55,062 nucleotides of DNA from a virus (Duplodnaviria > Caudoviricetes). Below, piece after piece: positions 1 to 55,062 of this stretch (its first letter is position 1; each line of letters opens with the position of its first letter). The notes below the pieces were generated by a model, which was given only the letters and a program-made list of their open reading frames with translations, did not search any database and was not told the DNA's origin. The DNA lies in the IMG/VR virus record IMGVR_UViG_3300020045_015842, positions 1 to 55,062 of that record; one strand, written 5' to 3'. A program made the translations under genes and the position numbers.

Positions 1-98
1 ATACAGGTGGAGTTCTTACTAAGATCATTATTGAGGTTGATGCTATATGCAATAGTGGATATTTAAATAATGGATTTGTTTATAATAGTATTGGGTCA

Positions 99-512
99 TT
101 GGGTTATAAGTTTGAATTAGATGGTGATGAGTGGCAATATTCATTTGAATCTGATTTATATACATTTCCTTATAGAGTAGCAGATTGTGATAGATATTTA
201 CACAACTATTATTCTCATCCAATCAATTTAGACAAATGGTTATATTTACAGGATTATTTGAATATTCCTAAAACATCTAATATAGGACATTATTTAAGAA
301 AGAATCACAAAGAGATTTATAATTATATATGTCTTACATTTAGAATAAGATTTGGAGAGTTTGGTAGATTTAGTGATAGTAATGAATTATCTACTATTAC
401 ATTTAAAGTGTTAAGAGAATTTGGTGGGTTTGATAATAATACTAATAATATCATCTATAAATTTCTCCAACATAATCCTTCAGTATTTAAGAATCTATAT
501 TTAAAAGATTGA
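99..512 (+). CDS. hypothetical protein (may begin before the window)
   Basis: ORF track; no motif recognised. Confidence 0.5.
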   Translation: MGYKFELDGDEWQYSFESDLYTFPYRVADCDRYLHNYYSHPINLDKWLYLQDYLNIPKTSNIGHYLRKNHKEIYNYICLTFRIRFGEFGRFSDSNELSTITFKVLREFGGFDNNTNNIIYKFLQHNPSVFKNLYLKD

Positions 513-916
513 GTATTAGTGTATTATGTACTCATACACTATTAAAAAGACATTACTTTGATATTATAATAATACCAGTGTAATATCATTTACTATAGCA
601 TTAACCCTATAACAAGTAATATTAAATTGGTTGATAGTATACCTAGACTTAGCAAACTATCTATTACTTGTTATTATTCTCTTCCTATATATTATTTGTT
701 CTATGTAAGAAGTATATGATTATATAATTTGATTAATGTTATGCTGTTGCCATTGAAATAATATGGTTAGGGATACTACCCTTATATTACTGGTCATAGT
801 ACAGGAAAACCCAAACAGTCACTCTTCGTTTATGTATTTCTTCTCTTATATAGAACTATTTATTTTATAAGCCGTGTCGCTACAGTGTGTTGGGCTTTAT
901 AATAAACATGCTGCAG

Positions 917-940
917 GGAGAGCGAGGCTCCCATTTTTTT
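917..940 (+). terminator. possible intrinsic terminator
   Basis: GGGAG..CTCCC stem followed by ATTTTTTT. Confidence 0.4.
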
Positions 941-1157
941 ATAAATACTTCTCTGAAAGATTAGAGTATTGTGGAACAATAGTTAACATTCATATTGTCT
1001 GATGTATCAGAAATGTTCTACCCTTTCCTAATAATAACTCTGAGAAGTATTTATTTTATTTTCTTTTATTGTATTTCTTCTATATATGTATATCTTATTA
1101 TATTAGAGAATAATAATATTGTTTCAATTGGTTTTATTGATTTTAAATATTTATATA

Positions 1158-1670
1158 ATGAAGGCAAAATATAATTATAACTCTTTACTATTAGATTGGC
1201 TTAGTAGTTTAGTTAATTATTCATTTATACATTCTTTTAGTGATAATTGGGCTAAGTATAATATTTGGGATGGGGAATTAATGGTTTCTTTGGATTTTAG
1301 ACAAAATACACATAAAGAACTATTTGATTTACTTCCTTCTAAATATAAAGGATGTAAACAGAAAGGAACAGGTAAATTAGTTAATGAAAAAACATTATAC
1401 TTTAAACTGTTTGATTTTATTGATATTTCTTATCCAGAGATTGAATCTTCTATATTAATACAAAGACATAAACATCAATCAACAGAACATGGTTGGAATA
1501 TTGTTGGAGAGTATTTCTATACCTATAATTGGTTAGTTTCTTTATCTGATGGTACAGATATACATTATTCTAATCAAGAAGATAAGATGGATATGATTAA
1601 AGGAGATTTTATTTATAATGCTAGAATACAAGAAAGAGCATTTAAATCATTTTTAGAGAGTTTTAAATAA
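1158..1670 (+). CDS. hypothetical early protein
   Basis: ORF 1119..1670; ATG at 1158 (MKAKY) is the likelier start. Confidence 0.6.
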   Translation: MKAKYNYNSLLLDWLSSLVNYSFIHSFSDNWAKYNIWDGELMVSLDFRQNTHKELFDLLPSKYKGCKQKGTGKLVNEKTLYFKLFDFIDISYPEIESSILIQRHKHQSTEHGWNIVGEYFYTYNWLVSLSDGTDIHYSNQEDKMDMIKGDFIYNARIQERAFKSFLESFK

Positions 1671-2352
1671 TATATAATAAGAGAAAATGTTGTATTTGTT
1701 TTTACAATGTTCTCTAATGTTGATAAAGGATTTATAATTGGTGGTTGGAGACATCCTTGTTGTGGTGATGCTTATATGGCAGCTAGTAGTATTAGAAATT
1801 ATCACAATTGTGTTCAAGGATTTTAACTACTAAAAATAGATTCTTAACTAGAGCTGAAGCATTAGAATTAGTTATTTCTACAGATCAATTACAAAAAGAT
1901 ATAATTGGAGGTGAATTAACTTCTGAAGATTTGTGGTAAAACTATTTAAACTTATTTAGTAACAAGTAATAGCAACAGTTTAGCTGGTAAACAATCTCTA
2001 TAAAGTCTGTAAATAGGTGCAGTAATAGATTGCATTACTTGTTACTTTTTCTTATTATATAATGATTGATACTACCTATAAACACTGAAACAGGTACAAT
2101 CTGGTGAGAAGCTAAGTCAGATTATCAAATCATTATATTATTTAAGTTGTGCCATTTACAGATATTAATAAGATTTGCAAGTCTTATTAGTTGATATTCA
2201 TCTCAATAAACTGTAAACAGGGCCTTGTACCTTATAAATAGAGATGAAGCAAGTGTAAGCTAACAATGGGGAGTTTGAGAGTAGAAATACTTAGGTTGTA
2301 CCAAATTACACAAAACCTTAATATTATTTTATTAATAAACTAAAATTAAAAA

Positions 2353-2529
2353 ATGGCAACAACTAAGAAGCTTTCAAGGCAAAAAAGAGCCTTAACAATG
2401 TTGGAAAATACATTGAAGAGTGGAGTTAAAAACCTAAAATTTGGTGGAACTGCACCATTATTGGGTAGTGACGTAAACAGAATTAATAAAGAGATGGAGA
2501 GTCTCAAGTCTAAACTATTAAAAGGATAA
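2353..2529 (+). CDS. small basic hypothetical protein (58 aa, MATTKKLSRQKRAL...)
   Basis: Hand translation; A-rich leader, followed 3 nt later by the ORF at 2533. Confidence 0.6.
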   Translation: MATTKKLSRQKRALTMLENTLKSGVKNLKFGGTAPLLGSDVNRINKEMESLKSKLLKG

Positions 2530-2532
2530 GTC

Positions 2533-5086
2533 ATGCTAAAAAAATTAAATCAAAAGAATAGTGCTGGTAAAGATTTATATCAGAATGTACAAACAGGAAA
2601 TGTGTCAACATTAGCAAAAGCTAATTTCACTCAATCAATGAGAAGAACAAATTTGTACAATTTATTAATAGTAAAAAAAATATTTCATTTCTCTCCTGCT
2701 GCATTATTAAGAAAAGAAGCTGTATTTAATTTCTATAAATCTATAGAAGATGGTGCAGCTAAGTTTAATAAGTTTTTGAAGATTAATTATGGAAAAGCTT
2801 AGATTTTATTCAAAACTCCCCATTAGTTATCTTATACTGTGGGGAGTTTTAGGAGCAATTTTTACTCTTTGTACACTAATGCTCTTATGGGATAATACAT
2901 ATGAATTCTTTTTTGAAAGACAAGGATATTTAAATAGGAAAATTCTTTTAAAATACATTTCTAGAAAAGAATTTATTCTTCCATCAAATTCTAAATTATT
3001 AATAGATTCTTCTATAGAGGAATACATTATTGATAATTATGAATTATGGGTATATAATAAACAATCAAATATTACATTATCTTCTAATACAGATATAAAT
3101 ATAATTGGTTTATTCCAATCTGGAAAATATACCAAAAGAACTGTAAATCAAATTATTGAAAGAATAAACCAATTAAAAACTTACTAAAATGTCAGCAAAA
3201 ACCATTATTATTCATCAAGGAACAATTATGACCTATGGTGATTATCTTGAAATAGATAGAGAATATTAAATAATATAAAGAGAAGAGTAAAAGAATTTTT
3301 TCGTTCTTATTCTTATAGTTGTTGATTGATTGAAACATTGTTTTTCTCAAAATTCTTAGCTCTTCTCTTTTAAATTTATTTTGCTCTATTATCATTATAA
3401 TGAAAATAATGCAAAATATTTGATAATATATTAAACCAAAAACAACTATGAAATCAATTTTACTAACTAAAAGAATAAAAGTAACACCAAGAAAACACAT
3501 AATGTTTGGTACTACGGAACAAGGATATTTATTTGTTATAAGACATTTAGTTCCTAGAAAGAAAAGAATGACAGGATTTGAATGCATTTGCAAAAGACAA
3601 AATATTAAAATATGTGATAATACATTTCATGTTTCTGATGAAACATTTAGAATGATGATGGCATTATACATTTCTAAAGATGGAATTCAATTTCCTAAGT
3701 CATTTGAAGTTATTCCTCATTATCATGAACACAATTAAAACATATTCATTTGAAAACATATTCCTTCTTATAATGTTATTTGGAGGAATATTGTTTTTTA
3801 TTGGGCTTTCTATTAGATTATTAATAGATTTTATTTGTTCTATATAAGAAGAATATTAAAACTAAAATTATGAAATTTATAATTGGAACAATAGTTTTTA
3901 TAGTAATTAGTGTTTATCTACTATCTAAATTAGCTGATAAAATTTTTAATATCTGCAATATACTTAAAGATAAAAAACATGAGTAAAATTGAAATTGATA
4001 AAGAATACTCTTACAGTATTGATTTTGGAGTATTTGGAAATGGTCGGAAATGGATAAGTCTATATAAAAACTTAAAATGGATAATATCAATACAATGTGA
4101 TTATTCTAAAGACTCAAAGGAACAAGCAGTTGAATTACTAAATGAATATTTATGAAATCAGGAAAACTACTAAAAATATCTAATGAGCGTTCTATTTATA
4201 TAATTCAAAATGAAGATGAGAGTTATATTAATAATGAAATGCTCATTAGATATAGAAATATTGGTGATAATTTTGAGAAAGTTATTGTCAATGAATCTTA
4301 TTGCTCTATAGAACAAGGAATAGTGAGTGTATTAGATGTTACATCTAAGCCAAAATTCCATTTTCCTCTTATATGGCTTGATACAAATGCAATGATGTTA
4401 CAATCATTAATTGAAAAAGAATATATTAAAATGAATTAATATGGCAGCAATATCACGAAATTACTTTGATATATTACAATGGCTGTATAATATAACAGAC
4501 TCTTGTGTTACTTTTCAACAAGTAATAGCAGCTAAAAAAATGATTAGACAATTTACAAAGAAATTTCCTTATAAAGAGTGGGGAGATTCTATTTGGATTG
4601 ATCATGAGGTTTTATTAGACTTTAATGATAGAAAATTTACAGAAATAGGAAATCAATTAAAACAAAACAAATGAAAACAATTATATTCTTTTTAGCATTA
4701 ATGTTTTCTATAATATTATTTGTTACAATTGTAATAGATAGTATTAATTATTGTATCAAGAGAAAAACACAATCTTCTTTATGGTTTGTATATATGATTA
4801 TTGTTTCTGCTCTTTGGACATATTTTTATTATCTTTAATTTTTCTATATATGTGGGTAATATTTAATACTGATAATAATAAGGCAGATAAGGCAATGATT
4901 TGTTTTTATGAAAATAGAGAGAAACAATGCAATTTAATGCACAGAAAAGATATTGATGATCAAGTTAGAGAGTGGCAAAAATCTAATACTGGTCAACCTC
5001 CTAAATTCTATAGTAGAATTAATATTAAAGAATTTACAAATAGACAATTAAATATTGTGTACCCAATAACTAATCCTTCTATATAG
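2533..5086 (+). other. run of small early hypothetical genes, several with hydrophobic (TM-like) stretches
   Basis: ORFs 2533, 2789, 3448, 4152, 4441, 4751 plus shorter ones, co-oriented and closely packed. Confidence 0.55.
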
Positions 5087-5906
5087 AGAAATTATGAATT
5101 ACATTTATGGTAATGTACCTTACTGCAAAAATTGCAAAGATATTCTTATTTATATAGATAGGAATTGGAAATGTATTAAATATGGAACAATTCAATAATA
5201 TTAAAACATAGCAAAAAATGAAAGACACAATTAAAAAAATTAAAGAGAATGTAGCTAAAATGCAACATGCTCTTGTTGGCATTGATGAATATGATTCTTA
5301 TCAAGAAGATGATTCATTATTGGAAGATTATACACAGAAATATGACAGATTTATTTCTGATGAACTTTCATATTATTTTAGGTTATTATAATTTTGGTAA
5401 TTTTTGGTTTGTAAGAGGGGCAATTTTAATTAATTGTTCCTTTTATTTTTTAAATTAAACTACTATGGAAGATAAATTAATATTACTTAAAAGAATAAAT
5501 CCTACTGAATATGAAATTCATAGATATGTTATAGATAGAACTAGAAATCTTATTCTAACTACAACTGATAAAAAATTTGCTGAAAAACTTGTAAAATCTT
5601 ATAATAAACCAAAAGAACAATGAAAAATATAAATGAACAATTTGAAGAATTTGATTGTGAAGAATTTGAATTTGATGGAATTGATAATAAAATTGCATTA
5701 AGAGCCACAATTATAGCAGGAGTGTTTATGATTATAGTATTATTAGCCTGTTATGGCTTTATACAATTAATATTTTAATATTATGGCATATTTAATTCTA
5801 TATTTAGTAATATTTATTATTGCTTGTATATTCTCTTTATGGATAATAGAACAATATTGTCCTAAATTAGCAGATAAAATTGAAAACCTTTTTAATAAAT
5901 TTGATA

Positions 5907-6815
5907 ATGAATAATTTACCTGAAAATTTTGTAGTATATTTTAAAGAAAATACAAAAAATAACCCTGTAGCAGAATATCTAAATAAGATGTATCATGAAG
6001 AAAGGAAATATTGGAATGGAGAGTCTGAGGGTTATTATGGAGTTTAAAATAGACAAGATAGATGTACTTCTTTTCCCTCTAAAACTACAACAATTCTCTC
6101 TATAGAAGAATTTATTATTCTCTCTAAAGAAATTAAAGAATTTGTTCTTCCTACATTATGGTGTATTAAGTGTACTAAAGAAAATAAGAAAATTTTAGAA
6201 TCTTATTTTAATAGAGGATATTCTATGGAAATAGGAAATTATCAATATGTAAATGAAGAAGGATTTTTTTATCACAATCGAATCAAAAATGATAAATATA
6301 TGGAAATAAGTCTGGAACAATTTAAAAAACATGTATTAAAACAAACATTTATGGAAACAAATAGAGAAATAAATTATTATGAGGTTTTACAAACAGTATG
6401 GGGTTTGAATGGAGTAAAATTTAGTACAGGTGATAAATTATATGCTGAAAATAAGGAATCTCTTCCATATTTTGAAAAATTTGGTATCTTAAAAGATACA
6501 ACTATTTTTAAACCTGTATATAAAGAAGAAGAATTTAAAGTAGGAGATATTGTTAAAGTTAATAATCCTTGTTCAAGTTCTAAAAATAAAAGAGGAGATA
6601 TTGGTAAAATTAGTACTATAACAAAAGGAAAATTATCAGATTTTAGTCAAAATACTATTGATATTTATAATGTAAATGGGTGGTTTGAAGCTAAATCTGC
6701 CTTAACATTAGCTTCTAAAGAAGAAATCAAAACTTATGAGAATAATCTTTTATTAGAAAAAATAAAAAATCTCTTGGATATCTACGAAAGAAGTACTATC
6801 TTAGTACAAAAATAG
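5907..6815 (+). pseudogene. modular phage protein, 5' part; in-frame TAA at 6045-6047 and 3' end disrupted by a GIY-YIG gene
   Basis: ATG 5907 is in frame with ORF 6225..6815 and separated from it by one TAA; repeated LP...(L/I)S(I/L)E(E/Q)F modules. Confidence 0.5.
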
Positions 6816-6819
6816 ATAT

Positions 6820-7524
6820 ATGACTAATAAATATTGGGTTTATAAAATTACAAGTCCTTCTGGAAAAATTTATATTGGAATTACTTCTAATATAATAAAA
6901 AGATTTTGCTTCTATAGAAATAATTTTGATGAAAAGCAAACTATAATATATAATTCTATTAAAAAATATGGCTGGGATGCCCACATAAAAGAGATTTTAT
7001 ATATTTCTTTGTTTAAGGAAGAAGCAGAACAAAAAGAAATAGATTTGATTAAGTTTTATAAAAACAATAAAGTATCCTTAAATATTACTGATGGGGGTTT
7101 ATGTGCATCTAGTGCAAACTATATTGATCCAAGAGCTAAACAAGTTCTTCAATGTGATTTAGATGGTAATATTATTAAAGAATGGGAAAGTATTAATTCA
7201 ATAGAAATAATTTTAAACTTCTCATCTACAAATATAGGAAGGGTTTGCAGGAAAAAAACATTTTATCAACATGGATATTTATGGATATTTAAGAAAGATT
7301 TTGAAGATGGAATTGTGCCTATTTATACAGATAGAGTTACAACAAGAAAAGGAAAAGAAGTATTATTATTAAATTCAAAAAAAGAATTTATTAGAGAATA
7401 CAACTCTATAAAAGAAGCACTACGAACTTATTCTTTAAAAAATGTAAAAAGAAATATTTATAGAAGTTTAATACTTAAAATACAAGATAAAAATGGAAAC
7501 TATTGGGAATACAAAAATAAATGA
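6820..7524 (+). CDS. free-standing GIY-YIG homing endonuclease with NUMOD1-like repeats
   Basis: WVYKITSPSGKIYIG, downstream R, KEIDLI and LNITDGG; repeats VLQCDLDGNIIKEWESI and VLLLNSKKEFIREYNSI. Confidence 0.9.
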   Translation: MTNKYWVYKITSPSGKIYIGITSNIIKRFCFYRNNFDEKQTIIYNSIKKYGWDAHIKEILYISLFKEEAEQKEIDLIKFYKNNKVSLNITDGGLCASSANYIDPRAKQVLQCDLDGNIIKEWESINSIEIILNFSSTNIGRVCRKKTFYQHGYLWIFKKDFEDGIVPIYTDRVTTRKGKEVLLLNSKKEFIREYNSIKEALRTYSLKNVKRNIYRSLILKIQDKNGNYWEYKNK

Positions 7525-8032
7525 AAAATATAATGAAATTTTAAATTTAATAGAAGAATTTAAAAAAGAAAATCCAAAAAAAGCAAAAGAATTATTTAAT
7601 CAGTTACTTTTAATTGAAGCAAAAAAGCGTTATCCTATTGGAACAAGATTTAAAGCAATTTCATCTGATACTGGTAATTCCTGCTCTGAATATACACAGA
7701 ATACAGAATGTTATTTGTATGAAGATAGTTCTGGTTTATGGGTAATAGGTAGTGCAAATATTTATAGTTCCAAATTTAATAAATGGGCAAAAATACTTCC
7801 TTCTTATCCTCAAATTACTATTAATTCTTATACAGGAGAATTTTTTGATAATTATGTGAAATTTGGATGCGCTGAGATTGATAAAGAATTATTTATTGAT
7901 TGTAATAAAATAGTTAAAATTAATTATTCAATACATGGTACTAAAAATGTTGAATCTATAACCATTGGAAAAGGAACATTCTCTAAAGAACAAATAAAAG
8001 AAATTGCAGAATATTATTTAAATAAAAAATAG
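7493..8032 (+). CDS. hypothetical protein, probable 3' half of the interrupted gene
   Basis: NQLLLIEAKKRYPIGTRF echoes ENNLLLE at the end of the upstream half. Confidence 0.55.
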   Translation: METIGNTKINEKYNEILNLIEEFKKENPKKAKELFNQLLLIEAKKRYPIGTRFKAISSDTGNSCSEYTQNTECYLYEDSSGLWVIGSANIYSSKFNKWAKILPSYPQITINSYTGEFFDNYVKFGCAEIDKELFIDCNKIVKINYSIHGTKNVESITIGKGTFSKEQIKEIAEYYLNKK

Positions 8033-8088
8033 GTTGGTTTTTACATGTTCTGCTTAACCAGAGCAGCATGTTTGGTTTTTTGCTATTA

Positions 8089-8121
8089 TGTCCTCTTATT
8101 AATTTAAGAGGATATTTTTTT
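8089..8121 (+). terminator. intrinsic terminator
   Basis: TGTCCTCTTA..TAAGAGGATA stem followed by a T-tract. Confidence 0.65.
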
Positions 8122-8782
8122 ATTTTTTAATACATCTATATATGAATAGTATATTTATATTACAGCAGGATATCGGTAATTTAAAAAAGGGAAGAAAATT
8201 TGATTCTTTTGGAGGAATAGTTTCTGGAATTACTATAGAAATAGAAAAAGAAGAAAAGCAAATTAGTTTTGCTAATAAAAAGTATTTTAAACTTCAAAAG
8301 TTAAAACCTAAATTTAGAATAGGATATAATGAATTTATATAAAATTAAAAATTATGAATAATACAAGACAATCTCTAATAAATAGTATCCACTCAATGAA
8401 TAAAGTATTAACATATTCCTATTTAGAAGAACAAACAGATGAAATATTATTAAATATTGTTCATCCTCTATATAGAGAAGAATTTACATTTGCATTAAAA
8501 CAAGAATATAAAACTTCTGAAAATGAATAGAGGGGAAAACTATTTACGCTCTAATACATTCTATATTCTCTCCATAGGATTAATATTATCATTATTCCTA
8601 TTTAATCAATGTTCTACATTGCAAAAAACTAAAGGATATGAAAACTATCCAAAAAATGAATCTTGGCAAACAAGAAAATTGTAATCAAAAGGTATCATAT
8701 AATACACTTTATAAGTGTTTTTCACAAAAAATAAGTAAAAATATTAAAAATAGTATCATATATAACACTAATTAATAAAATT

Positions 8783-9187
8783 ATGGCAAAGTTATCAAAA
8801 ATGGAAATTTCAGCTATTGCTGCATTAATTTATGATGGAATATCTAAATCCAGAGAAGAATACAATAAAAAAGTAGAAGATGAGGCTTTTAAAATCTGGT
8901 TTAGTGGTTATTCTACTACAGAGGACTATAAAGTTCTTCAAAAATTTAGTAAATTAACTAAAGAATTAACAAGAATTACAGGAAAACTAGGGTATTCTTA
9001 TAGATTTGATGGATTTAATACAGATAATATACTTAAAGATATATTTAGAATTTCGTCAAAAGTAGAATATAAAAGTAATTATAATGTAAGTTTAAATAAT
9101 ATTGAAAGAGATATTATTATTGCTCAAGCAAAGAATGAAGATTTAGATGCTCTTATTGCATCATTAACAGAAAAATATTCTAAATAA
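8783..9187 (+). CDS. hypothetical protein
   Basis: ORF track, A-rich leader. Confidence 0.7.
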   Translation: MAKLSKMEISAIAALIYDGISKSREEYNKKVEDEAFKIWFSGYSTTEDYKVLQKFSKLTKELTRITGKLGYSYRFDGFNTDNILKDIFRISSKVEYKSNYNVSLNNIERDIIIAQAKNEDLDALIASLTEKYSK

Positions 9188-9378
9188 TGTTTAAATCTCC
9201 ATATGAAAAAGAGAAACCAATTCCTCAAAGAGATGTTGGTTATTATTGGGCAAAATTAACAGAAACATCATTTTCAGAAGTTATATACTGGACAGGAAAA
9301 AAATGGAAAAGAATTGCTGTAATATATGATTTTTGTGATGATGAATTCTTCTTTATAGGAGAAAAGATTAAAGAATAA
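9187..9378 (+). CDS. small hypothetical protein (paralogue at 25011..25178)
   Basis: Shared R..GYY...W....F.DD.F..I.EK pattern. Confidence 0.65.
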   Translation: MFKSPYEKEKPIPQRDVGYYWAKLTETSFSEVIYWTGKKWKRIAVIYDFCDDEFFFIGEKIKE

Positions 9379-9432
9379 ATTGAGTTTATATATAAAAGTT
9401 TAATAATTATTAACAACAAAAAAAGTAAAGTT

Positions 9433-9993
9433 ATGAGTGAAATGAAAAGAGTTATCAAATTGAAGTTATTGTCGCAGAATGAATTAGTTAAAGTTGAAAC
9501 TTCAGCTAGAACATTTGGGGAGTTTAAAGCAGAAGTAGCCAATCTTGAAATTGATTGGACAAGTGTAAAGCTCATTGACAGGGCAAGTAAAGTATCTTAT
9601 AGTGAGCTTGATGCTGCTGTATTACCAGCTACAGATGCCATTATGTTTGTGATGCCTACAAAGAGTAAAGCTGGAGCCGATTTGTCTTACAAAGAAGCTA
9701 AAGAAGCTGTAAAACAGTATAAATTGAATGGTGGTAATGTTCCATTTAATTATACAAATGCTTCTACAGAACAGCTAAATAAATTTCTTGCTGGTGTAAA
9801 TGCAACACAAGAAGTAGCTAAAGAAGTTGAGGAAGGAAATGCTCCAGAAACTATTTTCCTTAAACCGGGTGTTTATACATTAGTAGTAGAAGGTGATGAA
9901 ATTAAAATGGGAGAAGAAGTTGAGTTAGTTGATGAAACAACTTTAGATGATTTACAGGCTGAAGCTGAGGCTTTGAAAAAAGTTTTGAAATAA
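9433..9993 (+). CDS. putative ubiquitin-like (beta-grasp) precursor with C-terminal extension
   Basis: N-terminal ~81 aa with strand-strand-helix (TFGEFKAEV)-strand pattern ending FVMPTKSKAG; sits upstream of E2, JAB and E1-like genes. Confidence 0.6.
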   Translation: MSEMKRVIKLKLLSQNELVKVETSARTFGEFKAEVANLEIDWTSVKLIDRASKVSYSELDAAVLPATDAIMFVMPTKSKAGADLSYKEAKEAVKQYKLNGGNVPFNYTNASTEQLNKFLAGVNATQEVAKEVEEGNAPETIFLKPGVYTLVVEGDEIKMGEEVELVDETTLDDLQAEAEALKKVLK

Positions 9994-10013
9994 GCTTTAA
10001 TATTTTATTAGAC

Positions 10014-10050
10014 AAGGGAAAGGAGAAATTCTTTCCCTTTTTTATTTTTA
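10014..10050 (+). terminator. intrinsic terminator after the Ubl gene
   Basis: AAGGGAAAGGA-GAAA-TTCTTTCCCTT plus T-tract. Confidence 0.8.
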
Positions 10051-10061
10051 AAACCAAAATT

Positions 10062-10394
10062 ATGAACCTAGAAAATATTAAATATATAGTTTTATTAGAT
10101 GTTTCTAATGAACTAAAAGAAATTATGCTTATTGCTGAACTTGCTTATGATGAAAAAGTAATTCCAACAATAATGTCAATTTTAGAAGAAGAAAGAAAAA
10201 ATAAAAAAGAACTTATTCTTGATATGAATGCTGAGCTATCTAGAGCACATGTTTATATTGAAATGAAGAAGGAAAATAAAACAGAACAAAAAGATTCTTT
10301 TAATAAAGAATTTGTTATTTCTGAAATTTCTAAATTCTATGAAAAATATAAAAATGTCATAGGACATTGTTTTAATAGATTTCCAAAAACTTAA
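10062..10394 (+). CDS. hypothetical protein
   Basis: ORF track. Confidence 0.7.
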   Translation: MNLENIKYIVLLDVSNELKEIMLIAELAYDEKVIPTIMSILEEERKNKKELILDMNAELSRAHVYIEMKKENKTEQKDSFNKEFVISEISKFYEKYKNVIGHCFNRFPKT

Positions 10395-10398
10395 AATT

Positions 10399-11562
10399 AT
10401 GCAAATACCAGAAGAATTAAATAAGCTTTCTGAAAAAGAGCTTAAAAAAATATTAAAGCCTAATATATTTGAAGCTAAATATATTATCAATAAAGAATAT
10501 AACAGAATATATGAAATTGAAGCTAAAATAGGAAAATATGTTTATCCTAAAGGAAGTAGAGACAGAATTTTTATTGGCAATTTACAAAGAAAAGATTATT
10601 ATGAGCCTCTTACATATGAATCATTACAAAGATTTAGAAAAGAAAATATTCTTACTAAAATTAATAATTGGATATATTCTCAATTTCAAAATTGGTGTAT
10701 AAGACAATTTAATGATGTATATGGAGAAGAATTTGTTAGTGTAGATGATAATTATGTCACTGTATGGTTTCCAGAAGTTACAATAAGTAATTCTATGGAA
10801 CAATCTCATATAATGAGAGACATATATCTAAAATTTTATATTGACAGTTCTCAAGTTAAATTAGAAGGACTTAAAAGAGGAACATTAACAGATGTTGAAA
10901 TAAGAAATTATTATACATTTTCTCATTGTAGTAATAATGAAAGAGTGTTTAGTTGGGCAGAATCATTTTGTTTTGGGTATACACAAATTGCAGATTTGAA
11001 AGATAATTTAAATACAAGATTAAAACTTGTTAAGAATTTAAGATTTTTCTTAGAAGCAATTAAAGAATATCTTTCTTGGGAATCTCTAGAAGGTGTTCCA
11101 TATAATAAAATTGACAATGTTATTTATGACAAAAATCTGTATACAGAATGTTCTACTAGTGGTTATGATTTAGAAGATTGTTTACTTACAGTGATGAATA
11201 ATATTGAAAATTTTACTTATAGTTTTAATTTTTATAACAGTGAATATTTTACATATTTATCAAATTCTTCTATAGAAGAAGTATCAAGTATTTTGGAAAA
11301 ATACTATCCAGAACAATTACTTCCTTGTTTAAATGGTGTTTCTGTTCAAAGAAATGTAATAGAAGAAGAGGAATATGATCATCCTCAATTTATTTGGTTT
11401 AAGAATGAATATAGACCATTTAAGCTTATTAAAACTAATTCTAGTGAAATAGACTTACCAAGAAAAATAAACACTAATTTGCTAAGTGAAGTAATAGAAC
11501 AAATACAATATAAATACAACGAATTTCTAAAACAAAAGAAAATAAATGACTACAAAGGTTAA
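10399..11562 (+). CDS. putative prokaryotic E2 (UBC-fold)-like protein
   Basis: YTFSH...SFCFG (Cys191) resembles the E2 H-P-N/H...C arrangement, followed by a helix LRFFLEAIKEYLSWES; gene context. Confidence 0.55.
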   Translation: MQIPEELNKLSEKELKKILKPNIFEAKYIINKEYNRIYEIEAKIGKYVYPKGSRDRIFIGNLQRKDYYEPLTYESLQRFRKENILTKINNWIYSQFQNWCIRQFNDVYGEEFVSVDDNYVTVWFPEVTISNSMEQSHIMRDIYLKFYIDSSQVKLEGLKRGTLTDVEIRNYYTFSHCSNNERVFSWAESFCFGYTQIADLKDNLNTRLKLVKNLRFFLEAIKEYLSWESLEGVPYNKIDNVIYDKNLYTECSTSGYDLEDCLLTVMNNIENFTYSFNFYNSEYFTYLSNSSIEEVSSILEKYYPEQLLPCLNGVSVQRNVIEEEEYDHPQFIWFKNEYRPFKLIKTNSSEIDLPRKINTNLLSEVIEQIQYKYNEFLKQKKINDYKG

Positions 11563-12646
11563 ATCACAAGAAATAGGAACAATTGGAAAACTAATTATTC
11601 CTAAAGAAATAGAAAATATGATTGATTTTCTTCATAAGTCTATTGGAGCAACAGAATGGAGTGGTATATTATTTTATAAAATGGTTGGTGGTGATATAAA
11701 TAAGCTTAATGCACTAGAATTCAAATGTGAATTTCTTTATCCCATGAATATTGGAACAAGTGCTTACACAGAATTTGATTATAATTCTGAAGTTATGAAT
11801 GCTTATGATCTTAAAGAAGAACTTATTGAGTGTTCAAGCGGTTTAATTCATTCTCATCACAAATTAGGATTTACAACATTCAGTGGTACAGACGTTTCCG
11901 AGCATATTGACAATGCCCAAAATTTTAATTATTATATTTCTTTAATAGTTGATTTTACAAAAGATTGGCATTGTAGAATTGCTTTTCCTTCTAAAACTAA
12001 AAATACATATGAACATCAAATTAAAAACTCTGAAGGGGAACTCGTAACAGCTATTCGTTCTATAGAAGAAGATAATATTATTATTGGCGAGCTTAATGTG
12101 GAATTTGAAAGTGTTGGTATTACACCAGAATGGTTAGATAAAAGAGTAAAAGAGCTTAAAGTTAAAAAAGCTACACCGAAAGTTTTTACACCTGTAACAC
12201 AAATTACTGGAAGAACATATCCTGCTATGACTAAAGTAATGGAACCTCTTAAAAGTTATAATGATTATGATGAATATAATGAAAATGATTTTGTAACTAG
12301 TTGGGTAAATAAGCAATCTATAAAATCTTCTAATGCTTTACCAACACCAAAAGAATTCTTAACAGCTTTAATCAGTTTAGATGAAACAGGAGCTAGTTTT
12401 GGGCTTGAAGGTGCTATTATGGGAATTGAATTATCATTTGATCAAGGAGAAGTAGATTTTGACACCTATGACACAGCTCTTTCTAATAATGTAGAAATTA
12501 TTCATGATGAAATTTATGGAAGCGATAGAATGTTTGCCACACATTGTAATATGGCACTCTCATTATTAGAAAATAATATACAAATGTTTTCAAATGAAAC
12601 AATTTATCAAATCATTAAAGAAAATTTAGAATTATATGCAAAATAA
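11546..12646 (+). CDS. JAB/MPN+ (JAMM) metallopeptidase
   Basis: Glu37 in EWSGILF and HSHHKLGFTTFSGTD matching E...HxH-x(7-8)-S-xx-D. Confidence 0.85.
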   Translation: MTTKVKSQEIGTIGKLIIPKEIENMIDFLHKSIGATEWSGILFYKMVGGDINKLNALEFKCEFLYPMNIGTSAYTEFDYNSEVMNAYDLKEELIECSSGLIHSHHKLGFTTFSGTDVSEHIDNAQNFNYYISLIVDFTKDWHCRIAFPSKTKNTYEHQIKNSEGELVTAIRSIEEDNIIIGELNVEFESVGITPEWLDKRVKELKVKKATPKVFTPVTQITGRTYPAMTKVMEPLKSYNDYDEYNENDFVTSWVNKQSIKSSNALPTPKEFLTALISLDETGASFGLEGAIMGIELSFDQGEVDFDTYDTALSNNVEIIHDEIYGSDRMFATHCNMALSLLENNIQMFSNETIYQIIKENLELYAK

Positions 12647-13307
12647 CGATTATAATAGTCGCTTTAAAGATGCTCCTTGGTATAATGAATGTACCAAGGA
12701 GAAAATCCTATTTGTAGGTATGGGGGGAATTGGTGGAAATGCAATGTATTGTCTTTCTAAAACTATTCCAGCTACATATTTTATAATGGATGCAGATATT
12801 GTAGAAGATATTAATATAGGCTGTCAATTTTTTAATAAGAATCAAATAGGAAAGAGAAAAGTAAATGCAATAGCAGAAACACTCAGTTCTTTTTCTACAG
12901 CACAAATAAATGTTATTCCTCAAAGATATTACAATGAATATACTCCTATTATGATTTCAGGTTTGGATAATATGGCTACAAGAAGAGAAATATTTGAAGA
13001 ATGGAAAAAACATGAGGATAGAGAATTGTTACTTGAAGGACGTTTGAGAGCGAATTTATATGAGGTTTATGTTGTTACAAAGGGAAGAGAAGAAGAATAT
13101 GAGAAAACTCTATTCAATGATTCTGAAACAGATGATGGCCCTTGTACATTTAAACAAACAGCATATTTTGGTATGCTAATAGGTGCAAGAATTACACATT
13201 GTTTAGTTAATTATTTAACTAATAAGTATTCTATAGAAGGAGATGTTTGTAGTCTTCCTTTTTTCATTAAAGAATTTGGTGAAGCTTTCTATATAGATGT
13301 ACAATGA
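12636..13307 (+). CDS. ThiF/MoeB/E1-like adenylating enzyme
   Basis: SRF Arg finger, GMGGIG, DADIVEDINIGCQ, GKRKV, GLDNMATR, candidate catalytic Cys in DDGPCTFK. Confidence 0.9.
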   Translation: MQNNDYNSRFKDAPWYNECTKEKILFVGMGGIGGNAMYCLSKTIPATYFIMDADIVEDINIGCQFFNKNQIGKRKVNAIAETLSSFSTAQINVIPQRYYNEYTPIMISGLDNMATRREIFEEWKKHEDRELLLEGRLRANLYEVYVVTKGREEEYEKTLFNDSETDDGPCTFKQTAYFGMLIGARITHCLVNYLTNKYSIEGDVCSLPFFIKEFGEAFYIDVQ

Positions 13308-13479
13308 CAAAAGAAGAAAAATTAAAAGAACAAATTATTATACTTAAAAATGAATTAAAAAAGTATGAGAAAGCTTATTATACATTAATCCCTTATTTTG
13401 ATTCTATTTCTGATGAGGAACAGGATATAGTTGCTAAAAAATTAACTAAAATTTTTAAAATTAAAACAACACCAAAAAA

Positions 13480-14076
13480 ATGAAACAATATATAAGAGCT
13501 GTAAATGGAAATATTCCTATTATATTACAAGGGAGAAACCTTGTAGAATATGAATTTAGGAATTGTGAATGGGTAAGTTTATCTTCTAAAGAATATCAAT
13601 TTAGATATACTTATATTACAGATAATGATCAATTTTATAAACACAGTGGTAATAAAAGACTTTATAAATATAAATTTGGAAGGGGACTTATTTATACACA
13701 ATATGATGATTTTCCTTGTGCTATAATTTGTGAGGATAAGAAAGTAGCTGTGTTAAAAAATTGGTCAAATAGTTATACAGTAGATTTTGGAAGATTTAAA
13801 AAAATGCTAAAAGAGAATGGTTATAATGTTAAAAAGAACATTACTTATTTAGATAATTTAGAAGGATTTTATTTTAATCCTCTTTCTCCTACTTTTTATG
13901 ATTATCAAGAAGAATATCAAAGAGAAGTTAGTAAAGAGTTTATTCTCTCTCAAAGACCTGTTGTTGTTTCTTCTGTAGAAGATAATATTGATAATGAGGC
14001 AAAAATTGAGATTGATGAAGTTCCTTTAACTAGAGAACAGGAGGAAGATTTATTTTTAGCATTTTTAGAACAATAA
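13480..14076 (+). CDS. hypothetical protein with acidic tail
   Basis: ORF track. Confidence 0.7.
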   Translation: MKQYIRAVNGNIPIILQGRNLVEYEFRNCEWVSLSSKEYQFRYTYITDNDQFYKHSGNKRLYKYKFGRGLIYTQYDDFPCAIICEDKKVAVLKNWSNSYTVDFGRFKKMLKENGYNVKKNITYLDNLEGFYFNPLSPTFYDYQEEYQREVSKEFILSQRPVVVSSVEDNIDNEAKIEIDEVPLTREQEEDLFLAFLEQ

Positions 14077-14305
14077 ATTATGGAAACACAATTAGTATTT
14101 AGCTCAGAATGGGTAAAAAACAAAAATGTTCTTATTTCTTCTATGGAATATGATTGTTTAGATGAAAAAAAAAGAATAGCACAAGAAGGTGCAATTATTC
14201 TTGCTATGAATATTAAACAAGCGAAAATTCGTGATTATGCCACACAACATGTTAAACCTGTTGTGAATAAGAGAATTAAGATTTAGATTTGTATTTCATA
14301 GGTTG

Positions 14306-14344
14306 TTCCCTGTTTCTATAGAAATATAGAAATGGGGAATTTTT
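14306..14344 (+). terminator. intrinsic terminator-like hairpin
   Basis: TTCCCTGTTTCTATA-GAAA-TATAGAAATGGGGAA followed by T-run. Confidence 0.65.
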
Positions 14345-14869
14345 AAATAATTTTTAATAATTCTGTATATGAATAAGATATTAAAATGGTTACATGTTCA
14401 TAATTTTAATAAACCTATTATTTCTATGTATACTTCTTTTAGTTATAGAGATATAATTTATGAATGCGGATGTGGAGAAAGGAAATGTTATCATGTTTAT
14501 AAAGATTTTGGAGATGCTTTTCCAATTAATACCACTAACCTTCTTACACAGAAGGAATTCAATAAGTATTTAAATAAAGAATTATGAACGGACTTTGTTT
14601 TAGATGTGAATATAGAGCAAGATTTTTAGAAACTAAAAGACAACCAAGATTTGAATGTGGAATGATAGAAAGTACTGTAATGGGCTGTTATATGTTTCAA
14701 CCTGTAAAACCAATTAGTATTAAACCTAGAAATGGCGATAATAGACCTGTTACATTGAATATTTTATCAGCTAGAGTAGAAAGAGTTGAAGAAGACATTG
14801 AGTTGAAATTAGAGGCTAAAAATGGCCTAAATGGAACATTAATTTATTGGCAACCTAAAGAAGAATAAT

Positions 14870-14986
14870 ATGAACGATTATTTTAGAGATTTTGTATGTC
14901 CTAATTGTGGAAGTACAAATTTTGATGGGTCAGATTGTGATGATTGTGGTTTTGATGTATATTGCTATGACCCCTATTGGGATTAA
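14870..14986 (+). CDS. 38-aa zinc-ribbon microprotein
   Basis: Hand translation MNDYFRDFVCPNCGSTNFDGSDCDDCGFDVYCYDPYWD, two CxxC. Confidence 0.6.
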   Translation: MNDYFRDFVCPNCGSTNFDGSDCDDCGFDVYCYDPYWD

Positions 14987-15003
14987 ATTTAAATAATTAA
15001 GAT

Positions 15004-17169
15004 ATGAAAGAAATACTTTTTATAGGTGATAAGGAATATAATGGAATAACTAATTCCACTATAGAAGAATGTTTTGAATATCTTAATTCTCAAATGGAGA
15101 TAGGGGTTGACATAGAAACCGGAAGGAAATATCCTTTGGGAATGTATCCTGATAATAAAAAAGATGATATATATAAAGCAGGACTTGATCCTTATCTGTC
15201 AAAAATAGTAATGTTACAATTAGGAACTTTAGAAAAAATATTTGTTATTGACACAAGAATTGTAGATATTTCTAAATTGATTCCTTTATTTGATAATGAA
15301 GAAAGAATATGGGTAGGACAAAATTTAAAGTTTGAAGCAAAGCATTTAAGACTAAATTATGCAATAAACTTTCATAAAATATGGGATGTAATGCTTGTAG
15401 AACAAAATTTAACCAATGGGTTAGAATTAGGCTATTCTCTTGCAAAAATATCAGAAAGATATTTGGGAATAAGAAATATTGAAGATATTGATTTATTTAA
15501 TCAGGATGACTTTGAAGATGAAAGTTTGGATAAGTCAATTAGACTTGGTTTTATAAACATTGGAAACAATCCTTTTTCTATAGAGCAAATTACATATGGT
15601 GCTGGAGATATTGAATACCCATTAAAAATCAAAAAAAGACAAGAAAAGGGTATAAATGGATATAATCCTACAGTTGTAAATGAGCTTGAAAATGATTTCT
15701 GTTTGGTATTAGCTGACATTGAATTAAATGGTATTTCTTTTAATAAAGAACAATGGTTAGAAGTTTATAAAAATAATATCCCTGTATATGAGAAAAGACT
15801 GGCTAAGTTGAATAAATGGATTGAAAAAAATCATCCATTATTTTCTAAACCAGCTACACTATTTGAACCAGCAGAAGGTTGTAGAATACTATGGTCTTCT
15901 CCAGATCAAGTTATTGAGTTTCTTAAATACTTGAAAATTTGCCCTAAAGAGAAGTCCAAACAAACTAAAAAAATGGAATGGACTGCAGGAGCAAAAGCTC
16001 TTACAAAACTTCTTGCAAGTGACTATAAAGAAAAATATCTAAGAGATGTAGAAACTGATATTGTTGAGATAAAAGATTTTATTCTAAACTATCTTTTACT
16101 AAATAAATCGGCACAAGCTATTACAACATTTGGAGAAGATTGGTTAAAATATATTCATCCTATTACAGGAAGAATACATACTTCTTTTAGACAAATTCTT
16201 AATACAGGTAGAATATCCTCATCAAATCCTAACATTCAGAATATACCCTCTGGAGAAGAGTATAGAAGGGCATTTATTCCATCTATAGGAAATAAGTTTA
16301 TTAATGCAGATTATGCATCGCAAGAAAGCCGTATATTGGCAGAAGTATCTGAGGATCAGGACATGTTGGCTTTTTTCAATGAGGGGCATCCAATTTTTAA
16401 AGATGATTTTCACTCTTTTGTAGGGACTAAAATGTTTAGAATTATTAGAAATGATCCTGAATTAATTGTACAAAAATCTACTCATCCCAAAGAAAGACAA
16501 GATGCCAAGTCCATAGGCTTCAAAATCAGTTATGGTGGTTCTGCATATACACTAAAAGATGACTTTGGTGTAATAGAAGAAGTGGCACAAGAATTTATTG
16601 ATGGATTCTTTGCAGCTTTTCCAACATTAAGACAGAATTTTGATGAGGCAATTGAAAGTGCTTTAAAACTTGGTTATATAGAGATTGATCCATTTACCAA
16701 AAGAAGATGGTTTGATAAAAATTTCAAAAGGATGAAAGATCTTAACACACAAGCTTGGGCTTGTTATCCTAAAAATTATTCTCAAATGACCACTGCAAAA
16801 AAAGCAGAAGTTAAACAAGAATTAAAAATTTCTCATCCTGAATTAAAAGATTTATGGTCTGAATATTTTTCTTTAAAAGGAAAACTAGAAAGAAATGCCT
16901 TAAATTATAGGATACAGGGTAGGGCAGGATCTCAAACTAAGAAAGCTGGAATTCTATTTAGAAAGCATCAGTTAAAAAATAATTTACAAGATAAAGTTTG
17001 GCTTGTATCACTTATTCATGATGAAAGTTTAGCGGAAACAATTTTAGAATTTTCTGAAAAAGCAAAGAGAATAATAGAAGTATGTATGATTAATGGGGCA
17101 CAAACTTATTGCAATAAAGTAAAAATGGATGCTATTGGGTTTATAGTTGATTACTGGCATCATAATTAA
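15004..17169 (+). CDS. polA: family A DNA polymerase with 3'-5' exonuclease
   Basis: Exo VDIET / GQNLKFE / YGAGD; TGRISSSNPNIQNIP; motif A DYASQESR, motif B RQDAKSIGFKISYG, motif C IHDE. Confidence 0.95.
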   Translation: MKEILFIGDKEYNGITNSTIEECFEYLNSQMEIGVDIETGRKYPLGMYPDNKKDDIYKAGLDPYLSKIVMLQLGTLEKIFVIDTRIVDISKLIPLFDNEERIWVGQNLKFEAKHLRLNYAINFHKIWDVMLVEQNLTNGLELGYSLAKISERYLGIRNIEDIDLFNQDDFEDESLDKSIRLGFINIGNNPFSIEQITYGAGDIEYPLKIKKRQEKGINGYNPTVVNELENDFCLVLADIELNGISFNKEQWLEVYKNNIPVYEKRLAKLNKWIEKNHPLFSKPATLFEPAEGCRILWSSPDQVIEFLKYLKICPKEKSKQTKKMEWTAGAKALTKLLASDYKEKYLRDVETDIVEIKDFILNYLLLNKSAQAITTFGEDWLKYIHPITGRIHTSFRQILNTGRISSSNPNIQNIPSGEEYRRAFIPSIGNKFINADYASQESRILAEVSEDQDMLAFFNEGHPIFKDDFHSFVGTKMFRIIRNDPELIVQKSTHPKERQDAKSIGFKISYGGSAYTLKDDFGVIEEVAQEFIDGFFAAFPTLRQNFDEAIESALKLGYIEIDPFTKRRWFDKNFKRMKDLNTQAWACYPKNYSQMTTAKKAEVKQELKISHPELKDLWSEYFSLKGKLERNALNYRIQGRAGSQTKKAGILFRKHQLKNNLQDKVWLVSLIHDESLAETILEFSEKAKRIIEVCMINGAQTYCNKVKMDAIGFIVDYWHHN

Positions 17170-17178
17170 AAATATAAT

Positions 17179-17314
17179 AATCTCTCCAATACCCATTAAG
17201 ATCGACTGTTAGATACACTGTATGTAGGTTAAGCCTCTTCGTAAGAACGTAACTCTACCCTGCAAAAAAAGGTTTATAGTAGCGTGTATAAACCAGAAAC
17301 CTTGAGGAGAGATT
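17179..17314 (+). ncRNA. candidate structured RNA element downstream of polA
   Basis: Closing stem AATCTCTCC/GGAGAGATT enclosing two hairpin arms. Confidence 0.35.
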
Positions 17315-18009
17315 TTTTAAAACTAAAAACTATGAGAAAAGAAAGAATAACAAGAACTAATATTGCTACCCATTTACTTAAATATCAATTGGCTATTGTT
17401 GATAAAAAATTAGCTGATTTATTAGAACTTGATAATTGGCAATTTCGTTGGACAATAACAAGAGAACAACATGAAGAATTTAAACAATATTCTTTATTTC
17501 TTATACAGAAGATATTTAAAATAAATAAGAATAAGGCTATAGAGACATTTGAGTTTTTTTACAAATTGTTTGGGCTTAGAATCAAGAATTAATACATCTA
17601 GATATGATTATATTGATATTTATTATTATTGGGGTATTGTTTACTTTAATGTTATTATATCACATTTTTGAGGAAATAACAGATTGTAGAAAATTAAATA
17701 ACAAATTTGCAATACATGATTGGGAATATAGAGATGATTTATATATTCCAGATCCAGAATCTTCTCATGGAAAATTCTTAATTGGTTTATTTGGACATAA
17801 TATTTCTAGCAAAAATAGAAGATGGGTTTGCTTAAAATGTGATAAAATTCAATATTTATAATTATAAAAGCATCTATTTATACAGGAGAACAATTTATTT
17901 TTGAAACAGAAATAATTGAAATAAAATTAGGAGATACAATTGGAGAATATGTTATTAAAGACATTGAAATTATTGGAAAATTAGAAGTTAAATTACAAGG
18001 AGAGAAAAT

Positions 18010-18546
18010 ATGAAAGATATGGAAAAAGTATATAGAAAAGTAGGACGTAAATATATATCTTGCGGATACAACAATATTCCAGATATTAGCGATGGGATAT
18101 GGCTTGTACAGAGTAAAGAAGGAAATAAAAGTTATTCTTCTGTATTTTGGAAAGTAGGAAATATTGAAAGACCTATTGATATTACAACACATGCTGCATT
18201 ACAATCTATAGAAGAAGATTTAAGTAAGTATTTAATCAATTTAGGTAAAGCAGATTCAAAAGAATTTATTGAAGCAAAAGAAATTGCTGGAAGATATTTA
18301 ACAGAACCTATTGGATATTATAATATTTCAGCTTCTCAATTATGTAGCTTATTTCTTAGGAGAATTGCTTTACATTTAGAAGATGGAGAAAGGATGAATT
18401 GGGACACATTACAACATAAATTTAGAGAAGAATGTATTGTTCCTTATTCTTCAAATTTTGATTTGCAAGTACATTTATTATATCAATTTACAGAATGGTT
18501 AAAAGAAAATAATATTAAATTTAGACAAGGTAAAAATATAGGATAA
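18010..18546 (+). CDS. hypothetical protein
   Basis: ORF track. Confidence 0.7.
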   Translation: MKDMEKVYRKVGRKYISCGYNNIPDISDGIWLVQSKEGNKSYSSVFWKVGNIERPIDITTHAALQSIEEDLSKYLINLGKADSKEFIEAKEIAGRYLTEPIGYYNISASQLCSLFLRRIALHLEDGERMNWDTLQHKFREECIVPYSSNFDLQVHLLYQFTEWLKENNIKFRQGKNIG

Positions 18547-18548
18547 TT

Positions 18549-19338
18549 ATGACACCAGAAAGAAAAAATGCAGAGGAATTTGTAGATAATTACAAATTTG
18601 ATTTTATATCATCAGATTATCAATATTCATATTCAGAAAGAGAAGTATATAAACTTGTTGAAGAATATGGAAAACAACAATGGAATGAAGCTATAAAATT
18701 AGCTGCTGAAAATTTGAACTTACTAATTGATGGAAAAAGTTTATGCTCCCCTAGATTCCTTATAGAGAAAGATGACACTTTTTATTCTGAAACAGAAATA
18801 GATGTTGACAAAGAATCAATTCTTAAATTATTAAAATGAAAACACCACAAGAATACATAAATAATAATCTTCATTTTTTAGAAGAAGGAGTTAATACTGT
18901 TGATTTATTAAATTTAATAGAGGAAGTACAAAAAGATTCTTGGAATGAAGCTATAATAGAGGCTGCTAATAGTGTTAGACTTAGTTTAAATGGGTCTAAC
19001 ACTCCTTATGGGGAGCATGATTGTAAACAAGGATGTTGGACAGTTAATAAAGGATTTATCTTAGAATTATTAAAACCATGAAAGAACCCATAGAATATCT
19101 AGGAAATGTAAATGCTTTTACTACTAGAGAAGAATTATATAATATTGGGAAACAAATGCAAATTGATGCATGGAATTTAGCTATTTTAGCTGCTATTGAA
19201 AATTCACAATTAGAATTACGAATTTATACAGATTTTACAGTTAAAAGAAAAAATTTAGGATTTGAAATTACTACAGAAAGAGAAAATGAATATTATGGAG
19301 TTTCTGAAAGTTCTATTTTAAAATTATTAAAATCATGA
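18549..19338 (+). repeat. three tandem paralogous small genes (fourth copy 21955..22170)
   Basis: Shared WN(E/L)AI..A...N and C-terminal IL(K/E)LLK in ORFs 18549, 18836, 19078. Confidence 0.75.
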
Positions 19339-20269
19339 CAATATGAAACTTATTGAATTTATCTTTCAAAGTTTTTGGACATTCATAGGAACAATTTTTA
19401 TCATAGCACTTATTTTTGAAGGAATTCAAAGAATTATTGAATCTATAAAAGAAAAATCATGACAATAATAAATGAAGATTGGGAGCATATTCTAAAATTA
19501 GAATCAATGTATTCTATAGAAGAACAAATGCAAAGAGAAGAAGATTGTAGAGAGTGGCTAGAACATGAAAATCAAAAACCGGCTTTAATAGAAATTAATT
19601 TTGAAACACATGAAAGCAAAGATAAAATCTGGAAAAGAACTCCTATTTTGTGAAGGAGTTTCTAATAATTGGAATAATTTAAAAGATAAAATGATTATAA
19701 ATTTTATGGATAAATATACTTATAAATCATTTTTTCAACAAAAGAATCATTTATACATCAATACTACTACTAAAACAATAGATATTATATTTTCTTCAGA
19801 GATACCAATATTAGAATTTGATCATTTTGAAAAAGATCAATTGGTTTTAAAAATAATTTAATACACTTCTTATATATGAATATACAAGAATTAGAGGATG
19901 AACATTATAGTTTAGAAAATTTAAGTAGAAGTAGCAATATTTGGAAATATGCAGAACATACAAAACTATCTATACAATTTGCTATAGAAATATTAGAAAA
20001 TCTACATAAAACTAATTGTAATGGAGTGGGTGTTATAATGTATTTTGAAATTAATGATAAAATCGAAGAACTTAAAAAATATTTATAATGAATATATTAG
20101 ATTTAGAAACTAATTTGGATGATGGTAATTATGGAGAAGAACTATTACTTCAATTACAAAAATTAAATGAAGAATTTAGTACTCATGCTATGAGTTACAC
20201 AAGGGCAACTTTTTTAGATGGTAAGAAAGAAATGTTAGAAGAAATAATTCAATATATTAAGAAAACATT

Positions 20270-20884
20270 ATGAAACTAAATATTACACCTCAACATTTTT
20301 TAGAAATAAGTAAGAAGGGATTTTCTTTGGATCAAATCTTTTTATTACGATGCATAAATGATAATATTGATTTATCCTCTATATATACAGAGAGTGTTAA
20401 AATTGATATTATGAGAACTACATTAGAAAGAAAAGGTTTATTAACAGAAGAAGGAAAAATAACAACTATTGGGCAAGAACTCCTGCTATTTATGGAAACT
20501 AAAATAGCAGGAAAAATTGTTAGGAAGGAAGTTGATGGAGATGTTTTTGAACAATTTTGGAATAAATATCCAGCTACAGATTCTTTTATTATTAATAATA
20601 GAAAGTTCAGTGGATGCAGAACCCTTCGACAAAATAAATCTGAATGTAGAATAAAATTTGATAAGTTAATATTAGATGGGGAATATAAAGCTGAAGACAT
20701 AATAAGAGCACTTGAGTATGATGTAAATAATAAACTTGAAATGTCTGCAAAAACAGGAACTAATAAGCTTACATATATGCAAAATTCAGCGACATATTTA
20801 AATCAATTGGGGTTTGAATCATATATAGAACTTAGTAAACAACCAATAGTACAAACAATAAATAGGGGGAGTACAGATGTATGA
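20270..20884 (+). CDS. putative replication initiator / replisome organiser-like protein
   Basis: wHTH-like N-terminus, FEQFWNKYP, TYLNQ; overlaps the helicase start. Confidence 0.55.
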   Translation: MKLNITPQHFLEISKKGFSLDQIFLLRCINDNIDLSSIYTESVKIDIMRTTLERKGLLTEEGKITTIGQELLLFMETKIAGKIVRKEVDGDVFEQFWNKYPATDSFIINNRKFSGCRTLRQNKSECRIKFDKLILDGEYKAEDIIRALEYDVNNKLEMSAKTGTNKLTYMQNSATYLNQLGFESYIELSKQPIVQTINRGSTDV

Positions 20885-21951
20885 GTTTTGAACTATTAGA
20901 AAAAGAAGTACAAAAAGGACTTGATGGAGGAAATGAAGGACTTCCTATGGGGTTTAATAGATTAAATAGATATATAGGACTTAGAAAAAGTTTATATTTC
21001 TTAATAGGAGGTCTAACAGGAAGTGGTAAAACAAGTTTTGTTGATGACTGTTTTGTTTTAAACCCATATGATTTTTACATTTCTCCTCAAAATAAGAGTA
21101 ATATAAAACTAAAAATTATATATCGCTCTATGGAAAGGAATAAAGCCTATAAACTGGCAAAATGGACTATTAGAAAGATATTTCTTGATTATGGAATAAT
21201 CATTCCTATGGGTTCCTTATTAGGCTGGAAAGGATTTCCTAAACTTACAAAAGACCAACATGACCTGTTTCTTCTCCAGAAGGGGTATATAGAAGGAATG
21301 GATGATTGTATTACTATTATATCGGGTGCAGAGAATCCTGTAGGAATAGCAAAAGAATTAAAAACATATGCTTTAGAAAATGGAAAAATTGAACAAATTG
21401 ATGAATATAATAAAGTATATATTCCTAATGATGAGAATGAAATAACTATTGTTATTTTAGATCATATAGGTCTTTTAAAAACTACAAAGGATTTATACAC
21501 TAAAAAAATGGCAATTGATAAAATGAGTATGGAACTTCAAATTGCTAGAGATTTATATGGATATACACCTGTAGTAGTTAGTCAATTTAATAGAGACATT
21601 TCTAATCCAATGAGACTTAAAAATGGTGATGTAGAACCTCAACTAGAAGATTTTGCAGACAGTTCTCAAACTCAAAATGATTGTGATGTGACCCTAGCAT
21701 TGTTTGATCCCTATCGCTACAAGGTTGATGATCCTTCTGGGTATGATTTAAATAAATTAAAGGACGATAATGGTGCTAAATATTTTAGAAGTTTACGTTT
21801 AATCAAGAATTCTTACGGAAGTGATGATTTAAGAATTGGATTGGGCTTTTTTGGGGAAATTGGAATGTTTAAAGAACTTAAACGTAAAAATGATATGACA
21901 GATAATGATTATGAATCTGTTAGAAATAAAACATGGTTTTTAAATCAATAA
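20881..21951 (+). CDS. DnaB-like (SF4) replicative helicase
   Basis: GGLTGSGKT, SME, ILDHIGLL, VSQFNR, DFADSSQTQNDCD, LIKNSYG. Confidence 0.88.
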   Translation: MSFELLEKEVQKGLDGGNEGLPMGFNRLNRYIGLRKSLYFLIGGLTGSGKTSFVDDCFVLNPYDFYISPQNKSNIKLKIIYRSMERNKAYKLAKWTIRKIFLDYGIIIPMGSLLGWKGFPKLTKDQHDLFLLQKGYIEGMDDCITIISGAENPVGIAKELKTYALENGKIEQIDEYNKVYIPNDENEITIVILDHIGLLKTTKDLYTKKMAIDKMSMELQIARDLYGYTPVVVSQFNRDISNPMRLKNGDVEPQLEDFADSSQTQNDCDVTLALFDPYRYKVDDPSGYDLNKLKDDNGAKYFRSLRLIKNSYGSDDLRIGLGFFGEIGMFKELKRKNDMTDNDYESVRNKTWFLNQ

Positions 21952-22843
21952 ATTATGATACCAGAAAAAGAAATTGAAGAATACATAAATGGATTTGAAC
22001 ATCCTGAATTTCATATTCCAGAATTAATGAGGACATATGGAATATTACAATATAATCTTGCCTTACAAGATGCTGCAAATAATGTAACAGCTAGTATTGT
22101 ACAATCTTCTGTAAATGAAGGAAAAAGGGCAATTGTTAATAAAAACACTATTTTAAATCTAAAAAAATGAAAACACCTATTCAAGAATTAATTAATCATT
22201 TACAAGAAACATGTAAATCATCTAAAGATATAATATCTCCCACAGTTCTATTATTTAGACTTCAAAACTATTTAAAGAAAGAAAAAGAATTTGCAGAAAA
22301 ATGTTTTGAAGCAGGACTAAATAGAGGAATTGATAATGTTATTTCTACAGAATGGGGAGAAGACACTACAACACCAGATTTTGATTCATTTTATAAAGAA
22401 TTTGAAGATGAATCTAATTAATGTTCATATAGATATTTCTCCTTCTAAAGAAAAGAGAGTGTGTCAAAATTGTAAATTGTTTTCTAAATGGGGAGTGCAT
22501 TTGGGATATTGTTCTAAACTCAAAGCAAGAATAACAGAAAGATTAGATTGGGAAACTTGTAAAAAATTTGAAAGAAATGATACTAACAATTAATTTAAAA
22601 GAACTTCCTATAGAAGTAGAATATGAATATGTTCCTGAAGAGCCTATGGTATGGAGAACACAAAATGGAGATGGTTACCCCGGATTTCCAGAACAGGCTC
22701 TCATACAAAATATATCCCACAATAAAGAAAATATCAATAAGTTTATTGATGAAATGGATTGGTGGGATTATATAGAAGAATTAGTATTAGAAGAAATTAA
22801 TAAATCTAGAAAAGAATGAGTAAAACCTATAAATTAAAAATGA

Positions 22844-23677
22844 AATATCCTTCACTTCCTATCATATGAGAATATTAGAATTACTACATCTCAAAAATAT
22901 ATATCTAATTCAATATTAAAATATGGATTTCATAATTTTAAGAAAGAAATTCTATTTTATAATTTAACTAAAGAAGAGGCTAATAAAAAAGAAATAGAGC
23001 TTATAAAATATTATAAAGAACAAAATATTTCTTTAAATATTTCTAAAGGGGGTGAATACCCTTCTTGTTATAATTCCATAGTTACTTATAAAATTAATAA
23101 TGAAGGAGTTATATTAGAAAAATATAATAGTATTAATGAAGCTGCTGCTCTTAATGGTATTGAGCAATCTGCAATATCTATAGCTAATAAAAGTAAAACT
23201 TTTTATGCAAATAATAATTTTTATATTTATGAACATTTATTTAATTCTGGAGAATTTATAACTAAAAATTATTTAGGGAAGGATAAAGAAAAATCAGTTA
23301 TACAATTATCTCTTAAAGGGCTTTTTGTAAAAAGATTTGATTCTTTAGCCAAAGCAGCTAAAGCCATAGGTGTAACTCATGAAAGTATAAGAGTTGCTAT
23401 AGTTAATGGTTGTTCAAGAAAATGCAAAGAACACTTATGGGTATATGAAGAAGATTATAATCCAGAAAAAAATTATAAATATATAAAAAAAATAAGTAAA
23501 AACTTAAAACCAATATTAGCTATAAATAAAGAAACTTTAGAAAGTAAAGAATATCCTAGCATTATTTCTGCCAGTAGAGAGTTGGGTATTGAAAAATCTG
23601 TTATTGAATATCAAATTAAATATAATAGTTCTGGGAATAAAAAAACAAAATTTAAATTTAAAATAAAAAATGAATAA
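22844..23677 (+). pseudogene. 5'-truncated GIY-YIG/NUMOD1 homing endonuclease (open frame, no standard start near the 5' end)
   Basis: Hand translation: NSILKYGFHNFKKEIL..KEIELIKYYK..SLNISKGG plus three NUMOD1-like repeats; homologous to 6820..7524. Confidence 0.8.
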
Positions 23678-24332
23678 AGTAGTAGCATTACAAATATGTA
23701 AACGATTAGCAGAGCAAGGAAATGAAGAAGCTAAAATATTATATGAAGAAAATAAACCTCAATACTCTAAAAAAGACATTATTAAAATTTTAAAAGGATT
23801 TGATAATGAAATTTGTGAATATGAAAACGGAGATGACGAAAGTTACTTATATTTTATAAATAAATACAAATGAGCAAACCAATTGAAAGAATAAATCCAT
23901 TTTTGGATTTTATATATCCAGAATTTGAAAAATTGTTATTTAATATTTATAAATTAGAAATAACAAAAGATGAATATTATAAATTTTTAGGAAATTTTGT
24001 TTCTCAAACTAATATTGTAGAAAAATATTGGTTAGAAAATCCTGATTTAAGATTTTCACAAGTGTTAATTAATTTAGGAATTATTCCAAATATTCCCGGA
24101 GTTTGGTATTATATAGAAGAAGATGAAATTCTTGAACAATTAGGAATTGAATCAAGAGAATATTTGCTCTGGGGACAAAACTATGACAAAAACATAAAAC
24201 TTCTTCCTAAAACTATAAGAAAACCTATTAAGGATTTAACAACAGAACATATACAAGCTATTCTTGATGGTGGTTATGCAGGAAATAAGAAATATTTAGA
24301 GTGTTTTAAAAATGAATTAAAATTAAGAGAAA

Positions 24333-24839
24333 ATGGATAAAAGTTATCCTAGGTTTATAAGTGATTTACACCTAGGGCACAAAAATATGGCAATACATAG
24401 GGGATTTAATAATGAAGAAGAATGTGATGAGCATTTAATAAAACAATGGAATTCTATTATTAAATCCCCCAAACAATTAGTATATATTCTTGGTGATATA
24501 TCTATGGAGAAATCTAAAGATTATTATAAATTAGATAAGTTAATAGGAAGAAAAATTGTTGTATTAGGAAACCACGATAGGCATCAAGATATAAGAGAGC
24601 TGTTAAAATATGTTGAGAATGTTGCAGGAATGATAGACTATAAGGGGTTTATTCTTACACATTGCCCTATTCATTCTACAGAGCTTCTAGAGAAGTATAG
24701 AGGAAATATTCATGGACATAATCATGATAATTATATTGATAATCTAAGATATTTTAATGTTGCTTGTGAGCAAATTAATTATCAACCTAAAACAATAGAA
24801 GAATTAATAGAAATTAACAAAATAAAATTTAATTTATGA
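24333..24839 (+). CDS. calcineurin-like metallophosphoesterase
   Basis: SDLHLGH, LGD, GNHD, THCP, HGH. Confidence 0.92.
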   Translation: MDKSYPRFISDLHLGHKNMAIHRGFNNEEECDEHLIKQWNSIIKSPKQLVYILGDISMEKSKDYYKLDKLIGRKIVVLGNHDRHQDIRELLKYVENVAGMIDYKGFILTHCPIHSTELLEKYRGNIHGHNHDNYIDNLRYFNVACEQINYQPKTIEELIEINKIKFNL

Positions 24840-25539
24840 AAAAACAAATTTATAACACATTACCAAATAAGAATTCTGAATATTGGCAATTTTCATTATT
24901 GCCTGAACTCTCTGTATTAAGACATAAAGAAGGACAATATATTTGTATTGTTCTTACATGGCTATTTTGGTCTGTTGATTTTACTATTAGTTGTTCTAAA
25001 TAAGAATAATATGGAAAGAAAAACTGGTTATTATTATGTATTTACGGATTCTGAATTTTGGGATATAGCTTTTTATAACTCTAACTATAAAAATTGGTTT
25101 ATGTGTGGGGTAGAAGAAGAATTTACAGATGATGATTTTGTTAGTATTAATGAAAAACAAATTGAATATGAAAATTAATATAAATACGAAAGATAAGCTA
25201 ATTAGATTAGATGAGTCTGTTTCCCTAGGTGATCTTTTTACACAATTAGAAGAATTACTTCCTGATATGAAATGGAGAGAATATACATTATTGGCTAAAG
25301 ATGATGGGCCAATTTGCCTTCAAATTACTCCTAAATATGAACAACCTCATACAGGCAATCCTTCTCCATTTTTCACATATACAACTTCTTAATTATGAAA
25401 AGATATTTATTTACAGTTAGATTATTAGGAGTGGGTAATAGTGTAGAAAAAGCATGGAAAGATGCTATAGAAGCTACAGATTTATATGAATTTACCACAC
25501 CGGATAAAAGTGATTGGGAACTTGTAGAAGAAGATATAG

Positions 25540-25836
25540 ATGAGTAATAGTATTCGTGATATTAGGCAAAAAGAGTTTGCAGAGATGTATATAAAGAGTA
25601 AAAGATACTCCATTCTCCATTTGTGCCCCCGATTCGGAAAGATATATTGTTCAATACTAATATTAAAAGAATTAAATCCTAATTCTGTATTAATTGTCTA
25701 TCCCGATGAGAAAATAAGAAACTCTTGGAAAGCAGATTTTGAGGAATTAGAATATGATGATAGCAAAGTATGTTATACAACATATTTGTCCTTGTGGAAG
25801 CATGTAGAAGAGAAATATGATATTATTATATTGGAT
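25540..25836 (+). CDS. SF2 (DExH) helicase, exon 1
   Basis: Q-motif RDIRQ, Walker A-like CPRFGK, ends DIIILD. Confidence 0.88.
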
Positions 25837-26049
25837 TAAAATTAGTTCAATTAAAACCAAGTTAATTGACTGGAAACCCCTTAGAGCCTTATACACTCCT
25901 TACAACAGTAATGATTGTAATATAGTAAAAGAGATAAGGATTGGGCAATCAGCAGCCAAGCTTCCTGCTAGGAAGAAGGTTCAACGACTATCGAAACCAC
26001 ATAGTAATATGGAAGGGAGTAGAGTAAAGAAAGAAATTTCTTGAAACGC

Positions 26050-26080
26050 TTGGATAATTATAAATTTATTAGTACTATTG
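26050..26080 (+). promoter_or_regulatory. possible Bacteroidota-type promoter for the intron ORF
   Basis: TTG-N20-TACTATTG (one mismatch to TAnnTTTG), 23 nt before ATG 26104. Confidence 0.4.
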
Positions 26081-26103
26081 TAGTGAACTTTAAAACAATA
26101 GTC

Positions 26104-26862
26104 ATGTTAAAACTTTTTAGAATTTATTCATTAAGTCACCCTATAACAAAAGAGATAGGTTATATAGGGGCAACAACACTTTTATTAAATGTACGATATA
26201 GTCAGCATAAGCACAATGCATTAACAAAAAACCTAGATAGAAAAGTATATATCTGGTTTAGAGAAATTGTTGCAGAAGGTTTATTACCAGAGATAAAATG
26301 GATAGATACAGGTACAGAAGATAATTGGAAAGAAAAAGAGACTTTTTGGATTGAAAAGTATAAAAAAGCAAATAATGTGAGTAAGGGAGGATCAGGTATT
26401 GTTCTAAATAGAACATCTGAGAGTAAACAGAGAACAATAGATGCCCATAAAAAAGTAGTAGTATTACTAGATAAAAAATTTAAATTACTAGAGGAATTTT
26501 CTTCATTAAGAGAATTAGCAAAGTTTTTAAATGTGGGTATAACTGCAATATCAAATGCACTTAATATTAAAGGCACAAATAGCGTACAAGGATATATAGT
26601 GCTATTTAAAGAAGATTTTCTATCTGGAAATTTTATTAAAGAATATAAAGGAACATATAAAGATATTTACCAATATTCTTTAAATGGAGAATTTATTAAA
26701 AAATTCCCAAAAGTAGTTGATGCTTTAAGAGAAGTTAATCCTTGTAAATATTCAAGTGGATTATATGAAGCAGCAGATAGGAATGGAACTTGTGGAAAAT
26801 ATTATTGGTCTTTTGAATACTCTAATAACCTTTTACTAATGAAAAGTAATTATAAGATATAG
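26104..26862 (+). CDS. intron-encoded GIY-YIG homing endonuclease with NUMOD-like repeats
   Basis: RIYSL..IGYIGAT..RYSQH..KETFWI..NVSKGG; stop codon lies inside the S element. Confidence 0.88.
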   Translation: MLKLFRIYSLSHPITKEIGYIGATTLLLNVRYSQHKHNALTKNLDRKVYIWFREIVAEGLLPEIKWIDTGTEDNWKEKETFWIEKYKKANNVSKGGSGIVLNRTSESKQRTIDAHKKVVVLLDKKFKLLEEFSSLRELAKFLNVGITAISNALNIKGTNSVQGYIVLFKEDFLSGNFIKEYKGTYKDIYQYSLNGEFIKKFPKVVDALREVNPCKYSSGLYEAADRNGTCGKYYWSFEYSNNLLLMKSNYKI

Positions 26863-26898
26863 TCTCGTCTTTATAGAAATATAAAGTTAAGAAAAACG

Positions 26899-27681
26899 GA
26901 AGTACACACAATGTCAAGCAATCAAATAGAAGAAGCTAAGAAGCTTTTTAAACTAAATAAGGTGTGTTTAGGATTATCGGGAACAATTAGTAAGGAGACA
27001 GAAAAAACTCTCTTAAATGAGCTTAATTTATCTATTCTTGCTAATTATTCTATAGAACAAGCAATAGAAGAAGGTGTAATTGTAGATTATGAAATTTCTG
27101 TTATAAAAGTGCCTTTAGATAATAAATTGAGAATATATAAAGGAAAAACTGAAAAGCAGAAATTTGATGGATACACACATGTAATTAATAAAATGGAAGA
27201 TTTAGGTAAAGATACATTCTTTCTAAGACTTTCAAGAATGAGACTTATACAGAATTCTGTTGCTAAAAAGAATAAAACTATAGAACTTCTAAATAAGCAT
27301 AGTGATGAACGTGTATTAGTATTTTGTGGAACTACAAAAATTGCTGATAGCTTGGGTATCTCATCTTTCCATAGTAAATCTAAAGATAAAGAATTATTTA
27401 CAAAATTTGCTTCTGGAGAAGGAAATCAAATGGCTGTTGTAAAAATTGGTAATACTGGAACCACTTATATGCCCTTAAACTATGTAATAATTAATTATGC
27501 AGACTCAAATCCTGAAAATTTATGTCAGAAAATATTGCGTTCAATGAATTTTGAATATGACAATTTAGAAAAATCTGCTCATATCTTCATTATTTCTTCT
27601 ACAGAACTAGTTGAATTAAAGTGGATTAGTAAAGCATTAACTATGTTTAATAAAGAAAAGATAACATATTATGAAAACTGA
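26899..27681 (+). CDS. SF2 (DExH) helicase, exon 2
   Basis: EVHTM, motif III GLSGT, RVLVFC, GNTG, QKILR; spliced product 359 aa. Confidence 0.88.
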   Translation, partial: EVHTMSSNQIEEAKKLFKLNKVCLGLSGTISKETEKTLLNELNLSILANYSIEQAIEEGVIVDYEISVIKVPLDNKLRIYKGKTEKQKFDGYTHVINKMEDLGKDTFFLRLSRMRLIQNSVAKKNKTIELLNKHSDERVLVFCGTTKIADSLGISSFHSKSKDKELFTKFASGEGNQMAVVKIGNTGTTYMPLNYVIINYADSNPENLCQKILRSMNFEYDNLEKSAHIFIISSTELVELKWISKALTMFNKEKITYYEN

Positions 27682-28406
27682 AACATTTGTAATAGAATAT
27701 AAAATCTATTTTACATTAAAACCTCCACAAATACATGAAACAAAAATAAAAAATTGTATGGGAGAACTACATGCTAAAATAAAATTAGAAGATTGGCTTA
27801 AAAAGAAACATTCTGATTTTAAAAAATTAGAAGTAATAAAATGTGAGAAAGATATATTAAGTGCTTTTGGGGATTTATTTGATAAAAATAATCCTTTTGG
27901 ATTTTAATAAATAAAATATGGAAATATATGATATAGTGAAGAAATTAGTAGGAAATATAAACCCTATTGGTAAAACAGAAATAGATGAAAAAAGATTTGA
28001 AAATCTTAAAATATTGTGTCATTTAGTAAATCAATTAGTAATAGATATTGATAATGTCAGTTATGAAAACAGAAAGGCTCAAGAATTTTCAATAAAAAGA
28101 GCTTCAGATTATGCAAGTAATTTTTTAAGAAAAGAAATTGGAATATCTGAATAATCTGTTATACAACACATTAAAACATTCTCTTATATAGAGAATAAAT
28201 TGTAATTTTATATTCCTTTAAAATATGAATATGACTAGAGAAGAAATTCTAGAAAAAGTGACAGGATGTAATATAGATTTTATTAATGATCATATAGACT
28301 GTATAATTTTATCAGAAGTAATAAATGCAATGCAAGAATATGCAGATCAAGAAGTAGAAAAAATAATTGAAATATATAAATTCAATAATACAAATACAAA
28401 TTAAAC

Positions 28407-29234
28407 ATGAACGAGAAAGAAGAATTAAAACTACCAGATGAAATTACAGAAATCCAAATTAGTAATCCAAGAGACCTTTGTGTTTTGTCAATCCCCAAGA
28501 TGGGTAAAGGTACAATATTAGGAGATTTTACATTAACACATAATGCTCTTGTATTAGATTTAGAAAAAGGAGGATATGAATATATTAAAGCGAGAAAACT
28601 TAGTACATATACTTCTCAAGAAACTACTACATGGGAGAGTTTTCAAAATTATATTAAATATCGTAACCTCCTTCTAGAGAACAAGGGGAAATACGAGTAT
28701 TTAATTATTGATGGGTTATCTGATTTAGATGATTTATCAAATATTGGGGGAACTTTGGCATATATGAATAGTATTATAGGTAAAAAATTCAACAGAGAAG
28801 GAAATGAACCAACAGGTAGAAAATATACTCCTATTGATTCTGAATGGAAAAGTGTATTAACATTACCAGAAGGATCGGGGTATGCCTCAACGAGATTATG
28901 GTTCTTACAACAAATTGAAATATTTAGACAGATTGCTCCTTATAGAATATTTGCAGGTCATATAGCAGATAAATATATTAAGGATAATGGTAAAGAAGAA
29001 GTAATAGGTAGTGAGATTTTTCTAACGGGGAAATTGAAAAATATCTTCGCATCAAAAATTACAAGTTTATGCAAACTTGTTGCTGATGGCGATGAAAGAT
29101 ATTTAAATTTTGATGTTATGAATGATTCAGTGTTGGCAGGAAGTCGTGCTCCACAGTTAAATGGAAGAATTCTTATTTCAAAACAAAATAGGGATAAGAG
29201 TGTTAATACTTATTGGGAAAATATTTACAAATAA
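28407..29234 (+). CDS. P-loop NTPase (AAA_24/Sak4-like)
   Basis: PKMGKGT, LDLEKG, IIDGL; precedes an SSB-like gene. Confidence 0.75.
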   Translation: MNEKEELKLPDEITEIQISNPRDLCVLSIPKMGKGTILGDFTLTHNALVLDLEKGGYEYIKARKLSTYTSQETTTWESFQNYIKYRNLLLENKGKYEYLIIDGLSDLDDLSNIGGTLAYMNSIIGKKFNREGNEPTGRKYTPIDSEWKSVLTLPEGSGYASTRLWFLQQIEIFRQIAPYRIFAGHIADKYIKDNGKEEVIGSEIFLTGKLKNIFASKITSLCKLVADGDERYLNFDVMNDSVLAGSRAPQLNGRILISKQNRDKSVNTYWENIYK

Positions 29235-29259
29235 TAAATAAATTTAAAACTTAGAAATT

Positions 29260-30123
29260 ATGAGTATTGGTGGAAATCGTAGAGAAAATACTGGAGATTC
29301 ATTCTCTAAAAGTGTGGGATTATACGAAGGGAAAATCGTAAGTATAAATCCCTCCATAGAAGAGTATAAAGAAGTGTTGGGAATTGAGCTTAAAGAAGAT
29401 TCTAAGGCTACAGAGTATATTGGAGAAAGTAAAGAGGGTAACACGTATCTTCGTATTAATGTTTGGACAGAAGATGTTAAAACAGGAAATAAATATCCTA
29501 TTCAATTTTATTTAGAGAATAAAGAAAAGGAAAATAAGGATGCTACAAAGAAACAATACATTAATAATGTTGGTGTGTGTTCTTGGGCTGAAAGTCCTAA
29601 AAATCTTCCTGAATGGTTTTCTGAAAGAGACTATAGAGTGGCATATGTTGGAGAAGAAGAATTATATAATTTCATGAGAACATGGCTTTCTTCTCTAGAT
29701 TATAGAAGTGCAGAAACAACTCTTGAATTAGATTGGAAAAAACTAATGAGAGGAAATGTAAAAGATTTAAAAGATCAAATTGATGGTGAATGGGCAAATA
29801 ATATTGTTGCTCCTGCAACTATAAAGATTCAGGAAAAGGATGGTGAGATGAAGGAATATCAATCAGTTTGGAATAAAGCCTTTCTATCACCATATTCTCT
29901 TAAACAATTTAGACTTGTAGATTATAATAATCCAATGGTTCTTGAAAATTTAAAAAGGAAAAAACCAAAGGAAATGAAAGCTCATGAAAAATTTGTTGTT
30001 CAAATTACAAGTGAATATGGCTGTAAAGATGTATTCTATCTAGGAGATTTAAAAGAGTATGTTGCTGATGAATTCCTACAAGGTTCAGATAAAGTAATAG
30101 ATGAGAGTGATTCATCCTATTAA
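29260..30123 (+). CDS. putative single-stranded DNA-binding protein
   Basis: Beta-rich, acidic C-terminal tail ending in an aromatic residue, position after the NTPase, terminator behind. Confidence 0.55.
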   Translation: MSIGGNRRENTGDSFSKSVGLYEGKIVSINPSIEEYKEVLGIELKEDSKATEYIGESKEGNTYLRINVWTEDVKTGNKYPIQFYLENKEKENKDATKKQYINNVGVCSWAESPKNLPEWFSERDYRVAYVGEEELYNFMRTWLSSLDYRSAETTLELDWKKLMRGNVKDLKDQIDGEWANNIVAPATIKIQEKDGEMKEYQSVWNKAFLSPYSLKQFRLVDYNNPMVLENLKRKKPKEMKAHEKFVVQITSEYGCKDVFYLGDLKEYVADEFLQGSDKVIDESDSSY

Positions 30124-30142
30124 TAAATTTTAATTGTTTAAC

Positions 30143-30178
30143 TAGCCCTAATGCAGAGATGTATTAGGGCTTTATTTT
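30143..30178 (+). terminator. intrinsic terminator
   Basis: AGCCCTAATGCA-GAGA-TGTATTAGGGCT plus TTATTTT. Confidence 0.75.
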
Positions 30179-30650
30179 CTCTATATATGAGAATAGGAAA
30201 TATTGTAAAAACTGTTTATGGTAGTATAGTTATTATAACTAGAGTTGATAGTAATTATGTACATTGGATATCTGCAACACATGGTAATTCAAGTGGAGGT
30301 ACAAATATACTTACAACAGAGATTGAAACTGATTGTGACTGTGTATTTGAATGTTGTGGCCAACCAGATTTAGAATGTCTTAACTGTAAAGGCACAGGAA
30401 AAATAATAGAGATAAAATATGGAATGGATAAGGCAATAATTCTTGCTGATAATATGTTTGAATATATTAAAACTAGAATGCTAAAAAACTTTGATTTTTA
30501 AATGATTAAAGGAAATTATAAAATAAGTACTTTTTATTCTTTAAAAGGATATTATTTTGGTATTTCTTCTAAGTTTTTTGGAAAAAATAGAGCATATTAC
30601 TATAAATTTTATGATTTAGATGAATATAAAGAATATTTTACTCCATAAGT

Positions 30651-31655
30651 ATGATTAAAGGAAAACGTAAAACGGAGCTATCGGCAGAAGAAATATTAAA
30701 AAGAATAAGCAATTTTGATATTTTTCATAAATACTTCGGGCCATTCAAAATAAATGAAACTTGTCTTAATCATTTAAGAGGAGAGAAGAATAATCCTTCA
30801 TTTATTATTGGAAATAGATATGGAGAACTTCTTAGTCATGATTGGGGAGATAATTCTTGGAGTGGTAATGCTTTTCAGTTTGTACAAAGAATTTATCAAT
30901 GTTCTTATGATGAAGCTTTAAGAATTATTGACAAAGATTTCAATTTAGGAATTCTATCTGGAGAATTAGGAACAGAATATAAGAAAATAACCTCTCAATA
31001 TAAACAACCAGAAGAAGCAGGTAAACGATATTCTCTTATACAGGTGGTAACAAGAAAGTTTACAGAGCCTGAATTGAATTATTGGCTTTCGTACTATCAG
31101 ACAATAGATGATTTAAGGGCTAATAATATCTATAGTATAAAAGAAGTTTATCTGAATAAGAAAAGATATTCTATTCCTGATGATGAATTAAGATTTGGAT
31201 ATTTTTATCCTTCTGGTGGTTGGTGGAAAATTTATAGACCTTTTGCAAGTAAAAAGAGTAAATGGGTTAGTAATGTTCCTTTAACAACAGCTTATGGGTT
31301 AGAGAATCTGGATAAGAATTATAATACACTCCTGACAAAATCCTTAAAGGATTATATGGTGTGTAGAAAAGTATATCCTTATGTATGTCATATCCAAAAT
31401 GAATCCCTTTCTGCATTATCTTCAGAAACTATTAAATATCTTATAGAAAACTCTAAAGAAATATTTGTTGGCTTGGACAATGATGATGCAGGAAAGAAAG
31501 CTTCTTGGGAAATTACAAGTTTATTTGGTTGGAAACATATTAATCCACCAGATAGACTATTATGCAGAGGTAAGACCGATTTCTCTGATTGGGCTTCTTG
31601 TGAAGGATTAGAAAAAGTTAAAGAACATTTTATAGCTAAAAAATTAATTGAATGA
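30651..31655 (+). CDS. DnaG-like TOPRIM primase
   Basis: Degenerate zinc-finger region LRGEKNNPSF..DWG, KIYRP, LTKSLKD, GLDNDDAG, TDFSD. Confidence 0.8.
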   Translation: MIKGKRKTELSAEEILKRISNFDIFHKYFGPFKINETCLNHLRGEKNNPSFIIGNRYGELLSHDWGDNSWSGNAFQFVQRIYQCSYDEALRIIDKDFNLGILSGELGTEYKKITSQYKQPEEAGKRYSLIQVVTRKFTEPELNYWLSYYQTIDDLRANNIYSIKEVYLNKKRYSIPDDELRFGYFYPSGGWWKIYRPFASKKSKWVSNVPLTTAYGLENLDKNYNTLLTKSLKDYMVCRKVYPYVCHIQNESLSALSSETIKYLIENSKEIFVGLDNDDAGKKASWEITSLFGWKHINPPDRLLCRGKTDFSDWASCEGLEKVKEHFIAKKLIE

Positions 31656-32709
31656 CAAGAGAAGAATATCATTTATTTAAAAATGAAGTACATGCTAAAA
31701 CAACAGGAGCCAATATACATTATATAAATGGTAAATTAGGACTTATAATAAACTCTATTGCAATTCTTGAATGTGCCGATGATCAAGAAATAATAGATAG
31801 ATATACAGAAATGATACCTAAATGCATTAAAGAAATAAATATTAAATTACATGAATGAAAAACTAAAATTTAATTTAAACAGACTCAAAAAAGATTTTGA
31901 AGATGTTATTGATGAATTAGAGAATGAAATTATAGGATTAGAGGAAAAAATTAATAATGCTATCTCTCCTGCATATGTAAAAGAATTAGAAAGAGAATCA
32001 GATAATAGAGGGGCAGAATTAGATAAAGCCGAAGAGAAAATTGAGGAATTAGAAGATAAAATAAAAGAGAAAGACGAAAAAATTGAAGAATTACAGAGTA
32101 GAATTTCAGAATTAGAACAATTTCTCAAATCTTACAAAGATGTATAATCTTCTTCTTTAGAATTATTACAAAATTAGTACTAAGAGTAAATAAAATAGAA
32201 TAAATATAAAGAATATGAATATAGATGAAAGAGTAGATTTAAGTAGTATTTTATATGGATTTGATGAATATCTATTAAATAGTCCTTCTTGTTCTCAAGA
32301 AGATAGAGAAATAGGAATGGAATTATTCTCTAAGTTTATAGGGAGTGTATTTACAGAGGAATGCTTAAATTGTGGAGCTAAACTTTATTTAACTAATGAT
32401 AGTGTTTCTGAAGATGAATATGGAAAATATGTAGTATGTAGAGAATGTGAAAGTAGTTTTAATATAAAAGAATAAAAATATGAATAGACAATTAGCTAAT
32501 AAAGTAGATATTGCAATTTCTTCTATAGAAGATCTTGTAAGTGAGGTGAATAATTTGGAGAGTATTAATGAAGATTTAGAAGATACAATTGAAGGTTTAA
32601 ATAAAAAATTAGAAAATCTTTCAGAAATTATTGATAAATATACATATCAAATTGATATTTTAATGGGAGAAAATAATTTATTAAGAGAACAATTAAATAA
32701 TATAGAATA

Positions 32710-33522
32710 ATGGCAGATATTAAAAGCTATCAAGTAAGTAAGAATATAATTTTAAATGCAGAAGTGCCAGCTCAAAGTCGCACATATAAGCCAATCTCAA
32801 ATAGGCAATTAATTGATTTAACAATAGAAGGTATTTCTAATTCTGGATTTGAACTAGATAAGGAATATTATTCTTCTGCTAGAGAAGGTAATGTTGCTAT
32901 TGGTAAATATACAATTAAGGGTGTGGAAGATAATGAAATGCAATTACAACTTTTATGGCGCAACAGTTACAATAAAAGCTTGCCAGTTTCATTTAATGTC
33001 TCCTGCATGATCAAGGTGTGTTCCAATGGAATGCTCAAACCACAAGGTTTAGGATCATTTAAGAAAAAGCATCTAGGAGAAGTACAAACTTTTACACCCT
33101 ATGCTATTTCTGAATATATTAAAAATGCTCAAGATACATTTGAACAAATGCAAAAAGAAAGAGAGCAAATGAAACAGATTGAGCTCACAAGAAATATACA
33201 AGCAAAAATCTGTGGAGAAATGTTTGTAGAGCACGAATTTCTTAAATCAACACAATTAAATATTGTAAAAAGAGAATTAGATTGTCCTACACATGATTAT
33301 GGTGATCCTATGAGCCTCTGGTCTATGTTTAATTATAGCACTTATGCGATGAGAGAGATACACCCTTCTCTTTATTTACAGGATCACATAGATGCCTACA
33401 AGTTCTATACACAACAAGCAGGTATTATTCTCTCTGCACCAAAAGAACTTATTCTTCCAGAACCAGAAAGTCCTTTTGTACAATTAGAATTATTTGATGA
33501 ATTATTTACTACATCTGTATAA
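32710..33522 (+). CDS. DUF932-like protein
   Basis: YKPISN, RNSYNKS, VCSNG, KKH, SLWSMFNYST. Confidence 0.7.
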   Translation: MADIKSYQVSKNIILNAEVPAQSRTYKPISNRQLIDLTIEGISNSGFELDKEYYSSAREGNVAIGKYTIKGVEDNEMQLQLLWRNSYNKSLPVSFNVSCMIKVCSNGMLKPQGLGSFKKKHLGEVQTFTPYAISEYIKNAQDTFEQMQKEREQMKQIELTRNIQAKICGEMFVEHEFLKSTQLNIVKRELDCPTHDYGDPMSLWSMFNYSTYAMREIHPSLYLQDHIDAYKFYTQQAGIILSAPKELILPEPESPFVQLELFDELFTTSV

Positions 33523-33526
33523 GAAT

Positions 33527-34120
33527 ATGATAGATAACTTTGAGAAAATTAAGGGATTATTGTCTTTTAATTCTGATGACGAATTTTATTTTATACAGAT
33601 TCTTCAAAGGAAAAAGGATAATCCCGGAAATATACATGGAAGTAATAATTCTAGCAGATTAATAAAAGCATATTATATTGATTCATTTGAAAAATTTGAT
33701 AAACAAAAAGAAGAAATAACTCAACTTGCAACTTTATTTAATGCTAGAGTTGGTATAAATCTAAATAAAAGAAGTTATTATAAAACTGCTTTTAATACTC
33801 TTCAGACAATAGCAAATCAGTTACATAATAAAGAGTTTAAATATATTCATAGAGCATGGAATACATCTTGTGGAGTGCATAATTCTATAGAAGATAAAAT
33901 ATGGATTTTAGATGTGGATGATATTGGGAGAAAATCTAATGATATACTTAGATATATTGAAAAAGACTGTCAACCTATTGGAAGTAAATTTATTGATATT
34001 ATTCCTTCTAAATCTGGATATCATATACTCACAAAAGGATTTGACCTAAGTAAATTTAAAGATGTTTATCCAGATATAGAAATACATAAAAATAATCCTA
34101 CAAATCTTTATATACCTTAA
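33527..34120 (+). CDS. conserved-looking phage protein with AEP-like motifs
   Basis: WILDVD and PSKSGYH. Confidence 0.5.
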   Translation: MIDNFEKIKGLLSFNSDDEFYFIQILQRKKDNPGNIHGSNNSSRLIKAYYIDSFEKFDKQKEEITQLATLFNARVGINLNKRSYYKTAFNTLQTIANQLHNKEFKYIHRAWNTSCGVHNSIEDKIWILDVDDIGRKSNDILRYIEKDCQPIGSKFIDIIPSKSGYHILTKGFDLSKFKDVYPDIEIHKNNPTNLYIP

Positions 34121-34345
34121 TAATGAGGAAAATAATAATTGAAATATCTGGAGGAAATGTTCAAGAAATATATTCTACAGAAAAAGAAAATGATGCTGTT
34201 TCTATATATGTAATTGATTGGGATAATATTAATGCTGGAGAAGTAGATGGTATTAATGAATTCTCAATGTGTTATCTTCCTCCTTCTGAAATTGGTTTAC
34301 TAATTGAAGAAGCAAATGGGGATATAAGAAAGAATAGGGATAAAT

Positions 34346-35065
34346 ATGAGTAATTTGAAATGGGAAACATTTGAAGAAAAGTTAGGTAGTTGGGGTAGAA
34401 AAATCTATCCCTTCTATCTAGCTAATGGATTTGATTCTATATATGTACATTTAAAGAATTCTTCAAGAAAGGGAATTAAAATTTTACCAGATTCTAAGAA
34501 TGTTTTTCGATGTTTTGAAGAGTGCCCTATAGAAGAAATGAAATGTGTTATTGTCATAGATCACCCATATAGCATTCTTCTTAATAATGTGTCTGTTGCA
34601 GACGGTCTTGCCCTTAGTTGTGGAATTACAAATTATCCACAACCTGAACTTGATCAATTCTTTTCTGCATTAGAACAAGAATTTGATAATGGATTGTGTC
34701 TTCCTTGTATTAAAAATCCTGATTTAAGCTATTTAGCACAACAAGGCATACTTTTGCTAAATTGCTCCTTAACTGTTGAGCATTTAAAGCCTAATAGCCA
34801 TTCTGCTATCTGGAAACCATTTATGCAATATTTATTTGAAGAAATATTAGATGTACATGGAATTCCAATTGTATTAATAGGAAAAAAAAGTTGGAAATTA
34901 GAAAAATTTATCACTCCATTTAATACAATATTTAAATTACCTTCTATAGAAGCAAATAAAGATTGGGATAGTAATGGGGTATTTACTGAAATCAATAAAA
35001 TCTTAAAAAGAAAATTTAATGAAAAAATCAACTGGTTTGATGAAAGCCAAGAAGCTCCCTTCTAA
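34346..35065 (+). CDS. ung: family-1 uracil-DNA glycosylase homologue with altered catalytic motifs
   Basis: VFRCFEECP, KCVIVIDHPY, ADGLALS, DLSYLAQQGILLLNCSLTV, SH..IW..F. Confidence 0.8.
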   Translation: MSNLKWETFEEKLGSWGRKIYPFYLANGFDSIYVHLKNSSRKGIKILPDSKNVFRCFEECPIEEMKCVIVIDHPYSILLNNVSVADGLALSCGITNYPQPELDQFFSALEQEFDNGLCLPCIKNPDLSYLAQQGILLLNCSLTVEHLKPNSHSAIWKPFMQYLFEEILDVHGIPIVLIGKKSWKLEKFITPFNTIFKLPSIEANKDWDSNGVFTEINKILKRKFNEKINWFDESQEAPF

Positions 35066-35432
35066 AATACCTAAAGAAAAAGTAGTAAAACCTTTTGCAG
35101 ATGGTACATTAACTAATTCTGCTTTCTTTGGAATGTTAAGAAGTGCATTAAGGCAAAAATCACGTTTTTATCATTCTATAAAGGTAGCTAGAGAAAGGTC
35201 AAGAGTTCCTTATACAGGAATTAATAAACGTAGAAAATGGATGTATAAGTGCGAAATCTGTAATCAATTATATAGTGGAGATGACATAAATATCCACCAT
35301 CGTTTTGAGTGTGGAACTTTAACTTCTTTTGAAGACTTGGCAGGTTTTACTCAAAGATTATTTTGTGATAGTAAAGATTTAATTGTAGCTTGTAATACAT
35401 GTCATGATAAAATCCATAATAAAAATCAATAA
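35019..35432 (+). CDS. HNH endonuclease
   Basis: CEIC..NIHH..LIVACNTCH. Confidence 0.8.
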   Translation: MKKSTGLMKAKKLPSKIPKEKVVKPFADGTLTNSAFFGMLRSALRQKSRFYHSIKVARERSRVPYTGINKRRKWMYKCEICNQLYSGDDINIHHRFECGTLTSFEDLAGFTQRLFCDSKDLIVACNTCHDKIHNKNQ

Positions 35433-35665
35433 ATGAAAAAAGCATTTTTAGTAAGTTTTACACCAATGACAAGAGTTGTTGTTGATGTACCAGATAATTT
35501 TTTAGAAGATGATCTTGAGTTACAAGATGAGTATACATGGGCTAAAGTAGTTAGTGCTGCTAGAGAGCAGATAATTGAGAATGGTGTAGATGATTATTTG
35601 AATGGTGATACTATTGATGAAATTAGGCTTGATGAAGAATTACCTTACCCACAAGAATTTGATGT

Positions 35666-36007
35666 ATGAAAAGAGAAGTATTTGATAAAATTGTAGAAGA
35701 TAGAATAATTTCTATTAGAAGTGGTTTATTAATGAAAGGTGTTGAATATCAGCGAGATGAGGATGTACTTCATAATTTTGAAAGAGGAAGTAATATTACA
35801 GGGGAAATTAGAGAAAAAATTATTTGGAATTTTGCTCTTAAACACTATATATCAATTTTAGATATGATAGATGATATTGCAAATAATAAAATACCTACTA
35901 CAAAATATGTAGAAGAGAAGCTGGGGGATCTCATAAATTACAGTATATTACTTGAAGCAGCTATAAAAGAAAGAATAAAAATGAGAGAAATAGCAACAGT
36001 TAAATAA
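35666..36007 (+). CDS. small all-alpha nucleotide-metabolism-associated protein (DUF1599-like)
   Basis: KGVEY..DVLHNF..KH..GDLINY. Confidence 0.5.
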   Translation: MKREVFDKIVEDRIISIRSGLLMKGVEYQRDEDVLHNFERGSNITGEIREKIIWNFALKHYISILDMIDDIANNKIPTTKYVEEKLGDLINYSILLEAAIKERIKMREIATVK

Positions 36008-37132
36008 CAAAATATGGCATATAGAAATAAAAATTTAGAAAAAGCAATTGAACTTCTTTCTGTAACACAATCCTTTCTACAGAATTCTCCTAACAAAGGA
36101 ACAAGAAATGATAAATACAGAACAACATATGAATTAGCACAAGTGATTGATAGTTTTATTAAATCTGTAGAGAAATGATTTATAATAATGATATTGACCC
36201 GAATGTGAGAATGTGGGAAAAACAAAATAAAATTGATATTAAAATGAAAAAAGACAAATCAATTATTTATGAGAATTGGAGTACAGCAGAATTATTTCAT
36301 TATTTAATGGATAATGATGTAATTGATGTTGATGAAGATTTTGAGAATTGGAAAGGTAGAAGAAATGAACTTATTAATTTAGCTAAAGGAATATGAAAGC
36401 AATAATTGAAATTGGAGAAGATGGTTTATCTAGTATTGAGTTTCTAGAAAATGATGAAAAAATGGAATGGCAAAATATGACAAAATATGAACAATACAAA
36501 ATATTGAATTCACTTATGTCATTTTATCAATTATTTAATAAATTTAAGAAAGAAGAATAATATGGGAAAAATAGAAATTATTGGAAATACAGATTTAGCA
36601 TTTGAAACAGAAAATATTGCTTATCAATTATCTGCTCTTCTAGATATAAATACTTGGAAATACAGTTATGTTTCTTTAGATTTTATTAAGGATTATGGAA
36701 TGACACATGAAAAACATATAGAAAATTGGGACAATGAAGATTTTCTCATTGAAACATTATATGAAAAAGTACTTTTACCTTGGTGTGTAGATAAAACAAT
36801 TCCTTCTCCAGAAGAATTTGCAGCATTATTAAAAATTGATGGTGTAAGGCTAGAAGATTTTGAAGGAATATATGAATTATTTAATAAAGCAATAGAATTA
36901 AAATTCTTTGAAAAATAACAACTATGGAAGAAACTAAAGTATTATGGCAATTATATGCACAAGATATAGAAGAATTATGGAAATTTCCTCTTTCTATAAA
37001 AGAAGAGCAGATTAGAAAATATTTTGATAAGTTTATGGATAGTAATGAGGAATCTCTTGAAGATTTTATGGCAATTATTTATCCAGAAATAGATTGTGAA
37101 AGAGTGTTTGTAAACGAAATTTGGTTATAATT

Positions 37133-38203
37133 ATGACAATACAAGGAATGCCTAGAACAGAAGAATCAATTTATAGAGCCCTAGATAAGGATAGCTCTAG
37201 TAGTTTAAAAGTTTTTGCAGATAACAGGCGAAAATATGTGAAAATTTTCATTGATAAATTAAAAGATGAAGATGATGAAAATAGTGATGATAATGGTGCT
37301 ATTAGAAGAGGCAAGATTGTAGAATTATTACTTTTAGAACCAGACTTATTTGATTCTAAATTTTATCTAAGTGCTTGTGCTAAAGCCCCAACAGGGATTG
37401 GACTTGCATTTGTCAATGCTCTGTATAAGTATACTATTGAGGCTATGAATGAATCTGGTGAAATCACTAGAAGCTTTGAAGATATTTCTAGAGATGCTTA
37501 TAGAGACTCTGGGTATAAATTAGCTTATGAAGGTATCATTAGTAAGTTTATTGGTAGTGATAGTGAGATATACTATAATGAACTTCTTAATGTAAAAGTA
37601 AATAATCTCATAGTTATTACAGCTTTTGATGTCACAATGGCAGAAAAAATTGTAGAACAATTAAAATCTTCATTTGTAACAAGAGATATTGTAAACTTAG
37701 AAAGTAGTGAAAATTTTACTGTAATGAATCAATTACAAATTGATAGTTATACCATTGATGGGCTCCCTATGAAGTCGATGATAGATCTTGTGATTTGTGA
37801 TAATGTTAATAAAACAATTTCACCAATCGACCTTAAATGCACGTGGACTGTAGAAGGATTTTATGATTCTTATTACCTATACAGGAAAGCATATATTCAA
37901 GCTTTTGTATATTACAGAGCTTGTTTATCATTATGTCTTGATCCAGAAAGTGAATTTTATGGCTACACTGTAGAACCAACTAAATTTATTGTATGTGATA
38001 GTGGGGCATTTTATGAACCATTAATTTATTCTCTTACAATAGATGATTTAAATGATGCTTATACAGGATTTGAATATAAAGGAAGAACTTATAAAGGAGT
38101 AAATCAAATTATCAATGAGCTTCAATGGTGCTTGGAGACAAATTGCTGGAATATTTCTAAAAATAATTATTTAAATAGAGGAATTGTATCATTAAAATCT
38201 TAA
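37133..38203 (+). CDS. PD-(D/E)xK exonuclease (RecE/Cas4-like)
   Basis: SSSSLK, KSMIDLVI, IDLK, YIQAFVY. Confidence 0.8.
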   Translation: MTIQGMPRTEESIYRALDKDSSSSLKVFADNRRKYVKIFIDKLKDEDDENSDDNGAIRRGKIVELLLLEPDLFDSKFYLSACAKAPTGIGLAFVNALYKYTIEAMNESGEITRSFEDISRDAYRDSGYKLAYEGIISKFIGSDSEIYYNELLNVKVNNLIVITAFDVTMAEKIVEQLKSSFVTRDIVNLESSENFTVMNQLQIDSYTIDGLPMKSMIDLVICDNVNKTISPIDLKCTWTVEGFYDSYYLYRKAYIQAFVYYRACLSLCLDPESEFYGYTVEPTKFIVCDSGAFYEPLIYSLTIDDLNDAYTGFEYKGRTYKGVNQIINELQWCLETNCWNISKNNYLNRGIVSLKS

Positions 38204-38664
38204 TATGGAAGATATAGATCAATTATTAGAGGATTGGCAAGTACAAGAAATAGACTATGAAGATTTAAGAGATAGAGAGGGAGCAGATGTAGCTAATTAT
38301 TTGCGAGATTGGTATACTGTTTCAAATACACGTGGTATTATTGCTTATTTTGGAAGTGAATCAGATGCTCTTAGATTTAGACTAGGGGAAATTAATAGAA
38401 GATTAAATGGATAATATATGAGAATAATAAATATATTAGAATTAGTAAATGGTGTTCCTCAACAAATACAAAGTTTTCCTATATATGAGGAACAGCTTGT
38501 TCAGGATGTAGTAGATGAGGCTAAAAAATTATATATAGAAATGATAAAATATCATGATCCTAATATATCTGAAGAAGATATTGAATTTTATTTAGATGAA
38601 GAATCATATGATAATGAAATGGGTAAAGAGTTATTTATAATTTGGTCAGATATAAACGAATAAT

Positions 38665-39225
38665 ATGGGAGAAGAAAAAAATATAATAACACCTACAATA
38701 ACAAATCTATTCCTTGTTCCTACAATAGGAGTAAATAGAGAAGCATTAAGAGAAAATAACTTTATTAATGCCTATATAGAGGATGGTAGTTTAGAAATTC
38801 AATATCCTGATTGTATTTATCTTTTATTTAGAGTGGAGAATAAGGCAAAATTCAGAAAATTTCTTGATGAAGAAAGAGACAGAACACAATCTCTAATAGA
38901 AGACTATGATTATTCTGATGGCTATACAGTGGTAGTATATGCTCTGGATATGAAATGGTATGAGGATTTTGAAATAATTAAAACAGGGAAATATTCTCAA
39001 ACTTCTAAGAATTTTCAAGCATTATTCCCAAGAGTAACAAAAATAAAAATTGATGGAAAGCATAGAGATGAACTTTGTCTTCAATTTAGAATCTTTAATA
39101 AAACTCAAGATTTAATAGATCATTGGGAAAATAAATTCAATATAACTTTTGGTGAAGATGATGAAGTTTGGGATGGATGGCGAATTGATAATGAAATACT
39201 AAAAATTGAAGAACATGTCAAATGA
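38665..39225 (+). CDS. hypothetical protein
   Basis: ORF track. Confidence 0.7.
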   Translation: MGEEKNIITPTITNLFLVPTIGVNREALRENNFINAYIEDGSLEIQYPDCIYLLFRVENKAKFRKFLDEERDRTQSLIEDYDYSDGYTVVVYALDMKWYEDFEIIKTGKYSQTSKNFQALFPRVTKIKIDGKHRDELCLQFRIFNKTQDLIDHWENKFNITFGEDDEVWDGWRIDNEILKIEEHVK

Positions 39226-39502
39226 AGATTTATATAAAGAAATGTCTAAAATTTATAAACTACCAGAAATGTTAGTGTTCTGCAGAATGGCAGCATTAAT
39301 GTATAGTATTCTATGGAAAAACGAAGATGAGAGTAATAGGTTTCAACCTATAGAATTTCATTATGATGCTACGTGGTGGAGTAAGAAATATTTAGAATTA
39401 ATGGATGAAGGATGTTAGATAACATACAAAGAAATAATGGATAATAGAAAAATACTAATTATCTTTGTTAGTGTTGTTAATAATTCTTGTTAGAATGTAA
39501 TT

Positions 39503-39538
39503 TAGAAAGCTCTTATAGTAATATAGGGGCTTTCTTTT
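39503..39538 (+). terminator. hairpin plus T-run just upstream of recA
   Basis: AGAAAGCTCTTATA-GTAA-TATAGGGGCTTTCT then TTT. Confidence 0.55.
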
Positions 39539-39564
39539 ACTAATTAAAAAAATTAAAATATAAT

Positions 39565-41427
39565 ATGGCCAAAAAAGTAAAGGAAGAAAAACAGGGTATA
39601 GATGCAGTATTAGAAGCCTTAGAAAATAAGTATGGTATGCAAAGAGCACCATTAACTGATATGACAATTGTAAGTACAGGGAGTATTCAATTGAATAGAG
39701 CTATGGGTATTGGTGGTACTGCTCTAGGGAAGATAATAGAGCTTCATGGTGAAGAAAGTTGTCTTTCTGGAGAGACATTCATTAGTTATGATGTATTTAA
39801 AAATGGTAAATGTATAAATAGTAAAGGGGGAACACTTTTACGTTTATGGGAAAGATTTAATAAAATTGTATATAAAAAACCGGGATGGCAATTTATAGAT
39901 TATGATGTTGATTATTTTGTAAAATCAAAAGATGAAAATAATGTAATTATTGGAAATAAAGTTTTAGCTGTAATAAAAACAGGAATAAAACCTGTATATA
40001 AACTTACTACAAAATCAGGTTTTGAAATAAAGACAACAGAAGATCATAAATTTTGTACTCTTAATGATGTATATGTAGAGTTAAAGGATTTAAAAATTGG
40101 AGATATTATTGTTACTCACCCAAATAAAAGAGTACATGGAAGAAAGAAAAATATTTGGAGAAAGGATGTAATGGTAAAAAATTATCCAAATAACAGAATA
40201 AAAATAGTTACAGAAAAAGCAACAGGAATTGAATATAAGTATAAAAGATTTCCTTTATCTCATCTTTATTACGAAGCTTATCTGAATAATTTGGCTATAG
40301 AAAATTGGAGAAATATTTTAAATTCTGATAATCCTAATTTCTCTGAGTATAAATTTATTCCTAAAGGATTTGAGATACATCATAAAGATGAAATACCTAC
40401 AAATAATTCAATAGATAATTTAGTACTATTAACTGCTTCTGATCATGGTAAATTACATGCTAAAGAAAGAATAAAAAATTTATCTTTTATTACAGATACA
40501 GATGAAATTATTTCAATTGAGTATTCTGGAGAAGAGGATACTTTTGATATTAAATGTGGCGATCCCTATCATAATTTTGTAGCTAATAAAATAGTAGTTC
40601 ATAATTGTGGAAAAACGACCTGTTCGTTGCATCAGATGGCTGAGTACCAAAAAGCTTTCCCAAATAAAAAAGTTGCTCTGTTAGATTTTGAAAACTCATT
40701 TGACAAAAAATATGCAGAAGCTATAGGGGTAGATGTTAGTAAGCTATTAATCTATCAGCCTGATAATCAAGAAATTGGCTATAATATGGCTATATCTTTA
40801 ATAGAAAAAGATATAGTTTCTTGTATTGTAATAGATAGTCAAAGTGCTGCTGCTCCCAAAGCAATTATTGATGGTGAAATGGGAGATAGTACTATTGGGT
40901 TACAAGCAAGAAATAATAGTAAATTTTGTATGAAAGTAAAGGGGCTTTTAAATATACATCAAGCAACTTTATTTATAATCTCACAAACAAGAAGTAATAT
41001 TGGTGGATATGATCCCACTGTAATTACAGGAGGTAAAGCTTTTAAATTTTATGCTGATGCTAGATGGAAAGTATGGAAAATGAATGATAAAGAACATGAA
41101 TTAAATAAAACTACTATTGATGTTATAAAAAATAAAATGGGAAATCCTTTTGGTCAAGCAAAAATAAATATTTTGTGGGGAATTGGATTTGATAAGATTG
41201 GGGAAATAGTAGAATATGCTTGTGATTTTAAAATAATCCAAAAGGGTGCTGCAGGATGGTTTACAATTGAGGGTCAAAAAGTTCAAGGATTAGAAAAAAT
41301 GAGAGAATTATTAAATGATAATCCTGAATTGTTTGATGAAATAGAAAGAAAAGTATTTGAACAATTATCTGCTGTACCAGAAGAACTAGATTTAGAAACA
41401 ATTATTGAACCAGAAGGAAATGAATAA
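39565..41427 (+). CDS. recA: RecA recombinase containing an intein (338 aa after splicing)
   Basis: STGSIQL..GIGG..GKIIELHGEES|CGKTT, DFEN, IVIDS, GLQAR, ISQTR, GGKAFKFYA, KNK. Confidence 0.95.
   Translation: MAKKVKEEKQGIDAVLEALENKYGMQRAPLTDMTIVSTGSIQLNRAMGIGGTALGKIIELHGEESCLSGETFISYDVFKNGKCINSKGGTLLRLWERFNKIVYKKPGWQFIDYDVDYFVKSKDENNVIIGNKVLAVIKTGIKPVYKLTTKSGFEIKTTEDHKFCTLNDVYVELKDLKIGDIIVTHPNKRVHGRKKNIWRKDVMVKNYPNNRIKIVTEKATGIEYKYKRFPLSHLYYEAYLNNLAIENWRNILNSDNPNFSEYKFIPKGFEIHHKDEIPTNNSIDNLVLLTASDHGKLHAKERIKNLSFITDTDEIISIEYSGEEDTFDIKCGDPYHNFVANKIVVHNCGKTTCSLHQMAEYQKAFPNKKVALLDFENSFDKKYAEAIGVDVSKLLIYQPDNQEIGYNMAISLIEKDIVSCIVIDSQSAAAPKAIIDGEMGDSTIGLQARNNSKFCMKVKGLLNIHQATLFIISQTRSNIGGYDPTVITGGKAFKFYADARWKVWKMNDKEHELNKTTIDVIKNKMGNPFGQAKINILWGIGFDKIGEIVEYACDFKIIQKGAAGWFTIEGQKVQGLEKMRELLNDNPELFDEIERKVFEQLSAVPEELDLETIIEPEGNE
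39760..40605 (+). mobile_element. 282-aa intein with HNH endonuclease
   Basis: Block A CLSGET, block B TTEDHKF, block F TFDI..HNFVAN, block G VVHN|C; HHKDEIPTNNSIDNL..H..LH. Confidence 0.95.
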
Positions 41428-41848
41428 AAGACTTGAAATAGCAATTGATTTTGATGGAACATGTACTACACATGAGTTCCCTAGAGTAGGTAAGGATATT
41501 GGTGCTGTTCCTTTAAAGAAATTAGTAAATGCAGGACATAAACTAATTTTATTTACTATGAGAAGTGATAGACCTGAATTTAATGAAACTAATAATCCTG
41601 AAATTGAAGATGTAGTAGGAATGTTTCTTACAGATGCTGTAAATTGGTTTAAGGATAATGATATTCCTTTATATGGAATACAGCAAAATCCTCAACAAGG
41701 TTGGACTACTTCTCCAAAATGTTATGCACATCTTTATATAGATGATGCTGCACTAGGGTGTCCTTTAAAATTTACAGAATTATCCTCAAGACCATATGTA
41801 GATTGGGAAAAAGTAGACAAGCTATTAACAGGAGATTTGTATGAATAA
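41420..41848 (+). CDS. HAD-superfamily phosphatase-like protein
   Basis: IAIDFDGT, LFTMR, K..YIDD. Confidence 0.8.
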   Translation: MNKRLEIAIDFDGTCTTHEFPRVGKDIGAVPLKKLVNAGHKLILFTMRSDRPEFNETNNPEIEDVVGMFLTDAVNWFKDNDIPLYGIQQNPQQGWTTSPKCYAHLYIDDAALGCPLKFTELSSRPYVDWEKVDKLLTGDLYE

Positions 41849-42308
41849 TCCTATAGAATATATAGAGAAATGTACATTAGAGGATTTATTAAAATTTAGA
41901 GAGGGTACTGTTTCTATAGAAGGGGTTAATAGTACAAGATGGGAAGATTTGGTTTATATTGCTTATGAGTTTATTGGTTATGCGGAATGGAAAATTGCTA
42001 AAGATTTTAATATATCAGAAGCAACTATTCGTGTACAATTAAGAAGAACAAGAGAAAGATATAATATTTCTTCAGACAAGATTGATGATTTAATGCGAGA
42101 AATATGTTATTGGAAATATAAACAATTAGGACTTTCTACAAATAAAGAAATAATTCAATATACAATAGAAGGAAAAGAAGTGGAAAGATATAAAAATATT
42201 AAACAAGCTTCTGAATTAACAGGATTTCATAAAAGTGGAATTGGTAATTGTATTAATGGAAGACAACAAACAGCTAATAATTATAAATGGAAATTAGCAA
42301 ATGAATAA
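41841..42308 (+). CDS. HTH plus NUMOD1-domain DNA-binding protein
   Basis: IAKDFNISEATIR; IIQYTIEGKEVERYKNIKQASELTG..ANNYKW. Confidence 0.7.
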   Translation: MNNPIEYIEKCTLEDLLKFREGTVSIEGVNSTRWEDLVYIAYEFIGYAEWKIAKDFNISEATIRVQLRRTRERYNISSDKIDDLMREICYWKYKQLGLSTNKEIIQYTIEGKEVERYKNIKQASELTGFHKSGIGNCINGRQQTANNYKWKLANE

Positions 42309-42726
42309 TTGTAAAACTTGTGGAGCTAGATGTGAGAAAGAATATTGTTTCAAGCATTCAAGAAAGAAGCCTTTAAAAACATCTTCTCTAAAAAAGAAAT
42401 CTAATAGGGATATTATAACAAATTCTGGAGTTCCTAATGGAGAAGGAATTTATAATAATATTAAAATGAAAGACTTTTTTTTAGAAGTTTGGAATACTTT
42501 ACCACATATTTGTATTGTAACAGGAGAGAAAATATATGGTGAATGTAAGTCTATCTACCTTCACCATATATTGCCGAAAAAGAAGTTTCCACAAGCACAA
42601 TACGATCCAGAAAATATTGCTATTTTACTTCCAGACATTCATGGTAATGTAGAAAATGATATATACAGATATGAAATTATTAATGAAAAAAGAGAATTAT
42701 TATTAACTAAATACAATTTAAAATGA
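42301..42726 (+). CDS. HNH-like nuclease
   Basis: CIVTG..HHILPK..ENI..H. Confidence 0.6.
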   Translation: MNNCKTCGARCEKEYCFKHSRKKPLKTSSLKKKSNRDIITNSGVPNGEGIYNNIKMKDFFLEVWNTLPHICIVTGEKIYGECKSIYLHHILPKKKFPQAQYDPENIAILLPDIHGNVENDIYRYEIINEKRELLLTKYNLK

Positions 42727-43020
42727 AACACATGTTTTTTTATAGTAGAGTACAACCAGTAGAGGATCAAGAAGGCCAATTTAAGACGTTTACAGACTCT
42801 CTAAACATTGAAAAAATCATCAGAACCATTTCAATGGATGATGGCAAATTATTGATCCTAATGGATGATTTACACAGAAGAAATCAACAAGTGCCTGTAA
42901 CAAATAAACAAGGAAAAATTACAGCTTATAAAAATGTAGAAGATACTTTTCAATCAGAAATTACATTAGAAATTGCAGATGTAGAAAGATTTAAAAAACT
43001 CACTAATATTGAAGAATAAT

Positions 43021-43314
43021 ATGACAAAACCATTTAAAAAATTATTAGGGAATAGAGTGTATTTAAATATGCCTACAATTGCAGAGAGTAATATTATTCT
43101 TTCTGAAGAAGTAAAGAAATCTATTATTGCTTCAGAGCAGGATAAATTTCAGAAATTAAAAGTATATGCTAAAGGAGATTTGGTTACTATTGTTGAAGAA
43201 GGTGATGAAGTATTAGTACATCCCGGAATTTTAGCTAATGCTTTAGTAGTTCCTCTGAATAAGGAAATTAGTGTTATTTTAGTTAATAGTCTGGATATTA
43301 TACAAGTATGGTAG
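43021..43314 (+). CDS. GroES-like co-chaperonin
   Basis: KLLGNRVYL..IIL..KVYAKG..EGDEVL..DII, size ~97 aa. Confidence 0.65.
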   Translation: MTKPFKKLLGNRVYLNMPTIAESNIILSEEVKKSIIASEQDKFQKLKVYAKGDLVTIVEEGDEVLVHPGILANALVVPLNKEISVILVNSLDIIQVW

Positions 43315-44081
43315 AAGAAAAGAAAATAGGAATTGTAATTCTTGGAACAAATGCTTATTTCTGCTTAATGGTGAGGTTTGTAAAGAGGTTTATACAATTT
43401 TATAAAGGAAACAGGAAAATTAAATTTTTCCTGTTTTCTGATTTATCCCCAAAAGATTATTTACCTGAAGGAATAGATTATCAATTCATCTATGTTACTA
43501 ATAATAATTGGGTTGATGGTACTAATTTGAAATTTACAAGTATTCTTACACTCTCAGAACAATCTGATATTGAGTATCTTACATATTTTGATGCAGATAC
43601 TAATGTAAGTAAACCTTTTACTGAAGATTGGTTTATTGGAGAATTAGTAGGAGGGCAGCATTATGCAGATCAAAGTTGGATGAAAGAAAAGAAAGGATAT
43701 GATAGAAATCCTCTTTCAAAAGCTTATATTCCTCTTAATACTAAACTACCACAAACATATTATTATGGAGCGTTCTTTTCTGCAGAGAGAGAGAGAATGA
43801 TGAAATTTTGTGAAGAATTATTGTGGGGGCAAATTGAAGATAAGAAGATTAACTACGAAGCCTGTACAAACGATGAGTCGCATATTCAGAGGTACTTTCA
43901 CTATAAACCACCTACAAAAATTGTTAAAACAGAGGAATTTATGTTTGATATTTCTGATAAAGGGGGAATTGGAGAAACTAGAGATGTGAATTTAGATGTT
44001 AGTAAAATTAAAGAAGATTTACTTCTATATAAGAATGATAATATTAATATTAGAGATGGTAAAATAATTAAAGAATGCTAG
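43308..44081 (+). CDS. GT6-family glycosyltransferase
   Basis: IGIVILGT..Y, FLFSD, YFDAD, YYYGAFF, DESH..RYF. Confidence 0.8.
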   Translation: MVEEKKIGIVILGTNAYFCLMVRFVKRFIQFYKGNRKIKFFLFSDLSPKDYLPEGIDYQFIYVTNNNWVDGTNLKFTSILTLSEQSDIEYLTYFDADTNVSKPFTEDWFIGELVGGQHYADQSWMKEKKGYDRNPLSKAYIPLNTKLPQTYYYGAFFSAERERMMKFCEELLWGQIEDKKINYEACTNDESHIQRYFHYKPPTKIVKTEEFMFDISDKGGIGETRDVNLDVSKIKEDLLLYKNDNINIRDGKIIKEC

Positions 44082-44349
44082 GAAAAAAATTAAGCCCTAT
44101 TCTAGAAGAGTTGGAAGATACTCTTCTGGAATTTGAAGTAGAATTTGGTTATAAACCAGAATATACTATAGAAGGATTTAGAGGAGCAATAAAAATATTT
44201 ATGTCTGTTATTCTTGATAAAATGTGGGAATTACAAGATTGGGATAAATTAGCACAAGAAGATAGAGAAAAAATGGCTACAAAATGTGGAGAAGATTTAA
44301 GAAAGTTTGTTAAGACATATACAGATATTGATACATTTGATTTATATAA

Positions 44350-44757
44350 ATGATACTATTCACACAAGTTGATGTACCAATGACAGATTTTAAAATAGAT
44401 GTCATGATTGGTGGAACTAAAGAAGAATATGATTTAGTGGAAGAGCATAGGTATTCTTTACACCCTGAAGAAAATGCAGAATTTTGCAATAATCAAATCT
44501 ATTCTGTTTCTACAGGAACTAGAGGATTTATACATTCTCAAAAAATGTTTAATTTACGTTTAGAAGTTAAGCCACTAGAAAATATTCCTGTTTTTATCCA
44601 TGAATTATGGCATTTAATGTGGAAAATATCAAAGATAATTTCAGATTTTGAATTGAATCAATCTTCTGAAGCTTGGGCTGCAAATATGATTGAAACAATT
44701 GCTAAGAATATTATTAACGCTAAATATGAAGAATTAAATTTAGAATATGGAGAATAA
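44350..44757 (+). CDS. small HExxH protein (zincin-like)
   Basis: FIHELWH...SEAWA. Confidence 0.55.
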   Translation: MILFTQVDVPMTDFKIDVMIGGTKEEYDLVEEHRYSLHPEENAEFCNNQIYSVSTGTRGFIHSQKMFNLRLEVKPLENIPVFIHELWHLMWKISKIISDFELNQSSEAWAANMIETIAKNIINAKYEELNLEYGE

Positions 44758-44867
44758 GACTGAAAAAACTCTTTATGAATTAATTTATGAAATTTATGTA
44801 GGAGTTAGTAAAAAATGGAATTCTAGTAGTGATAATGAATTTGCCTCATGGTTAAATGCAAAATTAG

Positions 44868-45482
44868 ATGAATATAAAAATAAATGAAATTTGGGCATAT
44901 TATATAAATCCTGACAGCTTTACTCATAGAAGAAATTCTATAGAGCAAACTGTTGGGAATTTAGGGCTTAAAGGAGTCACAAGAATAGCTTTTAATGAGC
45001 AATTAAATGAAAGAGCCAATACAATGTCAATGGCTCATATAACAGCCTTAAAACAGGCTATAGAAGACAATAATTTTCCTTGTATAATATTTGAAGATGA
45101 TGCTAAACAAATGAAACCTCTTCCTGAATATTTTGATATTCCTGAAGAAGCAACATTAATATATTTAGGAGGAAGTAATTATGAAAGTGGGCAAACTCCT
45201 AAAATGTATTTGGAAGAATATAATGAAGAATATTATAGAGTATATTATATGCTTTCTTTTCATGCTGTATTAATTTCTGATAAGGAAAGTGCAATACTAG
45301 TTAAAAATATGCTAATGGGAGCAATATCACAAACAATATTTAATGATATAATGATAGCAATGCATAGCAAACAGTTATTGTACTTAACCCCTAAAGAAGG
45401 AAACTATTTCTTTCAGGATGATTATACAGAGAATGTAACAAAGTTTTTATGGAAAGATTGTCTTAAAAGATTTTTAAAATGA
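44868..45482 (+). CDS. GT25-like glycosyltransferase
   Basis: YYIN..RR, AH..AL, IFEDDA, LIYLGG, HAVLIS. Confidence 0.7.
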   Translation: MNIKINEIWAYYINPDSFTHRRNSIEQTVGNLGLKGVTRIAFNEQLNERANTMSMAHITALKQAIEDNNFPCIIFEDDAKQMKPLPEYFDIPEEATLIYLGGSNYESGQTPKMYLEEYNEEYYRVYYMLSFHAVLISDKESAILVKNMLMGAISQTIFNDIMIAMHSKQLLYLTPKEGNYFFQDDYTENVTKFLWKDCLKRFLK

Positions 45483-46064
45483 CAAAAGATAAACAATTAA
45501 AATTATTAGAAGGGGCTAAAGTATTTGAATATTTAAATTGGAAACAATTGTTAACCATTACTTACTGGAGTTTATTTAATTCTACTAAAATTAAATATTT
45601 CTTTAAACAATTAGATCTAGGTAAAGCAGCCATATTTGCTTATACAGATACTAAAAATATAATGAAAGAAAATTAAAAACATGTTTTAAAACATATTTAT
45701 GGAAGAAACAAGAAAAGAATTAGAACAAAAAGCTTCTAAATTGTTAGATGAAATCTCTTCTAAAGAGGAAATAAAAGAACAATTAAAACAAGCAATGATA
45801 GATTTATTAATATTTGGTAAAGCTGAATTTGTCTATAAAGAAGAGGAGAAAACACAATGACGATTTGGTTTAGTAGAAAATTCAATGGTGTTAAAAAATA
45901 TTGTAGTAAATCTATATCTTTTAACTTTCATCCTCAACATTGGAAATTATTATTGTGTAAAACTAATGGAGCCAAGAAAGGAAGAATGGAAGATACTTGT
46001 TATAACTTAAATATCCATTTCTTAGGAATATTTCTTAGTTATGCAAATTGGGATTATAACAGAT

Positions 46065-46107
46065 AAAAAATAAATGCTCCTTCTATATAAAAAATAGAGG
46101 GAGCATT
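46065..46107 (-). terminator. terminator at the convergence of the two transcription units
   Basis: AATGCTCCTTCTAT/ATAGAGGGAGCATT stem with an A-tract on its left (U-tract on -). Confidence 0.75.
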
Positions 46108-46269
46108 GATCAAAGGATACTATCCAGAGAGGGGCTTATTTTGAAAGTCTCTTTTTGGAAAGAGGACTTTGTGGACTTTTACCTTTAGAAGGAGCCAACT
46201 TTTCATTCATAAAGTTTGGCTTCTTCTTATTTGGAGAAGATACAACTGGAGCTTTCTTTGGTTGCTGTT

Positions 46270-46413
46270 TCATTTCTTTTTAAATAAAGATTTAATTTTT
46301 TCAATCATCTTTTTACCAAATATAACAATTTTTTCTCCAAGAGTTGAATTATTTCTAAATACTAATGCACCAATAATAAATGCAATTAAATGGGTAATTA
46401 TTAATAAAATCAT
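46270..46413 (-). CDS. 47-aa membrane protein with basic tail
   Basis: Hand translation MILLIITHLIAFIIGALVFRNN...KSLFKKK. Confidence 0.55.
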   Translation of the reverse strand: MILLIITHLIAFIIGALVFRNNSTLGEKIVIFGKKMIEKIKSLFKKK

Positions 46414-46428
46414 AATAAATGTTTTAAG

Positions 46429-46500
46429 TTATTTTTTCTTTGTGTGTCCACCGCATTTCATACTTGGTTTTGGTGTTGCTTTACTTCCTACTTTTTTCAT
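46429..46500 (-). CDS. 23-aa basic peptide
   Basis: MKKVGSKATPKPSMKCGGHTKKK with A-rich leader. Confidence 0.45.
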   Translation of the reverse strand: MKKVGSKATPKPSMKCGGHTKKK

Positions 46501-47003
46501 AATAATTAATTTTTTTATTCATCATCACAACTAAAATAAATATTTGCATTAAAAGCATTATTCTGTATAAATTTTATACTATCATATGCTTCTTTTCTAT
46601 CATCATATCCTTTTGATGTATAAATAACAAGAGTGGTTTCATTATTTATTATTTGAGAATAATATTTAATTCTACTAAACCAACTTCCTTTTGTTATTAC
46701 TTCAAATTTTAGAGGACATTTCATAAGTTTATCTTAAAAGAGATTGTTCCACTTGACTTTATACTCTTTGAAATATCAAGTCTAATACTAAACATGTTAT
46801 GAAATTTAATCAATTCCTGTATAAGCATATTATTATATTTAGGGTGACTTGCTATGAGCCTAAAGGAATAGTGCTCAGGAAATTTATAAATTTCTAATTC
46901 CGCATACTCATCAACGCTTTCCAAAATCCCATGAAGTTGAGCGAAGAAAACTTCGTCATTATCATTAAGAATTTCTGGAAAGAATTGATAAACAATTTGC
47001 ATA

Positions 47004-47408
47004 TTAAGATAGAGTTAATAAATATTTGCATTTTGCACCTTCACCAGAAAGGGCATCTGCCATATTGCATACATCATGATAACTATTAGCTTCTCCATAT
47101 TTTTTTAATTCACCTGCAAAAGTCATTAAATCTGTAACAACATTTACAGGAGGGAGATTAGTTAATGGATCAATTTTAAAAACTGTAGGTCTACGTCCTG
47201 TATATCCCATAATTTTTTCTATAATTTGATCCTTAAAATCATGTACATAATCATATAAAGAACCCAAACACATATGAGTGGCATAACTACTAGTCTGCCA
47301 ATGTAATAAATGCAATTGCTCATGAAAAAACGTAAGCTTTCCAGCAATTGACTCCAATGTTAAAACGTTAACATTCATCATTTCTTCAGGGAATAATGAT
47401 TTTGCCAT
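47004..47408 (-). CDS. ferritin/Dps-like protein (DUF5856-like)
   Basis: LHLLHWQT..YATH..L..LYD..D.IIE, YLLTL terminus. Confidence 0.75.
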   Translation of the reverse strand: MAKSLFPEEMMNVNVLTLESIAGKLTFFHEQLHLLHWQTSSYATHMCLGSLYDYVHDFKDQIIEKIMGYTGRRPTVFKIDPLTNLPPVNVVTDLMTFAGELKKYGEANSYHDVCNMADALSGEGAKCKYLLTLS

Positions 47409-47520
47409 GATTAGGTTTTCTTACTTGCTACTTTATTTAAATACTCTAATTTTTTTAGTATCTCATAGAGTAAAATCTCATTCTGACTCCAATTAATTTC
47501 TCTATTCATATACAGAAGTA

Positions 47521-47709
47521 TTAAGTTGGAGTTAAAGTTGTACTTTCAGTACAGCAAATATTATTAGGTATTTCTACCCAATTATTTCCTTTAGGAGGAG
47601 TTCTTCTTGCAACCATACTTCCGGGAATAAGTCTTTTATTACCATCATATCTAGCCCATACACGAAGTGTATCATCAGTTCTATTTACTGGAATTGGAGA
47701 AGTTGCCAT
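47521..47709 (-). CDS. small probable virion protein, paralogue B
   Basis: RYDG.KRLIPGS...P..NW.EIP..CC plus Thr-rich tail. Confidence 0.7.
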   Translation of the reverse strand: MATSPIPVNRTDDTLRVWARYDGNKRLIPGSMVARRTPPKGNNWVEIPNNICCTESTTLTPT

Positions 47710-47711
47710 AA

Positions 47712-47876
47712 TTAGTCAGGGTTTAAAGTAGTTGTTGTTGTACAGCATTGATATGTAGGGGCCTCTATCCATTTTCCTACTTTAGGCATTTTTCTCCTTA
47801 GAATTAATGAACCAAGAACCACTCGGCCTTGCCCATCAATTCTATAGAATGCTTTCAGATCTTGTTTGTTTGGCAT
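47712..47876 (-). CDS. small probable virion protein, paralogue A (54 aa, not in ORF track)
   Basis: MPNKQDLKAFYRIDGQGRVVLGSLILRRKMPKVGKWIEAPTYQCCTTTTTLNPD. Confidence 0.7.
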   Translation of the reverse strand: MPNKQDLKAFYRIDGQGRVVLGSLILRRKMPKVGKWIEAPTYQCCTTTTTLNPD

Positions 47877-48025
47877 TTCTAATTAATTTAAATTGTGAAT
47901 AAAAATTTCTCTTATTTAATAATAAGACCAAATTTAAAATTCTTAACAATTGCTTGTTATAAATTTTTATTCAATCTAGTTTTATATAATAGTTTTGGTT
48001 CAAATAGTGCAAAAAGGTGAACTAT

Positions 48026-49744
48026 TTAAGGAGCTACATAATCCTCGATTTTAACTTCATAAAATCTAAGTGTATCTGACGTTCTAGTAAAGTTTTGACC
48101 ACCCCCACAGGTATATATCTTGTTGTTATGAACACAAGTCGCTGCACCTAATAACGCATAAGGAGCGTCCGCCTTTCGAGTCCATGTATTTGTTTCAGTA
48201 TCGTACTCATATATTGCCTTCGTATAACTTGATAGTGAATCAGATGGCCCGCCAGACACCCCCCCGATCGCATAAATTTTATTCCCAATTGCCACAACGT
48301 CACGATAACATGCTCCAACTGGAATTGCTGCCATTGTTGACCATGTATTTAAGGCTATATCATAAGCAAAACACTCTGTTGTTGCGTCTATCGTGCTGTC
48401 TGGTGCATGATAACCTGTTATTGCGGCACTTATGGCATAAATTTTACCATTACAATAACATCCAAAATTCCCGGTTTCCTTAGTGTTTGGCATGTTTGCA
48501 CCAGAAGACCATGAGTCTGTTTCAACATCATAGATCTCAAGTTTATTAGTTGGCGATCCAGCCGAAGTCACTCCGCCAAAGCAATATATTTTTCCGTCAT
48601 GAACAGCAGAGCCACAATCTTCTCTGGCAGTTGTCATTGATGCTTTTTGGATATATGTATCTGTTTCTGGTGTATATTCAAATACTTCGCCAGTTACACC
48701 ACCCCCAGCACTTTTTAAACCACCGATAAAATATAATTTATCACCAACCTGATTGACAACTGCACTCTGTCTTGCTGCTTCTGTAAACGGCAAATCATTT
48801 TTAATTGTCCATTTATCGGTCAGTATATTATAAGCATATACTCTTTTATTGATACCACCAAAAGCATAAATACTGTTGTTGATTCCGATTAACGAATGCT
48901 GTTGTTTAAAGTAAGGTAGCGGTGCTAATCCTACGTGAGAATGAGTATCTCCCACATAATAGCAATACTTTGATAATATTCTATTTACAGTATTTTTCTG
49001 TTCATCTGTCAGACCTTTTGATGCAAAAAAGCAACCACAATATTCTGAAAAAAATGTCTGAATTGTTTCACCATTTCGTCTTGCTAACAATACCATGTCA
49101 ATAGATGGTATTTGCGTAGATAATATGGTTTCAGTGAGAATATTTTTTTGATTATGTTGATACTTTATTTCATTGTCCACCACCCTACTTCCAATATGTG
49201 TTCCTGAATAAGTGGCTAATGTCGGATTTGATGCAAAAGCTGATTGATTAATTCCAACTGTCGGAGTATTACCAATCATATATAATTTATGAGTTCCTCT
49301 TGCACTTATTACCTCACCAGTGGGAGTATTCCCTGTTTCAATGAAATAACCAATTGCAGCACTATTTAATGTCAATGCTTCCGCATCGTTGGCAGGATTA
49401 TAGACGGGTCTTATATGTCCGGTAAGACCATCGCTTTTGAACCCTTTATAAGGCTGAAAATCTAATGTACCAACTTCCAATAAATCATGCGCTCTTTTTA
49501 CAAGGTTTCTTTTTTGAATTTCAGCCGTACCTCCCGGCAAATAAAGTAAATCAAATCCATCTACTAAAGTCTCTATTTCAAGTTCGCTTTTAAGACTTTG
49601 AATAACCCAATCAACTAAATTTTTATCTTTCGTTGAAGGCTGAACCGCTAATCCACCGATATATGTTTTTAATTCTGCGGAATAACTCAAATTTGACCCT
49701 TGTGTACCTAAACTACTACTAAATACTGATGATAACGCTCCCAT
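48026..49744 (-). CDS. Kelch-repeat beta-propeller protein, probably virion/tail-associated
   Basis: About six IY.(F/I)GG...Y....W repeats in the C-terminal half. Confidence 0.85.
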   Translation of the reverse strand: MGALSSVFSSSLGTQGSNLSYSAELKTYIGGLAVQPSTKDKNLVDWVIQSLKSELEIETLVDGFDLLYLPGGTAEIQKRNLVKRAHDLLEVGTLDFQPYKGFKSDGLTGHIRPVYNPANDAEALTLNSAAIGYFIETGNTPTGEVISARGTHKLYMIGNTPTVGINQSAFASNPTLATYSGTHIGSRVVDNEIKYQHNQKNILTETILSTQIPSIDMVLLARRNGETIQTFFSEYCGCFFASKGLTDEQKNTVNRILSKYCYYVGDTHSHVGLAPLPYFKQQHSLIGINNSIYAFGGINKRVYAYNILTDKWTIKNDLPFTEAARQSAVVNQVGDKLYFIGGLKSAGGGVTGEVFEYTPETDTYIQKASMTTAREDCGSAVHDGKIYCFGGVTSAGSPTNKLEIYDVETDSWSSGANMPNTKETGNFGCYCNGKIYAISAAITGYHAPDSTIDATTECFAYDIALNTWSTMAAIPVGACYRDVVAIGNKIYAIGGVSGGPSDSLSSYTKAIYEYDTETNTWTRKADAPYALLGAATCVHNNKIYTCGGGQNFTRTSDTLRFYEVKIEDYVAP

Positions 49745-50256
49745 TAGTTGTAAACTTTGATATTAATTTCCTGTTCATCTAGTATTCCATCTGTTAATAC
49801 ATCAGATGAATTATAAGTCTTTAGAGTTATAGTAGTAGCACTTGTCCATTCAATTGTTATTTTATTTCCTGCAACATCATTTATAGTATTTATTTTATTA
49901 GGAACTGTTTTATTCTCTATAAATAAATTACTAGAAAGAAATGTATATGTGCCTGCAGCACTCCTTGTTAATGCAACAACTCCTAATGTATTTAATAATG
50001 GTATAACAGTAGGAGCATCTGTAGAAGATTGAGAGACAAATAGTGAATATTCCTTATATTTAACTTCTGGAATATCATTTAATGTTGCTAATGGATTTGA
50101 TGTGGAGGGATTATTTGCCTCCTGTATAGCAGAAATTTCATTAGTTGTTAATGAAGATGCTGGGACAATGTCTCTAATTAAATCATCCAGATTTAAATAG
50201 TTTTCAAAGCCTCGTTTAAGCTTAGTCCAGTATCCGGTTTTAATGTACGTTGGCAT
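49744..50256 (-). CDS. probable structural protein
   Basis: Thr/Ser/Asn-rich beta composition, late-unit position. Confidence 0.5.
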   Translation of the reverse strand: MPTYIKTGYWTKLKRGFENYLNLDDLIRDIVPASSLTTNEISAIQEANNPSTSNPLATLNDIPEVKYKEYSLFVSQSSTDAPTVIPLLNTLGVVALTRSAAGTYTFLSSNLFIENKTVPNKINTINDVAGNKITIEWTSATTITLKTYNSSDVLTDGILDEQEINIKVYN

Positions 50257-50295
50257 TTTATTAATTATTAAATTGTTAATATTATTGCTATAAAG

Positions 50296-51315
50296 TTAAT
50301 AATTTATTTTATATTTTAAAGATAACTTTTTAAGTTCATTTGCATACCACCATGTACAATATTTTTTTGATCCCTCATTATTTAGAATAGCATCTAAATG
50401 TTCATCCTTTGTGGGATCTTGTCCTTGATGATATTTTCCTTTATAAAAATAAGGAATACCATTCATTACTGTGGAAGAAACTCCGGCATTATGAAATATT
50501 CCTAAATTATCAATCTTAGATATGGGATCAGTTGCCCAAGCAAAATCTAAATCTTTTACTACCCTAACCTCTTGATTTCTTCTCCAGAGTTCCCAAAGAA
50601 CAAGCCACATATCAACTGTCCAAGATTGAAATCCTTTTGATTCAGAAATAAAAAATTGTTTATTAACATCTTCTAAATACCTCTTCAAAGGTATACATTT
50701 ATCTAGTAAATTCTTCCAATACTCTGCATCAATATCTTTTAATAAATATTGTGTCCCACCAGAATGTAAATTATTCTTTTCACAAATTTGTCTATTTATA
50801 CCAACAATTTTTGCTGCTTCATCTAATATATCTCTAGTTTTATATTCTTCTAATTTTTCAGGAAGAACATCTCTTATCTTACTATCAAAATAACTAGCAT
50901 TGATATAACTATTAGTATCTGAAGCATAAATTATATCATCTTCTATATAAGAATCAATGTTAAACTTGTCTGTAAACAAAATGTCAGAATCACAATAAAA
51001 AACAGCCTTATTCTTCATTTCTGGCCTATCTAGCCAATATTTCCAAGCTGTATAAAGTCTCAATATAGGAATATATTTTCCTAATAAAGGAGTAACTGTT
51101 CCATCATCTTTATAAAAATTAAATTCTACTTCTGGGTAAAGATCAATTATTTTCTGAAATCTTTCTCTGTGTTCATCTCTACCAAAGGGTGTAAATATTA
51201 AAACAATTGCTTTATTACTTTGTCCTATATTCTTTAAACTTTCAAGCCATAAATGACACTGCCAACTAAAATAATTATCACTTGGAAAAATAGTCAGAAA
51301 TTTTAACTCTCTCAT
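50296..51315 (-). CDS. GT-A fold glycosyltransferase-like protein
   Basis: YFSWQ, YCDSDILF (DxD), GGTQYL, WTVDMW, FHNAG. Confidence 0.65.
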   Translation of the reverse strand: MRELKFLTIFPSDNYFSWQCHLWLESLKNIGQSNKAIVLIFTPFGRDEHRERFQKIIDLYPEVEFNFYKDDGTVTPLLGKYIPILRLYTAWKYWLDRPEMKNKAVFYCDSDILFTDKFNIDSYIEDDIIYASDTNSYINASYFDSKIRDVLPEKLEEYKTRDILDEAAKIVGINRQICEKNNLHSGGTQYLLKDIDAEYWKNLLDKCIPLKRYLEDVNKQFFISESKGFQSWTVDMWLVLWELWRRNQEVRVVKDLDFAWATDPISKIDNLGIFHNAGVSSTVMNGIPYFYKGKYHQGQDPTKDEHLDAILNNEGSKKYCTWWYANELKKLSLKYKINY

Positions 51316-51331
51316 GTATAGTTTAAATATT

Positions 51332-53059
51332 TTATGAAATATAATATAAAAGGTTTGCTATATTAACTTTTATTCCTTTACCTGTATTACTTTTTAATGG
51401 TTTAGTAGTTGATGGAGGTGGTGTTACCCCTATATATTGATATGCTCCAACATCAGGGGGAGTCAACACTAAATTTCCTAAATAATCAGTAGATAATCCA
51501 AGAGGTATACCTGCATCAATAGCAGGGGAGCCATTTGTTAATTTTAGAACAAGAGAAGACTCAAATAATGGATCTCCATAAATATTCCCTAAAATCACAT
51601 CTCCACCATTTCCATCTTCTGCATTAAATTCACTTACAGTATGGGGATAGTCATTTGATGCATCATGCCCATAGTAAATTATATCTGTTACACCAGATTT
51701 ATAGAATAGATTATTTCTAAAAGTATTTGCACCTAATTGCTGATCATACTCATATAAAAGATATCCTCCAGACCGAGTACTCTGTCCACAATTTACAATA
51801 ATATTATTAGAAATATCTATTCCAGAAACATTATATGTGCCAGCACCGTAAGGGCTTAATATAATACCACTATCATGTGTATTTACAATAGTGTTATTCC
51901 ATATTTTTGTTCCAGTGGTGTCAACAGAATATGGATTGGATAACTCTATTCCCCCACCAGTTTGCCAAGGTTTTGCTGCAACTTCACTGGATCTATTTGC
52001 TCCATCAAATATATTATAATATACTTGTGCATTTGTTGACCCTACTTGATTGTTAACTGTTACACTATAGAAATAATTTCTATATACTTTATTTCCCGTA
52101 CCACAATTTTGATTAGTAACTATACCAAATCCCCTACCATAATATATTTTTGAACAGTTAACTGTGTTATTATAGAAAAGTATATTTGAAGAGGTATATC
52201 CAGCTGTTAACCCCTCAATCATTAATGCACCATGCCCCCAATCCTTAAAGGTGTTGTTATGTATATCCCATGTATCAACACCATCTGTAAGCCTGATACA
52301 ATCTAATGTTGACTGATCCTCATAATCATACATAAAATTAGGAGCATTAACATCAAATGTACAGTTTTTTACTTCACAATTACTAGTAGTAGTTCCGGGA
52401 ATAGTTGCATTTGCATCTATCCCACATCTATCACTTCTCCAACCAATATTACAATCATCAAAGGTTAAATAATTACTATTAGTAATTCTTACAGAGGTAT
52501 TACTTCCTCCTTGAAAATCAATACCATTAATAGTAATATAAGAATAATAAAATCTTATTGCTGTTTGTCTTATAGCTCCTGTAGTTATACTAGAAAAAGC
52601 AGAAGCAGGATTACTTGTAGAATATACATATAAAATATATGTGGAAGTATCGTAATAAAACTTTTCTATATTTGTTACAGTGGCACTTAAAGCTTTTTTT
52701 ACTTCAACACTACTTAACCACAATCTTCTTATTTCTGGAGGATTTGGAGATAATGTTATTCTCCAGATGTTACCATTTTGAGTCCAGTTTCCAGAAGTCG
52801 CCCATCCGGGAATTTCATCTTCAGCAGTAATAATTGGCTTATTACCTGTTCCATATGAATCAATTGTAATAACATTTGCTGGGCTTCCTGCTCCTATAAA
52901 TGATAATTCCTCTTTCCAAATACTACCACACTCAAAAGAAACAATATCACCTGCAACAAACGAAACACTTCCAACCTTAGCACATGTCCTCCAAGCCTGA
53001 GCATATGACAAACCAGTATTGGCATCATTTCCTGAGTTTTTGACGTAGTAAGTTGCCAT
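51332..53059 (-). CDS. right-handed parallel beta-helix (pectate-lyase-like) protein, possible tailspike/depolymerase
   Basis: TYYVK..GND.N.G....AW.T start, repeated I.NN strands, SPAIDAG..PDVGAY end. Confidence 0.8.
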   Translation of the reverse strand: MATYYVKNSGNDANTGLSYAQAWRTCAKVGSVSFVAGDIVSFECGSIWKEELSFIGAGSPANVITIDSYGTGNKPIITAEDEIPGWATSGNWTQNGNIWRITLSPNPPEIRRLWLSSVEVKKALSATVTNIEKFYYDTSTYILYVYSTSNPASAFSSITTGAIRQTAIRFYYSYITINGIDFQGGSNTSVRITNSNYLTFDDCNIGWRSDRCGIDANATIPGTTTSNCEVKNCTFDVNAPNFMYDYEDQSTLDCIRLTDGVDTWDIHNNTFKDWGHGALMIEGLTAGYTSSNILFYNNTVNCSKIYYGRGFGIVTNQNCGTGNKVYRNYFYSVTVNNQVGSTNAQVYYNIFDGANRSSEVAAKPWQTGGGIELSNPYSVDTTGTKIWNNTIVNTHDSGIILSPYGAGTYNVSGIDISNNIIVNCGQSTRSGGYLLYEYDQQLGANTFRNNLFYKSGVTDIIYYGHDASNDYPHTVSEFNAEDGNGGDVILGNIYGDPLFESSLVLKLTNGSPAIDAGIPLGLSTDYLGNLVLTPPDVGAYQYIGVTPPPSTTKPLKSNTGKGIKVNIANLLYYIS

Positions 53060-53061
53060 GC

Positions 53062-53718
53062 TTAATTATTTAAAGATACAATAGGAACTCTTTGATAATT
53101 AGTAGAAATAGTTCCAAGAGTTGCTGGCATTACCCCAGAGACTGCTGAATTAGCTGCTGTTCCCTGAATCCTTGTATCAGCATCAAAAGCAGTTGAACCA
53201 TAGGCGTATAAGCACATAACCTTAATCGTATTAACTGAATTTGAATATGCAATCCAATACCATCCAGGAGTTAAAGTAGTGGCAGTAACATTAGATGTTA
53301 TTACTCCCGGACTTGCAGCAGAAACAGATTCTACAGCAACCAATTTAGTGGTTTTTAACTCATCATAAACTGCCCAACTTATCGTCTCCCCTGCTGCTTC
53401 GGTTGTAATATGAAAAGAAAAATTATTTACAGTTAGTGTAAATGGAATAAAGAATTTTGCAGCATATACTGTATTTGCCACCATTGCATCTCCTTCAGAA
53501 AAGGATATCCCCAATGCAGTAACTCCAACTGGAGCAACATACTTTACACCAGTTACTGTATTGGCTTTATTTAGAAGTAAGGAATCAACTTCTGCTGCTG
53601 TATATCCTAATACCCCATCAGAAATCTTAAATCTATTATCTAACTCTTCATGTAGTGTTGGATTTGCTGGTTTATCTCCTTGAATATCCCTAATTCTGCG
53701 TACTGCTGGTATTGTCAT
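53062..53718 (-). CDS. probable structural/fibre-associated protein
   Basis: YTAAEVDSLL spacer, beta-sandwich-like TLTPGWYWIA. Confidence 0.5.
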   Translation of the reverse strand: MTIPAVRRIRDIQGDKPANPTLHEELDNRFKISDGVLGYTAAEVDSLLLNKANTVTGVKYVAPVGVTALGISFSEGDAMVANTVYAAKFFIPFTLTVNNFSFHITTEAAGETISWAVYDELKTTKLVAVESVSAASPGVITSNVTATTLTPGWYWIAYSNSVNTIKVMCLYAYGSTAFDADTRIQGTAANSAVSGVMPATLGTISTNYQRVPIVSLNN

Positions 53719-53729
53719 ATTAATATTTT

Positions 53730-54107
53730 TTAAATTACTGAATAATATACTTCTGGGACATCCCCTAGAATCGGAGCTTCTGCAAATGTAATAAAAGCTG
53801 CACCATTTACTCCAGAAAGTGTATAACCTACTCTTCCGGGATTTAATACAATCATAGGTTTAGTTAGTGTATTACTAATATCACAATCTACTGGAAGAGC
53901 AAATATGGTTGTTCCTGCAACAATGTTTGTTTCTTCATCTAATACACCATCTGTAGAAGAAATGAGAAATAATTTTAAACTTCCTCCTGCAATTGTCCCT
54001 CCTGTTATTTTAGAAGTAACTTTTGCTAGTTGGTCTAGCTGTTTTAATATTTCATACAAGAGTTTTCCTGTAGTATCTAACCCTGTAGGTTTTGAAATTA
54101 TAGCCAT
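53730..54107 (-). CDS. probable structural protein
   Basis: ORF track; ITFAEAP..GD tail-fibre-like motif. Confidence 0.5.
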   Translation of the reverse strand: MAIISKPTGLDTTGKLLYEILKQLDQLAKVTSKITGGTIAGGSLKLFLISSTDGVLDEETNIVAGTTIFALPVDCDISNTLTKPMIVLNPGRVGYTLSGVNGAAFITFAEAPILGDVPEVYYSVI

Positions 54108-54131
54108 AATGAATTTATTTTAAATATATTA

Positions 54132-54163
54132 CAAAGCTAATTTATTCTGAAGAAAAATACAAA
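54132..54163 (-). promoter_or_regulatory. Bacteroidota housekeeping-sigma promoter
   Basis: On - strand TTTG-N20-TAGCTTTG, an exact -33/-7 consensus, 24 nt before ATG 54107. Confidence 0.7.
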
Positions 54164-54164
54164 T

Positions 54165-54848
54165 TTATTTTATTAAAAATATTGCTCCTGCAACTCCTAC
54201 ACCAATGCCAATCCCCCCAACAACTAAATAAGGTTTTAATTTGAATTTATTCTTATCCAGAGGAATTATATATGAATCTATATCATTTACTTTAAAATAA
54301 TCATTACTATTAGATACATTAACTAGTATTTTATTATCTTTTGAGAATTTGTGGCTAATATAAAGTTCATTTGGTATTTTTAACTTCTGTATAAGAAGAG
54401 ATTCTAGTTTTGTATTTACAAGGAAATCATATTGAAGATTTGGTGTATCATAAACAAAATTCAATGTACCCCTTACCTTATCTACAATTGGTTTATTGTT
54501 AGTTAAACTATCAATTACTACTTCTTGATGAATATTTGTAGCTTCAATTAGCATATTTTTCTTCTCTAGAGTATTTATTTTATCTACTAACTGTTTACTA
54601 TTTGCATCAAGTTTATTATATGCTTTCTCTAAGGAAGAGTATTTTACATTGAAAGTTTGTTTTTCATGTGTATATTCTCCTAGTTTATTCCTATAAGTTT
54701 TTATAGAATCATTTAATACATTAATTATATTATTTTCTGTTTCTAGTTTACTTATTTTATTATTTTTAACCCATCCATTTATAACTAAAATAATTATAAT
54801 AATTAATAAAATTATGTATCCCCAATATTTACTTAAAATAGTTTTCAT
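54165..54848 (-). CDS. membrane-anchored coiled-coil protein (spanin-like lysis accessory)
   Basis: N-terminal TM, coiled coil, C-terminal hydrophobic GxG tail. Confidence 0.5.
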   Translation of the reverse strand: MKTILSKYWGYIILLIIIIILVINGWVKNNKISKLETENNIINVLNDSIKTYRNKLGEYTHEKQTFNVKYSSLEKAYNKLDANSKQLVDKINTLEKKNMLIEATNIHQEVVIDSLTNNKPIVDKVRGTLNFVYDTPNLQYDFLVNTKLESLLIQKLKIPNELYISHKFSKDNKILVNVSNSNDYFKVNDIDSYIIPLDKNKFKLKPYLVVGGIGIGVGVAGAIFLIK

Positions 54849-55062
54849 TTTAATTATTATTAATTTCTGCTCCTCCTCTAGAGACATCTCCCATAAATTC
54901 TTTTAGTGCTTGAGTATATCTCTTTTCAAATATTTCACTTTGTACTAAAGGATTTCTACTAAATACATAAGTATAAAGATCTGTGATATCATTTTGTAAA
55001 AAAACTACTTGTTGTTTTGAAGCAAACTTTTCTTCTAATTTTTCATTAGTCATTCTCGTTGC

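What the first reader, a model, noticed from the sequence alone, without database searches (positions are those of the whole stretch)
9433..13307. Phage-encoded ubiquitin-like conjugation cassette: Ubl precursor, E2-like, JAB protease, E1
Seen: four near-adjacent genes, the last three with overlapping stops and starts. They encode a beta-grasp-like domain ending KSKAG(81) plus a 105-aa extension, a protein with SH...FCFG (Cys191), a JAMM motif protein, and a ThiF/E1 with ATP-binding motifs and a lone Cys (GPCT) but no CxxC zinc motifs. No thiamine or molybdopterin genes lie nearby. Known: E1+E2+JAB+Ubl operons perform protein conjugation in bacteria, including antiphage systems (CBASS Cap2/Cap3, Bil). 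Inference: this phage carries its own pathway in the early region. JAB would cut after Gly81 and E1/E2 would attach the Ubl to host or phage proteins, for host takeover or counter-defence. Similar genes may recur in crAss-like phages; I know of no functional characterisation.
Basis: partly seen in the sequence, partly recalled or inferred. Interest (0 to 1): 0.92.

Follow-up and report, generated by a model that had tools for sequence, protein, structure and literature searches.

The report
Ubiquitin-like tagging cassette in crAss-like phages
This phage, like the cultured gut phage crAss001 and its relatives, carries among its DNA-replication genes a conserved set of four genes that look like a complete kit for trimming, activating and attaching a small ubiquitin-shaped protein; nobody has tested what it does.

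Summary
Window 9433-13307 encodes four proteins.
- Ubl: a ubiquitin-fold domain ending at an invariant Gly81, plus a 105-residue tail (AF2 model; best match UBX/ubiquitin, Z 9.4).
- E2-like: a 387-aa protein whose confident model (pLDDT 94.9) has a UBC/UEV/RWD-like core. His176 and Cys191 are invariant. The fold match is only moderate (Z 6.3) and no known E2 family matches by sequence.
- JAB: a JAMM metalloprotease. 44 of 67 family members hit Pfam Prok-JAB, and the motif residues are invariant.
- E1: a minimal 223-aa ThiF/E1 enzyme (Pfam 6.7e-11) with one invariant cysteine, Cys170.

Two details need correcting. The E1 has six cysteines, not one. A lineage-specific ORF (10062-10394) sits between gene 1 and gene 2.

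The four genes keep the same order in 74 of 80 IMG/VR relatives; the other six loci are cut by contig ends. They also occur in 7 of 7 named phages examined, including crAss001 (Gp79-Gp76), DAC15 and FpV4. There they lie between primase and UDG, which is "middle", not early. A terminator-like hairpin follows the Ubl gene.

Best reading (about 0.6): JAB trims the Ubl, E1 activates it, and the E2-like protein passes it to unknown targets. No step is biochemically shown. The cassette fits none of Bil, CBASS, PRTRC or Bub by sequence. My literature searches found no description of it.

The parts
9433..9993 (+). Ubl precursor (186 aa). Residues 1-81 (9433-9675) form a ubiquitin-type beta-grasp ending at invariant Gly81. 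Residues 82-186 form a partly conserved helical tail with a conserved last helix.
   Evidence: AF2 model: 10-residue-block mean pLDDT 86-94 over residues 1-70, 78 over 71-80. Foldseek PDB: UBL/UBX/ubiquitin, TM about 0.7 by target. VIA-wide: best Z 9.4, and ubiquitin residues 1-75 align to model residues 6-81. Gly81 invariant in 65 of 65 and 67 of 68 distinct sequences, the other being a gap.
10014..10039 (+). Terminator-like hairpin (11-bp stem, then a T run) just after the Ubl gene. It is a possible attenuator that would set a high ratio of Ubl to enzymes.
   Evidence: An equivalent hairpin plus T run is seen in 33 of 49 distinct Ubl/E2-like spacers of relatives, with different sequences.
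10062..10394 (+). orf110, a lineage-specific ORF inserted between the Ubl and E2-like genes. Probably not part of the conserved cassette.
   Evidence: No homologue in the related loci by blastp or jackhmmer. No family hit better than E 0.005.
10399..11562 (+). E2-like protein (387 aa). The UBC/UEV/RWD-like core is about residues 91-246 (10669-11136), with invariant His176 and Cys191. It is flanked by an N-terminal domain (1-90) and a C-terminal domain (247-387) of unknown fold class.
   Evidence: AF2 pLDDT 94.9, pTM 0.85. VIA-wide best hit 1yf9_C: Z 6.3, rmsd 4.4 A, 130 residues aligned; 35 of the 50 listed rows are titled E2/UBC, UEV or RWD. Second look gives the same picture, with Cap2 at Z 4.5. 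His176 and Cys191 invariant in 85 of 85 and 69 of 71, with 2 gaps.
11546..12646 (+). JAB/JAMM metalloprotease (366 aa). The catalytic domain is about residues 14-191; a helical C-terminal part follows.
   Evidence: 44 of 67 family members hit Pfam Prok-JAB at E<=0.01, best 4.6e-7; the window protein itself has no hit. Glu37, His102, His104, Ser113 and Asp116 are present in 71-73 of 73 distinct sequences. Atlas neighbours carry PF14464 or PF01398.
12636..13307 (+). Minimal E1-type adenylating enzyme (223 aa, a single ThiF-like domain) with invariant Cys170.
   Evidence: Pfam ThiF 6.7e-11, 42.2 bits against a 28.1-bit cut-off. The family profile matches MccB, UBA5, SAE2, UBA1/6, NAE, ThiF and MoeB in the PDB at 1e-8 to 1e-4. 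Gly28/30/31, Asp52/54, Asp111, Asn112, Arg116 and Cys170 are each present in 74 of 74.
13304..14340 (+). Operon tail: orf59 (13304-13483), orf198 (13480-14076), orf68 (14080-14286) and a second terminator-like hairpin (14305-14340). orf198 is a frequent fifth gene.
   Evidence: By coordinates orf59 overlaps the E1 gene by 4 nt and orf198 overlaps orf59 by 4 nt; orf68 starts 3 nt after orf198 ends. An orf198 homologue follows the E1 gene in 6 of the 8 close loci. Hairpin. No family assignment.

Best explanation
A phage-encoded ubiquitin-like protein activation and conjugation pathway, made during the replication (middle) phase of infection.

Proposed order of events:
1. The Ubl gene is transcribed in excess, because a terminator-like hairpin after it lets only part of the transcripts read through into the enzyme genes.
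2. The JAB metalloprotease cuts the 186-aa precursor after the invariant Gly81. This frees an 81-residue ubiquitin-fold protein with a C-terminal Gly, plus a 105-residue helical fragment.
3. The minimal E1 adenylates Gly81 with ATP and probably takes it as a thioester on the invariant Cys170.
4. The Ubl passes to the invariant Cys191 of the E2-like protein, helped by His176.
5. The E2-like protein, whose N- and C-terminal domains may choose the substrate (no E3 is evident), transfers the Ubl to lysines of host or phage proteins. The JAB may also reverse this.

Shown here: the gene set, its conserved order, the folds or family assignments, and the invariant residues. Inferred: every chemical step, the direction of transfer and the targets.
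For: All four components of a Ubl cascade are present and translationally coupled.

Ubl:
- A confident ubiquitin-fold model. All 50 listed VIA rows are ubiquitin-type beta-grasp domains, best Z 9.4, and none is titled ThiS or MoaD.
- The domain ends exactly at a Gly that is invariant in 65 of 65 and 67 of 68 sequences. That Gly aligns with the C-terminal end of ubiquitin: model 6-81 against ubiquitin 1-75.

E1:
- Pfam ThiF above cut-off.
- The nucleotide-loop glycines, the Asp/Asn/Arg motif and Cys170 are invariant in 74 of 74.

JAB:
- 44 of 67 relatives hit Prok-JAB.
- The JAMM residues are invariant.

E2-like:
- Model pLDDT 94.9, with the UBC order of elements: a helix, four antiparallel strands, a loop carrying His176 and Cys191, then helices.
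- E2, UEV and RWD proteins dominate both structure searches.
- Cys191 and His176 are invariant in 85 of 85.

Synteny:
- 8 of 8 close loci.
- 74 of 80 IMG/VR loci, the other 6 being cut by contig ends.
- 7 of 7 named phages: FpV4, bajarodcaudo virus 1, PhiCrAssBcn22, cr128_1, Kolpuevirus 'frurule', crAss001 and DAC15.

Other points:
- No sulfur-transfer, thiamine or Moco genes among the 62 window ORFs scanned.
- A conserved hairpin after the Ubl gene fits a tag needed in bulk plus enzymes needed in small amounts.
Against: - No biochemical or expression evidence of any kind.
- The E2 assignment rests on a fold match below Z 8, a level the tool warns can reflect a common arrangement.
- Foldseek found no PDB match at E<=1e-3.
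- 0 of 85 E2-like family members match any Pfam, PADLOC or NCBIfam E2 model.
- The usual HPN motif is absent: the protein has Ser-His, 15 residues before the Cys.
- I could not superpose residues, so it is not shown that Cys191 sits at the E2 active site, or that Cys170 lies on the E1 crossover loop.
- The E1 is only 223 aa and shows no known E2-recruiting domain.
- Its best curated hits are ThiF models, and all fall below their cut-offs.
- The Ubl tail is partly conserved, so it is more than a throw-away propeptide.
- No E3 and no target are known.
- Only about 48% of the genome is in the window.
Confidence: 0.6

Rival explanations
1. Sulfur-carrier system. The JAB exposes Gly81, the E1 adenylates it, and the Ubl becomes a thiocarboxylate that donates sulfur to a nucleic-acid or cofactor modification. 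This would resemble ThiS/ThiF, MoaD/MoeB, CysO/Mec+ or TtuB/TtuC (the last three systems recalled, not tested here). The Cys191 protein would act as a sulfur relay.
For: The best curated hits of the E1 are ThiF and MoeB models. Database records call it 'thiamine biosynthesis protein'. The E1 is a single small domain like ThiF or MoeB. The cassette sits among nucleic-acid enzymes.
Against: All ThiF and MoeB equivalog hits lie far below their cut-offs, for example 42.7 against 159 bits. Pfam found no rhodanese, cysteine desulfurase, PP-loop thiolase, ThiG/H or MoaA/E among 62 window ORFs. None is annotated next to the cassette in seven named phages. No ThiS or MoaD chain appears in the 50 listed structural neighbours of the Ubl, which is suggestive only. 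The conserved E2-fold protein has no role in known sulfur-carrier systems.
Confidence: 0.13
2. Processing-only module, like lambda tail-assembly protein I with the JAB of protein K. The Ubl domain would be an intramolecular chaperone or docking domain, and the JAB would cut at Gly81 to release the functional C-terminal fragment. There would be no conjugation; the E1 and the Cys191 protein would do something unrelated, or would regulate the cut.
For: The arrangement of Ubl domain, then Gly, then a second conserved domain matches what Iyer et al. 2006 describe for phage TAPI with a JAB peptidase (PMC1779556 passages). The region after Gly81 is conserved as far as crAss001-like phages.
Against: An E1 with invariant ATP-site residues and an invariant Cys always accompanies the pair: 74 of 74 distinct E1 sequences keep them. 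That conservation is unexplained without activation of a C-terminus. The cassette is in the replication module, not the tail module. Pfam reported no NlpC/P60 domain in the four proteins.
Confidence: 0.08
3. The same chemistry, but the biological job is interference with host ubiquitin-like immunity. The phage JAB would strip host conjugates (primed CD-NTase in CBASS type II, or the Bil Ubl on phage proteins). The phage Ubl, E1 and E2-like would compete with or mis-charge the host machinery. This rival concerns the role rather than the mechanism.
For: Host systems with the same four kinds of protein are antiphage (PMC11601596 passages; abstracts listed). The N-terminal part of the E1 weakly matches the Cap2 (E1-E2) and BilD models of PADLOC, at 4.4e-7 and 4e-4. 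A few JAB relatives match CBASS JAB models: at most 4 of 67 for any one model.
Against: The cassette is a fixed part of the replication module across very distant phages and hosts (Bacteroides, Flavobacterium, environmental). Counter-defence genes are usually variable accessory genes (general knowledge). I made no survey of the hosts' defence systems.
Confidence: 0.12
4. E1-driven non-conjugating chemistry on the Ubl C-terminus, such as MccB/PaaA-type cyclisation or nucleotide attachment. The Cys191 protein would be an accessory enzyme or a hydrolase with a Cys-His pair.
For: MccB ties with UBA5 as the best PDB match of the E1 profile (1.7e-8), and PaaA is also listed.
Against: These matches cover only the shared nucleotide-binding part, profile positions 14-117. 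The substrate here is a folded 81-residue ubiquitin-type domain, not a short peptide. Pfam found no other peptide-maturation genes in the window.
Confidence: 0.05

Closest known systems
Bil systems (BilA Ubl, BilB E2, BilC JAB, BilD E1); operon type 6d of Iyer, Burroughs and Aravind 2006
   Same: The same four kinds of protein in one operon: a Ubl that needs or ends in a C-terminal Gly, an E2-fold Cys protein, a JAB peptidase and an E1 (PMC1779556 and PMC11601596 passages).
   Different: Bil is encoded by bacteria and acts against phages. This cassette is in virulent phage genomes, with one 2.4-kb MAG contig as the only cellular hit and no plasmid hit. [quoted passage not shown] No member of the E2-like family (0 of 85) matches a PADLOC model named E2 or Bil. 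The JAB relatives' only related PADLOC hits are models named 'JAB'. The window's Ubl, E2-like and JAB match no PADLOC model, and the E1 matches BilD only weakly (4e-4).
CBASS type II (Cap2 E1-E2 fusion, Cap3 JAB)
   Same: E1, E2 and JAB chemistry. The E1 N-terminal region matches PADLOC 'E1-E2' models down to 4.4e-7. Cap2 appears among the structural neighbours of the E2-like core: 7tqd_B, Z 4.5, rmsd 3.8 A, 113 residues aligned.
   Different: Here the E1 and E2-like are separate proteins. A true beta-grasp Ubl is the substrate instead of a CD-NTase, and Pfam found no nucleotidyltransferase or effector in the window.
PRTRC cassette (NCBIfam TIGR03734-TIGR03742)
   Same: A mobile-element-borne cassette with a ThiF-type protein. 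PRTRC_ThiF is among the four NCBIfam models hit by 39 of 39 E1 relatives, best 4e-13. Earlier notes of this scan report PRTRC-like cassettes in other phages.
   Different: The E1 scores 32.6 bits against a cut-off of 144.75. 0 of 85 E2-like and 0 of 65 Ubl relatives match any PRTRC model. Pfam found no ParB in the window. In the 12 listed rows of the 45 papers that hold the word, I saw PRTRC only in titles and abstracts on other subjects.
Bub (6E/DUF6527) operons
   Same: A diverged bacterial E1, E2 and Ubl conjugation pathway with a peptidase. It shows that such cascades tolerate unusual catalytic residues (PMC11601596 passages).
   Different: Bub works through Tyr and Ser oxyesters and has a BubE serine protease. 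Here both enzymes keep an invariant Cys, and the peptidase is a JAMM.
Lambda/T1 tail assembly protein I (Ubl) with the JAB of protein K
   Same: A phage-encoded Ubl domain ending in a conserved Gly, fused to a C-terminal domain, next to a JAB predicted to cut at that Gly (PMC1779556 passages).
   Different: That pair lies in the tail module and has no E1 or E2. This cassette lies in the replication module and always includes both.
ThiS-ThiF and MoaD-MoeB sulfur carriers
   Same: A single-domain E1 of similar size, and a beta-grasp protein with a C-terminal Gly. Public records annotate the E1 as 'thiamine biosynthesis protein'.
   Different: Below all equivalog cut-offs. No pathway partners. 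JAB and E2-fold genes are present. The Ubl's listed structural neighbours are ubiquitin, UBX and UBL domains.

Membership tests
E1/ThiF superfamily (Pfam PF00899) | Profile match above the curated cut-off | tested here: met
   42.2 bits against 28.1, E 6.7e-11, residues 20-192. All 120 listed relatives carry PF00899.
E1/ThiF superfamily (Pfam PF00899) | Gly-rich nucleotide loop and the Asp/Asn...Arg adenylation motif | tested here: met
   Gly28, Gly30, Gly31, Asp52, Asp54, Asp111, Asn112 and Arg116 are each present in 74 of 74 distinct sequences. That these columns are the ATP-site motifs is my reading from general knowledge of the family.
E1/ThiF superfamily (Pfam PF00899) | Catalytic Cys on the crossover loop (conjugating E1s) | tested here: inconclusive
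   Cys170 is invariant in 74 of 74. Its place in the fold was not modelled, and the C-terminal half alone found nothing in the PDB.
JAB/JAMM metalloproteases (PF14464, PF01398) | Glu ... His-x-His ... Ser-x-x-Asp metal and catalytic motif | tested here: met
   Glu37 71 of 73, His102 72 of 73, His104, Ser113 and Asp116 73 of 73.
JAB/JAMM metalloproteases (PF14464, PF01398) | Profile match | tested here: inconclusive
   The window protein has no Pfam hit even at E<=1. 44 of 67 relatives hit PF14464 at E<=0.01, best 4.6e-7. Whether those hits reach the curated cut-off is not reported.
Ubiquitin-like beta-grasp modifiers | Ubiquitin-type beta-grasp fold | tested here: met
   Model block-mean pLDDT 86-94 over residues 1-70, 78 over 71-80. 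UBXD7 UBX Z 9.4, rmsd 2.3 A, 74 residues aligned; 31 chains with Z>=8. Foldseek finds UBX and ubiquitin at TM about 0.7.
Ubiquitin-like beta-grasp modifiers | Gly at the C-terminal end of the fold, free or exposed by processing | tested here: met
   Gly81 is invariant and lies at the end of the aligned ubiquitin core. Its exposure by cleavage cannot be tested with these tools.
UBC/E2 superfold (UQ_con, Prok-E2_A-E) | UBC fold: helix, four-stranded antiparallel sheet, active-site loop, helices | tested here: inconclusive
   The order of elements fits. E2, UEV and RWD rows dominate, but the best Z is 6.3 (rmsd 4.4 A, 130 aligned) and no chain reaches Z>=8. Foldseek finds nothing at E<=1e-3.
UBC/E2 superfold (UQ_con, Prok-E2_A-E) | Invariant catalytic Cys in the loop after strand 4 | tested here: inconclusive
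   Cys191 is invariant in 85 of 85. In the model it lies between strand 153-164 and helix 196-202. No residue-level superposition was possible.
UBC/E2 superfold (UQ_con, Prok-E2_A-E) | HPN motif before the Cys (classical E2s) | tested here: not met
   The conserved residues are Ser175-His176, 15 residues before Cys191. Iyer et al. note bacterial E2-likes that also depart from this motif.
UBC/E2 superfold (UQ_con, Prok-E2_A-E) | Sequence-profile match to a described E2 family | tested here: not met
   0 of 85 members against Pfam at E<=0.1. PF14460 finds nothing in the window. The only hint is a weak Atlas lead: a viral cluster with 14% Prok-E2_D, score 0.80.
Bil system | Matches to the BilA, BilB, BilC and BilD models, and a tandem-domain E1 | tested here: not met
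   Only BilD matches, at 4e-4 over 98 residues. 0 of 85 E2-like members match BilB. The E1 is a single domain of 223 aa, against the IAD-AAD-CYS architecture (PMC11601596 passage).
PRTRC cassette | NCBIfam PRTRC models at their cut-offs, and ParB linkage | tested here: not met
   PRTRC_ThiF scores 32.6 against 144.75 bits. No PRTRC model is hit by 85 E2-like or 65 Ubl relatives. Pfam finds no ParB in the window. The JAB family was not scanned against NCBIfam as an alignment; only the window protein was, and it had no hit.
ThiS/ThiF or MoaD/MoeB pathway | Equivalog-level E1 and pathway partner genes | tested here: not met
   The best is ThiF PRK08644 at 42.7 against 159 bits. No partner genes are found in the 55-kb window, which is about 48% of the genome.

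The most novel reading that the evidence does not exclude
Virulent crAss-like phages, among them cultured gut phages such as crAss001 and DAC15, run their own complete ubiquitin-like protein-tagging cascade during genome replication. It would use a new E2 family and the smallest conjugating E1 known, and would modify host or phage proteins. That would make ubiquitin-like conjugation a weapon of phages and not only of bacterial defence. It would also give a tractable system (Gp79-Gp76 of crAss001) in which to find the first targets.
Probability: 0.45. Interest if true: 0.88.

Novelty: new variant of a known kind. Interest (0 to 1): 0.72.

Why it matters
Prokaryotic operons with a Ubl, E1, E2 and JAB have so far been characterised as bacterial antiphage systems (Bil, CBASS type II, Bub; PMC11601596 passages). 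Here the same logic sits on the virus side. It is a fixed gene block of a large and abundant phage lineage:
- 288 E1 relatives in IMG/VR.
- 3,089 clusters at 50% identity for the E2-like protein.
- 74 GenBank phage records, including crAss001, DAC15, the PhiCrAssBcn phages and FpV4.

Public records label the parts 'thiamine biosynthesis protein', 'metalloprotease domain containing protein' and 'hypothetical protein'. My searches found no paper that links them into a pathway. The nearest is one 2026 preprint that notes in passing a gut-phage protein family resembling UBA5.

Because cultured phage-host pairs exist, the prediction can be tested directly. It could reveal what a phage gains by tagging proteins while it replicates, and it could add a new E2 family.

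Tried and rejected
Searches that found nothing:
- DNA-level search of the cassette in GenBank phages: no match.
- Profile searches of PDB sequences: nothing meaningful for the JAB, the E2-like or the C-terminal half of the E1.
- Foldseek of the whole E2-like model against the PDB: no hit at E<=1e-3.
- BFVD: only uncharacterised phage proteins.
- Pfam, PADLOC and NCBIfam on 85 E2-like relatives: no E2, BilB or PRTRC_B.
- NCBIfam on 65 Ubl relatives: no PRTRC_C, ThiS or MoaD.
- PF14460 against the window: none.
- Plasmids: no E1 relative.
- Cellular genomes, E2-like: 0 hits, with only one usable peptide pattern.
- Cellular genomes, E1: one 2.4-kb MAG contig.
- Earlier findings of this scan by place and by sequence: nothing.

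Steps that gave no usable result:
- Complex prediction (E1 + Ubl 1-81 + E2-like) was not available, so no binding test was made.
- Sequencing runs: no RNA holder listed.
- Sigma-70 promoter scan: 40 sites against 47.7 +/- 7.3 expected, so no signal.

Readings considered and set aside:
- A thiamine or Moco role: no partner genes, and hits below the equivalog cut-offs.
- A RiPP-type MccB role: the match covers only the shared Rossmann part.
- Membership in Bil, CBASS or PRTRC: the sequence tests were not met.
- orf110 as a cassette member: it is absent from the relatives.

Full report
**What is in the sequence.**
The window is a 55,062-base IMG/VR virus record, estimated about 48% complete. Nearly all genes up to about 46 kb are on the + strand, and the DNA is 24-29% G+C there. 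At the reported place the ORF list gives these genes.

| Coordinates | Length | Name used here |
|---|---|---|
| 9433-9993 | 186 aa | Ubl |
| 10062-10394 | 110 aa | orf110 |
| 10399-11562 | 387 aa | E2-like |
| 11546-12646 | 366 aa | JAB |
| 12636-13307 | 223 aa | E1 |
| 13304-13483 | 59 aa | orf59 |
| 13480-14076 | 198 aa | orf198 |
| 14080-14286 | 68 aa | orf68 |

The genes from the E2-like gene to orf198 overlap start-on-stop by 17, 11, 4 and 4 nt (from the coordinates); orf68 begins 3 nt after orf198 ends. It also showed that the E1 has six cysteines and no CxxC, so 'lone Cys' is wrong as written.

**The E1.**
- Pfam ThiF matches above its cut-off: 42.2 against 28.1 bits, E 6.7e-11.
- NCBIfam places it in the superfamily but in no curated family. 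The best hit, ThiF PRK08644, scores 42.7 against 159 bits; PRTRC_ThiF scores 32.6 against 144.75.
- All 39 relatives scanned hit ThiF, thiF_fam2, PRTRC_ThiF and adenyl_thiF alike. MoeB, Cap2-type and SAMP-E1 models are hit by 29 to 38 of them.
- A profile of eight relatives finds 51 distinct PDB sequences at E<=1e-3, including MccB, UBA5, SAE2, UBA1, UBA6, NAE, PaaA, TcdA, ThiF, MoeB and Uba4. All matches lie in the N-terminal nucleotide-binding part only.
- Across 74 distinct sequences from 80 IMG/VR loci, the glycine loop, Asp52/54, Asp111-Asn112, Arg116 and Cys170 are invariant.
- Reading Cys170 as the thioester site is an inference.

**The JAB.**
- The window protein hits no Pfam, PADLOC or NCBIfam model.
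- Its family does: 44 of 67 aligned relatives match Pfam Prok-JAB at E<=0.01, best 4.6e-7.
- Four of the 120 listed relatives carry a precomputed PF14464 hit, and two are named RPN8/RPN11 by JGI.
- Atlas neighbours include clusters with PF14464 and PF01398.
- Glu37, His102, His104, Ser113 and Asp116 are kept in 71 to 73 of 73 distinct sequences.
- About 170 residues of helical C-terminal sequence follow the catalytic domain. They have no assignment.

**The Ubl.**
- With a 65-sequence alignment, AlphaFold2 gives 10-residue-block mean pLDDT of 86-94 over residues 1-70 and 78 over 71-80. The order of elements is strand, strand, helix, strand, strand.
- Foldseek against the PDB returns UBL, UBX and ubiquitin domains, with TM about 0.7 normalised to the target and four hits at E<=1e-3.
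- The search that does not rely on Foldseek gives 31 chains with Z>=8. The top is the UBXD7 UBX domain (Z 9.4, rmsd 2.3 A, 74 residues). By their titles, all 50 listed rows are ubiquitin-type domains, and none is ThiS or MoaD.
- Ubiquitin residues 1-75 align to model residues 6-81 (8q7r_U). Gly81 therefore stands where ubiquitin has its C-terminal glycines.
- Gly81 is invariant in 8 of 8, 65 of 65 and 67 of 68 sequences, the exception being a gap. It is also invariant in the seven named phages.
- The next residue is Ala in 55 of 68.
- The tail is not junk. Helices at 86-98 and 112-134 and a last helix at 171-185 are predicted. The first part of the tail and the last helix are conserved.

**The E2-like protein.**
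- This is a very large family. A profile search of 1.84 billion representatives gives 3,089 at E<=1e-3 and 2,751 at E<=1e-10.
- With 85 sequences the model is confident: pLDDT 94.9, pTM 0.85.
- Residues 93-226 run as follows: a helix; four antiparallel strands (113-116, 119-130, 136-148, 153-164); a long loop that carries His176 and Cys191; then helices 196-202 and 207-226. By general knowledge, this is the order of a UBC core, in which the catalytic Cys lies in that loop.
- Foldseek finds nothing at E<=1e-3.
- VIA-align against 48,161 chains gives 29 with Z>=5 and none with Z>=8. The best is a Leishmania E2 (1yf9_C: Z 6.3, rmsd 4.4 A, 130 aligned).
- By their titles, 35 of the 50 listed rows are E2/UBC, UEV or RWD proteins. 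The rest include Mediator subunits, frataxin, Spt6, RnlA and a transposase.
- The second-look search agrees: TSG101 UEV Z 6.0, UBE2A Z 5.9, Cap2 Z 4.5.
- The tool warns that Z under 8 may be a common arrangement, so I rate the fold as likely, not shown.
- His176, Cys191, Glu228, Ser229, Gly232 and Pro234 are invariant in 85 of 85. His176 and Cys191 are kept in 69 of 71 distinct IMG/VR sequences; the other two show gaps at these columns.
- No sequence method links the family to known E2s. The only hint is a weak Atlas lead.
- The N-terminal domain (1-90) is not conserved in the crAss001-like homologues. The core and the C-terminal domain are.

**Conserved gene block.**

| Set examined | Result |
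|---|---|
| Close IMG/VR loci | all four genes in order in 8 of 8 |
| IMG/VR survey with the E1 alignment (288 relatives; best 80 loci kept, 8 of them the same contigs as before) | 73 of 80 have all four by HMM at E<=1e-3; one more (L095) with heuristic filters off |
| The remaining six loci (L022, L036, L039, L046, L067, L088) | each starts at a contig end inside or just before the cassette |
| Named phages: FpV4, bajarodcaudo virus 1, PhiCrAssBcn22, cr128_1, Kolpuevirus 'frurule' | 5 of 5 |
| Named phages: crAss001 (Gp79, Gp78, Gp77, Gp76) and DAC15 (genes 91-88) | 2 of 2 |

- In the Steigviridae phages the block lies between DNA primase and uracil-DNA glycosylase. In this window it lies upstream of PolA, a DnaB-like helicase and RecA.
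- tblastn finds the E1 in 74 of 50,697 GenBank phage records: 29 Flavobacterium, 29 Bacteroides, 12 uncultured and four others. It finds none in 72,556 plasmids.
- Pattern scans of 185,579 species genomes gave one 2.4-kb MAG contig for the E1 and nothing for the E2-like protein. These scans use only a few peptide patterns.

**Operon anatomy.**
- Only two terminator-like hairpins occur in 8500-15200, against 0.9 +/- 1.0 expected. One lies directly after the Ubl gene (10014-10039) and the other after orf68 (14305-14340).
- In relatives, 33 of 49 distinct spacers between the Ubl and E2-like genes fold to -6 kcal/mol or lower and carry a run of at least five T. The stem sequences differ between lineages.
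- Several of the 16 failures are spacers of 20-34 nt, where my simple ORF caller picked an ATG inside the hairpin's loop. This can be seen by comparing L050 with L042. The count is therefore a lower bound.
- I read this as an attenuator that gives more Ubl than enzymes. That is an inference.
- In crAss001, replication, recombination and nucleotide-metabolism genes are 'middle' genes that start 10-30 min after infection (PMC8375218 passages; PMC10136315 passages). 'Early region' is therefore not the right label.

**Mechanism and rivals.**
The best-supported reading is a Ubl cascade: the JAB trims at Gly81, the E1 adenylates and probably forms a thioester, and the Ubl passes to Cys191 of the E2-like protein and then to targets. 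I put it at about 0.6.

Points against it:
- The fold score for the E2-like protein is only moderate.
- There is no HPN motif.
- The E1 is tiny and has no evident E2-docking domain.
- The Ubl tail is conserved.
- There is no biochemical evidence at all.

Rivals:
- A sulfur-carrier system, about 0.13. There are no partner genes in 62 scanned ORFs, but half of the genome is unseen.
- A processing-only module like lambda TAPI with the JAB of protein K, about 0.08.
- MccB-like chemistry, about 0.05.
- Interference with host Ubl immunity, about 0.12. This is an alternative biological role for the same chemistry rather than a different mechanism.

**Comparison with what is known.**
- The kind is known. 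Iyer, Burroughs and Aravind (2006) predicted bacterial operons with a Ubl, JAB, E1 and E2, and separately a phage tail Ubl with a JAB (PMC1779556 passages).
- Bil, CBASS type II and Bub are now characterised as bacterial conjugation systems (PMC11601596 passages).
- This cassette is a member of none of them by the tests I could run (see Membership tests).
- Earlier notes of this scan report PRTRC-like and other Ubl cassettes in other phages, so phage-borne Ubl kits are not unique to this lineage. Those notes led me to test PRTRC membership, which failed for the E2-like and Ubl families.

**Literature searches** (library: CC-licensed PMC plus bioRxiv).

| Terms | Papers found |
|---|---|
| 'crAss-like' + 'ThiF' | 0 |
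| 'crAss-like' + 'ubiquitin' | 13; none is on this cassette by title or abstract, and the two I opened are described below |
| 'Crassvirales' + 'ubiquitin' | 4, none relevant by title or abstract |
| 'crAssphage' with ThiF, MoeB, JAB or E1-like | none of the 15 top-ranked papers contains 'crAssphage' |

- Of the two papers opened, one holds only a citation on B. fragilis ubiquitin. The other is a 2026 preprint noting a gut-phage protein family that resembles UBA5.
- The 2023 Crassvirales review contains none of 'thiamine', 'ThiF' or 'metalloprotease'.
- Subscription papers and supplementary tables were not searched.

**Verdict.**
The pathway is plausible but untested. It is a new, phage-side variant of a known kind of system, and it is present in cultured model phages, so it is directly testable.

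Noticed in passing
window 39565-41427 (+): The RecA gene (620 aa) is interrupted by an intein with an HNH endonuclease. Pfam: RecA 3.2e-54 in two stretches, Intein_splicing 4.7e-16, HNH_3 2.7e-10.
   Followed up: no
window 6820-7524, 26041-26862, 41841-42308 (+): Several homing-endonuclease-type ORFs (GIY-YIG; NUMOD1 twice) are scattered through the replication module. This suggests heavy traffic of selfish elements.
   Followed up: no
window 13480-14076 (+): A homologue of orf198 directly follows the E1 gene in 6 of the 8 close IMG/VR loci: L003, L005, L006, L007, L008, L010. It has no family hit. It may be a fifth cassette member. The crAss001-like phages have a different-sized hypothetical gene at that place, and I did not test whether it is related.
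   Followed up: partly
L012, L013, L014, L002, L096, L097 (E1 genes): In Steigviridae and bajarodcaudo virus 1 the E1 carries an N-terminal extension of about 50-150 residues that is absent from the window's 223-aa E1. The HMM match starts at residue 50 to 151. Its nature is unknown.
   Followed up: no
window 46000-55062: The coding strand switches and the GC-skew changes sign at about 46 kb. The minus-strand block includes a 571-aa Kelch-repeat protein (48026-49744) and large ORFs without family hits, possibly structural genes.
   Followed up: no
window 43308-44081 (+): A family-6 glycosyltransferase homologue (Pfam Glyco_transf_6, 2.3e-18) in a phage replication or accessory region.
   Followed up: no
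L015 (RZZN01000224.1, 2396 bases): The only 'cellular' hit of the E1 clade is a 2.4-kb contig binned into a Gammaproteobacteria MAG, at 57% identity. It is probably a phage fragment caught in the bin.
   Followed up: no
window 10062-10394 (+): orf110 is wedged between the Ubl terminator hairpin and the E2-like gene. It has no counterpart in any related locus examined, so it looks like a recent insertion into an otherwise fixed operon.
   Followed up: partly
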